64,000 nucleotides of DNA from assembly GCA_032718475.1 (NCBI GenBank), contig JAUCBJ010008916.1, positions 1 to 64,000 on the forward strand, given 5' to 3'. Positions within the stretch are counted from its first letter, which is position 1. Each line of letters starts with the position of its first letter. Origin of the DNA: Nemertoderma westbladi (lineage: Eukaryota; Animalia; Xenacoelomorpha). This document shows, piece after piece, positions 1-64,000 of the stretch. The notes beneath the pieces were generated by a model. The model searched no databases and was not told the DNA's origin. It worked only from the letters and a program-made list of their open reading frames with translations. Position numbers and translations under genes: made by a program.

Positions 1-422
1 TACGAACGACTTAGTAAGTCGTGATGTCGTGCGAACGACTTAGTAAGTCGTGATGTCGTACGAACGACTTAGTAAGTCGTGATGTCGTGCGAACGACTTA
101 GTAAGTCGTGATGTCGTACGAACGACTTAGTAAGTCGTGCGAACCACTTAGTAAGTCGTGATGTCGTACGAACGACTTAGTAAGTCGTGATGTCGTACGA
201 ACGACTTAGTAAGTCGTGATGTCGTACGAACGACTTAGTAAGTCGTGATGTCGTACGAACGACTTAGTAAGTCGTGCGAACCACTTAGTAAGTCGTGATG
301 TCGTACGAACGACTTAGTAAGTCGTGATGTCGTACGAACGACTTAGTAAGTCGTGATGTCGTACGAACGACTTAGTAAGTCGTGATGTCGTGCGAACGAC
401 TAACTAAGTCGTACGAACGACT
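1..422. repeat. 29-bp tandem array (TACGAACGACTTAGTAAGTCGTGATGTCG) with occasional shorter units; runs off the window start
   Basis: Periodicity read directly; each unit holds the palindrome ACGACTTA-G-TAAGTCGT. Confidence 0.95.
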
Positions 423-770
423 ATCTATGTCAATGTCTGTCTGTTAAGTGTGTCTGTTTGTCTGTCAGTCTGGCGCAACGTTTGGGCACCAATATCTTGG
501 CAACGGCTCGGTATCTTAGCAACGGCTCGGTTAATTTTTTGAAATTTGATTTTTATGAAGAAGAGTAAAAGTTTAGTCGTAAATTTTTGCGTTCTGCAAT
601 TTCTTGTCCGCCGCTAGGTGGCGCTAAATATAAAATTTTCAAGGATTAATAAATTTTGAAAGACCTTTTTATTAAAAGTTTTAATGATAAATTATACATT
701 TTTATACATAAATAATACACGAAGTTGCGCCTTCGCGCAGCACATCACATAAACTTATGTTAAAGTATAG
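400..770 (+). mobile_element. Possible Helentron-associated non-autonomous element (HINE/DINE-1-like)
   Basis: Hairpin AGTCGT-ACGA-ACGACT, then a (CTGT)n-like tract, an AACGGCTCGGTTAATTTTTTGAAATTTG core and a 3' hairpin GCGC-CTTC-GCGC. Called on architecture only. Confidence 0.4.
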
Positions 771-2639
771 AATATTTATTACGCCCAATTGGGGAATAAA
801 TACATATTTTTAAAGAAGGCACCTCAATTAGTAAAATTATAATATTCGTTGTGTGTGTGTGTGTGTGTGTATGTGTGTATAGTTATGTATAAAGCTGTCT
901 AACAAGCCTGATAAGTTGGGGGCCGGACTTTGCCCAAGACATTAAGGGGGGTGGTACACCATTTTGGTCCAAAATATGTCGAAATTTCTTTTATGGTCTA
1001 ATATAATGCACCATTAAATGGTGTTTCCAAATCTGAAAACCGCTATTTAATAGCTCTTTTAGTTTTCAAGTTATGTAAATTTCCATTTAGGGAATCCTAT
1101 TGAAATTACTATTACTATGTATAATGAAAGGTTAATACGATATACGAATAGGATAATACGGTATAATGAAAGGTGAAAGATTTTTCATGAAATTGTCAAC
1201 TTCAAAACCCTACTACTTCTACAATTTTTGAGTAATTAGTCTGAAACATACTGTGGGTGTCTAGATAGCCACCCTGCATAAAAGTATCAGTCAACTTTTC
1301 GAAATTTTTTGTTAATAAAATTTAATACTATTTATAAAAAACCTAAAAATTTGCATAAATTTGCAGCGCCACCTAGCGGTGCGGAATTATTTTAACAAAA
1401 TTTCGTCTGATAGATTTGTTGACCATCTTTGATCTATCATATAAAAAAACTTTCATGTGATTATATTCAAAACTGAAAAAGCCTTAGGGTTTTAAGCGCA
1501 ACCAAGTTTTATTTGTTGTTAACTAGTATTAACTAATATTAAATAGCGAAAAAAAAAATTTTCTGACCTGTCATGTAGAATAGTAACTTAGGCACCTATA
1601 TGCCAAATGTTAGCCAAAACCAAACAATTTTGAAACGCTGAGAGTGATAAATCGAAGAGTTGTCCGAAAATGGCAACAAAGAGTAACACCGAATGGGGCC
1701 CCTGTGTTTCCAATAATGGAGGGACAGCCGTCGGAAGCCAATGAAAGGGACCCCTGGGTGGCCAAAGAGGGCCTCATCTTTAGTATACAAAAAGCTAAGT
1801 ATATTAGCTTAACATATTTTCGAAGTGATAACAATCAATACATTTTACAAAAATAATAATACAATTTTTCCCGTTGATATGGTAATTACAGCTGTAAATA
1901 GACCACAGTACGCCAGCCCTGTGATACAGCCAATACAGTCAATACCGCAAATCGGCCCTGTTGAGACAGACTCACCTTCACATACGTTAATTTCCATCCC
2001 CATTAATTGTCTACCTTTTGCAAAGGCTCTGCCCTCTGCCAGGGACTACACCCAACTGAGCAAAAATAATGAAATCATCTTATCGAGGGTGAAAAAAGTG
2101 GTCCTATACGCACACCTGAGTGCACGTTTATTTTGGTGCATTAGGTAGGCGTACTCCATAGGGTGGGTCCAGGATACCCAATACATGTACAACAATAGGT
2201 GCAATTATTCTTGATATCTATTCAGCCAATTTATCTGTGGTAGATAATCCCAGTATTCAGCTGCTGCCTCAATGATTAATAACAATAATTAGGTAATTAA
2301 TATGACCATTTACAACAATACATTATACGATATATGGGCCAAGGTAATATCTGAGAAATTGATAAAAGATTGCCAAGTTCATTGTGTGAAGTAATCAGAT
2401 CAAAGAAAACATTATATGTTTGTGTGAAATATTTAGCTTTTTGGCTAAGGATTGTAGTGTTAGAGCCCTGCAACACATACCGACAGAGGGCTCATCAAAG
2501 TTATTGCATAAGCCCCACTCAATTATTGTAATTATAATAAAATATACATTTATTTGGAAAAAAGATATCAATCAAATATATATCGGAACCAATATCTTCT
2601 AATTTACTCCAATTCTACTATTAATATTGTTAATTTCGC

Positions 2640-3080
2640 AATCCAACATCCACCAAGCGTCCCCAAAACACCCCATCCCTTCTCCCCACCCCCAATCCAA
2701 CATCCACCAAGCGTCCCCAAAACACCCCATCCCTTCTCCCCACCCCCAATCCAACATCCACCAAGCGTCCCCAAAACACCCCATCCCTTCTCCCCACCCC
2801 CAATCCAACATCCACCAAGCGTCCCCAAAACACCCCATCCCTTCTCCCCACCCCCAATCCAACATCCACCAAGCGTCCCCAAAACACCCCATCCCTTCTC
2901 CCCACCCCCAATCCAACATCCACCAAGCCTTCCAATAACACCCCATCCCTTCTCTCCACCCCCAATCCAACATCCACCAAGCGTCCCCAAAACACCCCAT
3001 CCCTTCTCCCCACCCCCAATCCAACATCCACCAAGCGTTCCCATAACACCCCAACCCCATCCCTTCTCCCCACCCCCCAG
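2640..3080. repeat. 54-bp C-rich minisatellite, ~8 copies
   Basis: Unit ATCCAACATCCACCAAGCGTCCCCAAAACACCCCATCCCTTCTCCCCACCCCCA repeated. Confidence 0.95.
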
Positions 3081-3958
3081 GTAAAGCCAAGCCAATGTTC
3101 TGTGGAGTGAGATTGATAAATCGATACTATTAACTCAGAACGGTAGCAGCCCATTCGCGGCTGCAATGGAAGTTTAACATAATGTATGCAGCGCTATGCG
3201 TTAACGGATAATAACCAACTTTAATGGGTGGATTGCCGCTGCTTGTGGGCATGAAATACACACGAGGTTTGTTCACTAGGTGCGCCAAGATAGAAACACA
3301 TCCTTGGTCCCTAGGCTGGGGACATTACCGGCATAATAAAGGTTCTATAATATAGAGCCAACTGCTTTATCATTCAGGAGGATCCCTTGGAGAAATTAGC
3401 CACTATACGCTGCATCCAACTTTACTCACTCAAAGCAGCGGATGCCAAGAAATGAAAGAGCTGAAGACGGAATTCTGATGGTCCATTGCAGCATTTATTA
3501 CTATGGTTGTGGCAACCCGGGTTCAATGCGTTCAACCTAGATTTTCCTCCCAGAAAATCTGGGGTAATTTATACTAAAAATAGTCTCGATGCGAATTCGG
3601 GTTTGTCTAGGTCCGTAGACAAACAACTTGCATTGCGCACACACATTACTGCTATCCACATTTAGATAAGCCTTCCTACCATTCCTACATCTAAAGAGTG
3701 AAAATAGTCAAAATAGACAAAATAGTTGTATCGCTGTCGATATGAAAACTCGATTGTGGGCCGCGCATGACAAAAGCCTTCGATCTTTAAGTCCTTTTCT
3801 GGTAATCATTATATGTCATTGCCATTGACAAACTATTCTCTTAACATAAACCATGAATTTTTATATATCACCTCGAAATATAGCTTTCTTCACATCTACA
3901 CAATAATTTTAAGATTAGTTCATATTAATTGGTAATACCAATTCATCAAATCGGACCT

Positions 3959-4756
3959 ATATTCTACTCGGTAAAATTAAATATTCTACTCGGTAAAATT
4001 AAATATTCTACTCGGTAAAATTAAATATTCTACTCGGTAAAATTAAATATTCTACTCGGTAAAATTAAATATTCTACTCGGTAAAATTAAATATTCTACT
4101 CGGTAAAATTAAATATTCTACTCGGTAAAATTAAATATTCTACTCGGTAAAATTAAATATTCTACTCGGTAAAATTAAATATTCTACTCGGTAAAATTAA
4201 ATATTCTACTCGGTAAAATTAAATATTCTACTCGGTAAAATTAAATATTCTACTCGGTAAAATTAAATATTCTACTCGGTAAAATTAAATATTCTACTCG
4301 GTAAAATTAAATATTCTACTCGGTAAAATTAAATATTCTACTCGGTAAAATTAAATATTCTACTCGGTAAAATTAAATATTCTACTCGGTAAAATTAAAT
4401 ATTCTACTCGGTAAAATTAAATATTCTACTCGGTAAAATTAAATATTCTACTCGGTAAAATTAAATATTCTACTCGGTAAAATTAAATATTCTACTCGGT
4501 AAAATTAAATATTCTACTCGGTAAAATTAAATATTCTACTCGGTAAAATTAAATATTCTACTCGGTAAAATTAAATATTCTACTCGGTAAAATTAAATAT
4601 TCTACTCGGTAAAATTAAATATTCTACTCGGTAAAATTAAATATTCTACTCGGTAAAATTAAATATTCTACTCGGTAAAATTAAATATTCTACTCGGTAA
4701 AATTAAATATTCTACTCGGTAAAATTAAATATTCTACTCGGTAAAATTAAATATTC
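3959..4756. repeat. 22-bp near-perfect tandem array, ~36 copies
   Basis: Unit ATTCTACTCGGTAAAATTAAAT with no visible variants. Confidence 0.97.
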
Positions 4757-4785
4757 AGCGGATTAAAAATGAATGCGAAACAAAT

Positions 4786-5826
4786 ACAACTGTAAGTAGT
4801 AACTATAGTAACTGTATGTAGTATACTACTACTGTAAGTAGTAACTATAGTAACTGTATGTAGTATACTACAACTGTAAGTACTAACTATAGTAACTGTA
4901 CGTAGTATACTACTACTGTAAGTAGTAACTATAGTAACTGTAGGTAGTATACTACAACTGTAAGTAGTAACTATAGTAACTGTATGTAGTATACTACAAC
5001 TGTAAGTAGTAACTATAGTAACTGTACGTAGTATACTACAACTGTAAGTAGTAACTATAGTAACTGTATGTAGTATACTACAACTGTAAGTAGTAACTAT
5101 AGTAACTGTACGTAGTATACTACAACTGTAAGTAGTAACTATAGTAACTGTACGTAGTATACTACAACTGTAAGTAGTAACTATAGTAACTGTATGTAGT
5201 ATACTACAACTGTAAGTAGTAACTATAGTAACTGTATGTAGTATACTACAACTGTAAGTAGTAACTATAGTAACTGTACGTAGTATACTACAACTGTAAG
5301 TAGTAACTGTAGTAACTGTATGTAGTATACTACAACTGTAAGTACTAACTATAGTAACTGTACGTATATACTACAACTGTAAGTAGTAACTATAGTAACT
5401 GTATGTAGTATACTACAACTGTAAGTAGTAATTTTAGTAACTGTACGTAGTATACTACAACTGTAAGTAGTAACTATAGTAACTGTATGTAGTATACTAC
5501 AACTGTAAGTAGTAACTATAGTAACTGTACGTAGTATACTACAACTGTAAGTAGTGACTATAGTAACTGTATGTAGTATACTACAACTGCAAGTAGTAAC
5601 TATAGTAACTGTACGTAGTATACTACAACTGTAAGTAGTAACTATAGTAACTGTATGTAGTATACTACAACTGTAAGTAGTAACTATAGTAACTGTACGT
5701 AGTATACTACAACTGTAAGTAGTAACTATAGTAACTGTATGTAGTATACTACAACTGTAAGTAGTAACTATAGTAACTGTACGTAGTATACTACAACTGT
5801 AAGTAGTAACTATAGTAACTGTATGT
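4786..5826. repeat. 42-bp minisatellite, left arm (interrupted by RTE insertion)
   Basis: Unit TACAACTGTAAGTAGTAACTATAGTAACTGTAYGTAGTATAC, often alternating T/C variants. Confidence 0.95.
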
Positions 5827-7766
5827 ACTAGGATACTACTACTAGGATCGGCATGCTGCATTGCAGCTGCATTTTTAAGAATGCTGTGCCGGCTTGTCAA
5901 CAAAATTACACCGCCACAACTCCCTATCACCCATGACATTTGCTAGATCATCCGCATCTTCAAGGCCAGTGTCATTTAAGATGCGTCTCAAGAAAGTCAT
6001 GGGCTGTCCACCGTGGTTATTCACTCCATGAGGCTGCCAAAGTACAAGATTATGCACTGGCTGGTCCTCACGGCGAAAGCAATGTCCTGCAAAGCGGAGG
6101 CGATTTTGTTCTAGTGTCAAGCTTGGGGGAACCAATGAGACACCTCCAATGTTATATAGTGTCTGGTTGGAAATGTGTGCTGTGCATTGTACTTGACACA
6201 ATGAACCCGGCGTAGCATTCTTGTGAATGTGCCATCCAGAGATTTGGTGTCCTCAGCAGTTAGAGCCCAGCATGGACTCCCGTAGAGGAGTACTGGAACG
6301 ACTGCTGCTCTAAATAATCGGACCTTAAGTTTCCGATTAATTCTCGGTGACTTCCAAATCCTGGAAAGCCTATTCAAGGCTGCCCATGCCTTTCCCTTAC
6401 GTATTCGAAGGTCCTCACCTGACTTCCGGATCCATGATCCCAGGTAACAGAAGTCGTCCACATGCTCAAGCATACCATCCTTTGAGCTTATGCTCATCCG
6501 ATCAGAGACTTGCTGAGGACTTTCAAAGTTAACTGTCAAAATTTTGGTCTTTCTGGAGTTAATAAAAAGACCAACACTAGAAGCAGCATGTTCTAATGAG
6601 CTGAGGAGCCGTTGGGCTCCCTCTAATGATTCTGAGAGTACTCCTAAGTCATCAGCAAAGTCTAGATCAGTTAGGTACTTGGCAGGATTTCGTCGACTTC
6701 TGGAGCCAGTAGGTGGAGTTATCATCACCCCATCATCATTATGATGATCTAAGGACATGCGTAGAACATAGTCAACCACAATAATGAACAAGAATGGTGC
6801 AAGTGTGTCTCCTTGGAGGACGCCCCATAACACTTCAAATGGTTCTGTGTCACCGTCAACAGTAGACACAAATGTTGTCGAACCAACGTATACTGATCTG
6901 ATTGCTGCAATAATTTCATCAGGAATCCCATATAATGAAAGTATGCTGAACATACGTGAGCGAGAGACTGAATCAAAGGCCTTGAATAAGTCAACAAAGA
7001 TAACAGCCAGATGCCTGTCTTTCTTTTTTGAGAATTCTTCAATTATCTTTCTAAGTGCCAAAATGGGCTCCATGGTCCCACGACCTTTACGGAACCCATT
7101 CTGATTTCCACGGAGCAGTCTCTCAATGGGATCCCTGATGCGATTTAATAGAATCCTATTGTATAGCTTTGCAGCAATCGAGATCAATGAGATTCCCCGA
7201 AAAGAACCATAGAGTGTTAGATTGCCCTTCTTGGGAACTGACACCAACTTATTTGTTTTCATTTCTTGTGGGACTCTTGTTGTTCGGTACATGTCTACTA
7301 TGATGGGATAGATGAGCTTTAAACACTTTTAAAAGACTTTTAAAACACTTTTAACATTTTAAAGACCTCAGGGGGAACACCATCTACTCCACTGGCACGA
7401 TTGGTCTTAATGCTCTTTGCAGCAGCCTTCACTTCTGCAAAGGAGATATCGCCAATGGGAATATCTGGGAGTACAGACTCAGACACTTTTACTTCTATAA
7501 AGTTATCAGGCAATACCCTGTCATTATTGAGGAGCTTTTCAAAGTGGGCTTTCCAACCATTGAGGCGATCGGCTGGTGATTCCGCCTTAACCTTGGTGGT
7601 TGGTTGGCTTTTCCGCCCAGTAAGCAAATTTATCGATTTCCATGCCTGGGATGATTGCCTGCTGTCGTCAGCATCATTGATGGCATCAACCTGTTGGTTT
7701 ATTAGCTCCTGTAGATTAACAGAGTACTGCCTGTTCAGGGACCTAGATGCAGCCTTAACTGCATTC
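5827..7766 (-). mobile_element. 5'-truncated RTE-clade non-LTR retrotransposon, frameshifted RT
   Basis: ORF pieces 7340-7627, 6117-7292 and 5875-6201 carry RT motifs PKKGNL, QNGFR, VDLFKAFDSV, GVLQGDTLAP, FADD, YLGS and an RTE-like C-terminus (RLRFAGH...DRELWR). Short (TAG)n-like tail near 5830-5848; a local duplication at ~7320-7345 breaks the frame. Confidence 0.9.
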
Positions 7767-7936
7767 TAAGTAGTAACTATAGTAACTGTATGTAGTATAC
7801 TACAACTGTAAGTAGTAACTATAGTAACTGTACGTAGTATACTACAACTGTAAGTAGTAACTATAGTAACTGTATGTAGTATACTACAACTGTAAGTAGT
7901 AACTATAGTAACTGTACGTAGTATACTACTACTGTA
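7767..7936. repeat. 42-bp minisatellite, right arm
   Basis: Same unit as 4786-5826 resumes directly after the RTE. Confidence 0.95.
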
Positions 7937-8680
7937 CGATATGGTTGATCGAGTTTTCAGTGAGGGAATCTATGCAGATTTGCTGGTGTTGCACATTTCC
8001 TACAGGCTCTACCTGCCCATTCCATTGCTCAATTAGATGTCCTGTCTCATCCCATCACCTCACCTGGGTTCGCAACCACAGATCAAGCAGTCATTGAAAG
8101 CATGATGGCATTGTGCAATGTGTCTACCGTTACCGTATGTATCAATCTCAAAACATTAACTAATATTGATTACTTATTGATAAAATTCCTATCACTACAA
8201 ATTAAAGAAATATTTCACATTTGACTGACTGGTGTCTGCAATAATTAAAGCTAAAGGACGAGGACATAGGTGTCCTATAATGGAGGAATAAAGGAAATGA
8301 TTATTCTAAAAGAAAAGAGAGTGAAAGAAAGCGATAAAACTGCAATGAGCGTCAATTTTGGAGTAAAAGAGCCGCCAATCCCGCCTTATAGGTAACAGCC
8401 ATCAGTGAGAAGTCCACTTATTGCATCCCGTGTTTCGTTTTCCACGTTCATTGTCTAATATTACGAGAACGTATGCAGGAATACGCTTTCAATATAATGT
8501 TAATTGTTAAAGTTCGCCACAGATTGGTCTATAGTGGTGACATTCATGCGTGTCCAATCAGGAGGCCCTGGTTTTACAGTTAACACTTACACTTAACTAA
8601 CTGTGCTTTAAATTCCACAACATACCCCAACCCAGGCTTTTGTTCGGGGCTGGTCCATAAATTAGAACCAACTTAACTTG

Positions 8681-8927
8681 GGAAACAGAGTGAAAAGTTT
8701 TATTGTGGAAGATCACCCATGGTGGTGAACAGACATTCCTTTAGGAAACAAGTGGAAGGGTTTACTGTGGAAGATCACCCATGGTTGTGAACAGGCATTC
8801 CTTTAGGAAACAGAGTGGAAGGGTTTACTGTGGAAGATCACCCATGGTGGTGAACAGGCATTCCTTTAGGAAACAGAGTGGAAGGGTTTACTGTGGAAGA
8901 TCACCCATGGTGGTGAACTGGCATTCC
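8681..8927. repeat. ~62-bp tandem repeat, 4 copies
   Basis: Unit GGAAACAGAGTGGAAGGGTTTACTGTGGAAGATCACCCATGGTGGTGAACAGGCATTCCTTTA. Confidence 0.9.
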
Positions 8928-9377
8928 CCGGCTTAATGAGCCTAAACGATTATCTTATGCCATTGTTAAAGTTATATAATTATTTCAATTATTTCCTTGA
9001 TGGTCATGGGACAGCAATGGCCGGAAAACATTAAGATTTAAGAAAACAAATACCAGAGAGTCCATTTTAATAGGATTCCTATTGGAAATGAGTCGGCCAC
9101 ATGTGGTTAATCCAAATTGAATCGTCACAGCAATGGAAGGTTGCTAGGAGGCACATTATCTAGGGCAGTAAGTGGTCCTAGAAACAATGATTAAGAGGGC
9201 AAACTTTAAATCAGTAGGCAATTTGAGTGCCATAATTCTATAAAATATTGAATATACGCACTGGAAAGATAACAGCAAGAATGATTCCAATAAATAATTA
9301 ATAATGTAATCACGCACACTGAGTGCCACACCCAATTAGATTTATGATAGGAAATCATTTCGTTATGTGAGATGTAC

Positions 9378-12300
9378 AATGAAGAAAGCGAGCTTAGCAT
9401 ATGAGTACCACTGTGTTACTGTTTCAACCATTGTCTGTCTAATGAAGAAAGCGAGCTTAGCATATGAGTACCACTGTGTTACTGTTTCAACCATTGTCTG
9501 TCTAATGAAGAAAGCGAGCTTAGCATACGAGTACCACTGTGTTACTGTTTCAACCATTGTATATCTAATGAAGAAAGCGAGCTTAGCATACGGGTACCAC
9601 TGTGTTACTGTTTCAACCATTGTCTGTCTAATGAAGAAAGCGAGCTTAGCATACGAGTACCACTGTGTTACTCTTTCAACCATTGTCTGTCTAATGAAGA
9701 AAGCGAGCTTAGCATATGAGTACCACTGTGTTACTGTTTCAACCATTGTCTGTCTAATGAAGAAAGCGAGCTTAGCATATGAGTACCACTGTGTTACTGT
9801 TTCAACCATTGTCTGTCTAATGAAGAAAGCGAGCTTAGCATACGGGTACCACTGTGTTACTGTTTCAACCATTGTATGTATAATGAAGAAAGCGAGCTTA
9901 GCATACGAGTACCACTGTGTTACTGTTTCAACCATTGTATGTATAATGAAGAAAGCGAGCTTAGCATATGAGTACCACTGTGTTACTGTTTCAACCATTG
10001 TATGTATAATGAAGAAAGCGAGCTTAGCATATGAGTACCACTGTGTTACTGTTTCAACCATTGTATGTATAATGAAGAAAGCGAGCTTAGCATATGAGTA
10101 CCACTGTGTTACTGTTTCAACCATTGTATGTATAATGAAGAAAGCGAGCTTAGCATATGAGTACCACTGTGTTACTGTTTCAACCATTGTATGTATAATG
10201 AAGAAAGCGAGCTTAGCATATGAGTACCACTGTGTTACTGTTTCAACCATTGTCTGTCTAATGAAGAAAGCGAGCTTAGCATACGGGTACCACTGTGTTA
10301 CTGTTTCAACCATTGTCTGTCTAATGAAGAAAGCGAGCTTAGCATATGAGTACCACTGTGTTACTGTTTCAACCATTGTATGTATAATGAAGAAAGCGAG
10401 CTTAGCATACGAGTACCACTGTGTTACTGTTTCAACCATTGTATGTATAATGAAGAAAGCGAGCTTAGCATATGAGTACCACTGTGTTACTGTTTCAACC
10501 ATTGTCTGTCTAATGAAGAAAGCGAGCTTAGCATACGGGTACCACTGTGTTACTGTTTCAACCATTGTATGTATAATGAAGAAAGCGAGTTTAGCATACG
10601 AGTACCACTGTGTTACTGTTTCAACCATTGTATGTATAATGAAGAAAGCGAGCTTAGCATATGAGTACCACTGTGTTACTGTTTCAACCATTGTATGTCT
10701 AATGAAGAAAGCGAGCTTAGCATACGGGTACCACTGTGTTACTGTTTCAACCATTGTATGTATAATGAAGAAAGCGAGCTTAGCATACGGGTACCACTGT
10801 GTTACTGTTTCAACCATTGTATGTATAATGAAGAAAGCGAGCTTAGCATACGAGTACCACTGTGTTACTGTTTCAACCATTGTATGTATAATGAAGAAAG
10901 CGAGCTTAGCATATGAGTACCACTGTGTTACTGTTTCAACCATTGTATGTATAATGAAGAAAGCGAGCTTAGCATACGAGTACCACTGTGTTACTGTTTC
11001 AACCATTGTATGTATAATGAAGAAAGCGAGCTTAGCATATGAGTACCACTGTGTTACTGTTTCAACCATTGTATGTATAATGAAGAAAGCAAGCTTAGCA
11101 TATGAGTACCACTGTGTTACTGTTTCAACCATTGTCTGTCTAATGAAGAAAGCGAGCTTAGCATACGGGTACCACTGTGTTACTGTTTCAACCATTGTAT
11201 GTATAATGAAGAAAGCGAGCTTAGCATATGAGTACCACTGTGTTACTGTTTCAACCATTGTCTGTCTAATGAAGAAAGCGAGCTTAGCATACGGGTACCA
11301 CTGTGTTACTGTTTCAACCATTGTATGTATAATGAAGAAAGCGAGCTTAGCATACGGGTACCACTGTGTTACTGTTTCAACCATTGTATGTATAATGAAG
11401 AAAGCGAGCTTAGCATACGAGTACCACTGTGTTACTGTTTCAACCATTGTATGTATAATGAAGAAAGCGAGCTTAGCATATGAGTACCACTGTGTTACTG
11501 TTTCAACCATTGTATGTATAATGAAGAAAGCGAGCTTAGCATACGAGTACCACTGTGTTACTGTTTCAACCATTGTATGTATAATGAAGAAAGCGAGCTT
11601 AGCATATGAGTACCACTGTGTTACTGTTTCAACCATTGTCTGTCTAATGAAGAAAGCGAGCTTAGCATACGGGTACCACTGTGTTACTGTTTCAACCATT
11701 GTCTGTCTAATGAAGAAAGCGAGCTTAGCATACGGGTACCACTGTGTTACTGTTTCAACCATTGTATGTATAATGAAGAAAGCGAGCTTAGCATACGAGT
11801 ACCACTGTGTTACTGTTTCAACCATTGTATGTATAATGAAGAAAGCGAGCTTAGCATATGAGTACCACTGTGTTACTGTTTCAACCATTGTATGTATAAT
11901 GAAGAAAGCGAGCTTAGCATACGAGTACCACTGTGTTACTGTTTCAACCATTGTATGTATAATGAAGAAAGCGAGCTTAGCATATGAGTACCACTGTGTT
12001 ACTGTTTCAACCATTGTCTGTCTAATGAAGAAAGCGAGCTTAGCATACGGGTACCACTGTGTTACTGTTTCAACCATTGTCTGTGTAATGAAGAAAGCGA
12101 GCTTAGCATACGGGTACCACTGTGTTACTGTTTCAACCATTGTCTGTCTAATGAAGAAAGCGAGCTTAGCATATGAGTACCACTGTGTTACTGTTTCAAC
12201 CATTGTCTGTCTAATGAAGAAAGCGAGCTTAGCATATGAGTACCACTGTGTTACTGTTTCAACCATTGTATGTCTAATGAAGAAAGCGAGCTTAGCATAT

Positions 12301-14756
12301 GAGTACCACTGTGTTACTGTTTCAACCATTGTCTGTCTAATGAAGAAAGCGAGCTTAGCATATGAGTACCACTGTGTTACTGTTTCAACCATTGTCTGTC
12401 TAATGAAGAAAGCGAGCTTAGCATACGGGTACCACTGTGTTACTGTTTCAACCATTGTCTGTCTAATGAAGAAAGCGAGCTTAGCATACGGGTACCACTG
12501 TGTTACTGTTTCAACCATTGTCTGTCTAATGAAGAAAGCGAGCTTAGCATACGGGTACCACTGTGTTACTGTTTCAACCATTGTCTGTCTAATGAAGAAA
12601 GCGAGCTTAGCATATGAGTACCACTGTGTTACTGTTTCAACCATTGTCTGTCTAATGAAGAAAGCGAGCTTAGCATACGGGTACCACTGTGTTACTGTTT
12701 CAACCATTGTATGTATAATGAAGAAAGCGAGCTTAGCATACGAGTACCACTGTGTTACTGTTTCAACCATTGTATGTATAATGAAGAAAGCGAGCTTAGC
12801 ATATGAGTACCACTGTGTTACTGTTTCAACCATTGTCTGTCTAATGAAGAAAGCGAGCTTAGCATACGGGTACCACTGTGTTACTGTTTCAACCATTGTA
12901 TGTATAATGAAGAAAGCGAGCTTAGCATACGGGTACCACTGTGTTACTGTTTCAACCATTGTATGTATAATGAAGAAAGCGAGCTTAGCATACGAGTACC
13001 ACTGTGTTACTGTTTCAACCATTGTATGTATAATGAAGAAAGCGAGCTTAGCATATGAGTACCACTGTGTTACTGTTTCAACCATTGTCTGTCTAATGAA
13101 GAAAGCGAGCTTAGCATACGGGTACCACTGTGTTACTGTTTCAACCATTGTCTGTCTAATGAAGAAAGCGAGCTTAGCATACGGGTACCACTGTGTTACT
13201 GTTTCAACCATTGTCTGTCTAATGAAGAAAGCGAGCTTAGCATATGAGTACCACTGTGTTACTGTTTCAACCATTGTCTGTCTAATGAAGAAAGCGAGCT
13301 TAGCATACGGGTACCACTGTGTTACTGTTTCAACCATTGTATGTATAATGAAGAAAGCGAGCTTAGCATATGAGTACCACTGTGTTACTGTTTCAACCAT
13401 TGTCTGTCTAATGAAGAAAGCGAGCTTAGCATATGAGTACCACTGTGTTACTGTTTCAACCATTGTATGTCTAATGAAGAAAGCGAGCTTAGCATATGAG
13501 TACCACTGTGTTACTGTTTCAACCATTGTATGTCTAATGAAGAAAGCGAGCTTAGCATATGAGTACCACTGTGTTACTGTTTCAACCATTGTATGTCTAA
13601 TGAAGAAAGCGAGCTTAGCATATGAGTACCACTGTGTTACTGTTTCAACCATTGTATGTCTAATGAAGAAAGCGAGCTTAGCATATGAGTACCACTGTGT
13701 TACTGTTTCAACCATTGTCTGTCTAATGAAGAAAGCGAGCTTAGCATATGAGTACCACTGTGTTACTGTTTCAACTATTGTCTGTCTAATGAAGAAAGCG
13801 AGCTTAGCATACGGGTACCACTGTGTTACTGTTTCAACCATTGTCTGTCTAATGAAGAAAGCGAGCTTAGCATACGGGTACCACTGTGTTACTGTTTCAA
13901 CCATTGTCTGTCAAATGAAGAAAGCGAGCTTAGCATACGGGTACCACTGTGTTACTGTTTCAACCATTGTCTGTCTAATGAAGAAAGCGAGCTTAGCATA
14001 TGAGTACCACTGTGTTACTGTTTCAACCATTGTCTGTCTAATGAAGAAAGCGAGCTTAGCATACGGGTACCACTGTGTTACTGTTTCAACCATTGTCTGT
14101 CTAATGAAGAAAGCGAGCTTAGCATATGAGTACCACTGTGTTACTGTTTCAACCATTGTCTGTCTAATGAAGAAAGCGAGCTTAGCATACGAGTACCACT
14201 GTGTTACTGTTTCAACCATTGTATGTCTAATGAAGAAAGCGAGCTTAGCATACGGGTACCACTGTGTTACTGTTTCAACCATTGTCTATCTAATAAAGAA
14301 TGCGAGCTTAGCATACGAGTACCACTGTGTTACTGTTTCAACCATTGTCTGTCTAATGAAGAAAGCGAGCTTAGCATACGAGTACCACTGTGTTACTGTT
14401 TCAACCATTGTATGTCTAATGAAGAAAGCGAGCTTAGCATACGAGTACCACTTTGTTACTGTTTCAACCATTGTCTGTCTAATGAAGAAAGCGAGCTTAG
14501 AATACGAGTACCACTGTGTTACTGTTTCAACCATTGTATGTCTAATGAAGAAAGCGAGCTTAGCATATGAGTACCACTGTGTTACTGTTTCAACCATTGT
14601 ATGTCTAATGAAGAAAGCGAGCTTAGCATACGAGTACCACTGTGTTACTCTTTCAACCATTGTATGTATAATGAAGAAAGCGAGCTTAGCATACGAGTAC
14701 CACTGTGTTACTGTTTCAACCATTGTATGTCTAATGAAGAAAGCGAGCTTAGCATA
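9378..14756. repeat. 63-bp minisatellite array, ~85 copies (5.4 kb)
   Basis: Unit AATGAAGAAAGCGAGCTTAGCATAYGRGTACCACTGTGTTACTGTTTCAACCATTGTMTGTMT; variation almost confined to four biallelic sites. Confidence 0.98.
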
Positions 14757-15440
14757 CCCTGACGGCTCGGTACCCTGACACTAACCTGGCTCGGTACCCT
14801 GACACCAACCCGGCTCGGTACCCTGACACCAACCCGGCTCGGTACCCCGACACCAACCCGGCCCGGTACCCTGACACCAACCCGGCTCGGTACCCCGACA
14901 CCAACCCGGCTCGGTACCCCGACACCAACCCGGCTCGGTACCCCGACACCAACCCGGCTCGGTACCCTGACACCAACCCGGCTCGGTACCCCGACACCAA
15001 CCCGGCTCGGTACCCCGACAACAACCCGGCTCGGTACCCTGACACCAACCCGGCTCGGTACCCCGACACCAACCCGGCTCGGTACCCCGACACCAACCCG
15101 GCTCGGTACCCCGACACCAACCCGGCTCGGTACCCCGACACCAACCCGGCTCGGTACCCCGACACCAACCCGGCTCGGTACCCCGACACCAACCCGGCTC
15201 GGTACCCCGACACCAACCCGGCTCGGTACCCCGACACCAACCCGGCTCGGTACCCCGACACCAACCCGGCTCGGTACCCCGACACCAACCCGGCTCGGTA
15301 CCCTGACACCAACCCGGCTCGGTACCCCGACACCAACCCGGCTCGGTACCCCGACACCAACCCGGCTCGGTACCCTGACACCAACCCGGCTCGGTACCCC
15401 GACACCAACCCGGCTCGGTACCCCGACACCATCCCGGCTC
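14757..15440. repeat. 24-bp GC-rich minisatellite, ~28 copies
   Basis: Unit CCYGACACCAACCCGGCTCGGTAC, directly abutting the 63-bp array. Confidence 0.97.
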
Positions 15441-15662
15441 AGTGCCATGAGGTACCTGAAGAGAAGGTTCTCCTTAAGTACAACAGACCAGTAGTAGATG
15501 CTTTTATTTCGTTACTGCGAGCTATAAATATATGAATAATAATAATCTTTAACATTTTTACAAAGAACCATTGAACCATATAATAACCATAACCAACCGT
15601 AATAACTAACATATCACTAAACTATTTCATTCAAGTGCGGAATAATTTTAATATGCATAATA

Positions 15663-18062
15663 TTGTCATTATGTTTTAATTATACTATTTTTAATAAAAC
15701 TAACGCCAGAGCACAAAGCGAAGCAGCGACAGAAGTATATAGAGATAAACCAAACTTAAAACATTTATTATGTAATTTCAACGCCAGTGCCACCCATATA
15801 GCACCTTTGTATGTACCATATAATTATAATTACCGTGCCTTACTTACGAATTGCCATGAACTTATTTACGCCATATTATTAATTCCGTTGTTCGCCAATA
15901 TTCATTTATTACTATTAAAGTGCAATTTACTATATAACAGGTTAGAGCGTCCCATACTGAGTTGCCAGCAAGGGGCTTGTTATATGTTTATGGCGGGTTT
16001 ATTTAGAATTGAAACTCGGCGCATATGTATATATCTTGTATATTTGATATTAATGTTTAACAAATATATTTTCTTATTACATTTACATTGTGTAAATGAG
16101 GTTTATGTAAACTTTGCTGTAAATATCCTAGCCAGTATCTATGGCAACTATATTCGCCCATTTTTGTCGCAAAAGAAAATAATATTATTAAAATCTAAGC
16201 CAAATCTTCTTCGAAAAACTAAATATAAACCAATTAGACTTTCATTGTTAATTCTTTTACAGATCTTAATACCGCAAGTATTCATCCTAAATCAAATTCA
16301 CTTTTTCCATACTATAATCACTGCCACTGCTGTATTAATAGATTTCCTACTCGCAATATGGCTTGTTACAAAACAATACGGTAAATTAGAATGTAGAAAA
16401 CCCACAGGTTTAGTAGGTTTAGTATGTTTAGTATTAACTATACAATTAGCGTCACAATTGTCGGTACATAACCGTTTTACTGTTACAGCACACGCCTACA
16501 ATATAAAAGTACTTAGTCCCAATAGACGTTACTCAGGTTCTTTACTTAGTCCACGCCTAACAGTCCCAAGAGTGCACCAAGTAACTCATATGCTCACACA
16601 ATTTTTTATAAGTTTAGGTATCAATATAATAGTTTACATATCAGGCAACATTTTAGCAAACATATTCGCCCAATGCAATGATATAGAAACTAACCCGGGA
16701 CCTAAAGGTACACAGCCAACTAAGACGAACAATCGACCTAATACACAATGTATAACAGTAACCGACTACATGACACAAAATCCTAACGGGGTAAATTTCA
16801 TTTTAATCAACACCCGCAGTTTAGTGAAAAATTATGAAGAATTAAAACAATTAATTATGTCTCTTAACCAGTACGCAATAATTGGAGTAACAGAAACATG
16901 GTTAAAGCGGAAACATAGTAAACAATCTATTTCAATACCTGGATATGTACATTACCGTAACGATAGGAGGAAAAGAAAGGGAGGGGGGGTTCTTATTTAT
17001 ATTCCAGAAAACTTGCCGCATAAAGTAAAGCAGGACATCCAAAATAAAAACTGCAAATCTGCATATGAGTCACTTTGGATAGAAATCGATACCAGTATTC
17101 TATTCGGCGTAGTATATCGACCCCCCAAAAATGTATCTTTTCTTGAAGATTTTCTTGAAGAAACGGAAAATGCACTGAACTACAATTATAGTAATACAAT
17201 CATAGCAGGTGACTTTAATTGTGATATGTTAGATAAAAATAATGTGAAAGTGAAGGAACTTGAAAACTATATGATTACTTATAATCTAGACCTACTTAAT
17301 GAACTTACCCCAACACGATATGGCAATGGGAAAAACAAAAACTCATTACTTGACTTATACCTCACTACCTCCCATAATAAATCCATTTATAATTCAATAA
17401 CAACACCGAGTGGCTTCTCTGACCACGATTATGTATTATTACATTGTGACACGAAGCTAAGCGCGACACCCACGTCCAAAAAAAGTAGCATAAGAATAAC
17501 ATACAGAGATTATAAACAGTTCTCAGAAAAAATGTTCTTGCAGGATATATCGCAAATAAATTGGGCCCCACTATACAATAACGCGGACATTGACAAATCA
17601 TATAATTACTTCGAACATGAAATTGAAAACGTACTAAACAGACATGCTCCTATAACAACAAAAACAATAACAGAAAACAGAACTAAGAACACTACAAACA
17701 AAAATGCATGGGAAACACAGGAACTAAAACAACTAAATAAACAAAAAATGGACTCACTATATATCTGGAGAACAACTAAAACTGATGATGATTATGCAAA
17801 CTTTAAGACGAATAGAAATAAATACAATAACTTAAATCGCACATTAAAAAATAATTATATGAAATCAAAATTTGCTGGGGCAAAAAATGCAAAATCACGC
17901 TGGAAAATAATTAACTCAATTTTAAATAAAAAAAGTACGAGCGATATGATTAATACAATAAAAACTAAAAATGGAAAAATTGAACACGGTTGCAAAATAA
18001 TAGCTAATATACTCAACTCTACATTTTTAACACTGGGACTACAGACTAGAAATATCACTTGA
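15663..18062 (+). mobile_element. CR1/L2-group LINE fragment: hydrophobic leader, 2A-like motif, APE endonuclease; truncated before RT
   Basis: APE motifs NTRSL, IGVTETWL, RNDR...GGGVLIY, VVYRPP, AGDFN, PTR, LDL, SDH, then a typical tether (RHAP...W...RNKYN...W..IN). DIETNPGP at 16680-16703. The ORF ends at TGA 18060-18062, where unrelated sequence starts. Confidence 0.88.
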
Positions 18063-18698
18063 ATAATAGCATTGGGGTAGGCAGGTCGCTTGGTTGGTTG
18101 GATTGGTGACAGCCGTGGTGGAGTTGGCAATCAATATAATATCTGCTGTAGTTGGTGGCCACGTTGTCAGCATATACAGTATACACTGGTTGGTTGCGTG
18201 AATAGGAAATAACTATGGAAATATTCGTATACGTGTAGCCGGAAACGTGGCGGAATTTCAACACGTATCCTACTGCAGGACTGGTAGGTTGCTTGGTTGA
18301 ATGGATTGGTGACAGCCGTCGAGGAGTAGCCGTGGTGAGTTGGTAATCGATTCGATATAATAGGGTAGTGTGGGGCTAGCCACGCGATGAGAGGTTACGT
18401 TACGCGAAGATGAATATGCTATGGTTGGTTGATGCAACGACGCGAACCAATACTGACGGGAGGTAACAGCTGTAGGAGTAAGGAGGGCATCGCGAGGTTA
18501 GGCTACGCGTAGGTGATACGCAGCGATTGGCTGAAGGTAAGAATACTGTTGGTGACAGATGGTCATTAAACACCACGATTTAGCACCGGAATTTGGCATT
18601 TTTAATAGCCCTCTGAGATCTGGCCCGTAGCCCAGGCTAGGGAGGAGTTAGCCGAGGGCTATGCTTCTCCTACTACTAATATGGCCAAGCATTGGCCA

Positions 18699-19608
18699 AG
18701 CTCGGCCAATGAGAGCTTTTCCTCTTTGTGTTGAAAGCTACCTGCAACAGCTCACAGGGTTCAGTGTGTTGGTTTTTCCAGAGCCTAAGAACATCGGCCA
18801 TGGAATTATTCTGAATTATTCCAACATTAGAACGATTTTAATTATAAGAACACATAACTGTTACCGCAGTGGACCGGCACGGTACGGTACGGTACGGGAC
18901 GGTACGGTACCTACTGCTGTATTGCACATTATTTACTGCTATTTACTGTTTGTTATTAATTGTATCAGTTGTTTACATATTGTTATTTGGAGAATAACGA
19001 TAAACGATCAGAAACCCCGATCTTCTTGATACACTAAGGTTAGAGAGACCGGTTACATATAGCAATTGCGACTTATATTATCGTGGTTTGTAGTGAATTG
19101 AATGCTATTTTATAGGCCCTACAAATGTCGGTTGCTATTCTCTTTATATATGATTAAAATCAGTGACTATCGGCAATTCAGTGTGCAGCGGTGTGCAATA
19201 GTCTGTATGTGCTTGTCCGCGTAACAAAGCATCTCCTAAAGAATGCGCCTTATGTGTAACTTATAATCCATTCCGTTGTGTTTAGTGTAAGCCATAGCTC
19301 TGTTTATATAGATAGAGCGCCACGTCCTAAAGGAACTGCTAATATTTCCCGAAAGTGAATGATATTTGTCAGGAATTATATTAACGATCAATCGAATAGT
19401 ACGGTAGGCCTGCACCGCAATCAAATTAAAGCATCCGAATCCAGTCTCCCGGGTATATCCAGCGGGTGAATGGTCGCGCATAGACTGGCTTCGGCTAATG
19501 TTGGATTTATTTGTGTCAAATACTTGTCATAGGCTAAAGTCGATTTATAACCTAGAAGATATATAGATTTGGCGGGTTAAACTGCCAAAGGTCTTAAAAG
19601 CGCGAACA
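18699..19608 (+). repeat. Element 1 5' LTR (portion shared with the 3' LTR)
   Basis: Near-identical to 33562-34453 apart from a few substitutions and one ~18-bp indel near 19105. Confidence 0.92.
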
Positions 19609-21977
19609 GTAACAGTTATATATTCTGATTGCAGTGTAGGCAATAAATACAGTTTACTATTGTTCTGGTAAGAACAATAACGGTTATTGCTTCTTTATTG
19701 CAGTAGGCAATAAAGCTGAAGTACCGGCCAACCGGTACCCAGTAGGCCTGACTACCTAACCACCCGGACCGGTACCTACAGCAGTACAGGTACAGCAGTA
19801 TTATTCGATTGTGATTACTATATACCGGTAGGTCTTAATAATTAATCGGGGACGCCTGGTTTTTATTGGGATTTTACTTAGGCCTATTTCTGTCAGTTTT
19901 ATTTATTTGTAGGCTAATATTGAGCAGAAGGTGTGTAAGCCTGCTCAGATTGTACAGATAATTTGTAGGCTGGACTGTTGTCTGACTGTTGTTAAGTCTG
20001 AAGGGACTGTAGTGTGTGTAGAGCGTATGTCCGAAAAAGTACTAGTTAGGAAAGTAGGGGCTGCCAGTGCTGTGAGGTGAACCCCCTCGAAAGAATAAGT
20101 CGTACTACTGGGTTAGAATGCATACTAACTAACCATTTCGGAGTCTGCATATACTGTAGTTTATTTAGGCTTGATAGTAGTCTGCCAGCGTTTGGTCTGT
20201 ACTTTGTTTGTGTAGTCTGCACGGGTAGCGTATTATTTCTTATCTAGATAATTTGTAGGCTGGATTTTGTCTGGCTGTTGTTAGGTCTGAAGAGATTTCG
20301 GTGTGTGTAGAGTGTATGTCCGATAAAGTGCCAGTTGGGAACATAGGGGCTTCTAGAGCTGTGAGGTAAACCCCCTCGAAAGAATAAATCGTACTACTGG
20401 GTTAGAACGCATACTAACTAACCATTTCGGAGTCTGCATATACCGTAGTTTGTTTAGGCTTGATAGTAGTCTGTCAGTATTTGGTCTGCATTTTGTTTGA
20501 GTAGTCTGTACGCGTAGCGTAATATTTATTATTCAGAGTTTATGCGATTATTCGCAACATTCATATCCCCAAGTTTATTCCTACAGTAATTGTGCTTGTT
20601 ATATATACCGTTATAGTTAAACTAACCCCGGTACTACATCAGGGCTGCTTGGCGTAGGTAAAGACTGGTGATTTTGTGCCCCGGTCACTCCAGCAGATAC
20701 CGTGGTTCTTTTGGCTGTTCAAGTATTTTTAACTACTGATTATTTGTTGTATAAGTACTTGTACCTAATTTAGGGTTTAGTGTACAGTGTTTTCCGATGG
20801 TGATTAGTGTGTAGGCAGTATATTTGTGTTGTAAAGTGGTTAATAGGCACGTTGGTTCTGGTAGACCGCGGTAATTAACTTCTAGGTAAGAACACTCCGT
20901 GATACATAACGTAGTACTTATAGCGATACGGCTATAAGTTGTCAGACGGTGGTATTTTCCTATCTGGACAACGCAGTATATTTACTACTACTTATTATTT
21001 CAAATACCGTAGTACCCTGTCCATTGTAATAACCAGATATTCTAACCCTTTGTTAGGCTGGTTTGTAGACTTCTTGTAAAATTACCCTAAAAATTCGTAC
21101 TAGTAAATTTTGTATTTATTTAGAGATTGTAATCTCACCCCGAATTGTACGTAATTTGTAGTATTAAGTAACTTAGGTAAATTAGAATTATTTGTTTTAG
21201 TGTCCAACAAGTAGCACTTCACTGAGAGCGCACAGCTTCTGTGTAGTGACTCCCCCCAGAAATAATAACATTTATTTCAAATATTGACAAAAACCCATTA
21301 AACGGGTATATATATATTATAAATCAACTCAAACGATTTATAAATAGTAGGCCTGCCATACAACAATTAGGTCTTAATCAGTTGGACCACTGCTTAAACA
21401 ACGGTAATAAAGTAAGCAAAGTAACCAAGTAACCCCTAAAATTTCAGAAATTCAATTATTCTAAAATAATTGACATACCGGTATTTACCATAGGCTTATT
21501 ATATTTATTTCTATAAATTTAGGCTGAAATCATACCGGTATTCTGTAATTAATTCTAGTTCATAATTATACTTATATATATACTATAAGTGTAAGCTGTA
21601 TACCGGTATTCACGATAGGCCTATTATATATTTATAAATTTAGGCTGAAATTATACCGGTATTCTGTAATTAATTCTAGTTCATAATTATACTTATATAT
21701 ACTATAAGTGTAAGCTGCATACCAGGATTCACGATAGGCCTATTATATATTTATATATATTTGTGCTGAAATTACCTACCGGTATTCTGTGACAAACCTA
21801 GTCTGTAATAATCCTTATATATACTATAAGCATACCGGTATTCTAATATATTATATATATATCACGCTACACTGAGTAGCAGTATCGGTAATTAATTACT
21901 AGGCTAACGGTGATACTGAATTTCTAGACTTGCTTAAACTGTAATATAGCAGTAGGCATTCAACTGTACAAACCAAC

Positions 21978-24900
21978 ATGTCTGACACAAAGCAAAACCT
22001 GTCAGACAGTCTCCTAGATACAACCATATGTGACCCAGACAGGAGTGTGGAACGTGTAGGACCGAAGTTCAACTCACCTCCTACTGTAAGAAAGATCATC
22101 CCTCCCGTAGTAATATCAGACCCTAGGCTAGTCCAACATCGTAGGTCTATCATAGGCACTCGAGCTCAGGTCAAGCGGGACCAAGAAGCAGCAGAACAGC
22201 AACTTCCCGCGAGCCGAGAACTTATTTCTCAGCGGCCCGACAGCTCCAGTAGTGCGGATACTGTAGAGCTGACACCCGAGCACGGAGCAAAGATGACAGA
22301 TGCGGTTTATTCGGATCCCCTTCTCATCCTTCCTGCAGCCGTACTCACGAGGTTATTGATTGCGGTGGAGGAACACCAGATTGATTGGGCGAGAAGTAAA
22401 CAATCGACCTAGGATAGTTATGCGGGATATACAAGGGAAGAACTGAAGTCTATTGTCGAGTCGCAATGGAACTTCCCCGGACCCAGACTCCCGTTTGACT
22501 TATCGGAAGCTGCCTGGGAAGATATACACAGGATGGGAGTGACAAAAGAAACCAGCGATCCAGCTGTATGGAAGAGGTCAGCAGCCGGATACGTACAGGG
22601 ATTCTTCAGCTCTATGGAGAGATTAGAGGAACAATTGTTTCGACAACCACAAGGACCTCAAGAGCAGGGAAAGCTGCTTTATCAAGTTAGAGAAAGAATT
22701 CTAAGAATCAGACTAATCTTATCTGCCTTTGAGGAGGCTTCCAAAAGAAGACAAGACACGTCGTTGCAAGTTGCCGTAAAGACTTGGTTTCAGCGGGTGA
22801 GCCTCCAAGTTCAAAGAACTACCCCGTGGAAATCTCAGTTGGATGAGCGCTCAACCCATGGAGAATCAACAGACGCTACCTTTTCCCAAGTGGAAAGCGA
22901 AGCGACAGCAGAGAAACCGCATAAGAGGGATGCCATTGACATCTATCTGTCAGACTATCAACGCTTTGTAGGGGACGAAGAATTGAGTAGATGGCTGGAT
23001 GGACTTAGCCCTAATAGTGAAGGAGCCAAGCTTGTGTTGGACGCAATCGATGCGGATAGGATAGCTGCGAACCAAGCTAAATTTGATGAAAGCATCCGCA
23101 TCGCTAAGGTTCAAGAAGAACAAGTAAAGAAAAAACGTATAGAAGACAGAAAGATAGCAGCAGCGGCAGCAGCAGTGGCAGAAGCAGAAAGAAAGGTGGC
23201 AGTGGCAGAGGCAGAAAGAAAAGCGGCCTTGGCAGCTACAGTGGCAGAAGCAGAAAGAAAAGCGGCTTTGGCAGCTGCAGTGGCAGAAGCAGAACGAAAG
23301 GCGTCTGAAGAGACTGCCCAACTAGAGTTGGAAAATCTTCAAGAGAGGCAAGACAACTTTAATAAACAGTTAACAGCTAGTAATATGCAGATGATGAATT
23401 GATCTACTCCCAAAAGACAAGGTTATACATCATCTGAGGAAGGCGGTACCACCGATCCTGAAGGCGGAGGAAATAGATCTCGTCTAAGTAGGCGTAGAAG
23501 AACATCTCACCGTCACAAATTGCCTGATTTGCCCCCAGCTGTTAGAAGGCAACTAACTAACACAGACTTAGGTAGTGCAGAACCCACAGACCAAATAATT
23601 AAAATAGAAAGACTCCCTACTATAGTAGATGAGCCTGAAATAATTAGGCCTGTTCTTGAAATCACCCCTTCGGTGATAGAGACACCTGTGCTCCCAGAAC
23701 CTACCTCTAAATTCCCTCTGCACAGCACTAAGCTACCTGTGCCCCACAGAACCACCCCTGAAAATGTTCATGTCCCTGACTCCGAGCGAAAAATTAATGA
23801 TTTGTCGCCCGTTGTCCCTCGTCCGCCCGCTACAACGTTGGCGGCTCCCGCTTCGGCGGTCGAGTGGGTGGATGAGAGACGGCGGGGGATGGATCTCCTG
23901 CTCGGGCAGATGCAGGAGACTGTTAAGCAGTTCAAGGGCACAGTAAGGGAAAGTAGGTTAGAGTTGCAAGAAGTGCAGCAAAGTATCGCATTAGAACGCG
24001 ATAAATTAGTAAATACACAAAAGGGTATACCACCACCCCCGGTAACAATGTGTCAACCTGTTAGGTCTGAAGTATCTCATGCGCAAGGTGTGGAGCCTAC
24101 ACGCATCTATACTGCTAGTGAAGTGGAAACTCCTATAGTAAACCCTATTAAGGGTAATTATAAACCCGTTGACAATGATATCCCATATAGACTTGATAAT
24201 AATCCGAGAAATTTATATACCGATAACTCGATATTAAATAACACGATGCACCAAGAAAGTTTTACGCGTCAAATGGCTAGAACCGAAGCCCGTCAAGCGG
24301 TAAAGGTGGGAGAGATCGTCAAGTTCAATGGAGATGAGATGAAATGGTTACCTTTTAATGAATATTACAAATATAACATACAGAACTCTGTGCTATCTAA
24401 TGGAGAGAAACTTAGATTCCTCATCGAGTGCTTGGAAGGATCTCCCAAGTTAATGGCGTTAAAGTTTATTGGACATCCAGACGGATTAAGGCAAGTTCGG
24501 GATACACTAAACATCAGGTATGGTAATAGGAATAATATAGCTAAATATTTGTAAGCAAAATTAGTAGCGCCCCGAAAGTTCATTAGCAGCGGGATAATAG
24601 AGTTTTCCGATGAGATTCAAGAGATCTGTAGACAATTAGATTGGTTAGGTAAGTCTCATGAATATCAGAGTTCTATGGTTATTGGAGCCGTGGCTTCTAC
24701 TTTACCGAAGGGTGGAGTAGGTACACGCTGGGATAAGAAAGTGTTATATATGATGGAACAACAACGACGAGACCCTACCATGGCTGATCTCATGTCATTC
24801 TTAGATGGAGAAGTGAAATTACAGCTCCTAAAGCAGTCCAGAGAGAAGACACCGGAAAACAAGGTAAGTGAGAAACCCGTTTCTAGGAGAAAGGTAACAC

Positions 24901-27900
24901 CAGTGTGTTATACAGACGACGGCGAAAGCCAGACTTCTCAAGGAGAGGATAGCGGGAAAGACACTGAAAGATCTTATTATGTCAATAAAACGCCTAAAGA
25001 ACAGGTAAGTAAATTCAAGTCTCGAACCAATGACAGGAGAGAACAGGTAAGAAAAACTCCTCCTACGTCTCCCAAGAGAATTCAGGTGAGAAAGCCCGAA
25101 GAAAGAACGAGTGTGCACAATGTTATTCAAAATAAGGTAAGTAACATCAAATCGAAATGTGCGCTATGTGACGGGACCCACCGTTTGAATATGTGTGATG
25201 AATTCCTGAAGAAATCATTAACGGAGAGACGGGAAGTCATGTGGGATAAGCGGTTGTGTTATAATTGCCTCAGACAAGGACACCAACGGCGAACCTGTTA
25301 CTCCGACACAAGGTGTGCAAACTGTGGTGCGAAACATCATATCTTGTTGCACACTGAATTTGAGCGAAACAGCCAGAGTCAGGTAAGTGATTCCGAACTA
25401 CATGTCCAATTCAGTGATGTGAACGACACTGACCAAAGTTCTGAGATGGAAGGATTCTATACAGATGAATTCTCCGACGAAGATGAATCCTGTTACATGA
25501 TAAATACCGCAGTGTATCGAGCACTTACGTATGAAAAAGACACAGACAGCGACCTTACCCTAACTACTTCTGATCGACAACCATCTTGGAAACCGCCACC
25601 TTCCAATGTAGGAATCCGAGAATTTCCTGTAGTACAGGTAAGGGTCCACGACCTAAAAGGAGTTATGTAGTGAACGCCCTCCTTGACTCCGGTAGTACAG
25701 GAACATTCATCGACAAAGAACTAGCCGAAGACATCTTTGCTGGACAACCCAAGTTCCGAACTAAGCTAAACATGTCAGGAATTATGCAGGTTTGGAAATC
25801 TACAGTAATAGCGGATTATTATGTAGGTGCGTTGTCCACCCCCCAGGATGAACTAGGAGAACATAGTATAAGGTCAGTAAAAATGGTGGCGATAAAGAAC
25901 TTTGCTACCACCCAAGTGGAACCTTATAATTGAGATGAGGACGATTTCACCCAGCAGCTTGAAATACCTAGATTCAACACCGATTACCCTGGAGTGCAAA
26001 TACTCATCGGTCAAAATGCGCATGAAGCGCCCGAGACATTGGAGAAACGGCCTGCTCAACCGCAACCACTACAAGCTTATGCGGGAAGAACTAGAGTGGG
26101 TTGGTACTTTACGGGCCCTTCCCGTAGAACTCTCATGGAAAGATTACCGAAAGACCAGGTATATCAAGTAAGAGAATGGGAAGTCGAGGGCAGTGAGTTA
26201 GACGATCCAACTGAGGGAACACCATACTCCTCAGATAATGACGATGTCCACCAACTTTTCGACGAAGAGAATACCATTGATCTCCTTAAGGAAAACGAGA
26301 CTTGGCAAAACCAAGTGAACTTATGTCAGCTCCTTCTTCCATCAGAGCGAGACGACTATAACGACAAACTTAATGACGTCATTGAACGTTATAATGCCAA
26401 GACTCGGGATGAACACGCCGTACGATTCTTTACTCAAGAGGCTGTAGAGCCCAATTCATACGATAAGGCCCTATCAGTAGAAGAAGAAAGAGCCAAGCAG
26501 ATCCAAGAGACAACTACACGTTTTCTTAAAGATCAAGGTAGATATGAGATCGGTTTACCTTTCCGAAAGCGAGAACCAAAGTTCGTAAACAACAGACCCT
26601 TGGCGGAGAAAAGAATTGCTCAACTACATCGACGCCTTACGGCAAATTCTTCAGCTAAAGAAATGTATCAAACGCAGTTGAAGAAATTTATTAGCAAGGG
26701 ATATGCGGAGCTAGTACCGGAAGAAACACCTATAACTGAGAGAACGTATTATTTAACTCACCATTACGTTCCCAAACCCGGTAAACCCCATGAGGTACGA
26801 GTGGTGTTTGACGGCTCCGCCCTCTATATGGGCCAATCCCTTAATTCCGAATTGTTACCCGGACCCAACTTACTCCAATCCTTGTTGGGAATACTCCTAA
26901 GATTAAGACAATATTCAATTGCTTTCGCCTCAGATATAGAAGGCATGTTCTTACAAGTCAAGGCGCTGGATAGGGATTGAGATAGCCTACGATTTCTGTG
27001 GTGGCCTGAAGGAGACCTCAACCAGAAACCGGTGGAGTACTGGATGACCATCCAGGCATTTGGGATAATCTCAAGCCCTTCAAACGCCTGTTCAGTGGTG
27101 CGCACCACTGCGGATGACAACCGAGAAGCCTTCTCTAAAGAGGTGATTGACAACATCAAGCGGGATATATACATGGACGATAATCTAAAGTCCCTTCCAT
27201 CAGTCGAAGAAGCCATTGACGTCGCTAAAGGAACGGTAGAGTGCTTAAAAAGAGGTGGATTTCGATTAACTAAATTCACCAGCAACTCCCGTGAGTTTCT
27301 GGAGTCGATCCCGGTAGAAGATCGAGGAGCGAAAGACCTAGATCTAATAAAAGATGATCTCCCAGAAACTAAGACCCTTGGTTTGAAATGGGACACAGAA
27401 AGAGATATCCTGTTTTTCCAACTAAAACAGCGAGATAATCCAGTTCGGACTAAACGGATTTGTTTAAGTATCCTGAGCACTTATTTCGATCCATTGGGAT
27501 TTATTAGCCCAGTTATATTGATTGCTGGGAGTTTAGTACAACAAATGTGGCTTGAAAACCACTCATGGGACGATCCACTTAAGGGAGAATTATTAAAGAA
27601 GTGGATGAAATGGGAAGATTCTCTACCAGCCATCGAGAACTTTATAATTTCCCATTCATATTTTGGTCATGTTCTCCCTACGTATTCCTATCAACTCCAC
27701 GTGTTTGGAGACGCCAGCGATATGGGAATAGGTATAGTAGCCTACCTAAGGGTGGAAACTCCGGACGGAATCAAAGTCGCCTTGGTTACCTCCAAGGCAT
27801 TGATAAACATTAAGTTGAAAGTTCCTCGAGCAGAGTTAAAGGCGGCTCTATACGCTACAGCCATCGGCCGGAATGTAACAGAACAGATCGACTATCCACT

Positions 27901-30043
27901 GGAGAAAACTGTCTATTGGACCGACGCTTTACTCGTGTTGGAGTATATAACCAATGAAGTCTGTCAGTTCAGCGTCTTCGTTACCAACAGAGTAGCCATT
28001 ATACTCAGTCGCACAACGATGGATCAATGGAGACATTGCCCCGGAACGATTAATCCAGCAGACATCGCCTCCAGGGGAGCAACTCCACAAGAACTGGTAG
28101 ATACTCCAGACTGGTTAGGTGGACCCGACTTCCTCTACAAAGAAGAAGAAGAATGGCCTCCTCATCTTACTACCACAGAGATTAGACAGGCCAAGGGAGC
28201 GGAGAAAGTCAAACCTAAAACTCGGGCGAGTAAATCGAAGTTATTCAAACCCATGGTAGATCTGTCTGTACTACATACTTCCGGAGACGACGCTTTGGAT
28301 CAGAAACCCACAGCCACAAATAAGCTTGTTGTGGAAATCCGTGAGAAGGATTGGAAATCTGGAGTACCAGACGTCTCGCAAGGACTCTCACCTCTTCTGC
28401 AGAGAGCGATACATCACTACAGTTCCTGGAATCGGCTCTGTAAGGCCGTTACATATTTAAAGAGATGTTTTCACCATCACTACTCCGGGATGAAGACCAA
28501 AAGTGATACCGCTCCAATAACATCGGTGCAAGTCCATGTTATTAAAGATCTTCCCAAATATAAGATATCCGACAGGTTTCTGAAGGAGAAGATCAGTTAT
28601 CAGGAGCATGAAGAAACCAACAAGCAGATGCTGAGACTCCTGCAATGCTATGAGGATTCCGATAAGTATTTCCTGTTGTTAAGGCGCTTAAGGGATCGTT
28701 TCTCTAGCACAATGATAGATGGGTTGATACGTGTTGGAGGAAGATTAACGAATGCTCCATTATCCTTTGACACTAAGTTTCCCATACTCATTAGAAATCT
28801 TGAGATACAAGTCAAGATGATTGTAGATGTTCACAGCAAACTTTATCATGCTGGTAGAGAACGAGTTCTTAGCGAAATTCGAACTCGCTATTATTTTTAT
28901 AAACCCCGTAGAGCTCTGAACCAAGTTCTTAGGAACTGCATACCCTGTAGGAAAGCATTCAGTAGGCCTTTAACACAGCGAGAGGCAGAATTACCTAGGG
29001 AACGAGTAAGCTTCTATGAACCACCCTTTACTAATACCGGTGTAGATTTATTTGGCCCTATTGAAGTATATCGTGCTAGGACTATAGTCAAGAGATGGTG
29101 TGTCATCTTTGTTTGTATGACTTGTAGAGCTATCCATCTCGATATGGTGAACGATTTATCTACCAACAGCTTCCTATTAAGCTTACGACGACAGATCGCT
29201 TGCTTTGGAACTAGTAACACGATGAGATCTGATAAGGGAACAAACTTCATTGGTGCCAACAATGAAATCAAAGCTTACGTCAAAGATTGGAACCAAAGAC
29301 AGGTGGACGATCAGCTACGAGTAACAGCGTCTAGCTGGACCTTCAACGCCGCCGACGCCCCTTGGTGAGGAGAAAGTTGGGAGAGATTAATAAGAAGTGT
29401 GAAGACCGCATTTCACTTTATAGTGCCATGCCGCGCGTATCTCACCGACGAACTTTTGCGGACGTTAATGGAGGAAATCGCCGCCTATCTCAACGAGAGA
29501 CCGCTTATGCCAGTCTCATCGAGTCCCGATTCCCTGGAAGCGCTAACACCCGCGCACTTCCTACTGAAGAAACCTGTAGCCATGCTCCCACAATCGGAAA
29601 TCACAGACGGAGACGAATACTGCCGGCAAACTTGGCAACTCATGCAGTTGTTATCCCGTCGTTTCGCTGACCATTTCGAAAAACATTATCTGCCCACGCT
29701 ACAACTTCGAACTAAGTGGTTTGCGCAGCAAGAAAACGTCAGCGCTGGAGACATGGTCCTTATTGTGGATTCAGATCTTCCACGTAAGCGGTGGCAGACA
29801 GGTCGTATCATCGAGACTCACATCTCGGATGACGCTTTGGTGCGATCGGTAGAACTCGTCGTCATGCGACGTAACTTCAAGAAACCGGGAATTGTCTTCG
29901 AGACACAGCAGCTCAATCGCCCAGTTGGTCGTTTATGTTTACTGGAAAGTGACAGAGAACTCTCCGGAAACTATGGAAGGCAAGATACTCTTCCCACGAC
30001 CACCTCCCTAATCCAACAAACATCTAGGGACTCCCCAACTTAA
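21978..30043 (+). pseudogene. Bel/Pao gag-pol polyprotein, disrupted
   Basis: Gag core (KFNGD...WLPF), three Cys/His knuckles (CALCDGTH...C, CYNCLRQGH...C, CANCGAKHH), protease LLDSGS, RT (RVVFDG, DIEGMFLQV, YMDD), RNase H (FGDAS, YWTD, NPADIASRG), integrase (H..H/C..C, GVDLFGP, SDKGTNF) and Pao C-terminus (YLPTLQLRTKW). Premature stops near 22410, 23400, 24552, 25931, 26978 and 29366; frameshifts near 25655 and 25950. Confidence 0.93.
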
Positions 30044-31682
30044 CAACGGCTGGAGTGGGTGTGTGACTATATTTGTATTTGTTTTTATTCTTTTATATTT
30101 ATGTATGTATTATTATGTAATTTTATTATAATCGTTTTCGTTAATTTTATTTAGTAGAATGTTATTTTAGCGATTATTTAGTAGATTAGTGCAATATATT
30201 AGCGTTTATTACTTAATTACTTATATATTATAGATTTAGTGCGACGGCGAGAAATAATTCTTTTCTCTTTCCTTACTGTCCGTATTACATTATAAATACG
30301 TGACTACCGTAAGATGAAATGTCCGTACTTATTAAAGTACAATAAAGCTCCTACTATATTCAAGTATTATCGGTAAGTAGAGTATTAGGAATGCAAAGTT
30401 CAGATCCTCGTGTCTTGGCTAAACCAAGCTCTGGGTAGACCTTGGAAACGACTTGCCTCTTCTCACTGACATTGCTTCGTGCGATATTGCTCTCATACCG
30501 TATATTAAATAATACATATAGTAGCGTGATGTCCCTTTAACAGTAGCGTAAAACGCAAAATAAATCTGTTAAACCCTTTGACCATCTGCAATTCTAGTCG
30601 ATTAAGATATCGCGGCACCCACCGATATACTTGAAAGACAAAATTCTAGAATCAGTGGTTAACGTCCCCAGACTTGTTCTGGAATAAACCGGTGCCCATC
30701 CTAAATATTAACTATTAATATTTATAAAATCTGTCAAATTTCAGATCCTTTAACATTCTAGTCGATTAAGATATCGTAGCACTTACCGATACTCTTAAAA
30801 AGACAAAATTCTAGAATCAAGGATCCCAGTCCCCAGACTTGTTCTGGAATAAAATTGTGTCTATTTTAATATTAAATAATAGAATTGCGGGAATAAATTT
30901 AAATTCATCTTTTAATGAATTTGATAAATTGTTATTTTATACAATTTATAATATTCCCAAAATTCCATTAATTAATAGATCATGGGAGCGGAGATTCACC
31001 TATTAAGTGTATTAGTGTGCGAGAATCTCCAATATAGAGTCAATAGCCGATAAAATTCATAAAATCATGTATAAAGATGATATTGACCATTAAAGACTCA
31101 CTATTAAATAGCCTCCCAGATCTGTATGCATGGGAATTACCCTAATTCTACCGCTAGCTTTCCATAATGTCACCATAGCAACAACCACGCTAGAATTAGA
31201 AGCGAGTTAACAGAACAATAAAAAGCTTGCTCATTGAATATCATACAGAATAAATAGCACACCGCTAGTATCCAAGGATACATAATAACAACGTGACATT
31301 CTGGAAGGCACTTGACTAACGGACAAATGACCCGAATGTGTGATAGAATGTGTACCATTTGTGACAGTTACGTGGAATTTGTGCGTTTGTAGGTGAATGT
31401 TACTACTAAGGTGTGTTTACAGTAGCGAGTCGCAATTGTGAAAGTAGCCCTAACTCTCCAGTAAGAACCTGAAGTATATCTAAGCCTTTGGGACGGACGG
31501 TGGAGTGACTCGTGCTGGTTGTTGTAGTCGTTGTGCAGCTACGACGTTGGCGATAGGCACATCGGCGAAAGTACACCAGCGCTGAGGATCTCGCACTGTC
31601 CGGGGGCAGAGAGGGGTAGGCAGCGACGCCCGCTCGCCTAAATATAAACTCATTATAATATGGATAAACTTATATAGCAGAT

Positions 31683-33259
31683 ATGATTGAGTTGATAGAA
31701 GATGATCTTGGTATCAGGGAGCGATATACTCTACCTTTACAAGCGTTTGTTGATAGCTTGATACGCGGCGACGCTAGTCCAACTACTACGGAGGACGATG
31801 GTCGTTATATCGAACCGCCAATGTCCCAGGAGCAACTTACGCGTGAATTGGACTATAGAAAATTCACCGCTCGCTGTGCGCGTCGTAAATGGTACGTATA
31901 TGGACTTCTTAACTACTGGTCATCCTATCGACCTACACGATACGAACGATATAGACACCAAAAGGGAAATGGTTTTATTTAAATATCATACCCAGCGGAA
32001 GCGGAACGATAAACTGAGACTCGAACACGAAAATTCTATTCGAAACCGACTCGAAAGTGAGGATGTTGAAGAGCCGGATAAACGCAGCGACTTCACCAAA
32101 ATATCTGGAATTCCTGGGAGAAACATATCTCGATATTACCAGTCAACAGAATCTAGGAACTCGATATCCTCAAGGTATATATCATGACCGCATGGTAGAA
32201 CTCAAACGGCTCTATTCCACTATGATGTATCTTACCGCCGATCGACCGCTACCTGTTGTACCGGATAGCTTCGAACAGATGGAGGAATATTGTAAGCTGG
32301 AGAAAGATCACTCGCGTTCCCCCTACAAGACGTGCGTCTTTGGTATTATTGCGATGAATGCCCTAGACCCAACCAACAAACAGAAAGACCTAAACATCCG
32401 CGGAGACGTTGCACTAAACACGGTTTTACTCGCTATACTTGCGGGAGTTTCGAGCGAAATTTGTTTGACGTATCACCTACGCTCGTTCGACTCAGACGAT
32501 CCTTAAATAAACCAATGATCAGAGTTTCGGAATACTCGATCAGACCTCCTCATTCCCTAGTGAGACCTCAGACTCTTGATCCTATTAGTATGACGGATCC
32601 TCCCGAGCTGTACTCACTGTTCAAAGATCTAGTGTTACCTGAACAATTAGTCGGTGGCACCCCGGTTGTGGGCTTCCTAGATATTAGCCCATCCTCCCTA
32701 ACCGGATTGGGACGCGGACATTTAATATCGCCGTTTAACCCTTACCATCGTCCCGGCTTAACACGATATAACCTGTCACCAAAGTGGCGGAGAGCGTTGT
32801 ACCAAATGAGTTAGACACTATTCTACAAAGATCAGAAAAGGAACTTACGCTTGTTCAGATAAACGTAAATTGCACTAGCAAGTCCAAGCGGTAAACAAAG
32901 TAACTTTATCTCAGTTCGATCGGGAAATCCAGAATCTCTAAGAAGTTATCGAACTTGGACGACCCTATTCTCTGCGAGAGTTTTTGGATGAACGTATCCA
33001 GCTACGAGCAGAGGAAAATCAGCTCGAGGAGAAGCATATCGAAACAGCGGATACCCCGACCATAATCCTACACCTTCTGATGCAATCATATTGCACCCTT
33101 CACCCAGGAGTTATGGCCCTCCTAGTAAAGTGGCTCCCCCCAAAGAGAAAAGGATTCTTGCTAGCTTTAAAAAACTGCGTAAACGCCGTCCACGCAAGAC
33201 AGACTAACTGTTTAGAGTATTTTTATATTTTAGAAACTGTGATTTTTTATATTTTATAG
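31683..33259 (+). pseudogene. Decayed accessory ORF downstream of pol in element 1; function unknown
   Basis: Overlapping frameshifted ORFs 31683-32814 and 32984-33259 read as one protein-like sequence and are homologous to 43944-45330 in element 2. Confidence 0.6.
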
Positions 33260-33285
33260 AATTAAATCCCATTTTCTGGGAGCGG

Positions 33286-34453
33286 TGTAAAAGCTTTTGT
33301 GGGATATAACTGGCCCTTTTGCTTCGCAATCCAGTTTCCCTCAATGCGCTCAAATACTCTAAAGAAAAACTCCCTAACTCAAATGATGCAAGCTACTGGC
33401 TGATTGGCTGATTTGCTGTACGTATGGCCTCTTTGTTCTGTTCGATCAACCAACCAGAGCAAGGTCAACCAAGCAGAGTGATTCATCCTGTGTGTTGGCT
33501 AAGGGCTGCAAAAACCCGAATAGTTCGGCATTTAGACATTCGTGGAATCTGTGGAATATGGAGCTCTGCCAATGAGAGCTTTTCCTCTTTGTGTTGAAAG
33601 CTACCTGCAACAGCTCACAGGGTTCAGTGTGTTGGTTTTTCCAGAGCCTAAGAACATCGGCCATGGAATTATTCTGAATTATTCCAACATTAGAACGACT
33701 TTAATTATAAGAACACATAACTGTTACCGCAGTGGACCGGCACGGTACGGTACGGTACGGTACGGTACGGTACCTACTGCTGTATTGCACATTATTTACT
33801 GCTATTTACTGTTTGTTATTAATTGTATCAGTTGTTTACATATTGTTATTTGGAGAATAACGATAAACGATCAGAAACCCCGATCTTCTTGATACACTAA
33901 GGTTAGAGAGACCGGTTACATATAGCAATTGCGACTTATATTATCGTGCTTGTAGTGAATTGAATGGATATGTCGGTTGCTATTCTCTTTATATATGATT
34001 AAAATCAGTGACTATCGGCAATTCAGTGTGCAGCGGTGTGCAATAGTCTGTATGTGCTTGTCCGCGTAACAAAGCATCTCCTAAAGAATGCGCCTTATGT
34101 GTAACTTATAATCCATTCCGTTGTGTTTAGTGTAAGCCATAGCTCTGTTTATATAGATAGAGCGCCACGTCCTAAAGGAACTGCTAATATTTCCCGAAAG
34201 TGAATGATATTTGTCAGGAATTATATTAACGATCAATCGAATAGTACGGTAGGCCTGCACCGCAATCAAATTAAAGCATCCGAATCCAGTCTCCCGGGTA
34301 TATCCAGCGGGTGAATGGTCGCGCATAGACTGGCTTCGGTTAATGTTGGATTTATTTGTGTCAAATACTTGTCATAGGCTAAAGTCGATTTATAACCTAG
34401 AAGACATATAGATTTGGCGGGTTAAACTGCCAAAGGTCTTAAAAGCGCGAACA
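33286..34453 (+). repeat. Element 1 3' LTR (1168 bp, TGT...ACA)
   Basis: Preceded by short PPT GGGAGCGG; TGTAAAAGCTTTT start shared with the element 2 LTRs. Confidence 0.92.
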
Positions 34454-34627
34454 TATACTGTATGAGCGTCGTATACGTATATGTCTACTATTTAGTGTTT
34501 ATACTTTATTATTTTACTGTATAAGTACGTTGTTGTTGTGTACTGTTTATTCATTTATATTATAATCTATGTGCTTTGTATATGTGTTCTGTATAAATCT
34601 TTATTCTTTATTATTTTACTGTATATG
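34454..34627. repeat. AT-rich ~104-bp repeat remnant between the two LTR elements
   Basis: Same motifs as 46560-46910 (TTTAGTGTTTATACTTTATTATT, GTTGTTGTGTACTG, ATGTGCTTTGTATATGTG). Confidence 0.75.
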
Positions 34628-37086
34628 TGTAAAAGCTTTTACTGAATTGTCCGGTTATTTTTCCTTATTTTTCCCGTAAAGTACTCTGTAGTTGGTTTAC
34701 CAGGCATAAAAAGGCCGTGTCCTTGCTGTACTGGTGTTTTAGCGGACATAAGAGCTATTTCTTCTGTATTTGTACTTTAGAGGACATAATCCGTAATTCC
34801 ATGACGTAAAAGCTCGATACTCTTGAACAGTGTCGCTACCATGACGACAGCTAGCAGCTGATATTGCCACGTCGACGTTTCTTTGTTTCTCTGTTCTCTT
34901 GTTGTTCAGGTTGACCAATCAGAGCGTTTGTTGTCTTTGTGTTGGAGGTATATACAGAAACTCAGTAGTTCAGTGTTATGTTTTGGCCCAGAGCCTAAGA
35001 ACCGGCTTTGGCACCTCCGTGTTTCAGTTTTTAGTCTTACACTAGTAGGTTTAATTATAAAGGGCATATATCCTTTAACTCATGGAATCACTGCTGACTG
35101 ATCATACATGCTGACTGCTGAAACATTGCAAACTCATAACAATCAGTGTTTTCATTGTTGTTTTATACTGCTATTCACCGTCAGTTCTTCATAATATGGT
35201 TGATGAATAATTATATTTGGAATAACGATAAATAACCCCGAAACCCAATATTCTTGATATACCGAAGGTAAGAGAGAAGGGTTACAGATAAACGATTGTG
35301 ACTTATGTTAAAGTGGTTTGAAGTGAATCTAATGTTATTTGATAGACCCTACATGAGTCAGTCTGTGTTCCTTTTATATGTGACTAAAATCAGTGAAGAT
35401 CGGCAGATTAGTGTGCAGTATTGTGCAGCATTGTGTATGAGTGAGTCTGTTAAAGAAGCATTCCTAAAGAATGCGCCATATATGTGAATTATAATTAAGC
35501 CATATCGTTGTGAGTAGTTTAAGTCATAACTCTGTTTATGTAGATAAAGCGCCACGTCCTAAAGGAACTGTTAATATTCCCGAAGGTAAATAATATTGTC
35601 AGAGATTATATAATACTGTCAGTCGAATAATACATTAGGCTTACATAGCAATAAAATTAAACCGTCGAACCCAATCTCCCGGGAATATCCAGCGGGTGAA
35701 TGATCGCGCACAGATTGGTTTCGACTAGTGTAGTGAATCAAATACTTGTCATAGACTAAAAACCGATTTAATATCTAGAAGACATCTTAATTTGGTGGGT
35801 TAAACTGCCAAAGGTCTGAAAGCACGAACATTAAAGGATATTGCTTCTTTGTTGCAGTAAGCAATAAAGTTGAAAGTACCGGTCAACCGGTAAACCTGAA
35901 CCGGTACACTCTGTAGGTCAGTAGGCCTAACTGTTCTAACCGGTACTTCAGTATAAGTACACTAGTATTATTCGATTTGATTATTGCATACCGGTAGGCT
36001 GTTTAAGGGATTAGGGATTGATCACCCCTTATACCTTTATATGGTTTACTTATTTCTGTCAAGTTTTATTTATTTGTAGGCCAGTATTGAACAGAAGGCG
36101 TGTAAGCCTGATCAGATTGTACAGACGATTTGTAGGCTGAGCTGTTGTCTGATTGCTGTTAAGTCCGAACGAATTGCAGTGTGTGTAGATCACCTGTCCG
36201 ATTAAGTACGATTAGGCAGTAGGGGCAGCGAACGCTGTAAGGTAATCCCCCAACTAAAGAATAAGTCGCACTACTGGGTTAGAGCGCATACTCCCTAATC
36301 ATTTCGGAGTCTGCATGTCCTGTGGTTTATTTAGGCTTGAGAGTGGTCTGCCATCGTTTAGTCTGTACTTTGTTTGTGTAAGTCTGTACGGGTAGCGTAT
36401 AATTTTATTTAGATAATTTGTAGGCTGGATAGTTGTCTGGCTGTTATTAGGTCTGAACGGATTGCCGCGTGTGTAGATCATCTGTCCGATTAAGTACGAT
36501 TAGGCAGTAGGGGCAGCGAACGCTGTAAGGTAATCCCCCAACTAAAGAATAAGTTGCACTACTGGGTTAGAGCGCATACTCCCTAATCATTTCGGAGTCT
36601 GCATATACCGTAGTTTGTTTAGGCTTGATAGTAGTCTGTCAGTGTTCGGTCTGTATTTTGTTTGAGTAGTTTGTACGCGTAGCGTAATATTTATTATTCA
36701 GAGTTTATGCGATTATCCGCAACATTCATTCCCCAAGTTTGTTCCTACAGTAATTGTGTTTGTTATACATACCGCTATAGTTAAATTAACCCCGGTACTA
36801 CACGGGCTGCTCGGCGTAGGTAAAGACTGGTGATTTTGTGCATCGGTCACTCCAGCAGATGCCGTGGTTCTTTTAGCTGTTCAAGTATATTTAACTACTG
36901 ATTATTTGTTGTACAAGTACTCGTACTTAATTTAGGGTTTAGTGTACAGTGCTTTCCGAAAGTAATTAGTGTAGGCATTATATTTGTGTTGTAAAGTGGT
37001 TGATAGGCACATTCGATTAGCTCTATTAACTTCTAGGTAGGAACACTCCGTGATACATAACGTAGAACCTATAGCGATACGGCTAT

Positions 37087-38223
37087 CAGTAAGGGAAAAT
37101 ACCCCGAATCGGGGTATAGAAGCAAACCCCCATTCGGGGTTTTGTGATACCCCGATTCGGGGTTCTCCCATAGACATTTTTTCTCCTTCATTTCCGCATA
37201 TGAAGATTTTAATTCCGCAATTTCGTTTTAACATATTCGAATACACATTGGTGTGTAGTACAAATAAGAAAACTTTGGAGTAATAATGAAATCTTCCGGC
37301 TTCGATATTGTACCGGAAAATCTAATGTAAATTGTACCCCGAATCAGGGTATCCAGGACTCCCTGTACCCCGAATGGGGGCTTGTGATATATTCATACAG
37401 CCTGCAGAAGCACCGATTCGGGGTCAGTATTTTCTAGTACACCGATTCAGGAATTCAATTTTCTCGAAAATACACCGAATCGGCTCTTTTTTTCCACTCT
37501 GACACCGATTCGGTGTATATTTTCTAGTCTTTTTTTATATTTTTTAATGGATTTTCGTGATCTAATTCATGCAAAACCCGACTTGGCGAATTAATATCCC
37601 GCCTCAATGTTAAATTATCAATTTAGGGAAAGGAGCTGGTTACAGTGGCACGTTATTTTAACCAAAACAATAAACTAAGCACAATAGAATAGGTTACAAC
37701 AGTCTTATTTTTGAGAGTAGTCCGCGGTTATTTGCGTCGAATTTACCTTGGAGAGGGATTAATTTTTATTGCGTCCAGATCCCCCCCCCTATCATATCCA
37801 TATTTATAAATCAGTTGATAGACAAATAACACTGCAATAATAATAATGTAAATGTACAATATAGTAATATACGGTCTGACAGTACCTCCCGTACTTCAGT
37901 AGTAGGCCCTATCTATCAATATAGTTACTACATTTATATTATGACTGTATGAAACAGTATTGTACTGCACAAAATGTAATTTTCGCACTATGAATTCCAG
38001 TCTGGCGTGAGTGAAACATCATTTTTCTGGAGGGGCGTAAATAAATCCTATACCCCGATTCGGGGTATACCTAATTTTTCCGCTGCCTGAGGATTTTCTA
38101 GTAGAGCACCGATTCGGGGTATAGCTTTCTACTGAAAATCTCGAATCGGTGTCACTATTTTCCACTATGACACCGATTCGGTGTATAGAGCTGTACCCCG
38201 ATTCGGGGTATTTTCCCTTACTG
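37087..38223. mobile_element. Non-autonomous TIR DNA transposon nested in element 2, 5-bp TSD GCTAT
   Basis: TIR CAGTAAGGGAAAATACCCCGAATCGGGGTA with its exact inverse at the right end; many subterminal CCGAWTCGG palindromes. The empty site GATACGGCTATAAG is visible in element 1 near 20925. Confidence 0.92.
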
Positions 38224-39146
38224 GCTATAGGTCGTCAGGCGGTGGTATTTTCCTATCTGGACAACGCAGTGTATTTACTACTACTTATTATTTCAAATAC
38301 CGTAGTACCCTGTCCGTTGTAATAACCGGTTTTCTAACCCTTTGTTAGGCTGGTTTGTAGACTTCTTGTAAAAATACCCTAAAAATTCGTATTTGTGTTT
38401 TTGTAAATTTTTGTGTTTATTTAGAGATTGTAATCTCAACCCGAATTGTACGTAATTCGTAGTATTAAGTAACTTAGGTAAATTAGAATTATTTGTTTTA
38501 GTGTCCTATACGTAACACTTCACTGAAAGCGCACCGCTTTGTGTAGTGATTACTCCCCAGAAATAATAACATTTATTTCAAACATAGACAAAACCCATTA
38601 AAACGGGTATATATATTATAAATCAAATCCAACGATTTATAAATAGTAGGCATACCATAAAACCATTAGGTCTCAATATCAGTTGGATTACTGCTTAAAT
38701 AACGGTAATAAAGTAAGTTAAAGTAACCAAGTAACCCTGAAGTTCAGAAATTCAATTATTCTAAAATAATTGATATACCGGTATTTACGATAGGCCTATT
38801 ATCTTATTTCTATAAATCTAGGCTGAAATTATACCGGTACTTGTAATTAATTCTAGTCCAGAATTATATATACTACAAACTGTAAGCTGTATACCGGTAT
38901 TCCCGATAGGCCTATTATATATTTATATATATTTGTGCTAAAATTATACCGGTATTCGGAGATAAACCTAGTCTGTAATAATAGTTATATATACTATAAG
39001 CATTCCGGTATTCTAATATATTATATATATCACGCTACACTGAGTAGCAGTATCGGTAATTAATTACTAGGCTAGCAGTTAATACTGAATTACTAGACTT
39101 GCTTAGACTGTAATATAGCAGTAGGCATTCAACTGTACAAACAAAA

Positions 39147-42100
39147 ATGTCTGACACAAAACGGGCACTGTCAGATAGTCTTTTGAAAGGTATTAGAATC
39201 AGCCTTAGACTTGGACAGTATCTTGAAAAGATAGAAGCGGAAAGAAAAGCAGCAGCGGCAGCTGCAGAAGCGGAAAGAGAGGTGCAGCAGCGGGTCCGGG
39301 AGTTGGAAGAGACTGTTCAACAGCTAAAGGGAACCGTAAGAGAAGTAAGTTAGAATTACAGGAAGTGCAGCAAAGTATCGCTTTAGAATGCGATAAATTA
39401 GTAAATACACAAAAGGGTATACCACCACCCCCTGTAACAATGTGTCAACCCGTTAGGTCTGAAGTATCCCATGCGCAAGGTGTGGAGCCTACACGCATCT
39501 ATACTGCTAGCGAAATAGAAACTCCTATAGTGAACCCTATTAAGGGTAATTATAGACCTGTTGATAATGATATTCCATATAGAACTGATCATAATCCGAG
39601 AAATTTATATGCCGATAACTTGATATTAAATAGCACGATGGCCCAAGAAAGTTTTACGCGTCAAATGGCTAGAACCGAAGCCCGGCAAGCGGTAAAGGTG
39701 GGAGAGATCGTTAAGTTCAATGGAGATGAGATGAAATGGTTACCTTTTAATGAATATTACAAAGATAACATACAGAACTCCGTACTATATAATGGAGAAA
39801 AACTTAGATACCTCATCGAGTGCTTGGAAGGATCTCCCAAGTTAATGGCGTTAAGGTTTATTGGACATCCAGACGGATTAAGACAAGTTTGGGATACATT
39901 AAACATCAGGTATGGTAATAGGAATAACATAGCTGGGTATTTGTATGCAAAATTAATGGCGCCCCGAAAGTTTCTTAGCAGCGGGATTATAGAGTTTTCC
40001 GATGAGATTCAGGAGATCTGTAGACAATTAGATTGGCTAGGTAAGTCTCATGAATACCAGAATTCTATGGTTGTAAGAGCCTTAGCATCTGCTTTGCCCA
40101 AGGGTGGAGTAGGTACACGCTGGGATAAGAAGGTGTTATATATGATGGAACAACAACGACGAGACCCTACCATGACTGATCTCATGTCATTCTTAGATAG
40201 AGAAGTGAAATTACAGCTCCTAAGGCAGTCCAGAAGAAGACATTGGAAAACAAGGTAAGTGAGAAACCCGTTTCTAGGAGAAGGGTAACACCAGTATGTT
40301 ATACCGACGACGGTGAAAGCCAAACCTCTCAAGGAGAGGACAGCGGGAAAGACACTGACAGGCCTTATTATGTCAATAAAATGCCTAAAGAACAGGTAAG
40401 TAAATCCAAGTCTCGACCCAATGACAGAAAGGAACCGGTACAAAAAACCCCTCCTACGTCTCCTAAAGGAATTCAGGTGAGAAAGCCCGAGGAAAGAACA
40501 AGTGTGCACCACATAGCACAGGTTAAAGTAAGTAACATCAAGCCGAAATGTGTGCTGTGCGACGGGCCCCACCGTTTAAATGCGTGTGATAAATTCCTGA
40601 GGAAATCACTCGAGGATAGACGTGAAGTCATGTGGGATAAGCGGTTGTGTTATAATTGCCTCAGACGAGGACACCAACGGCGAACCTGTAACTCCGACGC
40701 AAGGTGTGCAAAGTGCGGCGCAAATCATCATATCTTGTTGCACACGGAATTCGAACGAAACAGCCCGAGTCAGGTAAGTGAGTCCGAACTACATGTCCAA
40801 TTCAGTGATGTGAACGACACTGATCAATCTGAGATGGAAGGATTCTATACGGACGAGTTCTCCGACCAAAACGAATCCTGTTACCTAATAAACACCACCG
40901 CAGTGTATCGAGCACTCGTGTATGAGAAAGACACAGACAGCGACCTTACCTTAACTACTTCCGATCAACAACCATCTTGGAAAGCGCCAACTTCCAATAT
41001 AGGAATCCGAGAATTTCCTGTAGTCCAGTTACGGGTCCACGGACCTCAGAAGAGCTATATAGTGAACGCCCTCCTGGACTCCGGTAGCACAGGAACATTC
41101 ATCGATAGGGAACTAGCCGAAGTCATCTTTGCTGGACAACCCAAGTTCCGAACCAAGCTAAACCTGTCAGGGATCATGCAGGTTTGGAATTCTACTGTAG
41201 CTGCCGACTATTATATATGTGAGTTGTCCACCCCCCAGGACGAACTAGGAGAACATAGCATCAGGTCAGTGAAAATGGTGGCTATAAAGAACTTCGCTAC
41301 TACTCAAGCAGACCTTTATAATTGGGACGAGGATGAGAGCATCCAACATCTTAACATACCTCGATTCCAGACTGATTATCCTGGAGTGCAAATACTCATC
41401 GGCCAAAACGCGCATGAGGCGCTGGAGACATTAGAGAAACGACCTGCTCAACCGCAACCACTTCAGCCCTATGCGGTAAGAACTAGAGTAGGTTGGTACC
41501 TTACTGGACCTTCCCGTAGAACGCTCAGAGAAAGACTGCTTCAAGATCGCGTCTGCCAGCGGAGTAAATGGGAAGATGATACTAGTGAGGGAGACGACCC
41601 AACTGAGGGAACACCACACTCCTCAGATAATGACAATCTTAGCTCCAATGTAGATCAATGGAGATATTGCCCCAAGAAGTTTAATCCAACAGACATCGCT
41701 TCCAGAGGAGCAACTCCTCAAGAACTGACAGATACTATAGACCGGTTAGGTGAACCCGACTTCCTGAGTAAGGAGAATGAATGGCCTCCCCATCTTACTC
41801 CGACTGAGATTAGACCAGCCAAGGGAGCGGAGAAAGTCGAACCTGAAACCCGGACGGGTGGATCGGAGTTATTTGAACCCGGGATAGATCTGTCGGTATT
41901 ACATGTTGCCAGGGACGACGCCGTGGATCTGAACCTCCCCACCGCGAGTGGATCCTTCATGAAGATCAGAGAGAGCGATTGGAGCTCTGGAACATCAGAC
42001 GTCTCGCAGGGACTCTCACCTCTCCTGCAGAGAGCGACGGACCACTATAGCTCCTGGAATCGGCTTTGTGACGCCGTCATATACTTTGAGCGATGTTTCT

Positions 42101-42288
42101 ATCGTCACTATTCCAGGACAAAGAGGAAACCTGGAATTGTATTCAGGATGCAGCGACTCAATCACCCAGTCGGTCGTTTGTGTTTATCGGAAGGGAATGG
42201 AGGACTCTCCGGAAACTGTGGAAGGCAAGATTCTCTTCCCACGACCACCTCCCTAATCCTTCAAACATCTAGGGACTCCATAACGTAA
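39147..42288 (+). pseudogene. Gag-protease ORF of element 2 with in-frame deletions of RT/RH and IN; two frameshifts in gag
   Basis: Colinear with element 1 gag and PR. Jumps from SSDND to DQWRYCP and from HYS to KPGIVF without changing frame. Frameshifts near 39345 and 40235. Confidence 0.88.
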
Positions 42289-43943
42289 CAACATATGGAG
42301 TGGGTGTGTGACTCTATTATTTTATATTATTTTATTATTTTTATATTTATGTATGTATTACTATGTAATTCTATTATAATCGTTTTCTTTAATTTTATTC
42401 AGTAGAATGTTATTTTAGCGATTATTTAGTAGATTAGTGCAATATATATTCGCGTTTATTACTTAATTACGTATATATTATATTTAATGCGACGGCAAGA
42501 AATAATTATTTTCCTTCTTCCTTACTGTCCGTATTACATTACAAATACGTAACTACAGTAAGATGAAATGTCCGTACTTATTAAAGTACAATAAAGCCAC
42601 TACTATATTCAAGTATTATTGGTAGGCAGAGTATTAGGAATGCAAAGTTCAGATCCTCGTGTCTCGGCTAAACCAAGCTCTGGGTAGACCTTGGAAACGA
42701 CTTGCCTCTTCACACTGACATTGCTTCGTGCGATATTGCTCTCATACCGTATATTAAATAATACATATAGTAGCGTGATGTCCCTTTAACAGTAGCGTAT
42801 AACGCAAAATAAATCTGTTAAACCCTTTGACCATCTGTAATTCTAGTCGATTAAGATATCGCGGCACCCACCGATATACTTGAAAGACAAATTCTAGAAT
42901 CAGTGGTTAACGTCCCCAGACAAGTTCTGGAATAAATCGGTGCCCATCTCAAATATTAATTATTTAATATTTGCAAATCTAATAAATCAAAATCTGTAAA
43001 ATTCAGATCCTTCAGCAATTCTAGTCAATTAAGATATCGTAGCATTTACCGATATTCTTAAAAAGACAATTGTCATAGAATTAAGGATCTTGTGTCCCCA
43101 GACATATTCTAGAATCAAAATATGTCAATTTAATTATCAAATAATAAAATTTCAGGGAATAAATTTAAATTCATGCCTTTTAATGAATTTAATAAATTGC
43201 CATTTTTACGCAATTTATAACATTCCCAAAATTCCATTAATTAATAGATCAAGGGAGCGGAGATTTATCTTATTATGTGTATGAGTGTGCGAAAGTCTCC
43301 CAAACATAGTCAATAGCCGATAAAATTCATAAAGTCATGTATAAAACAGAACATTGACTATTAAAGAATACTATTAAATAACATCCCAGATCTGTATGCA
43401 TTGGAATTGCTCTAATTCTACCGCTAGCTTTGCATAATGTCACCATAGCAACAACCACGCTAGAATTAGAATTGAGTTAAAAGAACAATAGAAAGCTTGT
43501 CCCATTGAATAGCATAGGGAATAAATAGTGCACTGATAGTATCCAAGGATACATAATAATACAGTGACATTCTGGAAGGCATTGACTAACGGACAAGTGA
43601 CCCGAGTGTGTGTAATTTGTGACAAGTTGTGTGTGTGGTACTTGTGAGTTTATAGGCGAATGTTACTACTAAGGTGTGTTTACAGTAGCTAGTCGCAATC
43701 GTAAAAGTAACCTAACTCTCCAAGGAAAACCTGAAGTACATCTAAGCCTTTGGGACGGACAGTCGAGTGACTTGTGCCGGTTGTCGTTGTCGTTGTGCGG
43801 CTACGTCGTTGGCGAAAGTACAGCGGCGACGACACATCGGCGCTGAGGATCTCGTACTGTCCGGGGGTTAATTGGAGTAGGCAGCGACGCTCGCTAGCCT
43901 GAATATAAACTCATTATAATATGGATAAACTCATATAGCAGAT

Positions 43944-45330
43944 ATGGTTGAGTTGATAGAAGATGATCTTGGTATCGGGGAGCGATATACTCTACTTTTG
44001 CAAGCGTTTGTTGATAGCTTAATACGCGGTGACGTTAGTCTAACTGCTGCGGAGGACGATGGTCGTTATATCGAACCGACAATGTCCCAAGTGCAGCTCT
44101 CGCGAGAGTTGGACTATAGAAAATTCGCTGCTCGATATACGCAGCGTAATGGTATGTATATGGACTTCTTAACCATTGACCATTCTATCGATTTACACAA
44201 TACGGACTATGTCGACTATATATCCTGCCCAGCGGAGTCGGAACCATAAACTGAAATTCGAATGCGAAAATTCTATTCGAAATCGGCTCGAAAGAAAAGA
44301 CATTAAAGAAACAAATAAACGCGGTAACTCCAACATATATTTGGAATTCTTGATAGAATCATTGTAACTACAAATAAATATCATCCGCGTTTCCCCTACC
44401 AGACGTGCGTCTTGGGTATTATTACGGTAAATGCCCTAGACCCAGCCAATAAACGGAAAGACATAAACATCCACGGAAACGTTGTGTTAAATACAGTTGT
44501 GTTCGTTATATTTACTGGAGTTTCGAGCGAAACTTGTTTGACGTATCACCTATGCTCACTCGGCTCTAACGATCCTAGAGTAAACCTACGATCAGAGTCC
44601 CGGAATACTCGGTCAAACCTCCTCATTCCTTAGTTGGACCTCAGACCTGCGATCCTGGTGGTGTCGCGGATCCTCGCGGACGGTATTCACTGTTCAAAGA
44701 TCTAGTGCTACCCTAACAATTAATCGGTAACACTCCGACAGTGATTTCTAGCTAGCCGCCCATCTTACCTAGCCGGATTGTGACGCGGACACCTAATATC
44801 ACTATCCAACAGTATGGTCGTCCCGTTTAACTCGATACAACCCTTCATCAAAGTGAAGGAGAGCGTTGTACGAAACGAGTTAAACGCTATTCTATAAAGA
44901 TCAAAAAAGAAACCTGCGTTTGTTCAGATAAACGTAAGTTATAACAGTAAGTCCAATCGATAAACGAATTGTCTTTATCTCAGTTCGATTGTGAAATCCA
45001 GAATCTCTAAGAAGATATCGCACTTAGACAACCCCATTCTCTGCGAGAGTTTTTGGATGAACGTATCCAGCTACGAGCGGAGGAAAATCAGCTCGAGGAG
45101 AAGCATATCGAAACGGCGGATACCCCGACCACAATCCTACACCTTCTGATGCAATCATATTGCACCCTTCACCCAGGAGTTATGGCCCTCCTAGTAAAGT
45201 GGCTCCCCCCAAAGAGAAAAAGACTCTTGCTAGCCTCAAAAAACTGCGTAAACGCCGTCTGCGTAAGAAAGACTAACTGTTTAGAGTATCTTTATGTTTT
45301 AGAAACTGTGATTTTTATATTTTATAGACT
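43944..45330 (+). pseudogene. Decayed accessory ORF in element 2
   Basis: Homologous to 31683-33259 (MVELIEDDLGIGERY...; DERIQLRAEENQLEEKH...), with more disruptions. Confidence 0.55.
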
Positions 45331-46559
45331 GAAAATCCCATTTTCTGGGAGCGGTGTAAAAGCTTTTACTGAATTGTCCGGTTATTTTTCCTTATTTTTC
45401 CCGTAAAGTACTCTGTAGTTGGTTTACCAGGCATAAAAAGGCCGTGTCCTTGCTGTACTGGTGTTTTAGCGGACATAAGAGCTATTTCTTCTGTATTTGT
45501 ACTTTAGAGGACATAATCCGTAATTCCGTGACGTAAAAGCTCGATACTCTTGAAAACAGTGTCGCTACCATGACGACAGCTAGCAGCTGATATTGCCACG
45601 TCGACGTTTCTTTGTTTCTCTGTTCTCTCGTTGTTCAGGTTGACCAATCAGAGCGTTTGTTGTCTTTGTGTTGGAGGTATATACAGAAACTCAGTAGTTC
45701 AGTGTTATGTTTTGGCCCAGAGCCTAAGAACCGGCTTTGGCACCTCCGTGTTTCAGTTTTTAGTCTTACACTAGTAGGTTTAATTATAAAGGGCATATAT
45801 CCTTTAACTCATGGAATCACTGCTGACTGATCATACATGCTGACTGCTGAAACATTGCAAACTCATAACAATCAGTGTTTTCATTGTTGTTTTATACTGC
45901 TATTCACCGTCAGTTCTTCATAATATGGTTGATGAATAATTATATTTGGAATAACGATAAATAACCCCGAAACCCAATATTCTTGATATACCGAAGGTAA
46001 GAGAGAAGGGTTACAGATAAACGATTGTGACTTATGTTAAAGTGGTTTGAAGTGAATCTAATGTTATTTGATAGACCCTACATGAGTCAGTCTGTGTTCC
46101 TTTTATATGTGACTAAAATCAGTGAAGATCGGCAGATTAGTGTGCAGTATTGTGCAGCATTGTGTATGAGTGAGTCTGTTAAAGAAGCATTCCTAAAGAA
46201 TGCGCCATATATGTGAATTATAATTAAGCCATATCGTTGTGAGTAGTTTAAGTCATAACTCTGTTTATGTAGATAAAGCGCCACGTCCTAAAGGAACTGT
46301 TAATATTCCCGAAGGTAAATAATATTGTCAGAGATTATATAATACTGTCAATCGAATAATACATTAGGCTTACATAGCAATAAAATTAAACCGTCGAACC
46401 CAATCTCCCGGGAATATCCAGCGGGTGAATGATCGCGCACAGATTGGTTTCGACTAGTGTAGTGAATCAAATACTTGTCATAGACTAAAAACCGATTTAA
46501 TATCTAGAAGACATCTTAATTTGGTGGGTTAAACTGCCAAAGGTCTGAAAGCGCGAACA

Positions 46560-46910
46560 ATATGTGCGTTGTAGTTGTTGTGTACGGTGTATGCGTTTAT
46601 ATTATACTGTATGTGCTTTGTATATGTGTAATGTTTAGTGTTTATACCTTATTATTATACTGTATATATGCGTTGCAGTTGTTGTGTACTGTGTATTCAT
46701 TTATATTATACTGTATGTGCTTTGTATATGTGTAATGTTTAGTGTTTATACCTTATTATTATACTGTATATATGCGTTGCAGTTGTTGTGTACTGTGTAT
46801 TCATTTATATTATACTGTATGTGCTTTGTATATGTGTAGGCCTACTGTTTAGGGTTTATACTTTATTATTATTCTGTATATGTGAGTTGTAGTTGTTGTA
46901 TGTGCGCTGT
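46560..46910. repeat. 104-bp AT-rich tandem repeat, ~3 copies
   Basis: CTGTATGTGCTTTG recurs at 46607, 46711 and 46815. Confidence 0.85.
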
Positions 46911-46926
46911 ATTATACAATAAATTA

Positions 46927-46967
46927 AGCATTGATAAAGATAGCCATTGGCTTACGAAACGTCTGCT
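46927..46967 (+). ncRNA. Minimal type I hammerhead ribozyme (U3-A8 variant), Penelope-like
   Basis: AGCA-UUGAUAA-A-G..AGCC-AUU-GGCU..C-GAAA-CG-UC-UGCU: stem I AGCA/UGCU, stem II AGCC/GGCU, palindromic ACGU stem III, GUC cleavage triplet. Confidence 0.55.
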
Positions 46968-47239
46968 AGGCCTAATTACCTACTATTTTTTCATACCTGT
47001 GGCTGACAGTCCTTCCTTTGTTTTATCGTTTAATATTTACTCGCCACATTCCCCAACATGAATTTTAATTCATTCCAGGTCATGGTGTAGATGTGTATAG
47101 TAAATAAATTAATTGTAAATGCGGCCCCTGAGAACCGTTATTAGTATCTGACACTGACAGTTACTGTATTTCTTGCCGACTAGTTTCTTTATTAATTCGA
47201 TAATACAATACATCAATAGATCCAAAAATTAAGTTCCTG

Positions 47240-47443
47240 CAATGGGTCCGCATCTCACCGGAGTGCGGAGGTCGTGGGTTCGATCCCCGCATGGGCCAGT
47301 GCAGTTTTCGTTTACGGTGAGGGGATCTCTGGAATTCCCTCTGGTGATATAATAGTTCTCGGGGGACTGCACTGAAAATAAATAAGCGTAATGTAATCCC
47401 TTTGTGCGTAATGTAATCCCTGGCCTGTCGGTCGAAAAAAGCC
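47240..47443 (+). mobile_element. tRNA-derived SINE (degenerate 5' end)
   Basis: B-box GGTTCGATCCC in a T-arm-like stem, body with a CAGTGCAGT/ACTGCACTG inverted pair, duplicated GCGTAATGTAATCCC near the 3' end; no full cloverleaf. Confidence 0.6.
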
Positions 47444-47446
47444 TAA

Positions 47447-47844
47447 AGGCCTGTTTACACGTGGCAACTTTTAGAGCAACTTTCTCGGCAACTTGTAGAG
47501 CAACCCAGGTTGCCGATCAAGTTGCTCCGTGTAAACACGTAAAAAGTTGCTGTAAAAGTTGCTCAACTTTTACGGCAACTTGAAGAAATTTGCGTTGGCG
47601 AATTAAAGCGGGATAATCAAATTAAATGATCAAAAACTAACTACTATATAAAATGACCCACTATTTTACAGTCAAACGAGCCAAGTTGCTCTAAAAGTTG
47701 CCGGTCAAGTTGCTGGTAAAGTTGCTGGTAAAGTTGCTGGTAAAGTTGCCACGTGTAGACAACCATTAAATTAAGTTGCTCCAATAAAAGTTGCTATAGT
47801 TGCCGATAAAGTTTCTCTAAAAGTTGCCACGTGTAAACAGGCCT
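47447..47844. mobile_element. PIF/Harbinger-type MITE
   Basis: TIR AGGCCTGTTTACACGTGGCAACTTTTAGAG and its inverse, TAA/TTA flanks, internal AAGTTGC/GCAACT repeats. Confidence 0.85.
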
Positions 47845-48075
47845 TTACTTTAGTATATTTTACTTTTTGATCAATAAAATTTCGATATGCGGAAATTTCT
47901 TTGATCAACTCAGATACATTCACATTACATCTACATGATTATCTGTGATTGTGTGTCGTGTGTCGATGTTCTATCCAACTTGTGGCAGTTTCTTTGAAAT
48001 TCATAAATAAATTATAGATTTTAATTTAGTTTATTTTCAGTAGCATTTACATTTGGTTTGGTTTATTTAAATGAG

Positions 48076-50291
48076 TTACATTGGGGGCGGAGAACCCACT
48101 CTGTTGTTTAAGCTATTCAAATTGTGATGAATGGCGCCTTGGAATTTCCCACCAGTATGTTGGAATGAGTTGGGGTCGCTCAGCGAGTTTCCCATGTTCA
48201 GCAGGGGGTTATGGTGAGGGAAACTGTTGTGGCTAGAGAAGCTGTGTTGGCTAGTCCCGGCTTTGGGTTTCAATATGTAGAAACTGCAAGGATTATTTAT
48301 TTATCGTGACATCAGACGTTTACAGGCGGAAATGTGGAGTTCTATATCCTTAAAGCCATTTTTACATTATTGTCTAAAAATACTTGTTTCCCTGTGTAAA
48401 AGTTGCCATGGTTAAAAATATAAAAAGGACCACCTATTATGTATTTTATTCCAAAATTGTAACATTACTCAACGCCGATAGTATTGACAGCGAGTTGTTA
48501 TTTATCACTTTACAACTTTTGAGGACATTACAGTATTGTATTGGCCTATACATTTAGTATTGTATTTGGTGTTATCCGTTAAGTAATGTCCCCTTAGTGG
48601 ACATTACTTAACGCCGTCATTGGTTACCACGTAAACAATAGGTGGAAATTTGCCTGACAGCCAGATAGGCCTACTGCCTACCTACCGGTAGGCGGGGTAT
48701 AGCTATTAATAACCAGTTGGGCCTAGCTATATTATTATACCATGGCTCCACACGCCACCATAAATATAAGCTAACTTATTTATAACATAATTTATGTCAT
48801 TTTTACAATTATTTATACAGCAACTAATATAATTTGTGCAGTTTCTATCACTTATAATGTATATGTACAATGATTTCGCAATGTTAAAATTTTGGAATAA
48901 AACTACATACATTCATGTTGCAAAGTACTTTAGAGTGTTCTGATCCTCGTGGCTTTATTTTCACTCACTCACTAATATTCGTTCGTGTAACAAAAGCCAC
49001 TCGGATCATCACACTGTAAAGTATTACCTCCAGTAAGTAAATAGTAAGTATGTAAATAGTTATTACCTTCCGGTTGTATACTGTAGGCAATTAGGCTGTA
49101 ATTACCTATAATATTGTTTCATACATATATTTTCCTTTTAAGGTTAGTTTAATTCATAGGCTACTTTAAAGAACGCAACATAAGCCGGTGTCAGCATACT
49201 GCACAGTACGTAACCTACTCAAGTAATCTACCAGTAGTACAGTAGGTCTACTGTAGCTAGCTATTTTAGCTACACCATACTATTTTTTCTATTATTTGGC
49301 CATCTATAATATTAACTAAATTGGTTGTTTAATTTTTGAGTGGTATCCAGGTATCACAGGTTGTGGGTTTTATTTCGCCTATTTTCGCCTGATGCCAAAA
49401 TAAAGACACATGCCTGCAGGTGAGGTCCTCGCTAACTCTCATCATTGCTCCCGCGTTGTCGAACTCCCCGCAGTAGTTCGGTGCCGAGAATATCGTAACG
49501 AGTTGCTTATCCGCGAAGAACTCGTATCCATCCTCCATGACCTGGTGGGCCCGGCAGATGAGCTCGATGTCGTGTCTCTCGAGGAAGTTGGTGACCGCGT
49601 CGGCGCCGAAAGTGAATGAAACCCCGCGTTCGTTCTCACCCCAGCCGCTCAGCTCCTCGCAGGGGTCGGACCACAACAGATCGCATAGCAACCCGTAGTC
49701 AGGCACGTCTGTAGGTCTAGCGATACTCGATATCTGCTCCAACTTACGGAGTTCTGGACTAATCCCGCCGTGACAACAAAATATCTTGTTTGACACAACA
49801 GCAGCAATCGGCAGACAGTTGAAACAATCGATGAACGATCTCCAAATCCTTATATGGTATCTTCTTTTACATTCATCGTGGAAACCGTACATTCTATTTA
49901 TAGCTGCAGCCTCATGGTTCCCTCTCAACATGAAAATATGTCTAGGGTATTTAATCTTATAAGCCAATAAGAGACAGATAGTTTCTATACTTTGTTTACC
50001 CCTGTCAACGTAATCACCAAGTAACAGGTACTTGGAGGCTGGTGGGTGTCCCCCGTTATCGAAGTACCGCAGTAGGTCGGTATATTGGCCGTGAATGTCG
50101 CCTAATATCTTTATCGGCGCCTCGACGTGCAATAACGCGGATTCTTTGAGGAAAATATCTCGGGATTTGATGCACATACTTTGTACCTCGAATTCACTTA
50201 GACTCGCGAAGGAAATAGATTTGTGTCCGCGAATTTCCAACAACGAGGCGATAATATTGTCCACATCAAAGGGTCCCGGTGATTCTGACAT
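48076..50291 (-). CDS. PPP1C: Serine/threonine-protein phosphatase PP1 catalytic subunit, divergent paralog; join(50291..49414, 48283..48076), 361 aa
   Basis: [35 protein letters not shown] and [11 protein letters not shown] motifs. Splicing AG|GCATGT...TTGCAG|T restores [10 protein letters not shown] (canonical PP1: LMCSFQILKP). Confidence 0.93.
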
Positions 50292-50464
50292 AATAATAAT
50301 ATGTAATTAAGAATCAGGAAGTTAAATATATTATAATTAGTCACGTATATTTTAGTTTATATTCCCTACTTTTCGTTTATAAATGCTACTGTTGTGTTGA
50401 TGTTACTTTACAGAATACAAGATAAATTATATCTGTCGATGAAAACTATTCATTAATCTATTCT

Positions 50465-50478
50465 GTTACTATGGAAAC
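50465..50478. promoter_or_regulatory. RFX X-box upstream of PP1
   Basis: GTTACTATGGAAAC, 174 bp from the PP1 ATG. Similar sites at 51472-51485 (GTAACCATAGCAAC) and 51836-51849 (GTTGCCATGGTTAC). Confidence 0.55.
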
Positions 50479-52649
50479 TGTATTTATTAACCGGGATATT
50501 AATTAATTGTCCTTTCAAATATTTTAAAAAATAGTTTCCGCCGTACCGTCGAAAGTTTTCATTTGAAGTCGAAGTTTTTAGACTAGCTTTGGGACCGGCG
50601 ACGGGGTTTTAGGTAGACCTACTTTTTTAGCTAAATTTTGTATAAACATGAAGCTGCTGTAAGTTTGTCGAGTGAGTGAAGCCCAAAAAGTCAATAGATT
50701 ACTCTTTATTCTTAGATTATATATATTATATTATATTATATTATATTATTAGGATATCGCGGAGACATCACAGTCATAGCAGCGATTGAACAATAAAATC
50801 ATCGATTTAAAATTACAAGTAAAAACTCACATAAAATATACACAACGTCTTATGCTATGGCTTAAGTTGTTACCTATTGTTAAAATGTTAAAATTGTTAC
50901 TTTTTCGATACAATGTATGTTATTAATGCATACAATTTTGTGAATCTAATAATTTTTATATTGTACCGGTAGCTAGTTTTTTTTTTATAATAGCTACTGT
51001 ACTACAGTAGCTAGTGTTTTTCAAAAACAATAAATTTGTATTTTGATAGAATTATTGTTTTGAAACATGGCTACCGGTAGCTATTATCTTTTATGGTATA
51101 GCTAGTGATTTACATAGCTAGTTATTAAAAGATAGTTATTTAATATTTTTCTGTCGAGTAATTGAGGTCATTAGTATAGTATCTATGCCTAAATTAAAAA
51201 AAAATTGATTAAAATTATTAGTGATTATCGGTTTATATCTTGGGGTTTTTCGTTCTAGAACAAATATTTGACCATCTGACAGTAATATGGTAGCCAGTAA
51301 TTTGGATTTTGTGTTAGCTAGTACTTTTTATTAGCTTGTAAAAAAATTAAAAATGTAATTTAATCCTCAAATATATTTGTCAATAAGAATAAGAAACATG
51401 AAATAAATAAGCATTAGAATAAGAAATTAAATTGAAATTTAAATAAATTGAAATTTAATTTATTTATGTAAGTAACCATAGCAACAAAAATATATAATTC
51501 TAGAATAAAATTGATAATACAAAGGCAAACAACAGTAGTAATTGGAGTAATGGAGTAATTAATTACATTTCATATTGGATAAACAGGATGTTTCTTTCTT
51601 GTTAATTCTGACAGTTCATGAAAAGAAGTATCTTTAACAACTAACTAACATAAAAATGGGCTAGAGTTCCGTATGCAGTCGCAATTGAAATTTTTATATT
51701 CATTAATGAAATTGTGTACTTTTTGCATAGTAATATCACCACATTTTTTTGCGTTCTAGAACATTATATTTTTTATTTTATTTATATTCTAGAATAGTGT
51801 TTTAATAATTATATTTTGTTCTAGAACTCTACACTGTTGCCATGGTTACAATGATTTATGTTATAAAAATGTTGTGCTATATGGAACTGTTAACAAAAAT
51901 AAAAAAATAAAATAAAAAATATACAGTACCTTGATTTTTGATTAGCGGTAGCTAATGTTCTGAAATTAGCTAATATTGTGTTCTATCTACCAATGTTGCT
52001 TAACATTAATCAATAACAAAACACACATTAAAGTTAATTTTTTTAATCTGTAATTTTTTTCAAAAACATTATAGCTACCCTTGAAAAAAACACTAGCTAA
52101 CATCAAGAACACTTTAGAACATTTTGTATATCTTACATGTATATTGAAATGGAATCGTGTTTGAATTAATTTTAGCACCACAATCAGTATGGTGCTCAAT
52201 TTTTTTTGCATCAATCGGGTTTTTTAGTCAATGACCAATTTCCAAAGAGGAGACCATACCACGGGCCTGTCTTGAAATACCTACTATGTGATAGCCTTAG
52301 TTCACTAGTGCTACACGTGTCGGTACTGTAGTACTATGGAAACTAATACAACCCAGAGTAATGTACAATGTAGGCCTACAAAAGTACCAAAGGTCAAGAA
52401 CAATACCAACATGTCGAAGAATAACTTAACACCCCCCCCCCCCCCCCCCCCACCCCCACACGGATTAACTTTTTGTTGATGCAACTTGTGCCTGTGTGAG
52501 GGACAAAAAGTGCCTAGTGTGAGGGGGTCAGCGATAAGTTGCTGGACTATCTCAGCAACATTTCGCAACAAAAGTTTGATGAAAGTTTCTGTGTATTTGG
52601 AAGTCCGACACCTCCTGCTGCAACATTTTTGAAAAGTTGCTACAGCCAT

Positions 52650-54310
52650 TAAAAAGTTGTGGACACAGGTTGCAGGCACAAGTTGCAGACACAAATTATA
52701 GTTGTGGACACAGGTTGCAGACGCAAGTTGCGGACACAAGTTGTGGACAGAGGTTGCAGGCACAACTTGTAGTTTTGGACACAGGTTGAGGCACAAGTTG
52801 CAGACACAAGCTGTAGTTGTGGACATAGGTTGCAGACACAAGTTGTAGTTGTGGTCATAGGTAACAGGCACAAGTTGCAGACACAAGTTGTCGACAGAAG
52901 TTGTGGACATAGGTAACAGGCACAAGTTGCAGACACAAGTTGTCGACAGAAGTTGTGGACACAAGTTGTGGACACCCTGTGTCCACAACTTGCACAAATT
53001 GTAGTTGTGGACACAGGTTGCAGACAGAAGTTGTGGACACAGGTTGCAGACACAAGTTGTAGTTGTGGACACAGGTTGCAGGCACAAGTTGCAGACACAA
53101 GTTGTGGACAGAGGTTGGAGGCACAAGTTACAGACACAAATTGTAGTTGTGGACACAGGTTGCAGACACAAGTTGTGGACACAAGTTGCAGACACAAGTT
53201 GTGGACACAAGTTGTTGAAACAGGCTGCAGACACAAGTTGTAGTTGTGGACACAGGTTGCAGACACAAGTTGTGGACACAAGTTGCAGACACAAGTTGTA
53301 GTTGTGGACACAGGTTGCAGGCACAAGTTGAAGACACAAGTTGTAGTTGTGGACACAGGTTGCAGGCACAGGTTGCAGACACAAGTTGTTGACACAAGTT
53401 GTGGACATAATTTGTGGACACAAGTTGTGGACACAGGTTGCAGGCACAAGTTGCAGACACAAATTGTAGTTGTGGACACAGGTTGCAGGCACAGGTTGCA
53501 GACACAAGTTGTTGACACACGCTATGGACATAATTTGTGGACACAAGTTGTGAACACAGGTTGCAGGCACAAGTTGCAGACACAAATTGTAGTTGTGGAC
53601 ACAGGTTGCAGACACAAGTTGTGGATACAAGTTGTGGACACAGGTTGCAGGCACAAGTTTCAGACACAAATTGTGGACAGAAGTTATGGACACAAGTTGT
53701 GGACACAGGTTGTAGGCACAAGTTGCAGACACAAATTGTAGTTGTGGACACAGGTTGCAGACACAAGTTGTGGACACAGGTTGCAGACACAAGTTGTAAT
53801 TGTGTACACAGGTTGCAGACACAAGTTGTGGACACAAGTTGCAGAAATAAGTTGTAATTGTGGACACAGTTTGCAGACACAAGTTGGGGACACAAGTTGC
53901 AGACACACGTTTTGGACACAAGTTGTGGATACAAGTTGCAGATACAAGTTGTGGATACAAGTTGCAGACACAAGTTGTGGACACAAGTTGTGGACACAGG
54001 TTGCAGACACAAGTTGTGGATACTAGTTGTAGACACAAGTTGTGGACACAAGTTGTGGACTCAGGTTGCAGACACAAGTTGTGGACACAAGTTGCAGACA
54101 CAGGTTGGGGACACAAGTGGCAGACACAAGTTGTGGACACACGTTGCAGGCACAAGTTGAAGACACAAGTTGTGGACACAAGTTGCAGACACAAGTTGTG
54201 GATACAAGTTGCAGACACAAGTTGTGGACACAAGTTGCAGATACAAGTTGTGGATACAAGGTGCAGACATAAGTTGTGGACACAGGTTGCAGACGCAAGT
54301 GGTAGACACG
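52650..54310. repeat. Degenerate 13-bp tandem array (ACACAAGTTGTGG / ACACAAGTTGCAG)
   Basis: Direct periodicity with interspersed 19-bp variants; source of the Cys-rich ORFs. Confidence 0.92.
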
Positions 54311-54447
54311 ACAAATGTTACTCAGTGTGAGAGGGGGTCCGCCTTATTTATTTACAGACCTTGAATTGGTGGTGGTAAATGATTAGATCACAAATAACTA
54401 TTAACTACTGGATTGTAAATTTGTAAACCTTCGATCAAAATACTAAG

Positions 54448-56956
54448 ATGATGTGTAACAGTGATTCCAGTAACTCTCACACTCCCTCCATACACAGTCG
54501 ACGTAGTGTGGAATCCCGTCGCAATGTTACAGTTTCAATCACGAAAGATAAAACACCCTCGGATATCGGCAGTGCATCTCCCAAGAAAGGTCGATCTGTT
54601 TCGCTAATACAATCACAAAGTAGGTCTATGGTACCAAGCTCCAAAGATATGTCAATAGAAAGTTCACAGATTGTCAGCAGTCAAGGTTCTTGGTCAAACA
54701 CATACAGCAGCAAGGAAAGTTCAACGATTCATGTTGAATCCACGTCCATACATAGGGCCAAAGTGACCAGTGGTTGCAGTAAAGTTACCATGCCAAGTGC
54801 AAGTATGAGGTCTATTGCTGAAGAAACTGCGTTTGATTTATTTTTGGTCAGTAAGGAAACTGAAAAAAAATCCGGTCCACCTGAAAATAATGTGGAAGTC
54901 GTCGTTGATATTAAAATCAATTCCATGGATGATGTCATCGCCGAATTGGATAGGATTTCAAGGTGAGTAAAATTGATGGTCAATAATTTATTTATTTGCT
55001 AAATGCGGTTACTGCAATAGAGAATAATTTCAATTCAAAAAAGTGCAATTACAATAAATTATTATTAATGTAAAAGTTCCCCCTTGCTATTTTTTCCCTT
55101 CTTACTAGGTTGTTTTTTTTCATAGGGATTTGTCTAAAAAATCAGATGGTATCAAGAGCTATTTTTGCGATCTAGGAGTCGAAGGAGAAAGCACGGAAGA
55201 TCAGGGCCTGTCGTCATCGATAGAGGCTATTATGGTTAAGTATTGGAACCAAGCAACAGAACTTCAACGCAGACACATACAGGAGGAAAAACTAATAACG
55301 TCCCTCCATGACTGGTTTAGAGACAAAGAGGAAAGGGGCTTAGAGCAACTGGAGGGACTGAAAGAAGACAATGTCAGAGTTGGTTACATTGAAGAAAAGG
55401 TGCGGGAAGCTTTAATAAAACTCAAGCGTGGTCTCAGGAAAATGAAGTCATCCGACGCCACGTCCGATGAAGGTAAACATGAAGCGACAGGCGTAGGGCA
55501 GAGAGAAAAGTTGTTTACCGAGATAAGAGGGAGTGTCGCCGAGATTGCAAAACTCCACGATGATGCTTCTCTGGGTATTTTAGCTGAACAGGAGAATATG
55601 TGGACCAAAGCTGCGGAGAAAATCCTGCAGTATACAAACGAGGCGCACCTTCAAAAAGTCCCTGTGAGAGTTCGCGATATTGAAAAAATTATGAAGCGCA
55701 TGAAATGCGATTTGGAAAACGATTCACTTCAACAGCACTTGGCTTTAAAAGCTCTAAGTTTCATTCAGAGTGACTTCCAACAACGCAATCGAAGTCTAAC
55801 GTTGCAAAATCTTGAGTTTAAAGAGAAGATAGAAATTCAGAGCCTTCAGTTAGCGGAATGGAAGAGCAAGGCCAACTCCAATTGCGGAAACATCGTGGAA
55901 ATCGTCCAGCCTCTACTGGACAAAGAATCACCGCCGCTGGACAAAGAATATCAAATAAACCCTCTCGATCTCAGTGAGTATGAGTGTTCACCAGACACCC
56001 CCGGGGCCATTGAAGTCGGAGACACACATGTGATGGCTGGCAAGTTGTTAAGTCGTCATTTGACGGAACGGATTATTAACGAGCAACTTCGCGCTACAAA
56101 TGCAAAAATGAAGAGGAGAATAGAAAGATTAGAGAGAAATGTCGGAGACCAATCTCAGACTTGTTATGGGAAATCTCGCGAATATGTTCGACAAACGAAT
56201 GATCATGTAAGATTATCAGAAGAAGGTGCTGTTCTCAGTGAGTCACCGCGTGCTATATCGCATTTGCGGAAGATGAATGGGTCTGCGTCGGATGGCCTGC
56301 CGTATTCCGTGAAACAAACTCCCGCCAGTTTACCGGGTTGGGCGAGACGAAATGAGGCTTGGCTCAAGAGAGATAACGCCAGTCTCCAGCGCATATGCTG
56401 CGTGCGATGCCAGAAGGTGAGAACTAGAGATGCAACAGCCCAGACTTCAGTTAGTGGACAACCGTGGGTAGTGACAATAGAGAATAGGTGCATGGAGTTG
56501 GTGAAGCAATTTGTGAATGGTCATCTGTCTTTAGACAAAGTATCTCCTAAGGATATGCATATCCTGCAGGAGGGTATGAGAAAATGCATAGGAAAAGATG
56601 ATAAATTTGGTGCCCCGAAAAGTCTTTTCCCCAACGTTCTGAAAGATCTTCCTATGGGCGGGACACATGGCAAGCCGAGTTTGAGGAGCAGGGACACTCC
56701 AAAGAGTCCAACATCGGCACATAAAGAGAGTCCAATTCATTCAAAGGATCGCAAGACAAAGGGAGGAGATAGTTGCAAGTCGATGAAGGAAGAATATCGC
56801 ACACCAAACGACACAGAGAAAACGAGAGAGAGGGAACGCGGCGTTTTGATATCCAAGTCCGAATGTTTCCCGTATGACCCATTTCAGGAGAAAGTTGTGT
56901 TCGAAAAAAAGTTTGCTAAGATGAGAAAAAGTAGAATTGCACCAATTTTACAATAA
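54448..56956 (+). CDS. Uncharacterised Ser-rich / coiled-coil protein; join(54448..54962, 55126..56956), ~781 aa
   Basis: Two long non-repetitive ORFs joined in frame by the phase-2 intron AG|GTGAGT...TTTCATAG|G; heptad-like E/K/L/Q segments; no recognised domain. Confidence 0.75.
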
Positions 56957-58319
56957 TTTGAACAGTAAAATATTGTGTTTCTTGTAAATGTATTATTTAC
57001 CACTTACTAATTCAGTAACTAAAGAGATTTTGCTTTAAATTGTTTTATTTTACGTCAATTTAAGACCCTCCACCAGTTTACATGTTACAAGGAGCCAAAT
57101 CTAACAATAAACACTTTAAATAAGACTAGGATTAATTTATTGTCGTTCGCGTAAATATAATTAGGGTATCCTAATTGTCTTTCTACATCGATCTACAATG
57201 AGCAGCGCAATGTGTACAATGGCATGAAGTAAACCTGCTCTCTGCATGAAAGAGTTGTTGTCCAACTGCCACAGAAAGAAACTACGGTAATTACTATCCA
57301 GTAATTAGTGCGTGCTGCGCGACTCTGTGTAGGTTATGGTACCGGTCCCCTCTGGTATTCTTATTGGTGATATAACATTTTGCAGAGGTTGCGGGTTACG
57401 GCCGTAGTAAATTAAATGATAAAAGCAGATGAACATCACAACCATGGAGTTCCACTTGAGATGTACAAGACCTCGGGGTTTCAAACATTACAAATTTAAA
57501 AGTAACTTCGTGATACCAAAAAGTTCTCGGAGTTAATAACACGACGTTAAAATCAGATAGGCTAATAATATCTGATATTGTATTGACTATATGATAGACT
57601 TACTTGGCTGCACCATCAACTATCCTGTATCCCGCTATTATCGAGGCCATAAGTAATCCACCACAAGAGCCTAGCCCATATATGGTGGTGGTCAAGATCC
57701 TTTAATTCGTTTTCACAACAAAAACTTAATAATAATTCTTAATTAAGTAATTGCCGTGAACGTCTGCCACTAATATTCACAGCAAATTAAGTGATTACGA
57801 AATTTATATTTCTTTTCCTGGCAACACAATACCCATTTACTGCAAACTGTGAATATCACTCAGTGTATTTCACGCACAAGCAGGAATGCAACTATAACCA
57901 AACGAAAACAAGAACGTAACGAAAAAAACTTTACGCGGAAATAAATAAACAATTCATTAAAATGACTCAATGAAACGAAATGTTTAGTTTCGTAATTTGT
58001 TTGGTTTCGTTATATTAAAAATTAACTATTTATTACATGGGAAAAGTGTATAACTTATTATAACTATTCCAGAGGTAATTTACCTGCCGTGCTCAAGCCA
58101 GGTTAATAGAGTCGAGAGACTAGAGAAAAAAAGAAACGTCCCTACGGAAGTCGATTTTTTTTACATTTTTATAACTCCCAAAAATAAAACTATAACCTGT
58201 TCCATTGACTTTAGTTTATTGTTTTGGTTAAAATTACGTGCCACTGTAACCTGCTCCTTTCCCTTAATTGATAATTTTGGAATCCGGATCCGGATCCGCG
58301 TTTTACACCTACCCGGCCA

Positions 58320-58600
58320 TCTCTATACATTTTTCATGAGTGCCAGCTGGTGTTTTTATCATTGCGCCTATGGCAATTTTCGTGTTTAGGGGCTATTTGT
58401 CGAAATAAAACAAGTTGAGATGTTTCAATTTAAACCGCGATTTCCCCAGTACCCTTAGAAATCCATTTTCATGGTTCATGCAAAATTTCATCGAAATCGT
58501 TAGAGCAGTTTTTGCTCTAGGTCAGTAGTCAGTAGCCAGTAGCCGGTAGCCAGTAGCCGTTTTTTCTTACAGTAATCAAGTCTAACGACTTGCTAATAAT
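58320..58600 (-). mobile_element. Possible HINE/DINE-1-like non-autonomous element
   Basis: Minus strand: hairpin CAAGTC-GTTA-GACTTG, (CTACTGG)n tract, CGATTTCGATGAAATTTTGCATG core. Confidence 0.4.
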
Positions 58601-58706
58601 ATATGAATACATTTTAATAGCTACGTAAATACGATTAAACAGATGTAATGTATTTTCCCCAGCTACTCATGAGATAAACAAATGTTCCAGAATATGCTGT
58701 ATTTAT

Positions 58707-59399
58707 TAGGGATGTGGCGAATGTCCGCATCCGCATCCGTGGATATCCGCATGATTTTTCGCATCCGCATCCGCACCCATGCCATGCGGATGTAACATGC
58801 AGATGTTACATGCACTATTCAAGCATCCTGTCTGAAGGTCCAGTAACCACTCAATTAAATTTTTAATAATAATTCCTTTTTCCCTTATGAAATTTTTTTT
58901 ATTTTATCTTAAAATTATCAAAGTATTAAATATCAAAATTATTTCTTACTACTTATTTCTTATATCAACTTGGCCAGATGCAAAATAAACTACTGTACTG
59001 TATTATGCCAGGACCTAATGTCCCAAAACCTCATGACGAAGGCCAGGACCCAACGACCACTCACATGACCTACGACGCATTACTGGGCAGCCTATGCCCA
59101 TGAATCGGTACAATGTTGCAATGCAATACTGCGTAAGCTGTAGGCCATACAGGTTATACACTAATACTAGAAGGGAACAATATAAAAAATGTTTGTTGTA
59201 TTATTGTTGTTATATTATGTCCCATTCTGTTCTATAACCTTAGACTCTTGTTAGTTTATTAATATAAGATTAGAATATAATATTAAATGATGGTATAACC
59301 TCGATGTAAAAGGGAGGCCAGGCAAAAATATATATGTTTTAATAGACATCCGCATCCGCATCCGCGGATGTTAAAAATATGACATTCGCAACATCCCTA
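58707..59399. mobile_element. hAT-type MITE
   Basis: TIR TAGGGATGTGGCGAATGTC / GACATTCGCAACATCCCTA, subterminal (CCGCAT)n, 8-bp TSD GTATTTAT / GTACTTAT. Confidence 0.88.
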
Positions 59400-60584
59400 G
59401 TACTTATTAAACGGAATAAAATAACCTCGCATAGATGTCGATATCAAACGATTGTAGCAAATGATTGAAAGCAATTCTGGCTGAATTGGGGGCCTACGGG
59501 GACAGGTACCTGAATAACGACACTATATTCCAGGATATTGTGTATGTAAACCTCCGATATATAAATACACGCGGGTCATATCGATGAAAAGTTATATTTT
59601 ACACACGATAATGTAAATAATTAAAAAAGTAGGAAACGAAACGAGAATTTGATCAGGACTTGACAAAATGAAACTAAATAAAATTAAAATTGTTTCGTTA
59701 TGCCATCCTGCCTTGACTACCGGTACAAGTTCGAGAATATATAATAAATAGGCACCGAAGCCTAATTAAACAGAGATCACTGTAATCTCAGACAAACTTA
59801 TAAAAACACTTTATTACATAACGGAAAGTGACGACCTGTAAATATTGTATTAATAGACAAACACGCTGGCAATTCAATATCACATCACACCATTCATTAG
59901 TCGAGTCAATGTAACCAAAAAAGGGGGTCAACATTCATCCAAACCAACTATTTATTATTCTAAATTACCTTGTTAATACCCCTAAAAATTCTACAAAAAT
60001 ATATTATGCGGATCACTTTCAATTTCCTGTTTCTTTCCTTAGCAACATGGATTTTACTTAGCAACAAGGGGTCTATTGGTGGGATTTTCTCTAAATTTGG
60101 TACAGACCAACTTTACTCTAATGACTATCGATTTACAGAAGTATGCACTTCTATATAGTTACTAATTTAGTTTCCAGAGCAACGGAAATTTGTGTAATAA
60201 TTTAACCATTTTTAATACCAACTTTGCTGGTACAATACAGAGAGCTTATTAACACAACTTCACTACTAAACGGGTCTATGTGGAAAATAACATTTTACAC
60301 ACTTTTTTTTATTAAAAAGGTAATATAGAATCCAAAATATGTGGTTCGGATTGATTGCGAAATACTTATGGGTTTTTTTTTGCTAGATTTACTCGTCTAA
60401 TACACACACACACACACATCCGACATACAACATGCTTTGTATACAATATTGATTAAGTTACAACACTGAAAACGTGACTATATTACGAACTGAGAAGACT
60501 GTCAATCATAGGTTACTGTTGTAGCAAAAAACAAAATTATGGAATGAACAATAACAGAATAAAGGTAGCAGTAACCAATAGCCG

Positions 60585-61220
60585 TTAGCGTTGCAATGAT
60601 GTAACTGTGAGAGCAAAACTCAAGTCAACACAACTACCTTCTTTATCTGCTTTGTAATCTAACATTAATTCTTTGAAAACAATAAAGTCAGATAAAGAAT
60701 ACAAGATTTCGAATATCTCTCCATCCAGTTCACTTTTCCGGAGTTGTATCTCCTTGGAAAACTCCTCCATAGAAAATCCCGGGATTCTTAACCTCAGTTG
60801 ATTTTCTATGTAATTCTCAAACAATTCTTGGTATTCTTTAAATATATCCGTGTAAATAAATTTGTTTTCTTCCGAATCGTTAAATTCTGCGTAATATTTA
60901 TCGATAAATTTGTACTTGAGTTCATTGAAAGATGGTTCTAACACAATATCCTCGATATGACCTATAACGATGTCGAATTGGGCGGAATCATCGCTAGACG
61001 ATTCATCTTGTAGGTCCAGATCGAATGGGTTGGGAGCGAATTCGAACGGTTTCAGATAATCTCCGGTGGCTCCATTGTGGGTCAACTCTCCCTGACTCGA
61101 TGAAACGGCGCTGGTTTCGGCGCCTCGCTCATTTTTCTCACTAATACGTAAATTCGCCGTATCGCAAAGATGCAAACACTTGTTTGCATCGGCAGAGGTT
61201 GTGGTACATTCCATATCCAT
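60585..61220 (-). CDS. ARL2BP: ADP-ribosylation factor-like protein 2-binding protein (BART), intronless, 211 aa from ATG 61220
   Basis: FDIVIGHIEDIV...KYYAEFNDSEENKFIYTDIFKEY...IPGFSM...GEIFEIL..LSDF..FKELMLDYKADKEG..DLS..L.VTSL follows the ARL2BP family along its length. Confidence 0.92.
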   Translation of the reverse strand: MDMECTTTSADANKCLHLCDTANLRISEKNERGAETSAVSSSQGELTHNGATGDYLKPFEFAPNPFDLDLQDESSSDDSAQFDIVIGHIEDIVLEPSFNELKYKFIDKYYAEFNDSEENKFIYTDIFKEYQELFENYIENQLRLRIPGFSMEEFSKEIQLRKSELDGEIFEILYSLSDFIVFKELMLDYKADKEGSCVDLSFALTVTSLQR

Positions 61221-62079
61221 GTCGCGAAAACAGAATCCTAAATCAAACCAAATTCTAATAATACCAGGAATAACAGGCAGATACCTCTGCACGGCAACCG
61301 AAATGATCTCCGACTCCGAATAGGCCTAATTTAGTAATTAGTAACAAAGGTGCCTAACTCCAAATGTAATTGAGTATGACTGATGCAGCATGCTGGTATA
61401 GCATAGGGTGGTCTCATGGACTACATAGGTTACTAGGGTGGCGGTAAATATCGTAAATTAAAACGGTAATTGTTCTCTCATACAGTACTGCAGTAGTTCC
61501 TAACCTATTCAACAATAATGTATAGTCTAGGCCTATTATATTCCAGTATTCAGATATTACTGTATTTGGGCCTCATGACATAGGGTTTGCGCCTTTGCGG
61601 TTATGGCAATGGAGAAGGACATTAAACATTAGTGTTAAATTACAGTTTTGATACAGCAGTATGGTTTTAATTAGAGTTTTGGCCTGATCAATGCACACTA
61701 GCCCAACAGGAAACCAACCAGGGATACAGTCAAACCACGGAATGACTCTGAACTGCAACTGCAGCAGGAAAGAACCGGTAAGCCTGCAAACAACTAAAAA
61801 AGTTAAGTTTGTTACCGTACGACTAAGATAGAGCCCAAAAAGATGGAGAGGGTGCTGTTCGTGTGAAATGGCTGAGAGTGAAAAGTGGAGGGGGACCTAC
61901 CCTACAGGCAACCGGTGAAGTTAATATATACGAGCTACCGGTAGGGCCCTACTGTTTGATTCAAAAATAAAACGGCGCGTAATGTTACACTGATTTATTA
62001 CTTACGGAAGCCCATTACGGCCACCTTCGCGGACATCATGACAAACTGAGGGGATACCAGATACCCCGGATACCTGCAA

Positions 62080-62247
62080 AAGCGCGCCGTTGACAAAATT
62101 TTGTCAAAGGCGCGCGGTCTGTCAATAGCGAGCCCCATTCTGCCGTTGTCAGATTGTCAAATATTCTGTCAATGGCGTGCGCTCTTCAATGCCCTGCGCC
62201 GTTGTCAAATTTTTTTGTCAACGGCGGGCGCACTGTCAACGGCGCAT
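62080..62247. repeat. Cluster of short inverted repeats (possible small MITE)
   Basis: GCGCGCCGTTGACAAAATTTTGTCAAAGGCGCGC hairpin and recurrent GCCGTTG/CAACGGC motifs. Confidence 0.55.
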
Positions 62248-62384
62248 GCTCTGACCTGTCTATTCAACAAGCTGTAGGCCTACTGCATGCAGTACAAGTA
62301 CTGCTGTACAGTACTGCTGTATTGTGTTTACTTCAGTGCTTCTCAGGTTGACAGTTGTTATCGGCTGATCGGTACCGTACCGTA

Positions 62385-63305
62385 CCGGTGTAACAGGAAA
62401 ATATGCCCCCCCGGGAAATGTGCCCGGGGGGGCATATTTTCCTAGGAAAAAATGCCCCCCCGGGCAAATTTCCCTAGGAAAAAATGCCCCCCCTTAGGAA
62501 ATTATGCCCCCCCTGAATTATACAATAAACAAAACTTATTACTACAGTACTACTAAAACTTACAAAAATTATACAAAACAATAAACAGTCACTTTACCAA
62601 ATGAAGGAAAGGAGCAGGTTACAGAGGCAGGCCTTTCTAACCAAAACAATAAACGATCATTTAACTAATTGAGGGAAAGGAGCAGGTTACAGAGGCGGGA
62701 TTTTCTAACCAAAACAATAAACAGTCACTTTAGCAAATCAGGGAAAGGAGCAGGTTACAGAGACGGGATTTTCTAACCAAAACAATAAACGATAACATTA
62801 CCAATGGAGAGAAAGGAGCAGGTTACAGAGGCGGGATTTTCTAACCAAAACAATAAACAATCACTTTACCAAATCAGGGAAAGGAGCAGGTTACAGACTT
62901 AAAAAAGCTTGGAGCTGCTCGGCGCCCACACAACACCACACACTCGCACTGCTGTTATACCAGTACTTACTACAGTAGCCTACTGACTTACTTCAGTATG
63001 CAGTTCTACATCCCTTACTGCCTTACCTGCTTACCTACCGGCAGACCGGTACCGTACTATTCTTCCAACTATTACAAGTTCTGCAGTTGGTAGATTAAAA
63101 GTGGCTACCAGCAGACCGGTGTCGTACCAGTTTTCAGACTTTTGAGGGGGGCTAATTTTCCTGAGGGGAGGCATTATTTCCTAAGGAGAAAATGCCCCCC
63201 CGGGCAAAATTTCCTAGGAAAAATTGCCCGGGGGGACATAATATCCTAGGAAATAATGCCCCGGGGGGCATATTCTAGGGGGGGCTGATTTCCTTGTGAC
63301 ACCGG
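62385..63305. mobile_element. TIR non-autonomous DNA transposon with CCGG termini and TA flanks
   Basis: TA|CCGGTGTAACAGGAAA...TTTCCTTGTGACACCGG|TA; subterminal TGCCCCCC/GGGGGGCA and TTCCTAGGAA palindromes; internal ~60-bp tandem repeat at 62570-62898. Confidence 0.85.
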
Positions 63306-63560
63306 TACTGCTGTGCTAAATGTATTAGGCTTACCAACACCAGAAGTTTTTTAATTGAGTTTTATATCTATAGCACTAAATAGCAGCAGAGCAGTAGAGT
63401 AATCATCAGTAGCTGTAGTAGCAGTAGGCCCCTATGTCTGTGTGTACCGGTACCCGGTACTGATATCTGGATATAGGTCAGTAGGTGGTACGGATACGGC
63501 AGTACAGAACTCCAACATTTAACATTATTGGTGAGATTATTTTAATTAGACACTCTCATT

Positions 63561-64000
63561 ATGGTCGTCTGTCCACGTTGTTCATTTTCCAACAATGAGG
63601 AGTTTAACTTCTGCAATAAATGTGGTTTGCCTATCACTGGCAGTTGGTCGTCTGGCAATGACGACAATGTTCAGATGTTAGTAGCAATATAGGAAGTGAT
63701 GGAGTTGCAACCTTGTTACATGCGACAATTCCCAATTTCAACGAATTTTTAAGAGAGAAAAGTCGTGGACATCTAGGCCAAGGTTCTTCAAGTTCGTCGA
63801 TGACGCCAAGGATCGTTACACCTAATCCAGCTAAAAAGGCCAAGATAGAAAAAGTAAAATATGTTAATATAGACATCGGTTTTATGAAATATGATCGTAA
63901 ACTTGGTAATTTAAAGCCCTTCTTAGGTAAAAGGGTAACCATTGAAGTCGCATCATCTGCAGATTACGATATGATTTTTAAGAACGGTGTCGCTCAATTT
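63561..64000 (+). pseudogene. Zinc-ribbon-led coding-like sequence with a frameshift, running off the window end
   Basis: MVVCPRCSFSNNEEFNFCNKCG then a stop at 63690; a second frame stays open from ~63662 to the end (VNIDIGFMKYDRKLGNLKPFLGKRVTIEV). Confidence 0.4.

Follow-up and report, generated by a model that had tools for sequence, protein, structure and literature searches.

The window, by which we mean the whole 64-kb stretch of DNA analysed here, contains a tandem pair of related LTR elements, E1 followed by E2, and all features of this pair given below lie on the plus strand. Both are BEL/Pao elements by their Pol domains. The assignment is made because Pol contains Peptidase_A17 (Pfam match, E 6.8e-34), Integrase_H2C2 and DUF5641 (E 1.4e-20), and Gag contains DUF1759 (E 1.2e-12 in E2). 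These BEL/Pao-specific domains occur together with the order PR-RT-RH-IN, and PF05380 is present in 115 of 115 homologues. The TG..CA LTRs, the short TSD (5 bp, taken from E2, as the 5' end of E1 is lost) and the polypurine tract (PPT) are also those of BEL/Pao. The closest proteins with a full-query alignment are only about 35% identical. No chromodomain match was found in Pol of E1 or E2, where only DUF5641 follows the integrase, which places them outside the Tf1/sushi group.

The LTR boundaries were set by the LTR pairs and their TG...CA ends, at 18699-19608 and 33286-34453 for E1 and at 34628-35830 and 45355-46559 for E2. Both copies are defective. The 5' LTR of E1 (18699-19608, CA at its end) is a remnant from which the first 276 nt are missing, with no match to them in the window, and it differs from its own 3' LTR by 8 substitutions over an alignment of 892 nt. 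The leader (19620-21940, 2.3 kb) contains tandem repeats of 289 bp and 121 bp and is followed by Gag, which has a long N-terminal extension without a Pfam match. The gag-pol region (21945-30043) encodes DUF1759, zinc knuckles, protease, RT (YMDD at 27170), RNase H (Peptidase_A17), integrase and DUF5641, and is interrupted by in-frame stops and one frameshift; RNase H motifs were found in E1 by a sequence check. The PPT (33278-33285) abuts the 1168-nt 3' LTR (33286-34453) with no A spacer. E2 has a 1203-nt 5' LTR (34628-35830), a TSD at 34623-34627 and 46560-46564, and a PPT at 45347-45354 followed by the 3' LTR (45355-46559), and only 4 substitutions in 1203 nt separate its two LTRs. Its gag-pol remnant (39227-42288) has lost most of RT, RNase H and integrase through internal deletions, and E2 is therefore non-autonomous. 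E1 is at least 15.7 kb long, and the deleted E2 at least 11.9 kb.

Several other features of the window are worth recording. After pol, both elements contain an extra region of about 3 kb (30050-33270 and 42300-45340) that is 85% identical between E1 and E2 and holds broken ORF pieces, six of which were scanned with no significant Pfam match. The 3' end of E1 and the two ends of E2 all lie in an AT-rich satellite of about 104 bp (34454-34627 and 46560-46899), possibly the sign of a target preference. LINE-like ORFs with RT and AP-endonuclease (6117-7328, minus strand, and 15621-18062, plus strand) lie around an array of about 85 copies of a 63-bp unit (9378-14757). Two further ORFs, uninterrupted and on the minus strand, encode a PP1-like phosphatase (49329-50291) and an ARL2-binding protein (60585-61220). 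The host is an animal, and the ARL2-binding protein shows 43-58% identity to its database matches, of which the best are from marine invertebrates and none is close.

BEL/Pao elements (Belpaoviridae, Semotivirus) are listed by the ICTV with an 18-nt primer-binding site (PBS) for tRNA-Arg or tRNA-Gly and a genome of 4.2-10 kb, and their replication is described as tRNA-primed and poorly understood (PMC8742986). E1 and E2 resemble the canonical elements in their Pol domains and domain order, their TG..CA LTRs of 1.2 kb, the 5-bp TSD and the PPT, but they are longer and have no TGG site. The 18-nt site, a typical trait of the group, in which membership itself is decided by Pol, is absent from both, as neither LTR end is followed by TGG within 57 nt. 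The initial annotation had reported that neither 5' LTR is followed by a TGG-starting tRNA PBS, and this is correct: the first TGG is at +58 in E1, and in E2 there is none in the first 60 nt after the LTR. What follows the LTR instead is a predicted non-tRNA PBS, at 19609-19619 in E1 and at 35831-35841 in E2, that is flush with the LTR end (offset 0 in both elements). Each is the exact reverse complement of a predicted self-primer 11-mer in its own LTR, at 18854-18864 in E1 and at 35068-35078 in E2, and in both the next base after the 11-mer is C. LTR+1 to +11 pairs 745-753 nt upstream. Also borne out are the claims that the 11-mers occupy homologous positions, with four differences of which all four are compensated, and that imperfect pairing runs beyond 11 bp, to 15 bp in E1 and about 21 bp in E2, where it runs into TTAATTATAA. 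The window contains a single copy of each post-LTR 11-mer, and the complements are confined to the two LTRs of the element concerned, starting at 18854 and 33717 (to 33727) for E1 and at 35068 and 45797 (to 45807) for E2.

This complementarity is real and non-random. When the LTR was shuffled with dinucleotides preserved, the 11-mer was held anywhere in 13 of 20,000 shuffles for E1 and 21 of 20,000 for E2, which gives a per-element chance of about 0.001. Counting the PBS itself, 10 of 13,666 internal 11-mers in E1 and 7 of 9,513 in E2 have a complement in the LTR. Anchored matches across the two elements are 5-6 nt at the longest, and the duplex energies of the own pairs (-18.5 and -22.6 kcal/mol) compare with -9.1 and -5.4 kcal/mol for the crossed pairs. 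Among 33 helices of at least 7 bp that the two elements share at aligned positions, the primer helix is both the longest (11 bp) and the most compensated (4), and none of 200 column-block shuffles matched it. E1 and E2 are about 54% identical around the primer and mostly 64-88% identical in the 3' half of the LTR; since the primer is in the 54% part, the PBS is tracking a fast-changing site. Searches with ARAGORN and Rfam found no tRNA genes or structured RNA in the window, only one weak match to a miRNA family (E 2.9). A self-encoded tRNA primer, as is known for Cer7 of C. elegans, is not supported here, as no tRNA was found in the window.

Public sequencing runs show how the two sites behave in other copies of this family, which is present in very high copy number (11,240 contigs from run X1). 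In E2-type contigs, the bases read at 35842 and 35851 lengthen or strengthen the pairing in about 90% of the depth (92% and 90%, respectively, in X1, and 90% and 96% in X3). Among the 40 of 114 variants that were listed, none falls inside either 11-mer, and E1-type contigs from two runs have no listed variant of at least 8% within 18800-19055 or 19609-19617. From +10 onwards the E1-type letters are heterogeneous, as seen among the 12 of 20 joint forms listed, and many leave the E1 primer at +10. In X3 the forms departing at +10 have a depth of about 2,900, compared with about 1,600 for the joint form, among those listed, in which the 11 bases are all retained, and one E1-type form in X1 departs already at +8. 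Because copies diverge from +10, the near-invariant part of the E1-type duplex is 9 bp. It should be noted that these contigs do not join the alleles of primer and PBS across 750 nt, and the two sites are linked only in the two copies in the window. Many E1-type copies also skip a 77-nt insert found in E1 at 19618-19694, which contains a hairpin (9 bp) and a near-direct copy of the primer region, after which an E2-like leader comes. This E1-specific insert may be an aberrant product of reverse transcription. Another motif, TCCTAAAG, is present twice per LTR (35462-35469 and 35557-35564 in the window), with the second copy in the deepest bin in three of four runs, and may be a cis signal. A conserved 20-mer of the LTR had no match in viral or metagenome contigs, and no relative of Pol was found among viral contigs.

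A wider comparison was made with BEL/Pao relatives. A Pol alignment search gave 96 loci. A distant direct repeat was present in 40 of them; the LTR end was examined in 24, of which five were without a CA end. Set aside were L035, L038, L057 and L087, where the repeats at both contig ends are assembly overlaps, and L092, where the repeat does not flank the Pol match. The count of relatives is thus based on 14 loci with delimited LTRs. Three of them show TGG at +1 to +6 and lack a self-complement. TGG is absent from the remaining 11, and in ten (L002, L018, L025, L032, L036, L051, L055, L060, L062 and L077, representing about seven lineages) the site pairs over 10-15 nt with the LTR of the same locus, across a GT(A/G)AG..YAG junction, with nulls of 0-1 in 300 each. 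L030 is the TGG-less locus without a full junction match. In the ten junction-type loci the stretch that pairs with the site is interrupted in the LTR by a predicted intron whose donor is GTAAG, and when any GT..AG was allowed, complementarity alone chose a GTAAG donor in eight loci. Since its sequence spans a predicted splice junction of the LTR, such a primer is possible only as RNA. Cross-pairs of at least 10 nt between relatives number 7 of 110, six of them within three close relatives.

Like E1 and E2, the junction-type marine elements have no TGG, a self-complement of 10-15 nt and a similar G-rich PPT, and C directly follows the primer in nine of the ten as well as in E1 and E2. They differ in having a predicted LTR intron within the primer and a loop of 87-278 nt, whereas in E1 and E2 the primer is unbroken, the loop is about 750 nt and there is a second helix, P2. 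A splice-junction primer was rejected for E1 and E2, as the best match is contiguous in both. A further regularity concerns the PPT: no A spacer goes with offset 0 (L032, L036, E1 and E2) and a spacer of 1-3 A with an offset of 2-4 (eight loci), so that all 12 agree, as would be expected if the end of the duplex sets the end of the cDNA. L005 and L010, from a blind scan of 17 loci, break this rule. That scan, which has 52-112 candidate ends per locus, recovered three known LTR ends and gave matching ends for two sister copies. Junction types at L005, L010, L040 and L064 and, tentatively, contiguous types at L004, L008, L035 and L038 are leads only. Nothing convincing came from the scan for L024, L034, L046 or the TGG control L006, and four further loci had no PPT match. 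In a 25-row tree (LG+G4, no outgroup) E1, on a long branch of 1.18, groups with all eight junction-type rows and apart from the three TGG rows (91/99, not starred), and a 104-row FastTree agrees on this grouping with a support of 0.84. The trees hold unnamed loci and host-named proteins, with no named BEL/Pao references.

The reading that we prefer is that E1 and E2, as BEL/Pao elements, prime reverse transcription from the 5' end of their own RNA, in a Tf1-like but convergent manner; from the sequence evidence we would give this a probability of about 0.7. That they would prime themselves by one route or another, from the 5' RNA or from a 3' LTR copy, appears highly probable. A PBS for the element's own RNA is the best reading because the site is flush with the LTR, follows its own LTR and would be splice-dependent in relatives. 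In the proposed mechanism, transcription would start either at the first base of the 11-mer, as in Tf1, or upstream. The RNA would fold back over the loop of about 750 nt, probably aided by P2, in which sequence upstream of the primer pairs with U5. The RNA would then be cut, with the element's RNase H as the most likely enzyme, to leave a 3' OH at the end of the 11-mer, directly ahead of the C, giving predicted primer ends at 18864 in E1 and 35078 in E2. The RT would go on to copy U5 and the remaining R and transfer to the 3' R. As the primer would itself be copied during plus-strand synthesis, the PBS would be rewritten in each cycle, and this would explain why the PBS and the LTR 11-mer change together. 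E2 is young and has kept the pairing with most of pol gone, which fits a requirement in cis. Self-priming in BEL/Pao, as put forward in the initial annotation, is well supported by the covariation, by the relatives (10 of 11 TGG-less loci against 0 of 3 with TGG) and by the coupling of PBS offset and PPT, while a primer formed by the RNA 5' end and a cut by RNase H stand as predictions from it.

Where transcription would start has a bearing on this mechanism, and three positions are possible. The first is the first base of the primer itself. The second lies about 90 nt upstream, where a CCAAT (18706 in E1 and 34915 in E2) and an Inr-like TCAGTGT (18761-18767 and 34970-34976) form a candidate upstream promoter (18706-18767 and 34915-34976) with the same spacing of 57 nt in both. 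The third is just downstream of the primer, if TTAATTATAA is a TATA box. This TATA-like motif, at 18838-18847 in E1, is conserved in E2 (35051-35060), where it is partly within the extended duplex, and its TATAA(G/A) begins 11-12 nt upstream of the primer. The distance from TATA to start is usually 25-31 nt. At that spacing the motif would put the start 4-10 nt downstream of the primer, which would speak against a primer at the RNA 5' end. Tf2 is described as using a start that excludes its primer (PMC5341516), and since this is known for Tf2, two starts could coexist in E1 and E2. Among relatives, the primer is preceded by a TATA at a distance of 31 nt in L051 and by A-rich boxes at 28-34 nt in L038. 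An ATTAAA at 19425-19430 in E1, conserved with E2, is a candidate poly(A) signal and would make R long.

P2 is a perfect 11-bp helix in E1, between 18820-18830 and a U5 strand at 19495-19505 that varies among copies within an otherwise conserved region. In E2 the upstream strand (35027-35046) pairs with U5 strands within 35724-35763 in two parts, 35027-35037 with 35753-35763 (11 bp) and 35038-35046 with 35724-35732 (9 bp), as seen in the comparison of shared helices with E1. The part common to both has 8 Watson-Crick bp with two compensated changes, and was matched by 1 of 200 shuffles at a threshold chosen post hoc. In both elements, complementarity of at least 10 nt to the last 200 nt is confined, within the first 520 nt, to the windows that start at LTR positions 375 and 397. 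P2 crosses the primer helix (P1) and is of similar strength. It was not seen in nine junction-type relatives, where the best nulls were 7/300 and 25/300. P2 was considered as proof of an upstream transcription start and rejected as such: because the 3' U3 copy could provide the upstream strand, P2 does not place the start site. Ty1 circularises its RNA, which is comparable to a P2 strand supplied by the 3' U3. There is also a U5 hairpin, at 19568-19589 in E1 (8 bp, 20-41 nt ahead of the LTR end) and at 35791-35812 in E2. When the structures are compared with the Tf1 pretzel, this hairpin is common to E1 and E2, and apart from the primer helix the only long-range pairing with clear covariation involves a strand that lies upstream of the primer. 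Folding was done with a nested model, in which crossing helices are impossible. Under this model the whole leader from the upstream Inr gives a primer-helix probability of 0 in both elements, with 7-14 kcal/mol needed to force it, and starts near the primer give probabilities from 0 to 1. Such modelling weighs weakly against the upstream Inr start.

The same sequences bear on an alternative in which the priming is still the element's own. Here the primer RNA would come from the 3' LTR, cut at the U3/R border, and strand transfer would be onto a second genome copy. In both elements a CA lies 25-26 nt past the T of the TATA, and the extended duplex and P2 both draw on sequence that lies within the TATA-like motif or upstream of it and is thus present at the 3' end of every genomic RNA. 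This route, however, needs two RNAs and discards the 3' R, and the relatives fit a primer from the 5' end or R, with the donor at about 40-58% of the LTR, the TATA of L051 at the distance given above, and, in six of the eight loci examined, poly(A)-like signals that follow the end of the primer by 12-98 nt. We regard it as unlikely. Somewhat less likely still is that the primer is supplied by the host, for example as a tRNA half or some other small RNA, and that the LTR pairing is a structural or regulatory fold that masks the PBS or circularises the genome. The crossing of P1 and P2 could be taken as two alternative states, and tRNA halves prime several copia lineages (PMC6317226). Against this, the site differs across E1, E2 and about seven lineages of relatives and always fits its own LTR, so another host RNA would be needed each time; TGG is lacking as well, and the window contains no tRNA-like gene. 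That the match arose by chance, or merely follows from a near-palindrome within an LTR rich in AT, is largely refuted, for although the E1 11-mer is nearly palindromic (8 of 11 the same as its own complement) and a per-element chance near 0.001 is non-negligible over a large scan, the E2 11-mer is not palindromic, the homologous positions carry their compensated changes, and the pattern recurs in relatives.

Self-priming from the element's own 5' RNA, the reading preferred above, has counterparts, known or predicted, in other superfamilies. In the Tf1/sushi group the RT cleaves a self-primer, and the PBS after the 5' LTR is complementary to the element's own LTR (PMC10085805, PMC5341516 and PMC11042837). 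Tf1, Tf2, Tj1 and Tcn1, which are chromoviruses of Ty3/gypsy, share with E1 and E2 the lack of a tRNA PBS and a short post-LTR PBS that complements the own LTR. As a criterion for the Tf1-type arrangement, PMC6317226 gives a PBS 0-5 nt after the LTR with at least 10 nt of own-LTR complement, and both E1 and E2 have 11 nt at offset 0. They are unlike the Tf1 group in having a BEL/Pao Pol, no chromodomain match, a loop of about 750 nt and a primer whose position at the RNA 5' end is predicted. The extra helix is also different, as the covarying one in E1 and E2 uses sequence upstream of the primer and the two extra duplexes of the three-duplex Tf1 pretzel connect sequence next to the PBS with LTR sequence downstream of the primer. 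E1 and E2 likely work like Tf1 in priming without being Tf1/sushi members. A second example comes from plants, where self-priming is predicted for the TAR lineage of Ty1/copia (Houba, Osr-1), with an LTR complement of at least 10 bp located 0-5 bp after the LTR (PMC6317226). E1 and E2 have the same arrangement, and TAR belongs to another superfamily and another host kingdom. The predicted TAR case shows that self-priming arose more than once already.

For BEL/Pao, no report of self-priming was found in the openly accessible literature, searched at the level of listings and the first lines of abstracts. The portions covered of PMC3601003, PMC5006619, PMC8220671, PMC6934838, PMC5445492 and PMC13524379, among others, do not describe it. 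The terms primer, PBS and tRNA were not found in the main texts of PMC554778, PMC3118150 and PMC6238403, nor were primer and PBS in PMC12440569. The independent origin suggested in the initial annotation holds up as a convergent reading, but it is not special to these two copies and would belong to a wider marine lineage. A broader version, to which we give somewhat better than even odds, is that a marine BEL/Pao lineage without tRNA priming is primed by its own RNA, independently of Tf1 and mostly with primers built by the spliceosome, and that E1 and E2 are an intron-less branch in which a 750-nt loop is closed with a covarying tether helix. If this is true, a third LTR superfamily has converged on self-priming, and cleavage of an RNA duplex by RT/RNase H would be easy to evolve. 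It would also explain why many marine BEL/Pao elements receive no PBS when annotation relies on tRNA sites, and priming in the junction-type relatives would depend on host splicing.

One further observation concerns the database entries among which the relatives were found. Sixteen contigs filed under prokaryote genomes (L081-L096) encode a BEL/Pao Pol, and these are most likely animal host DNA in the bins.
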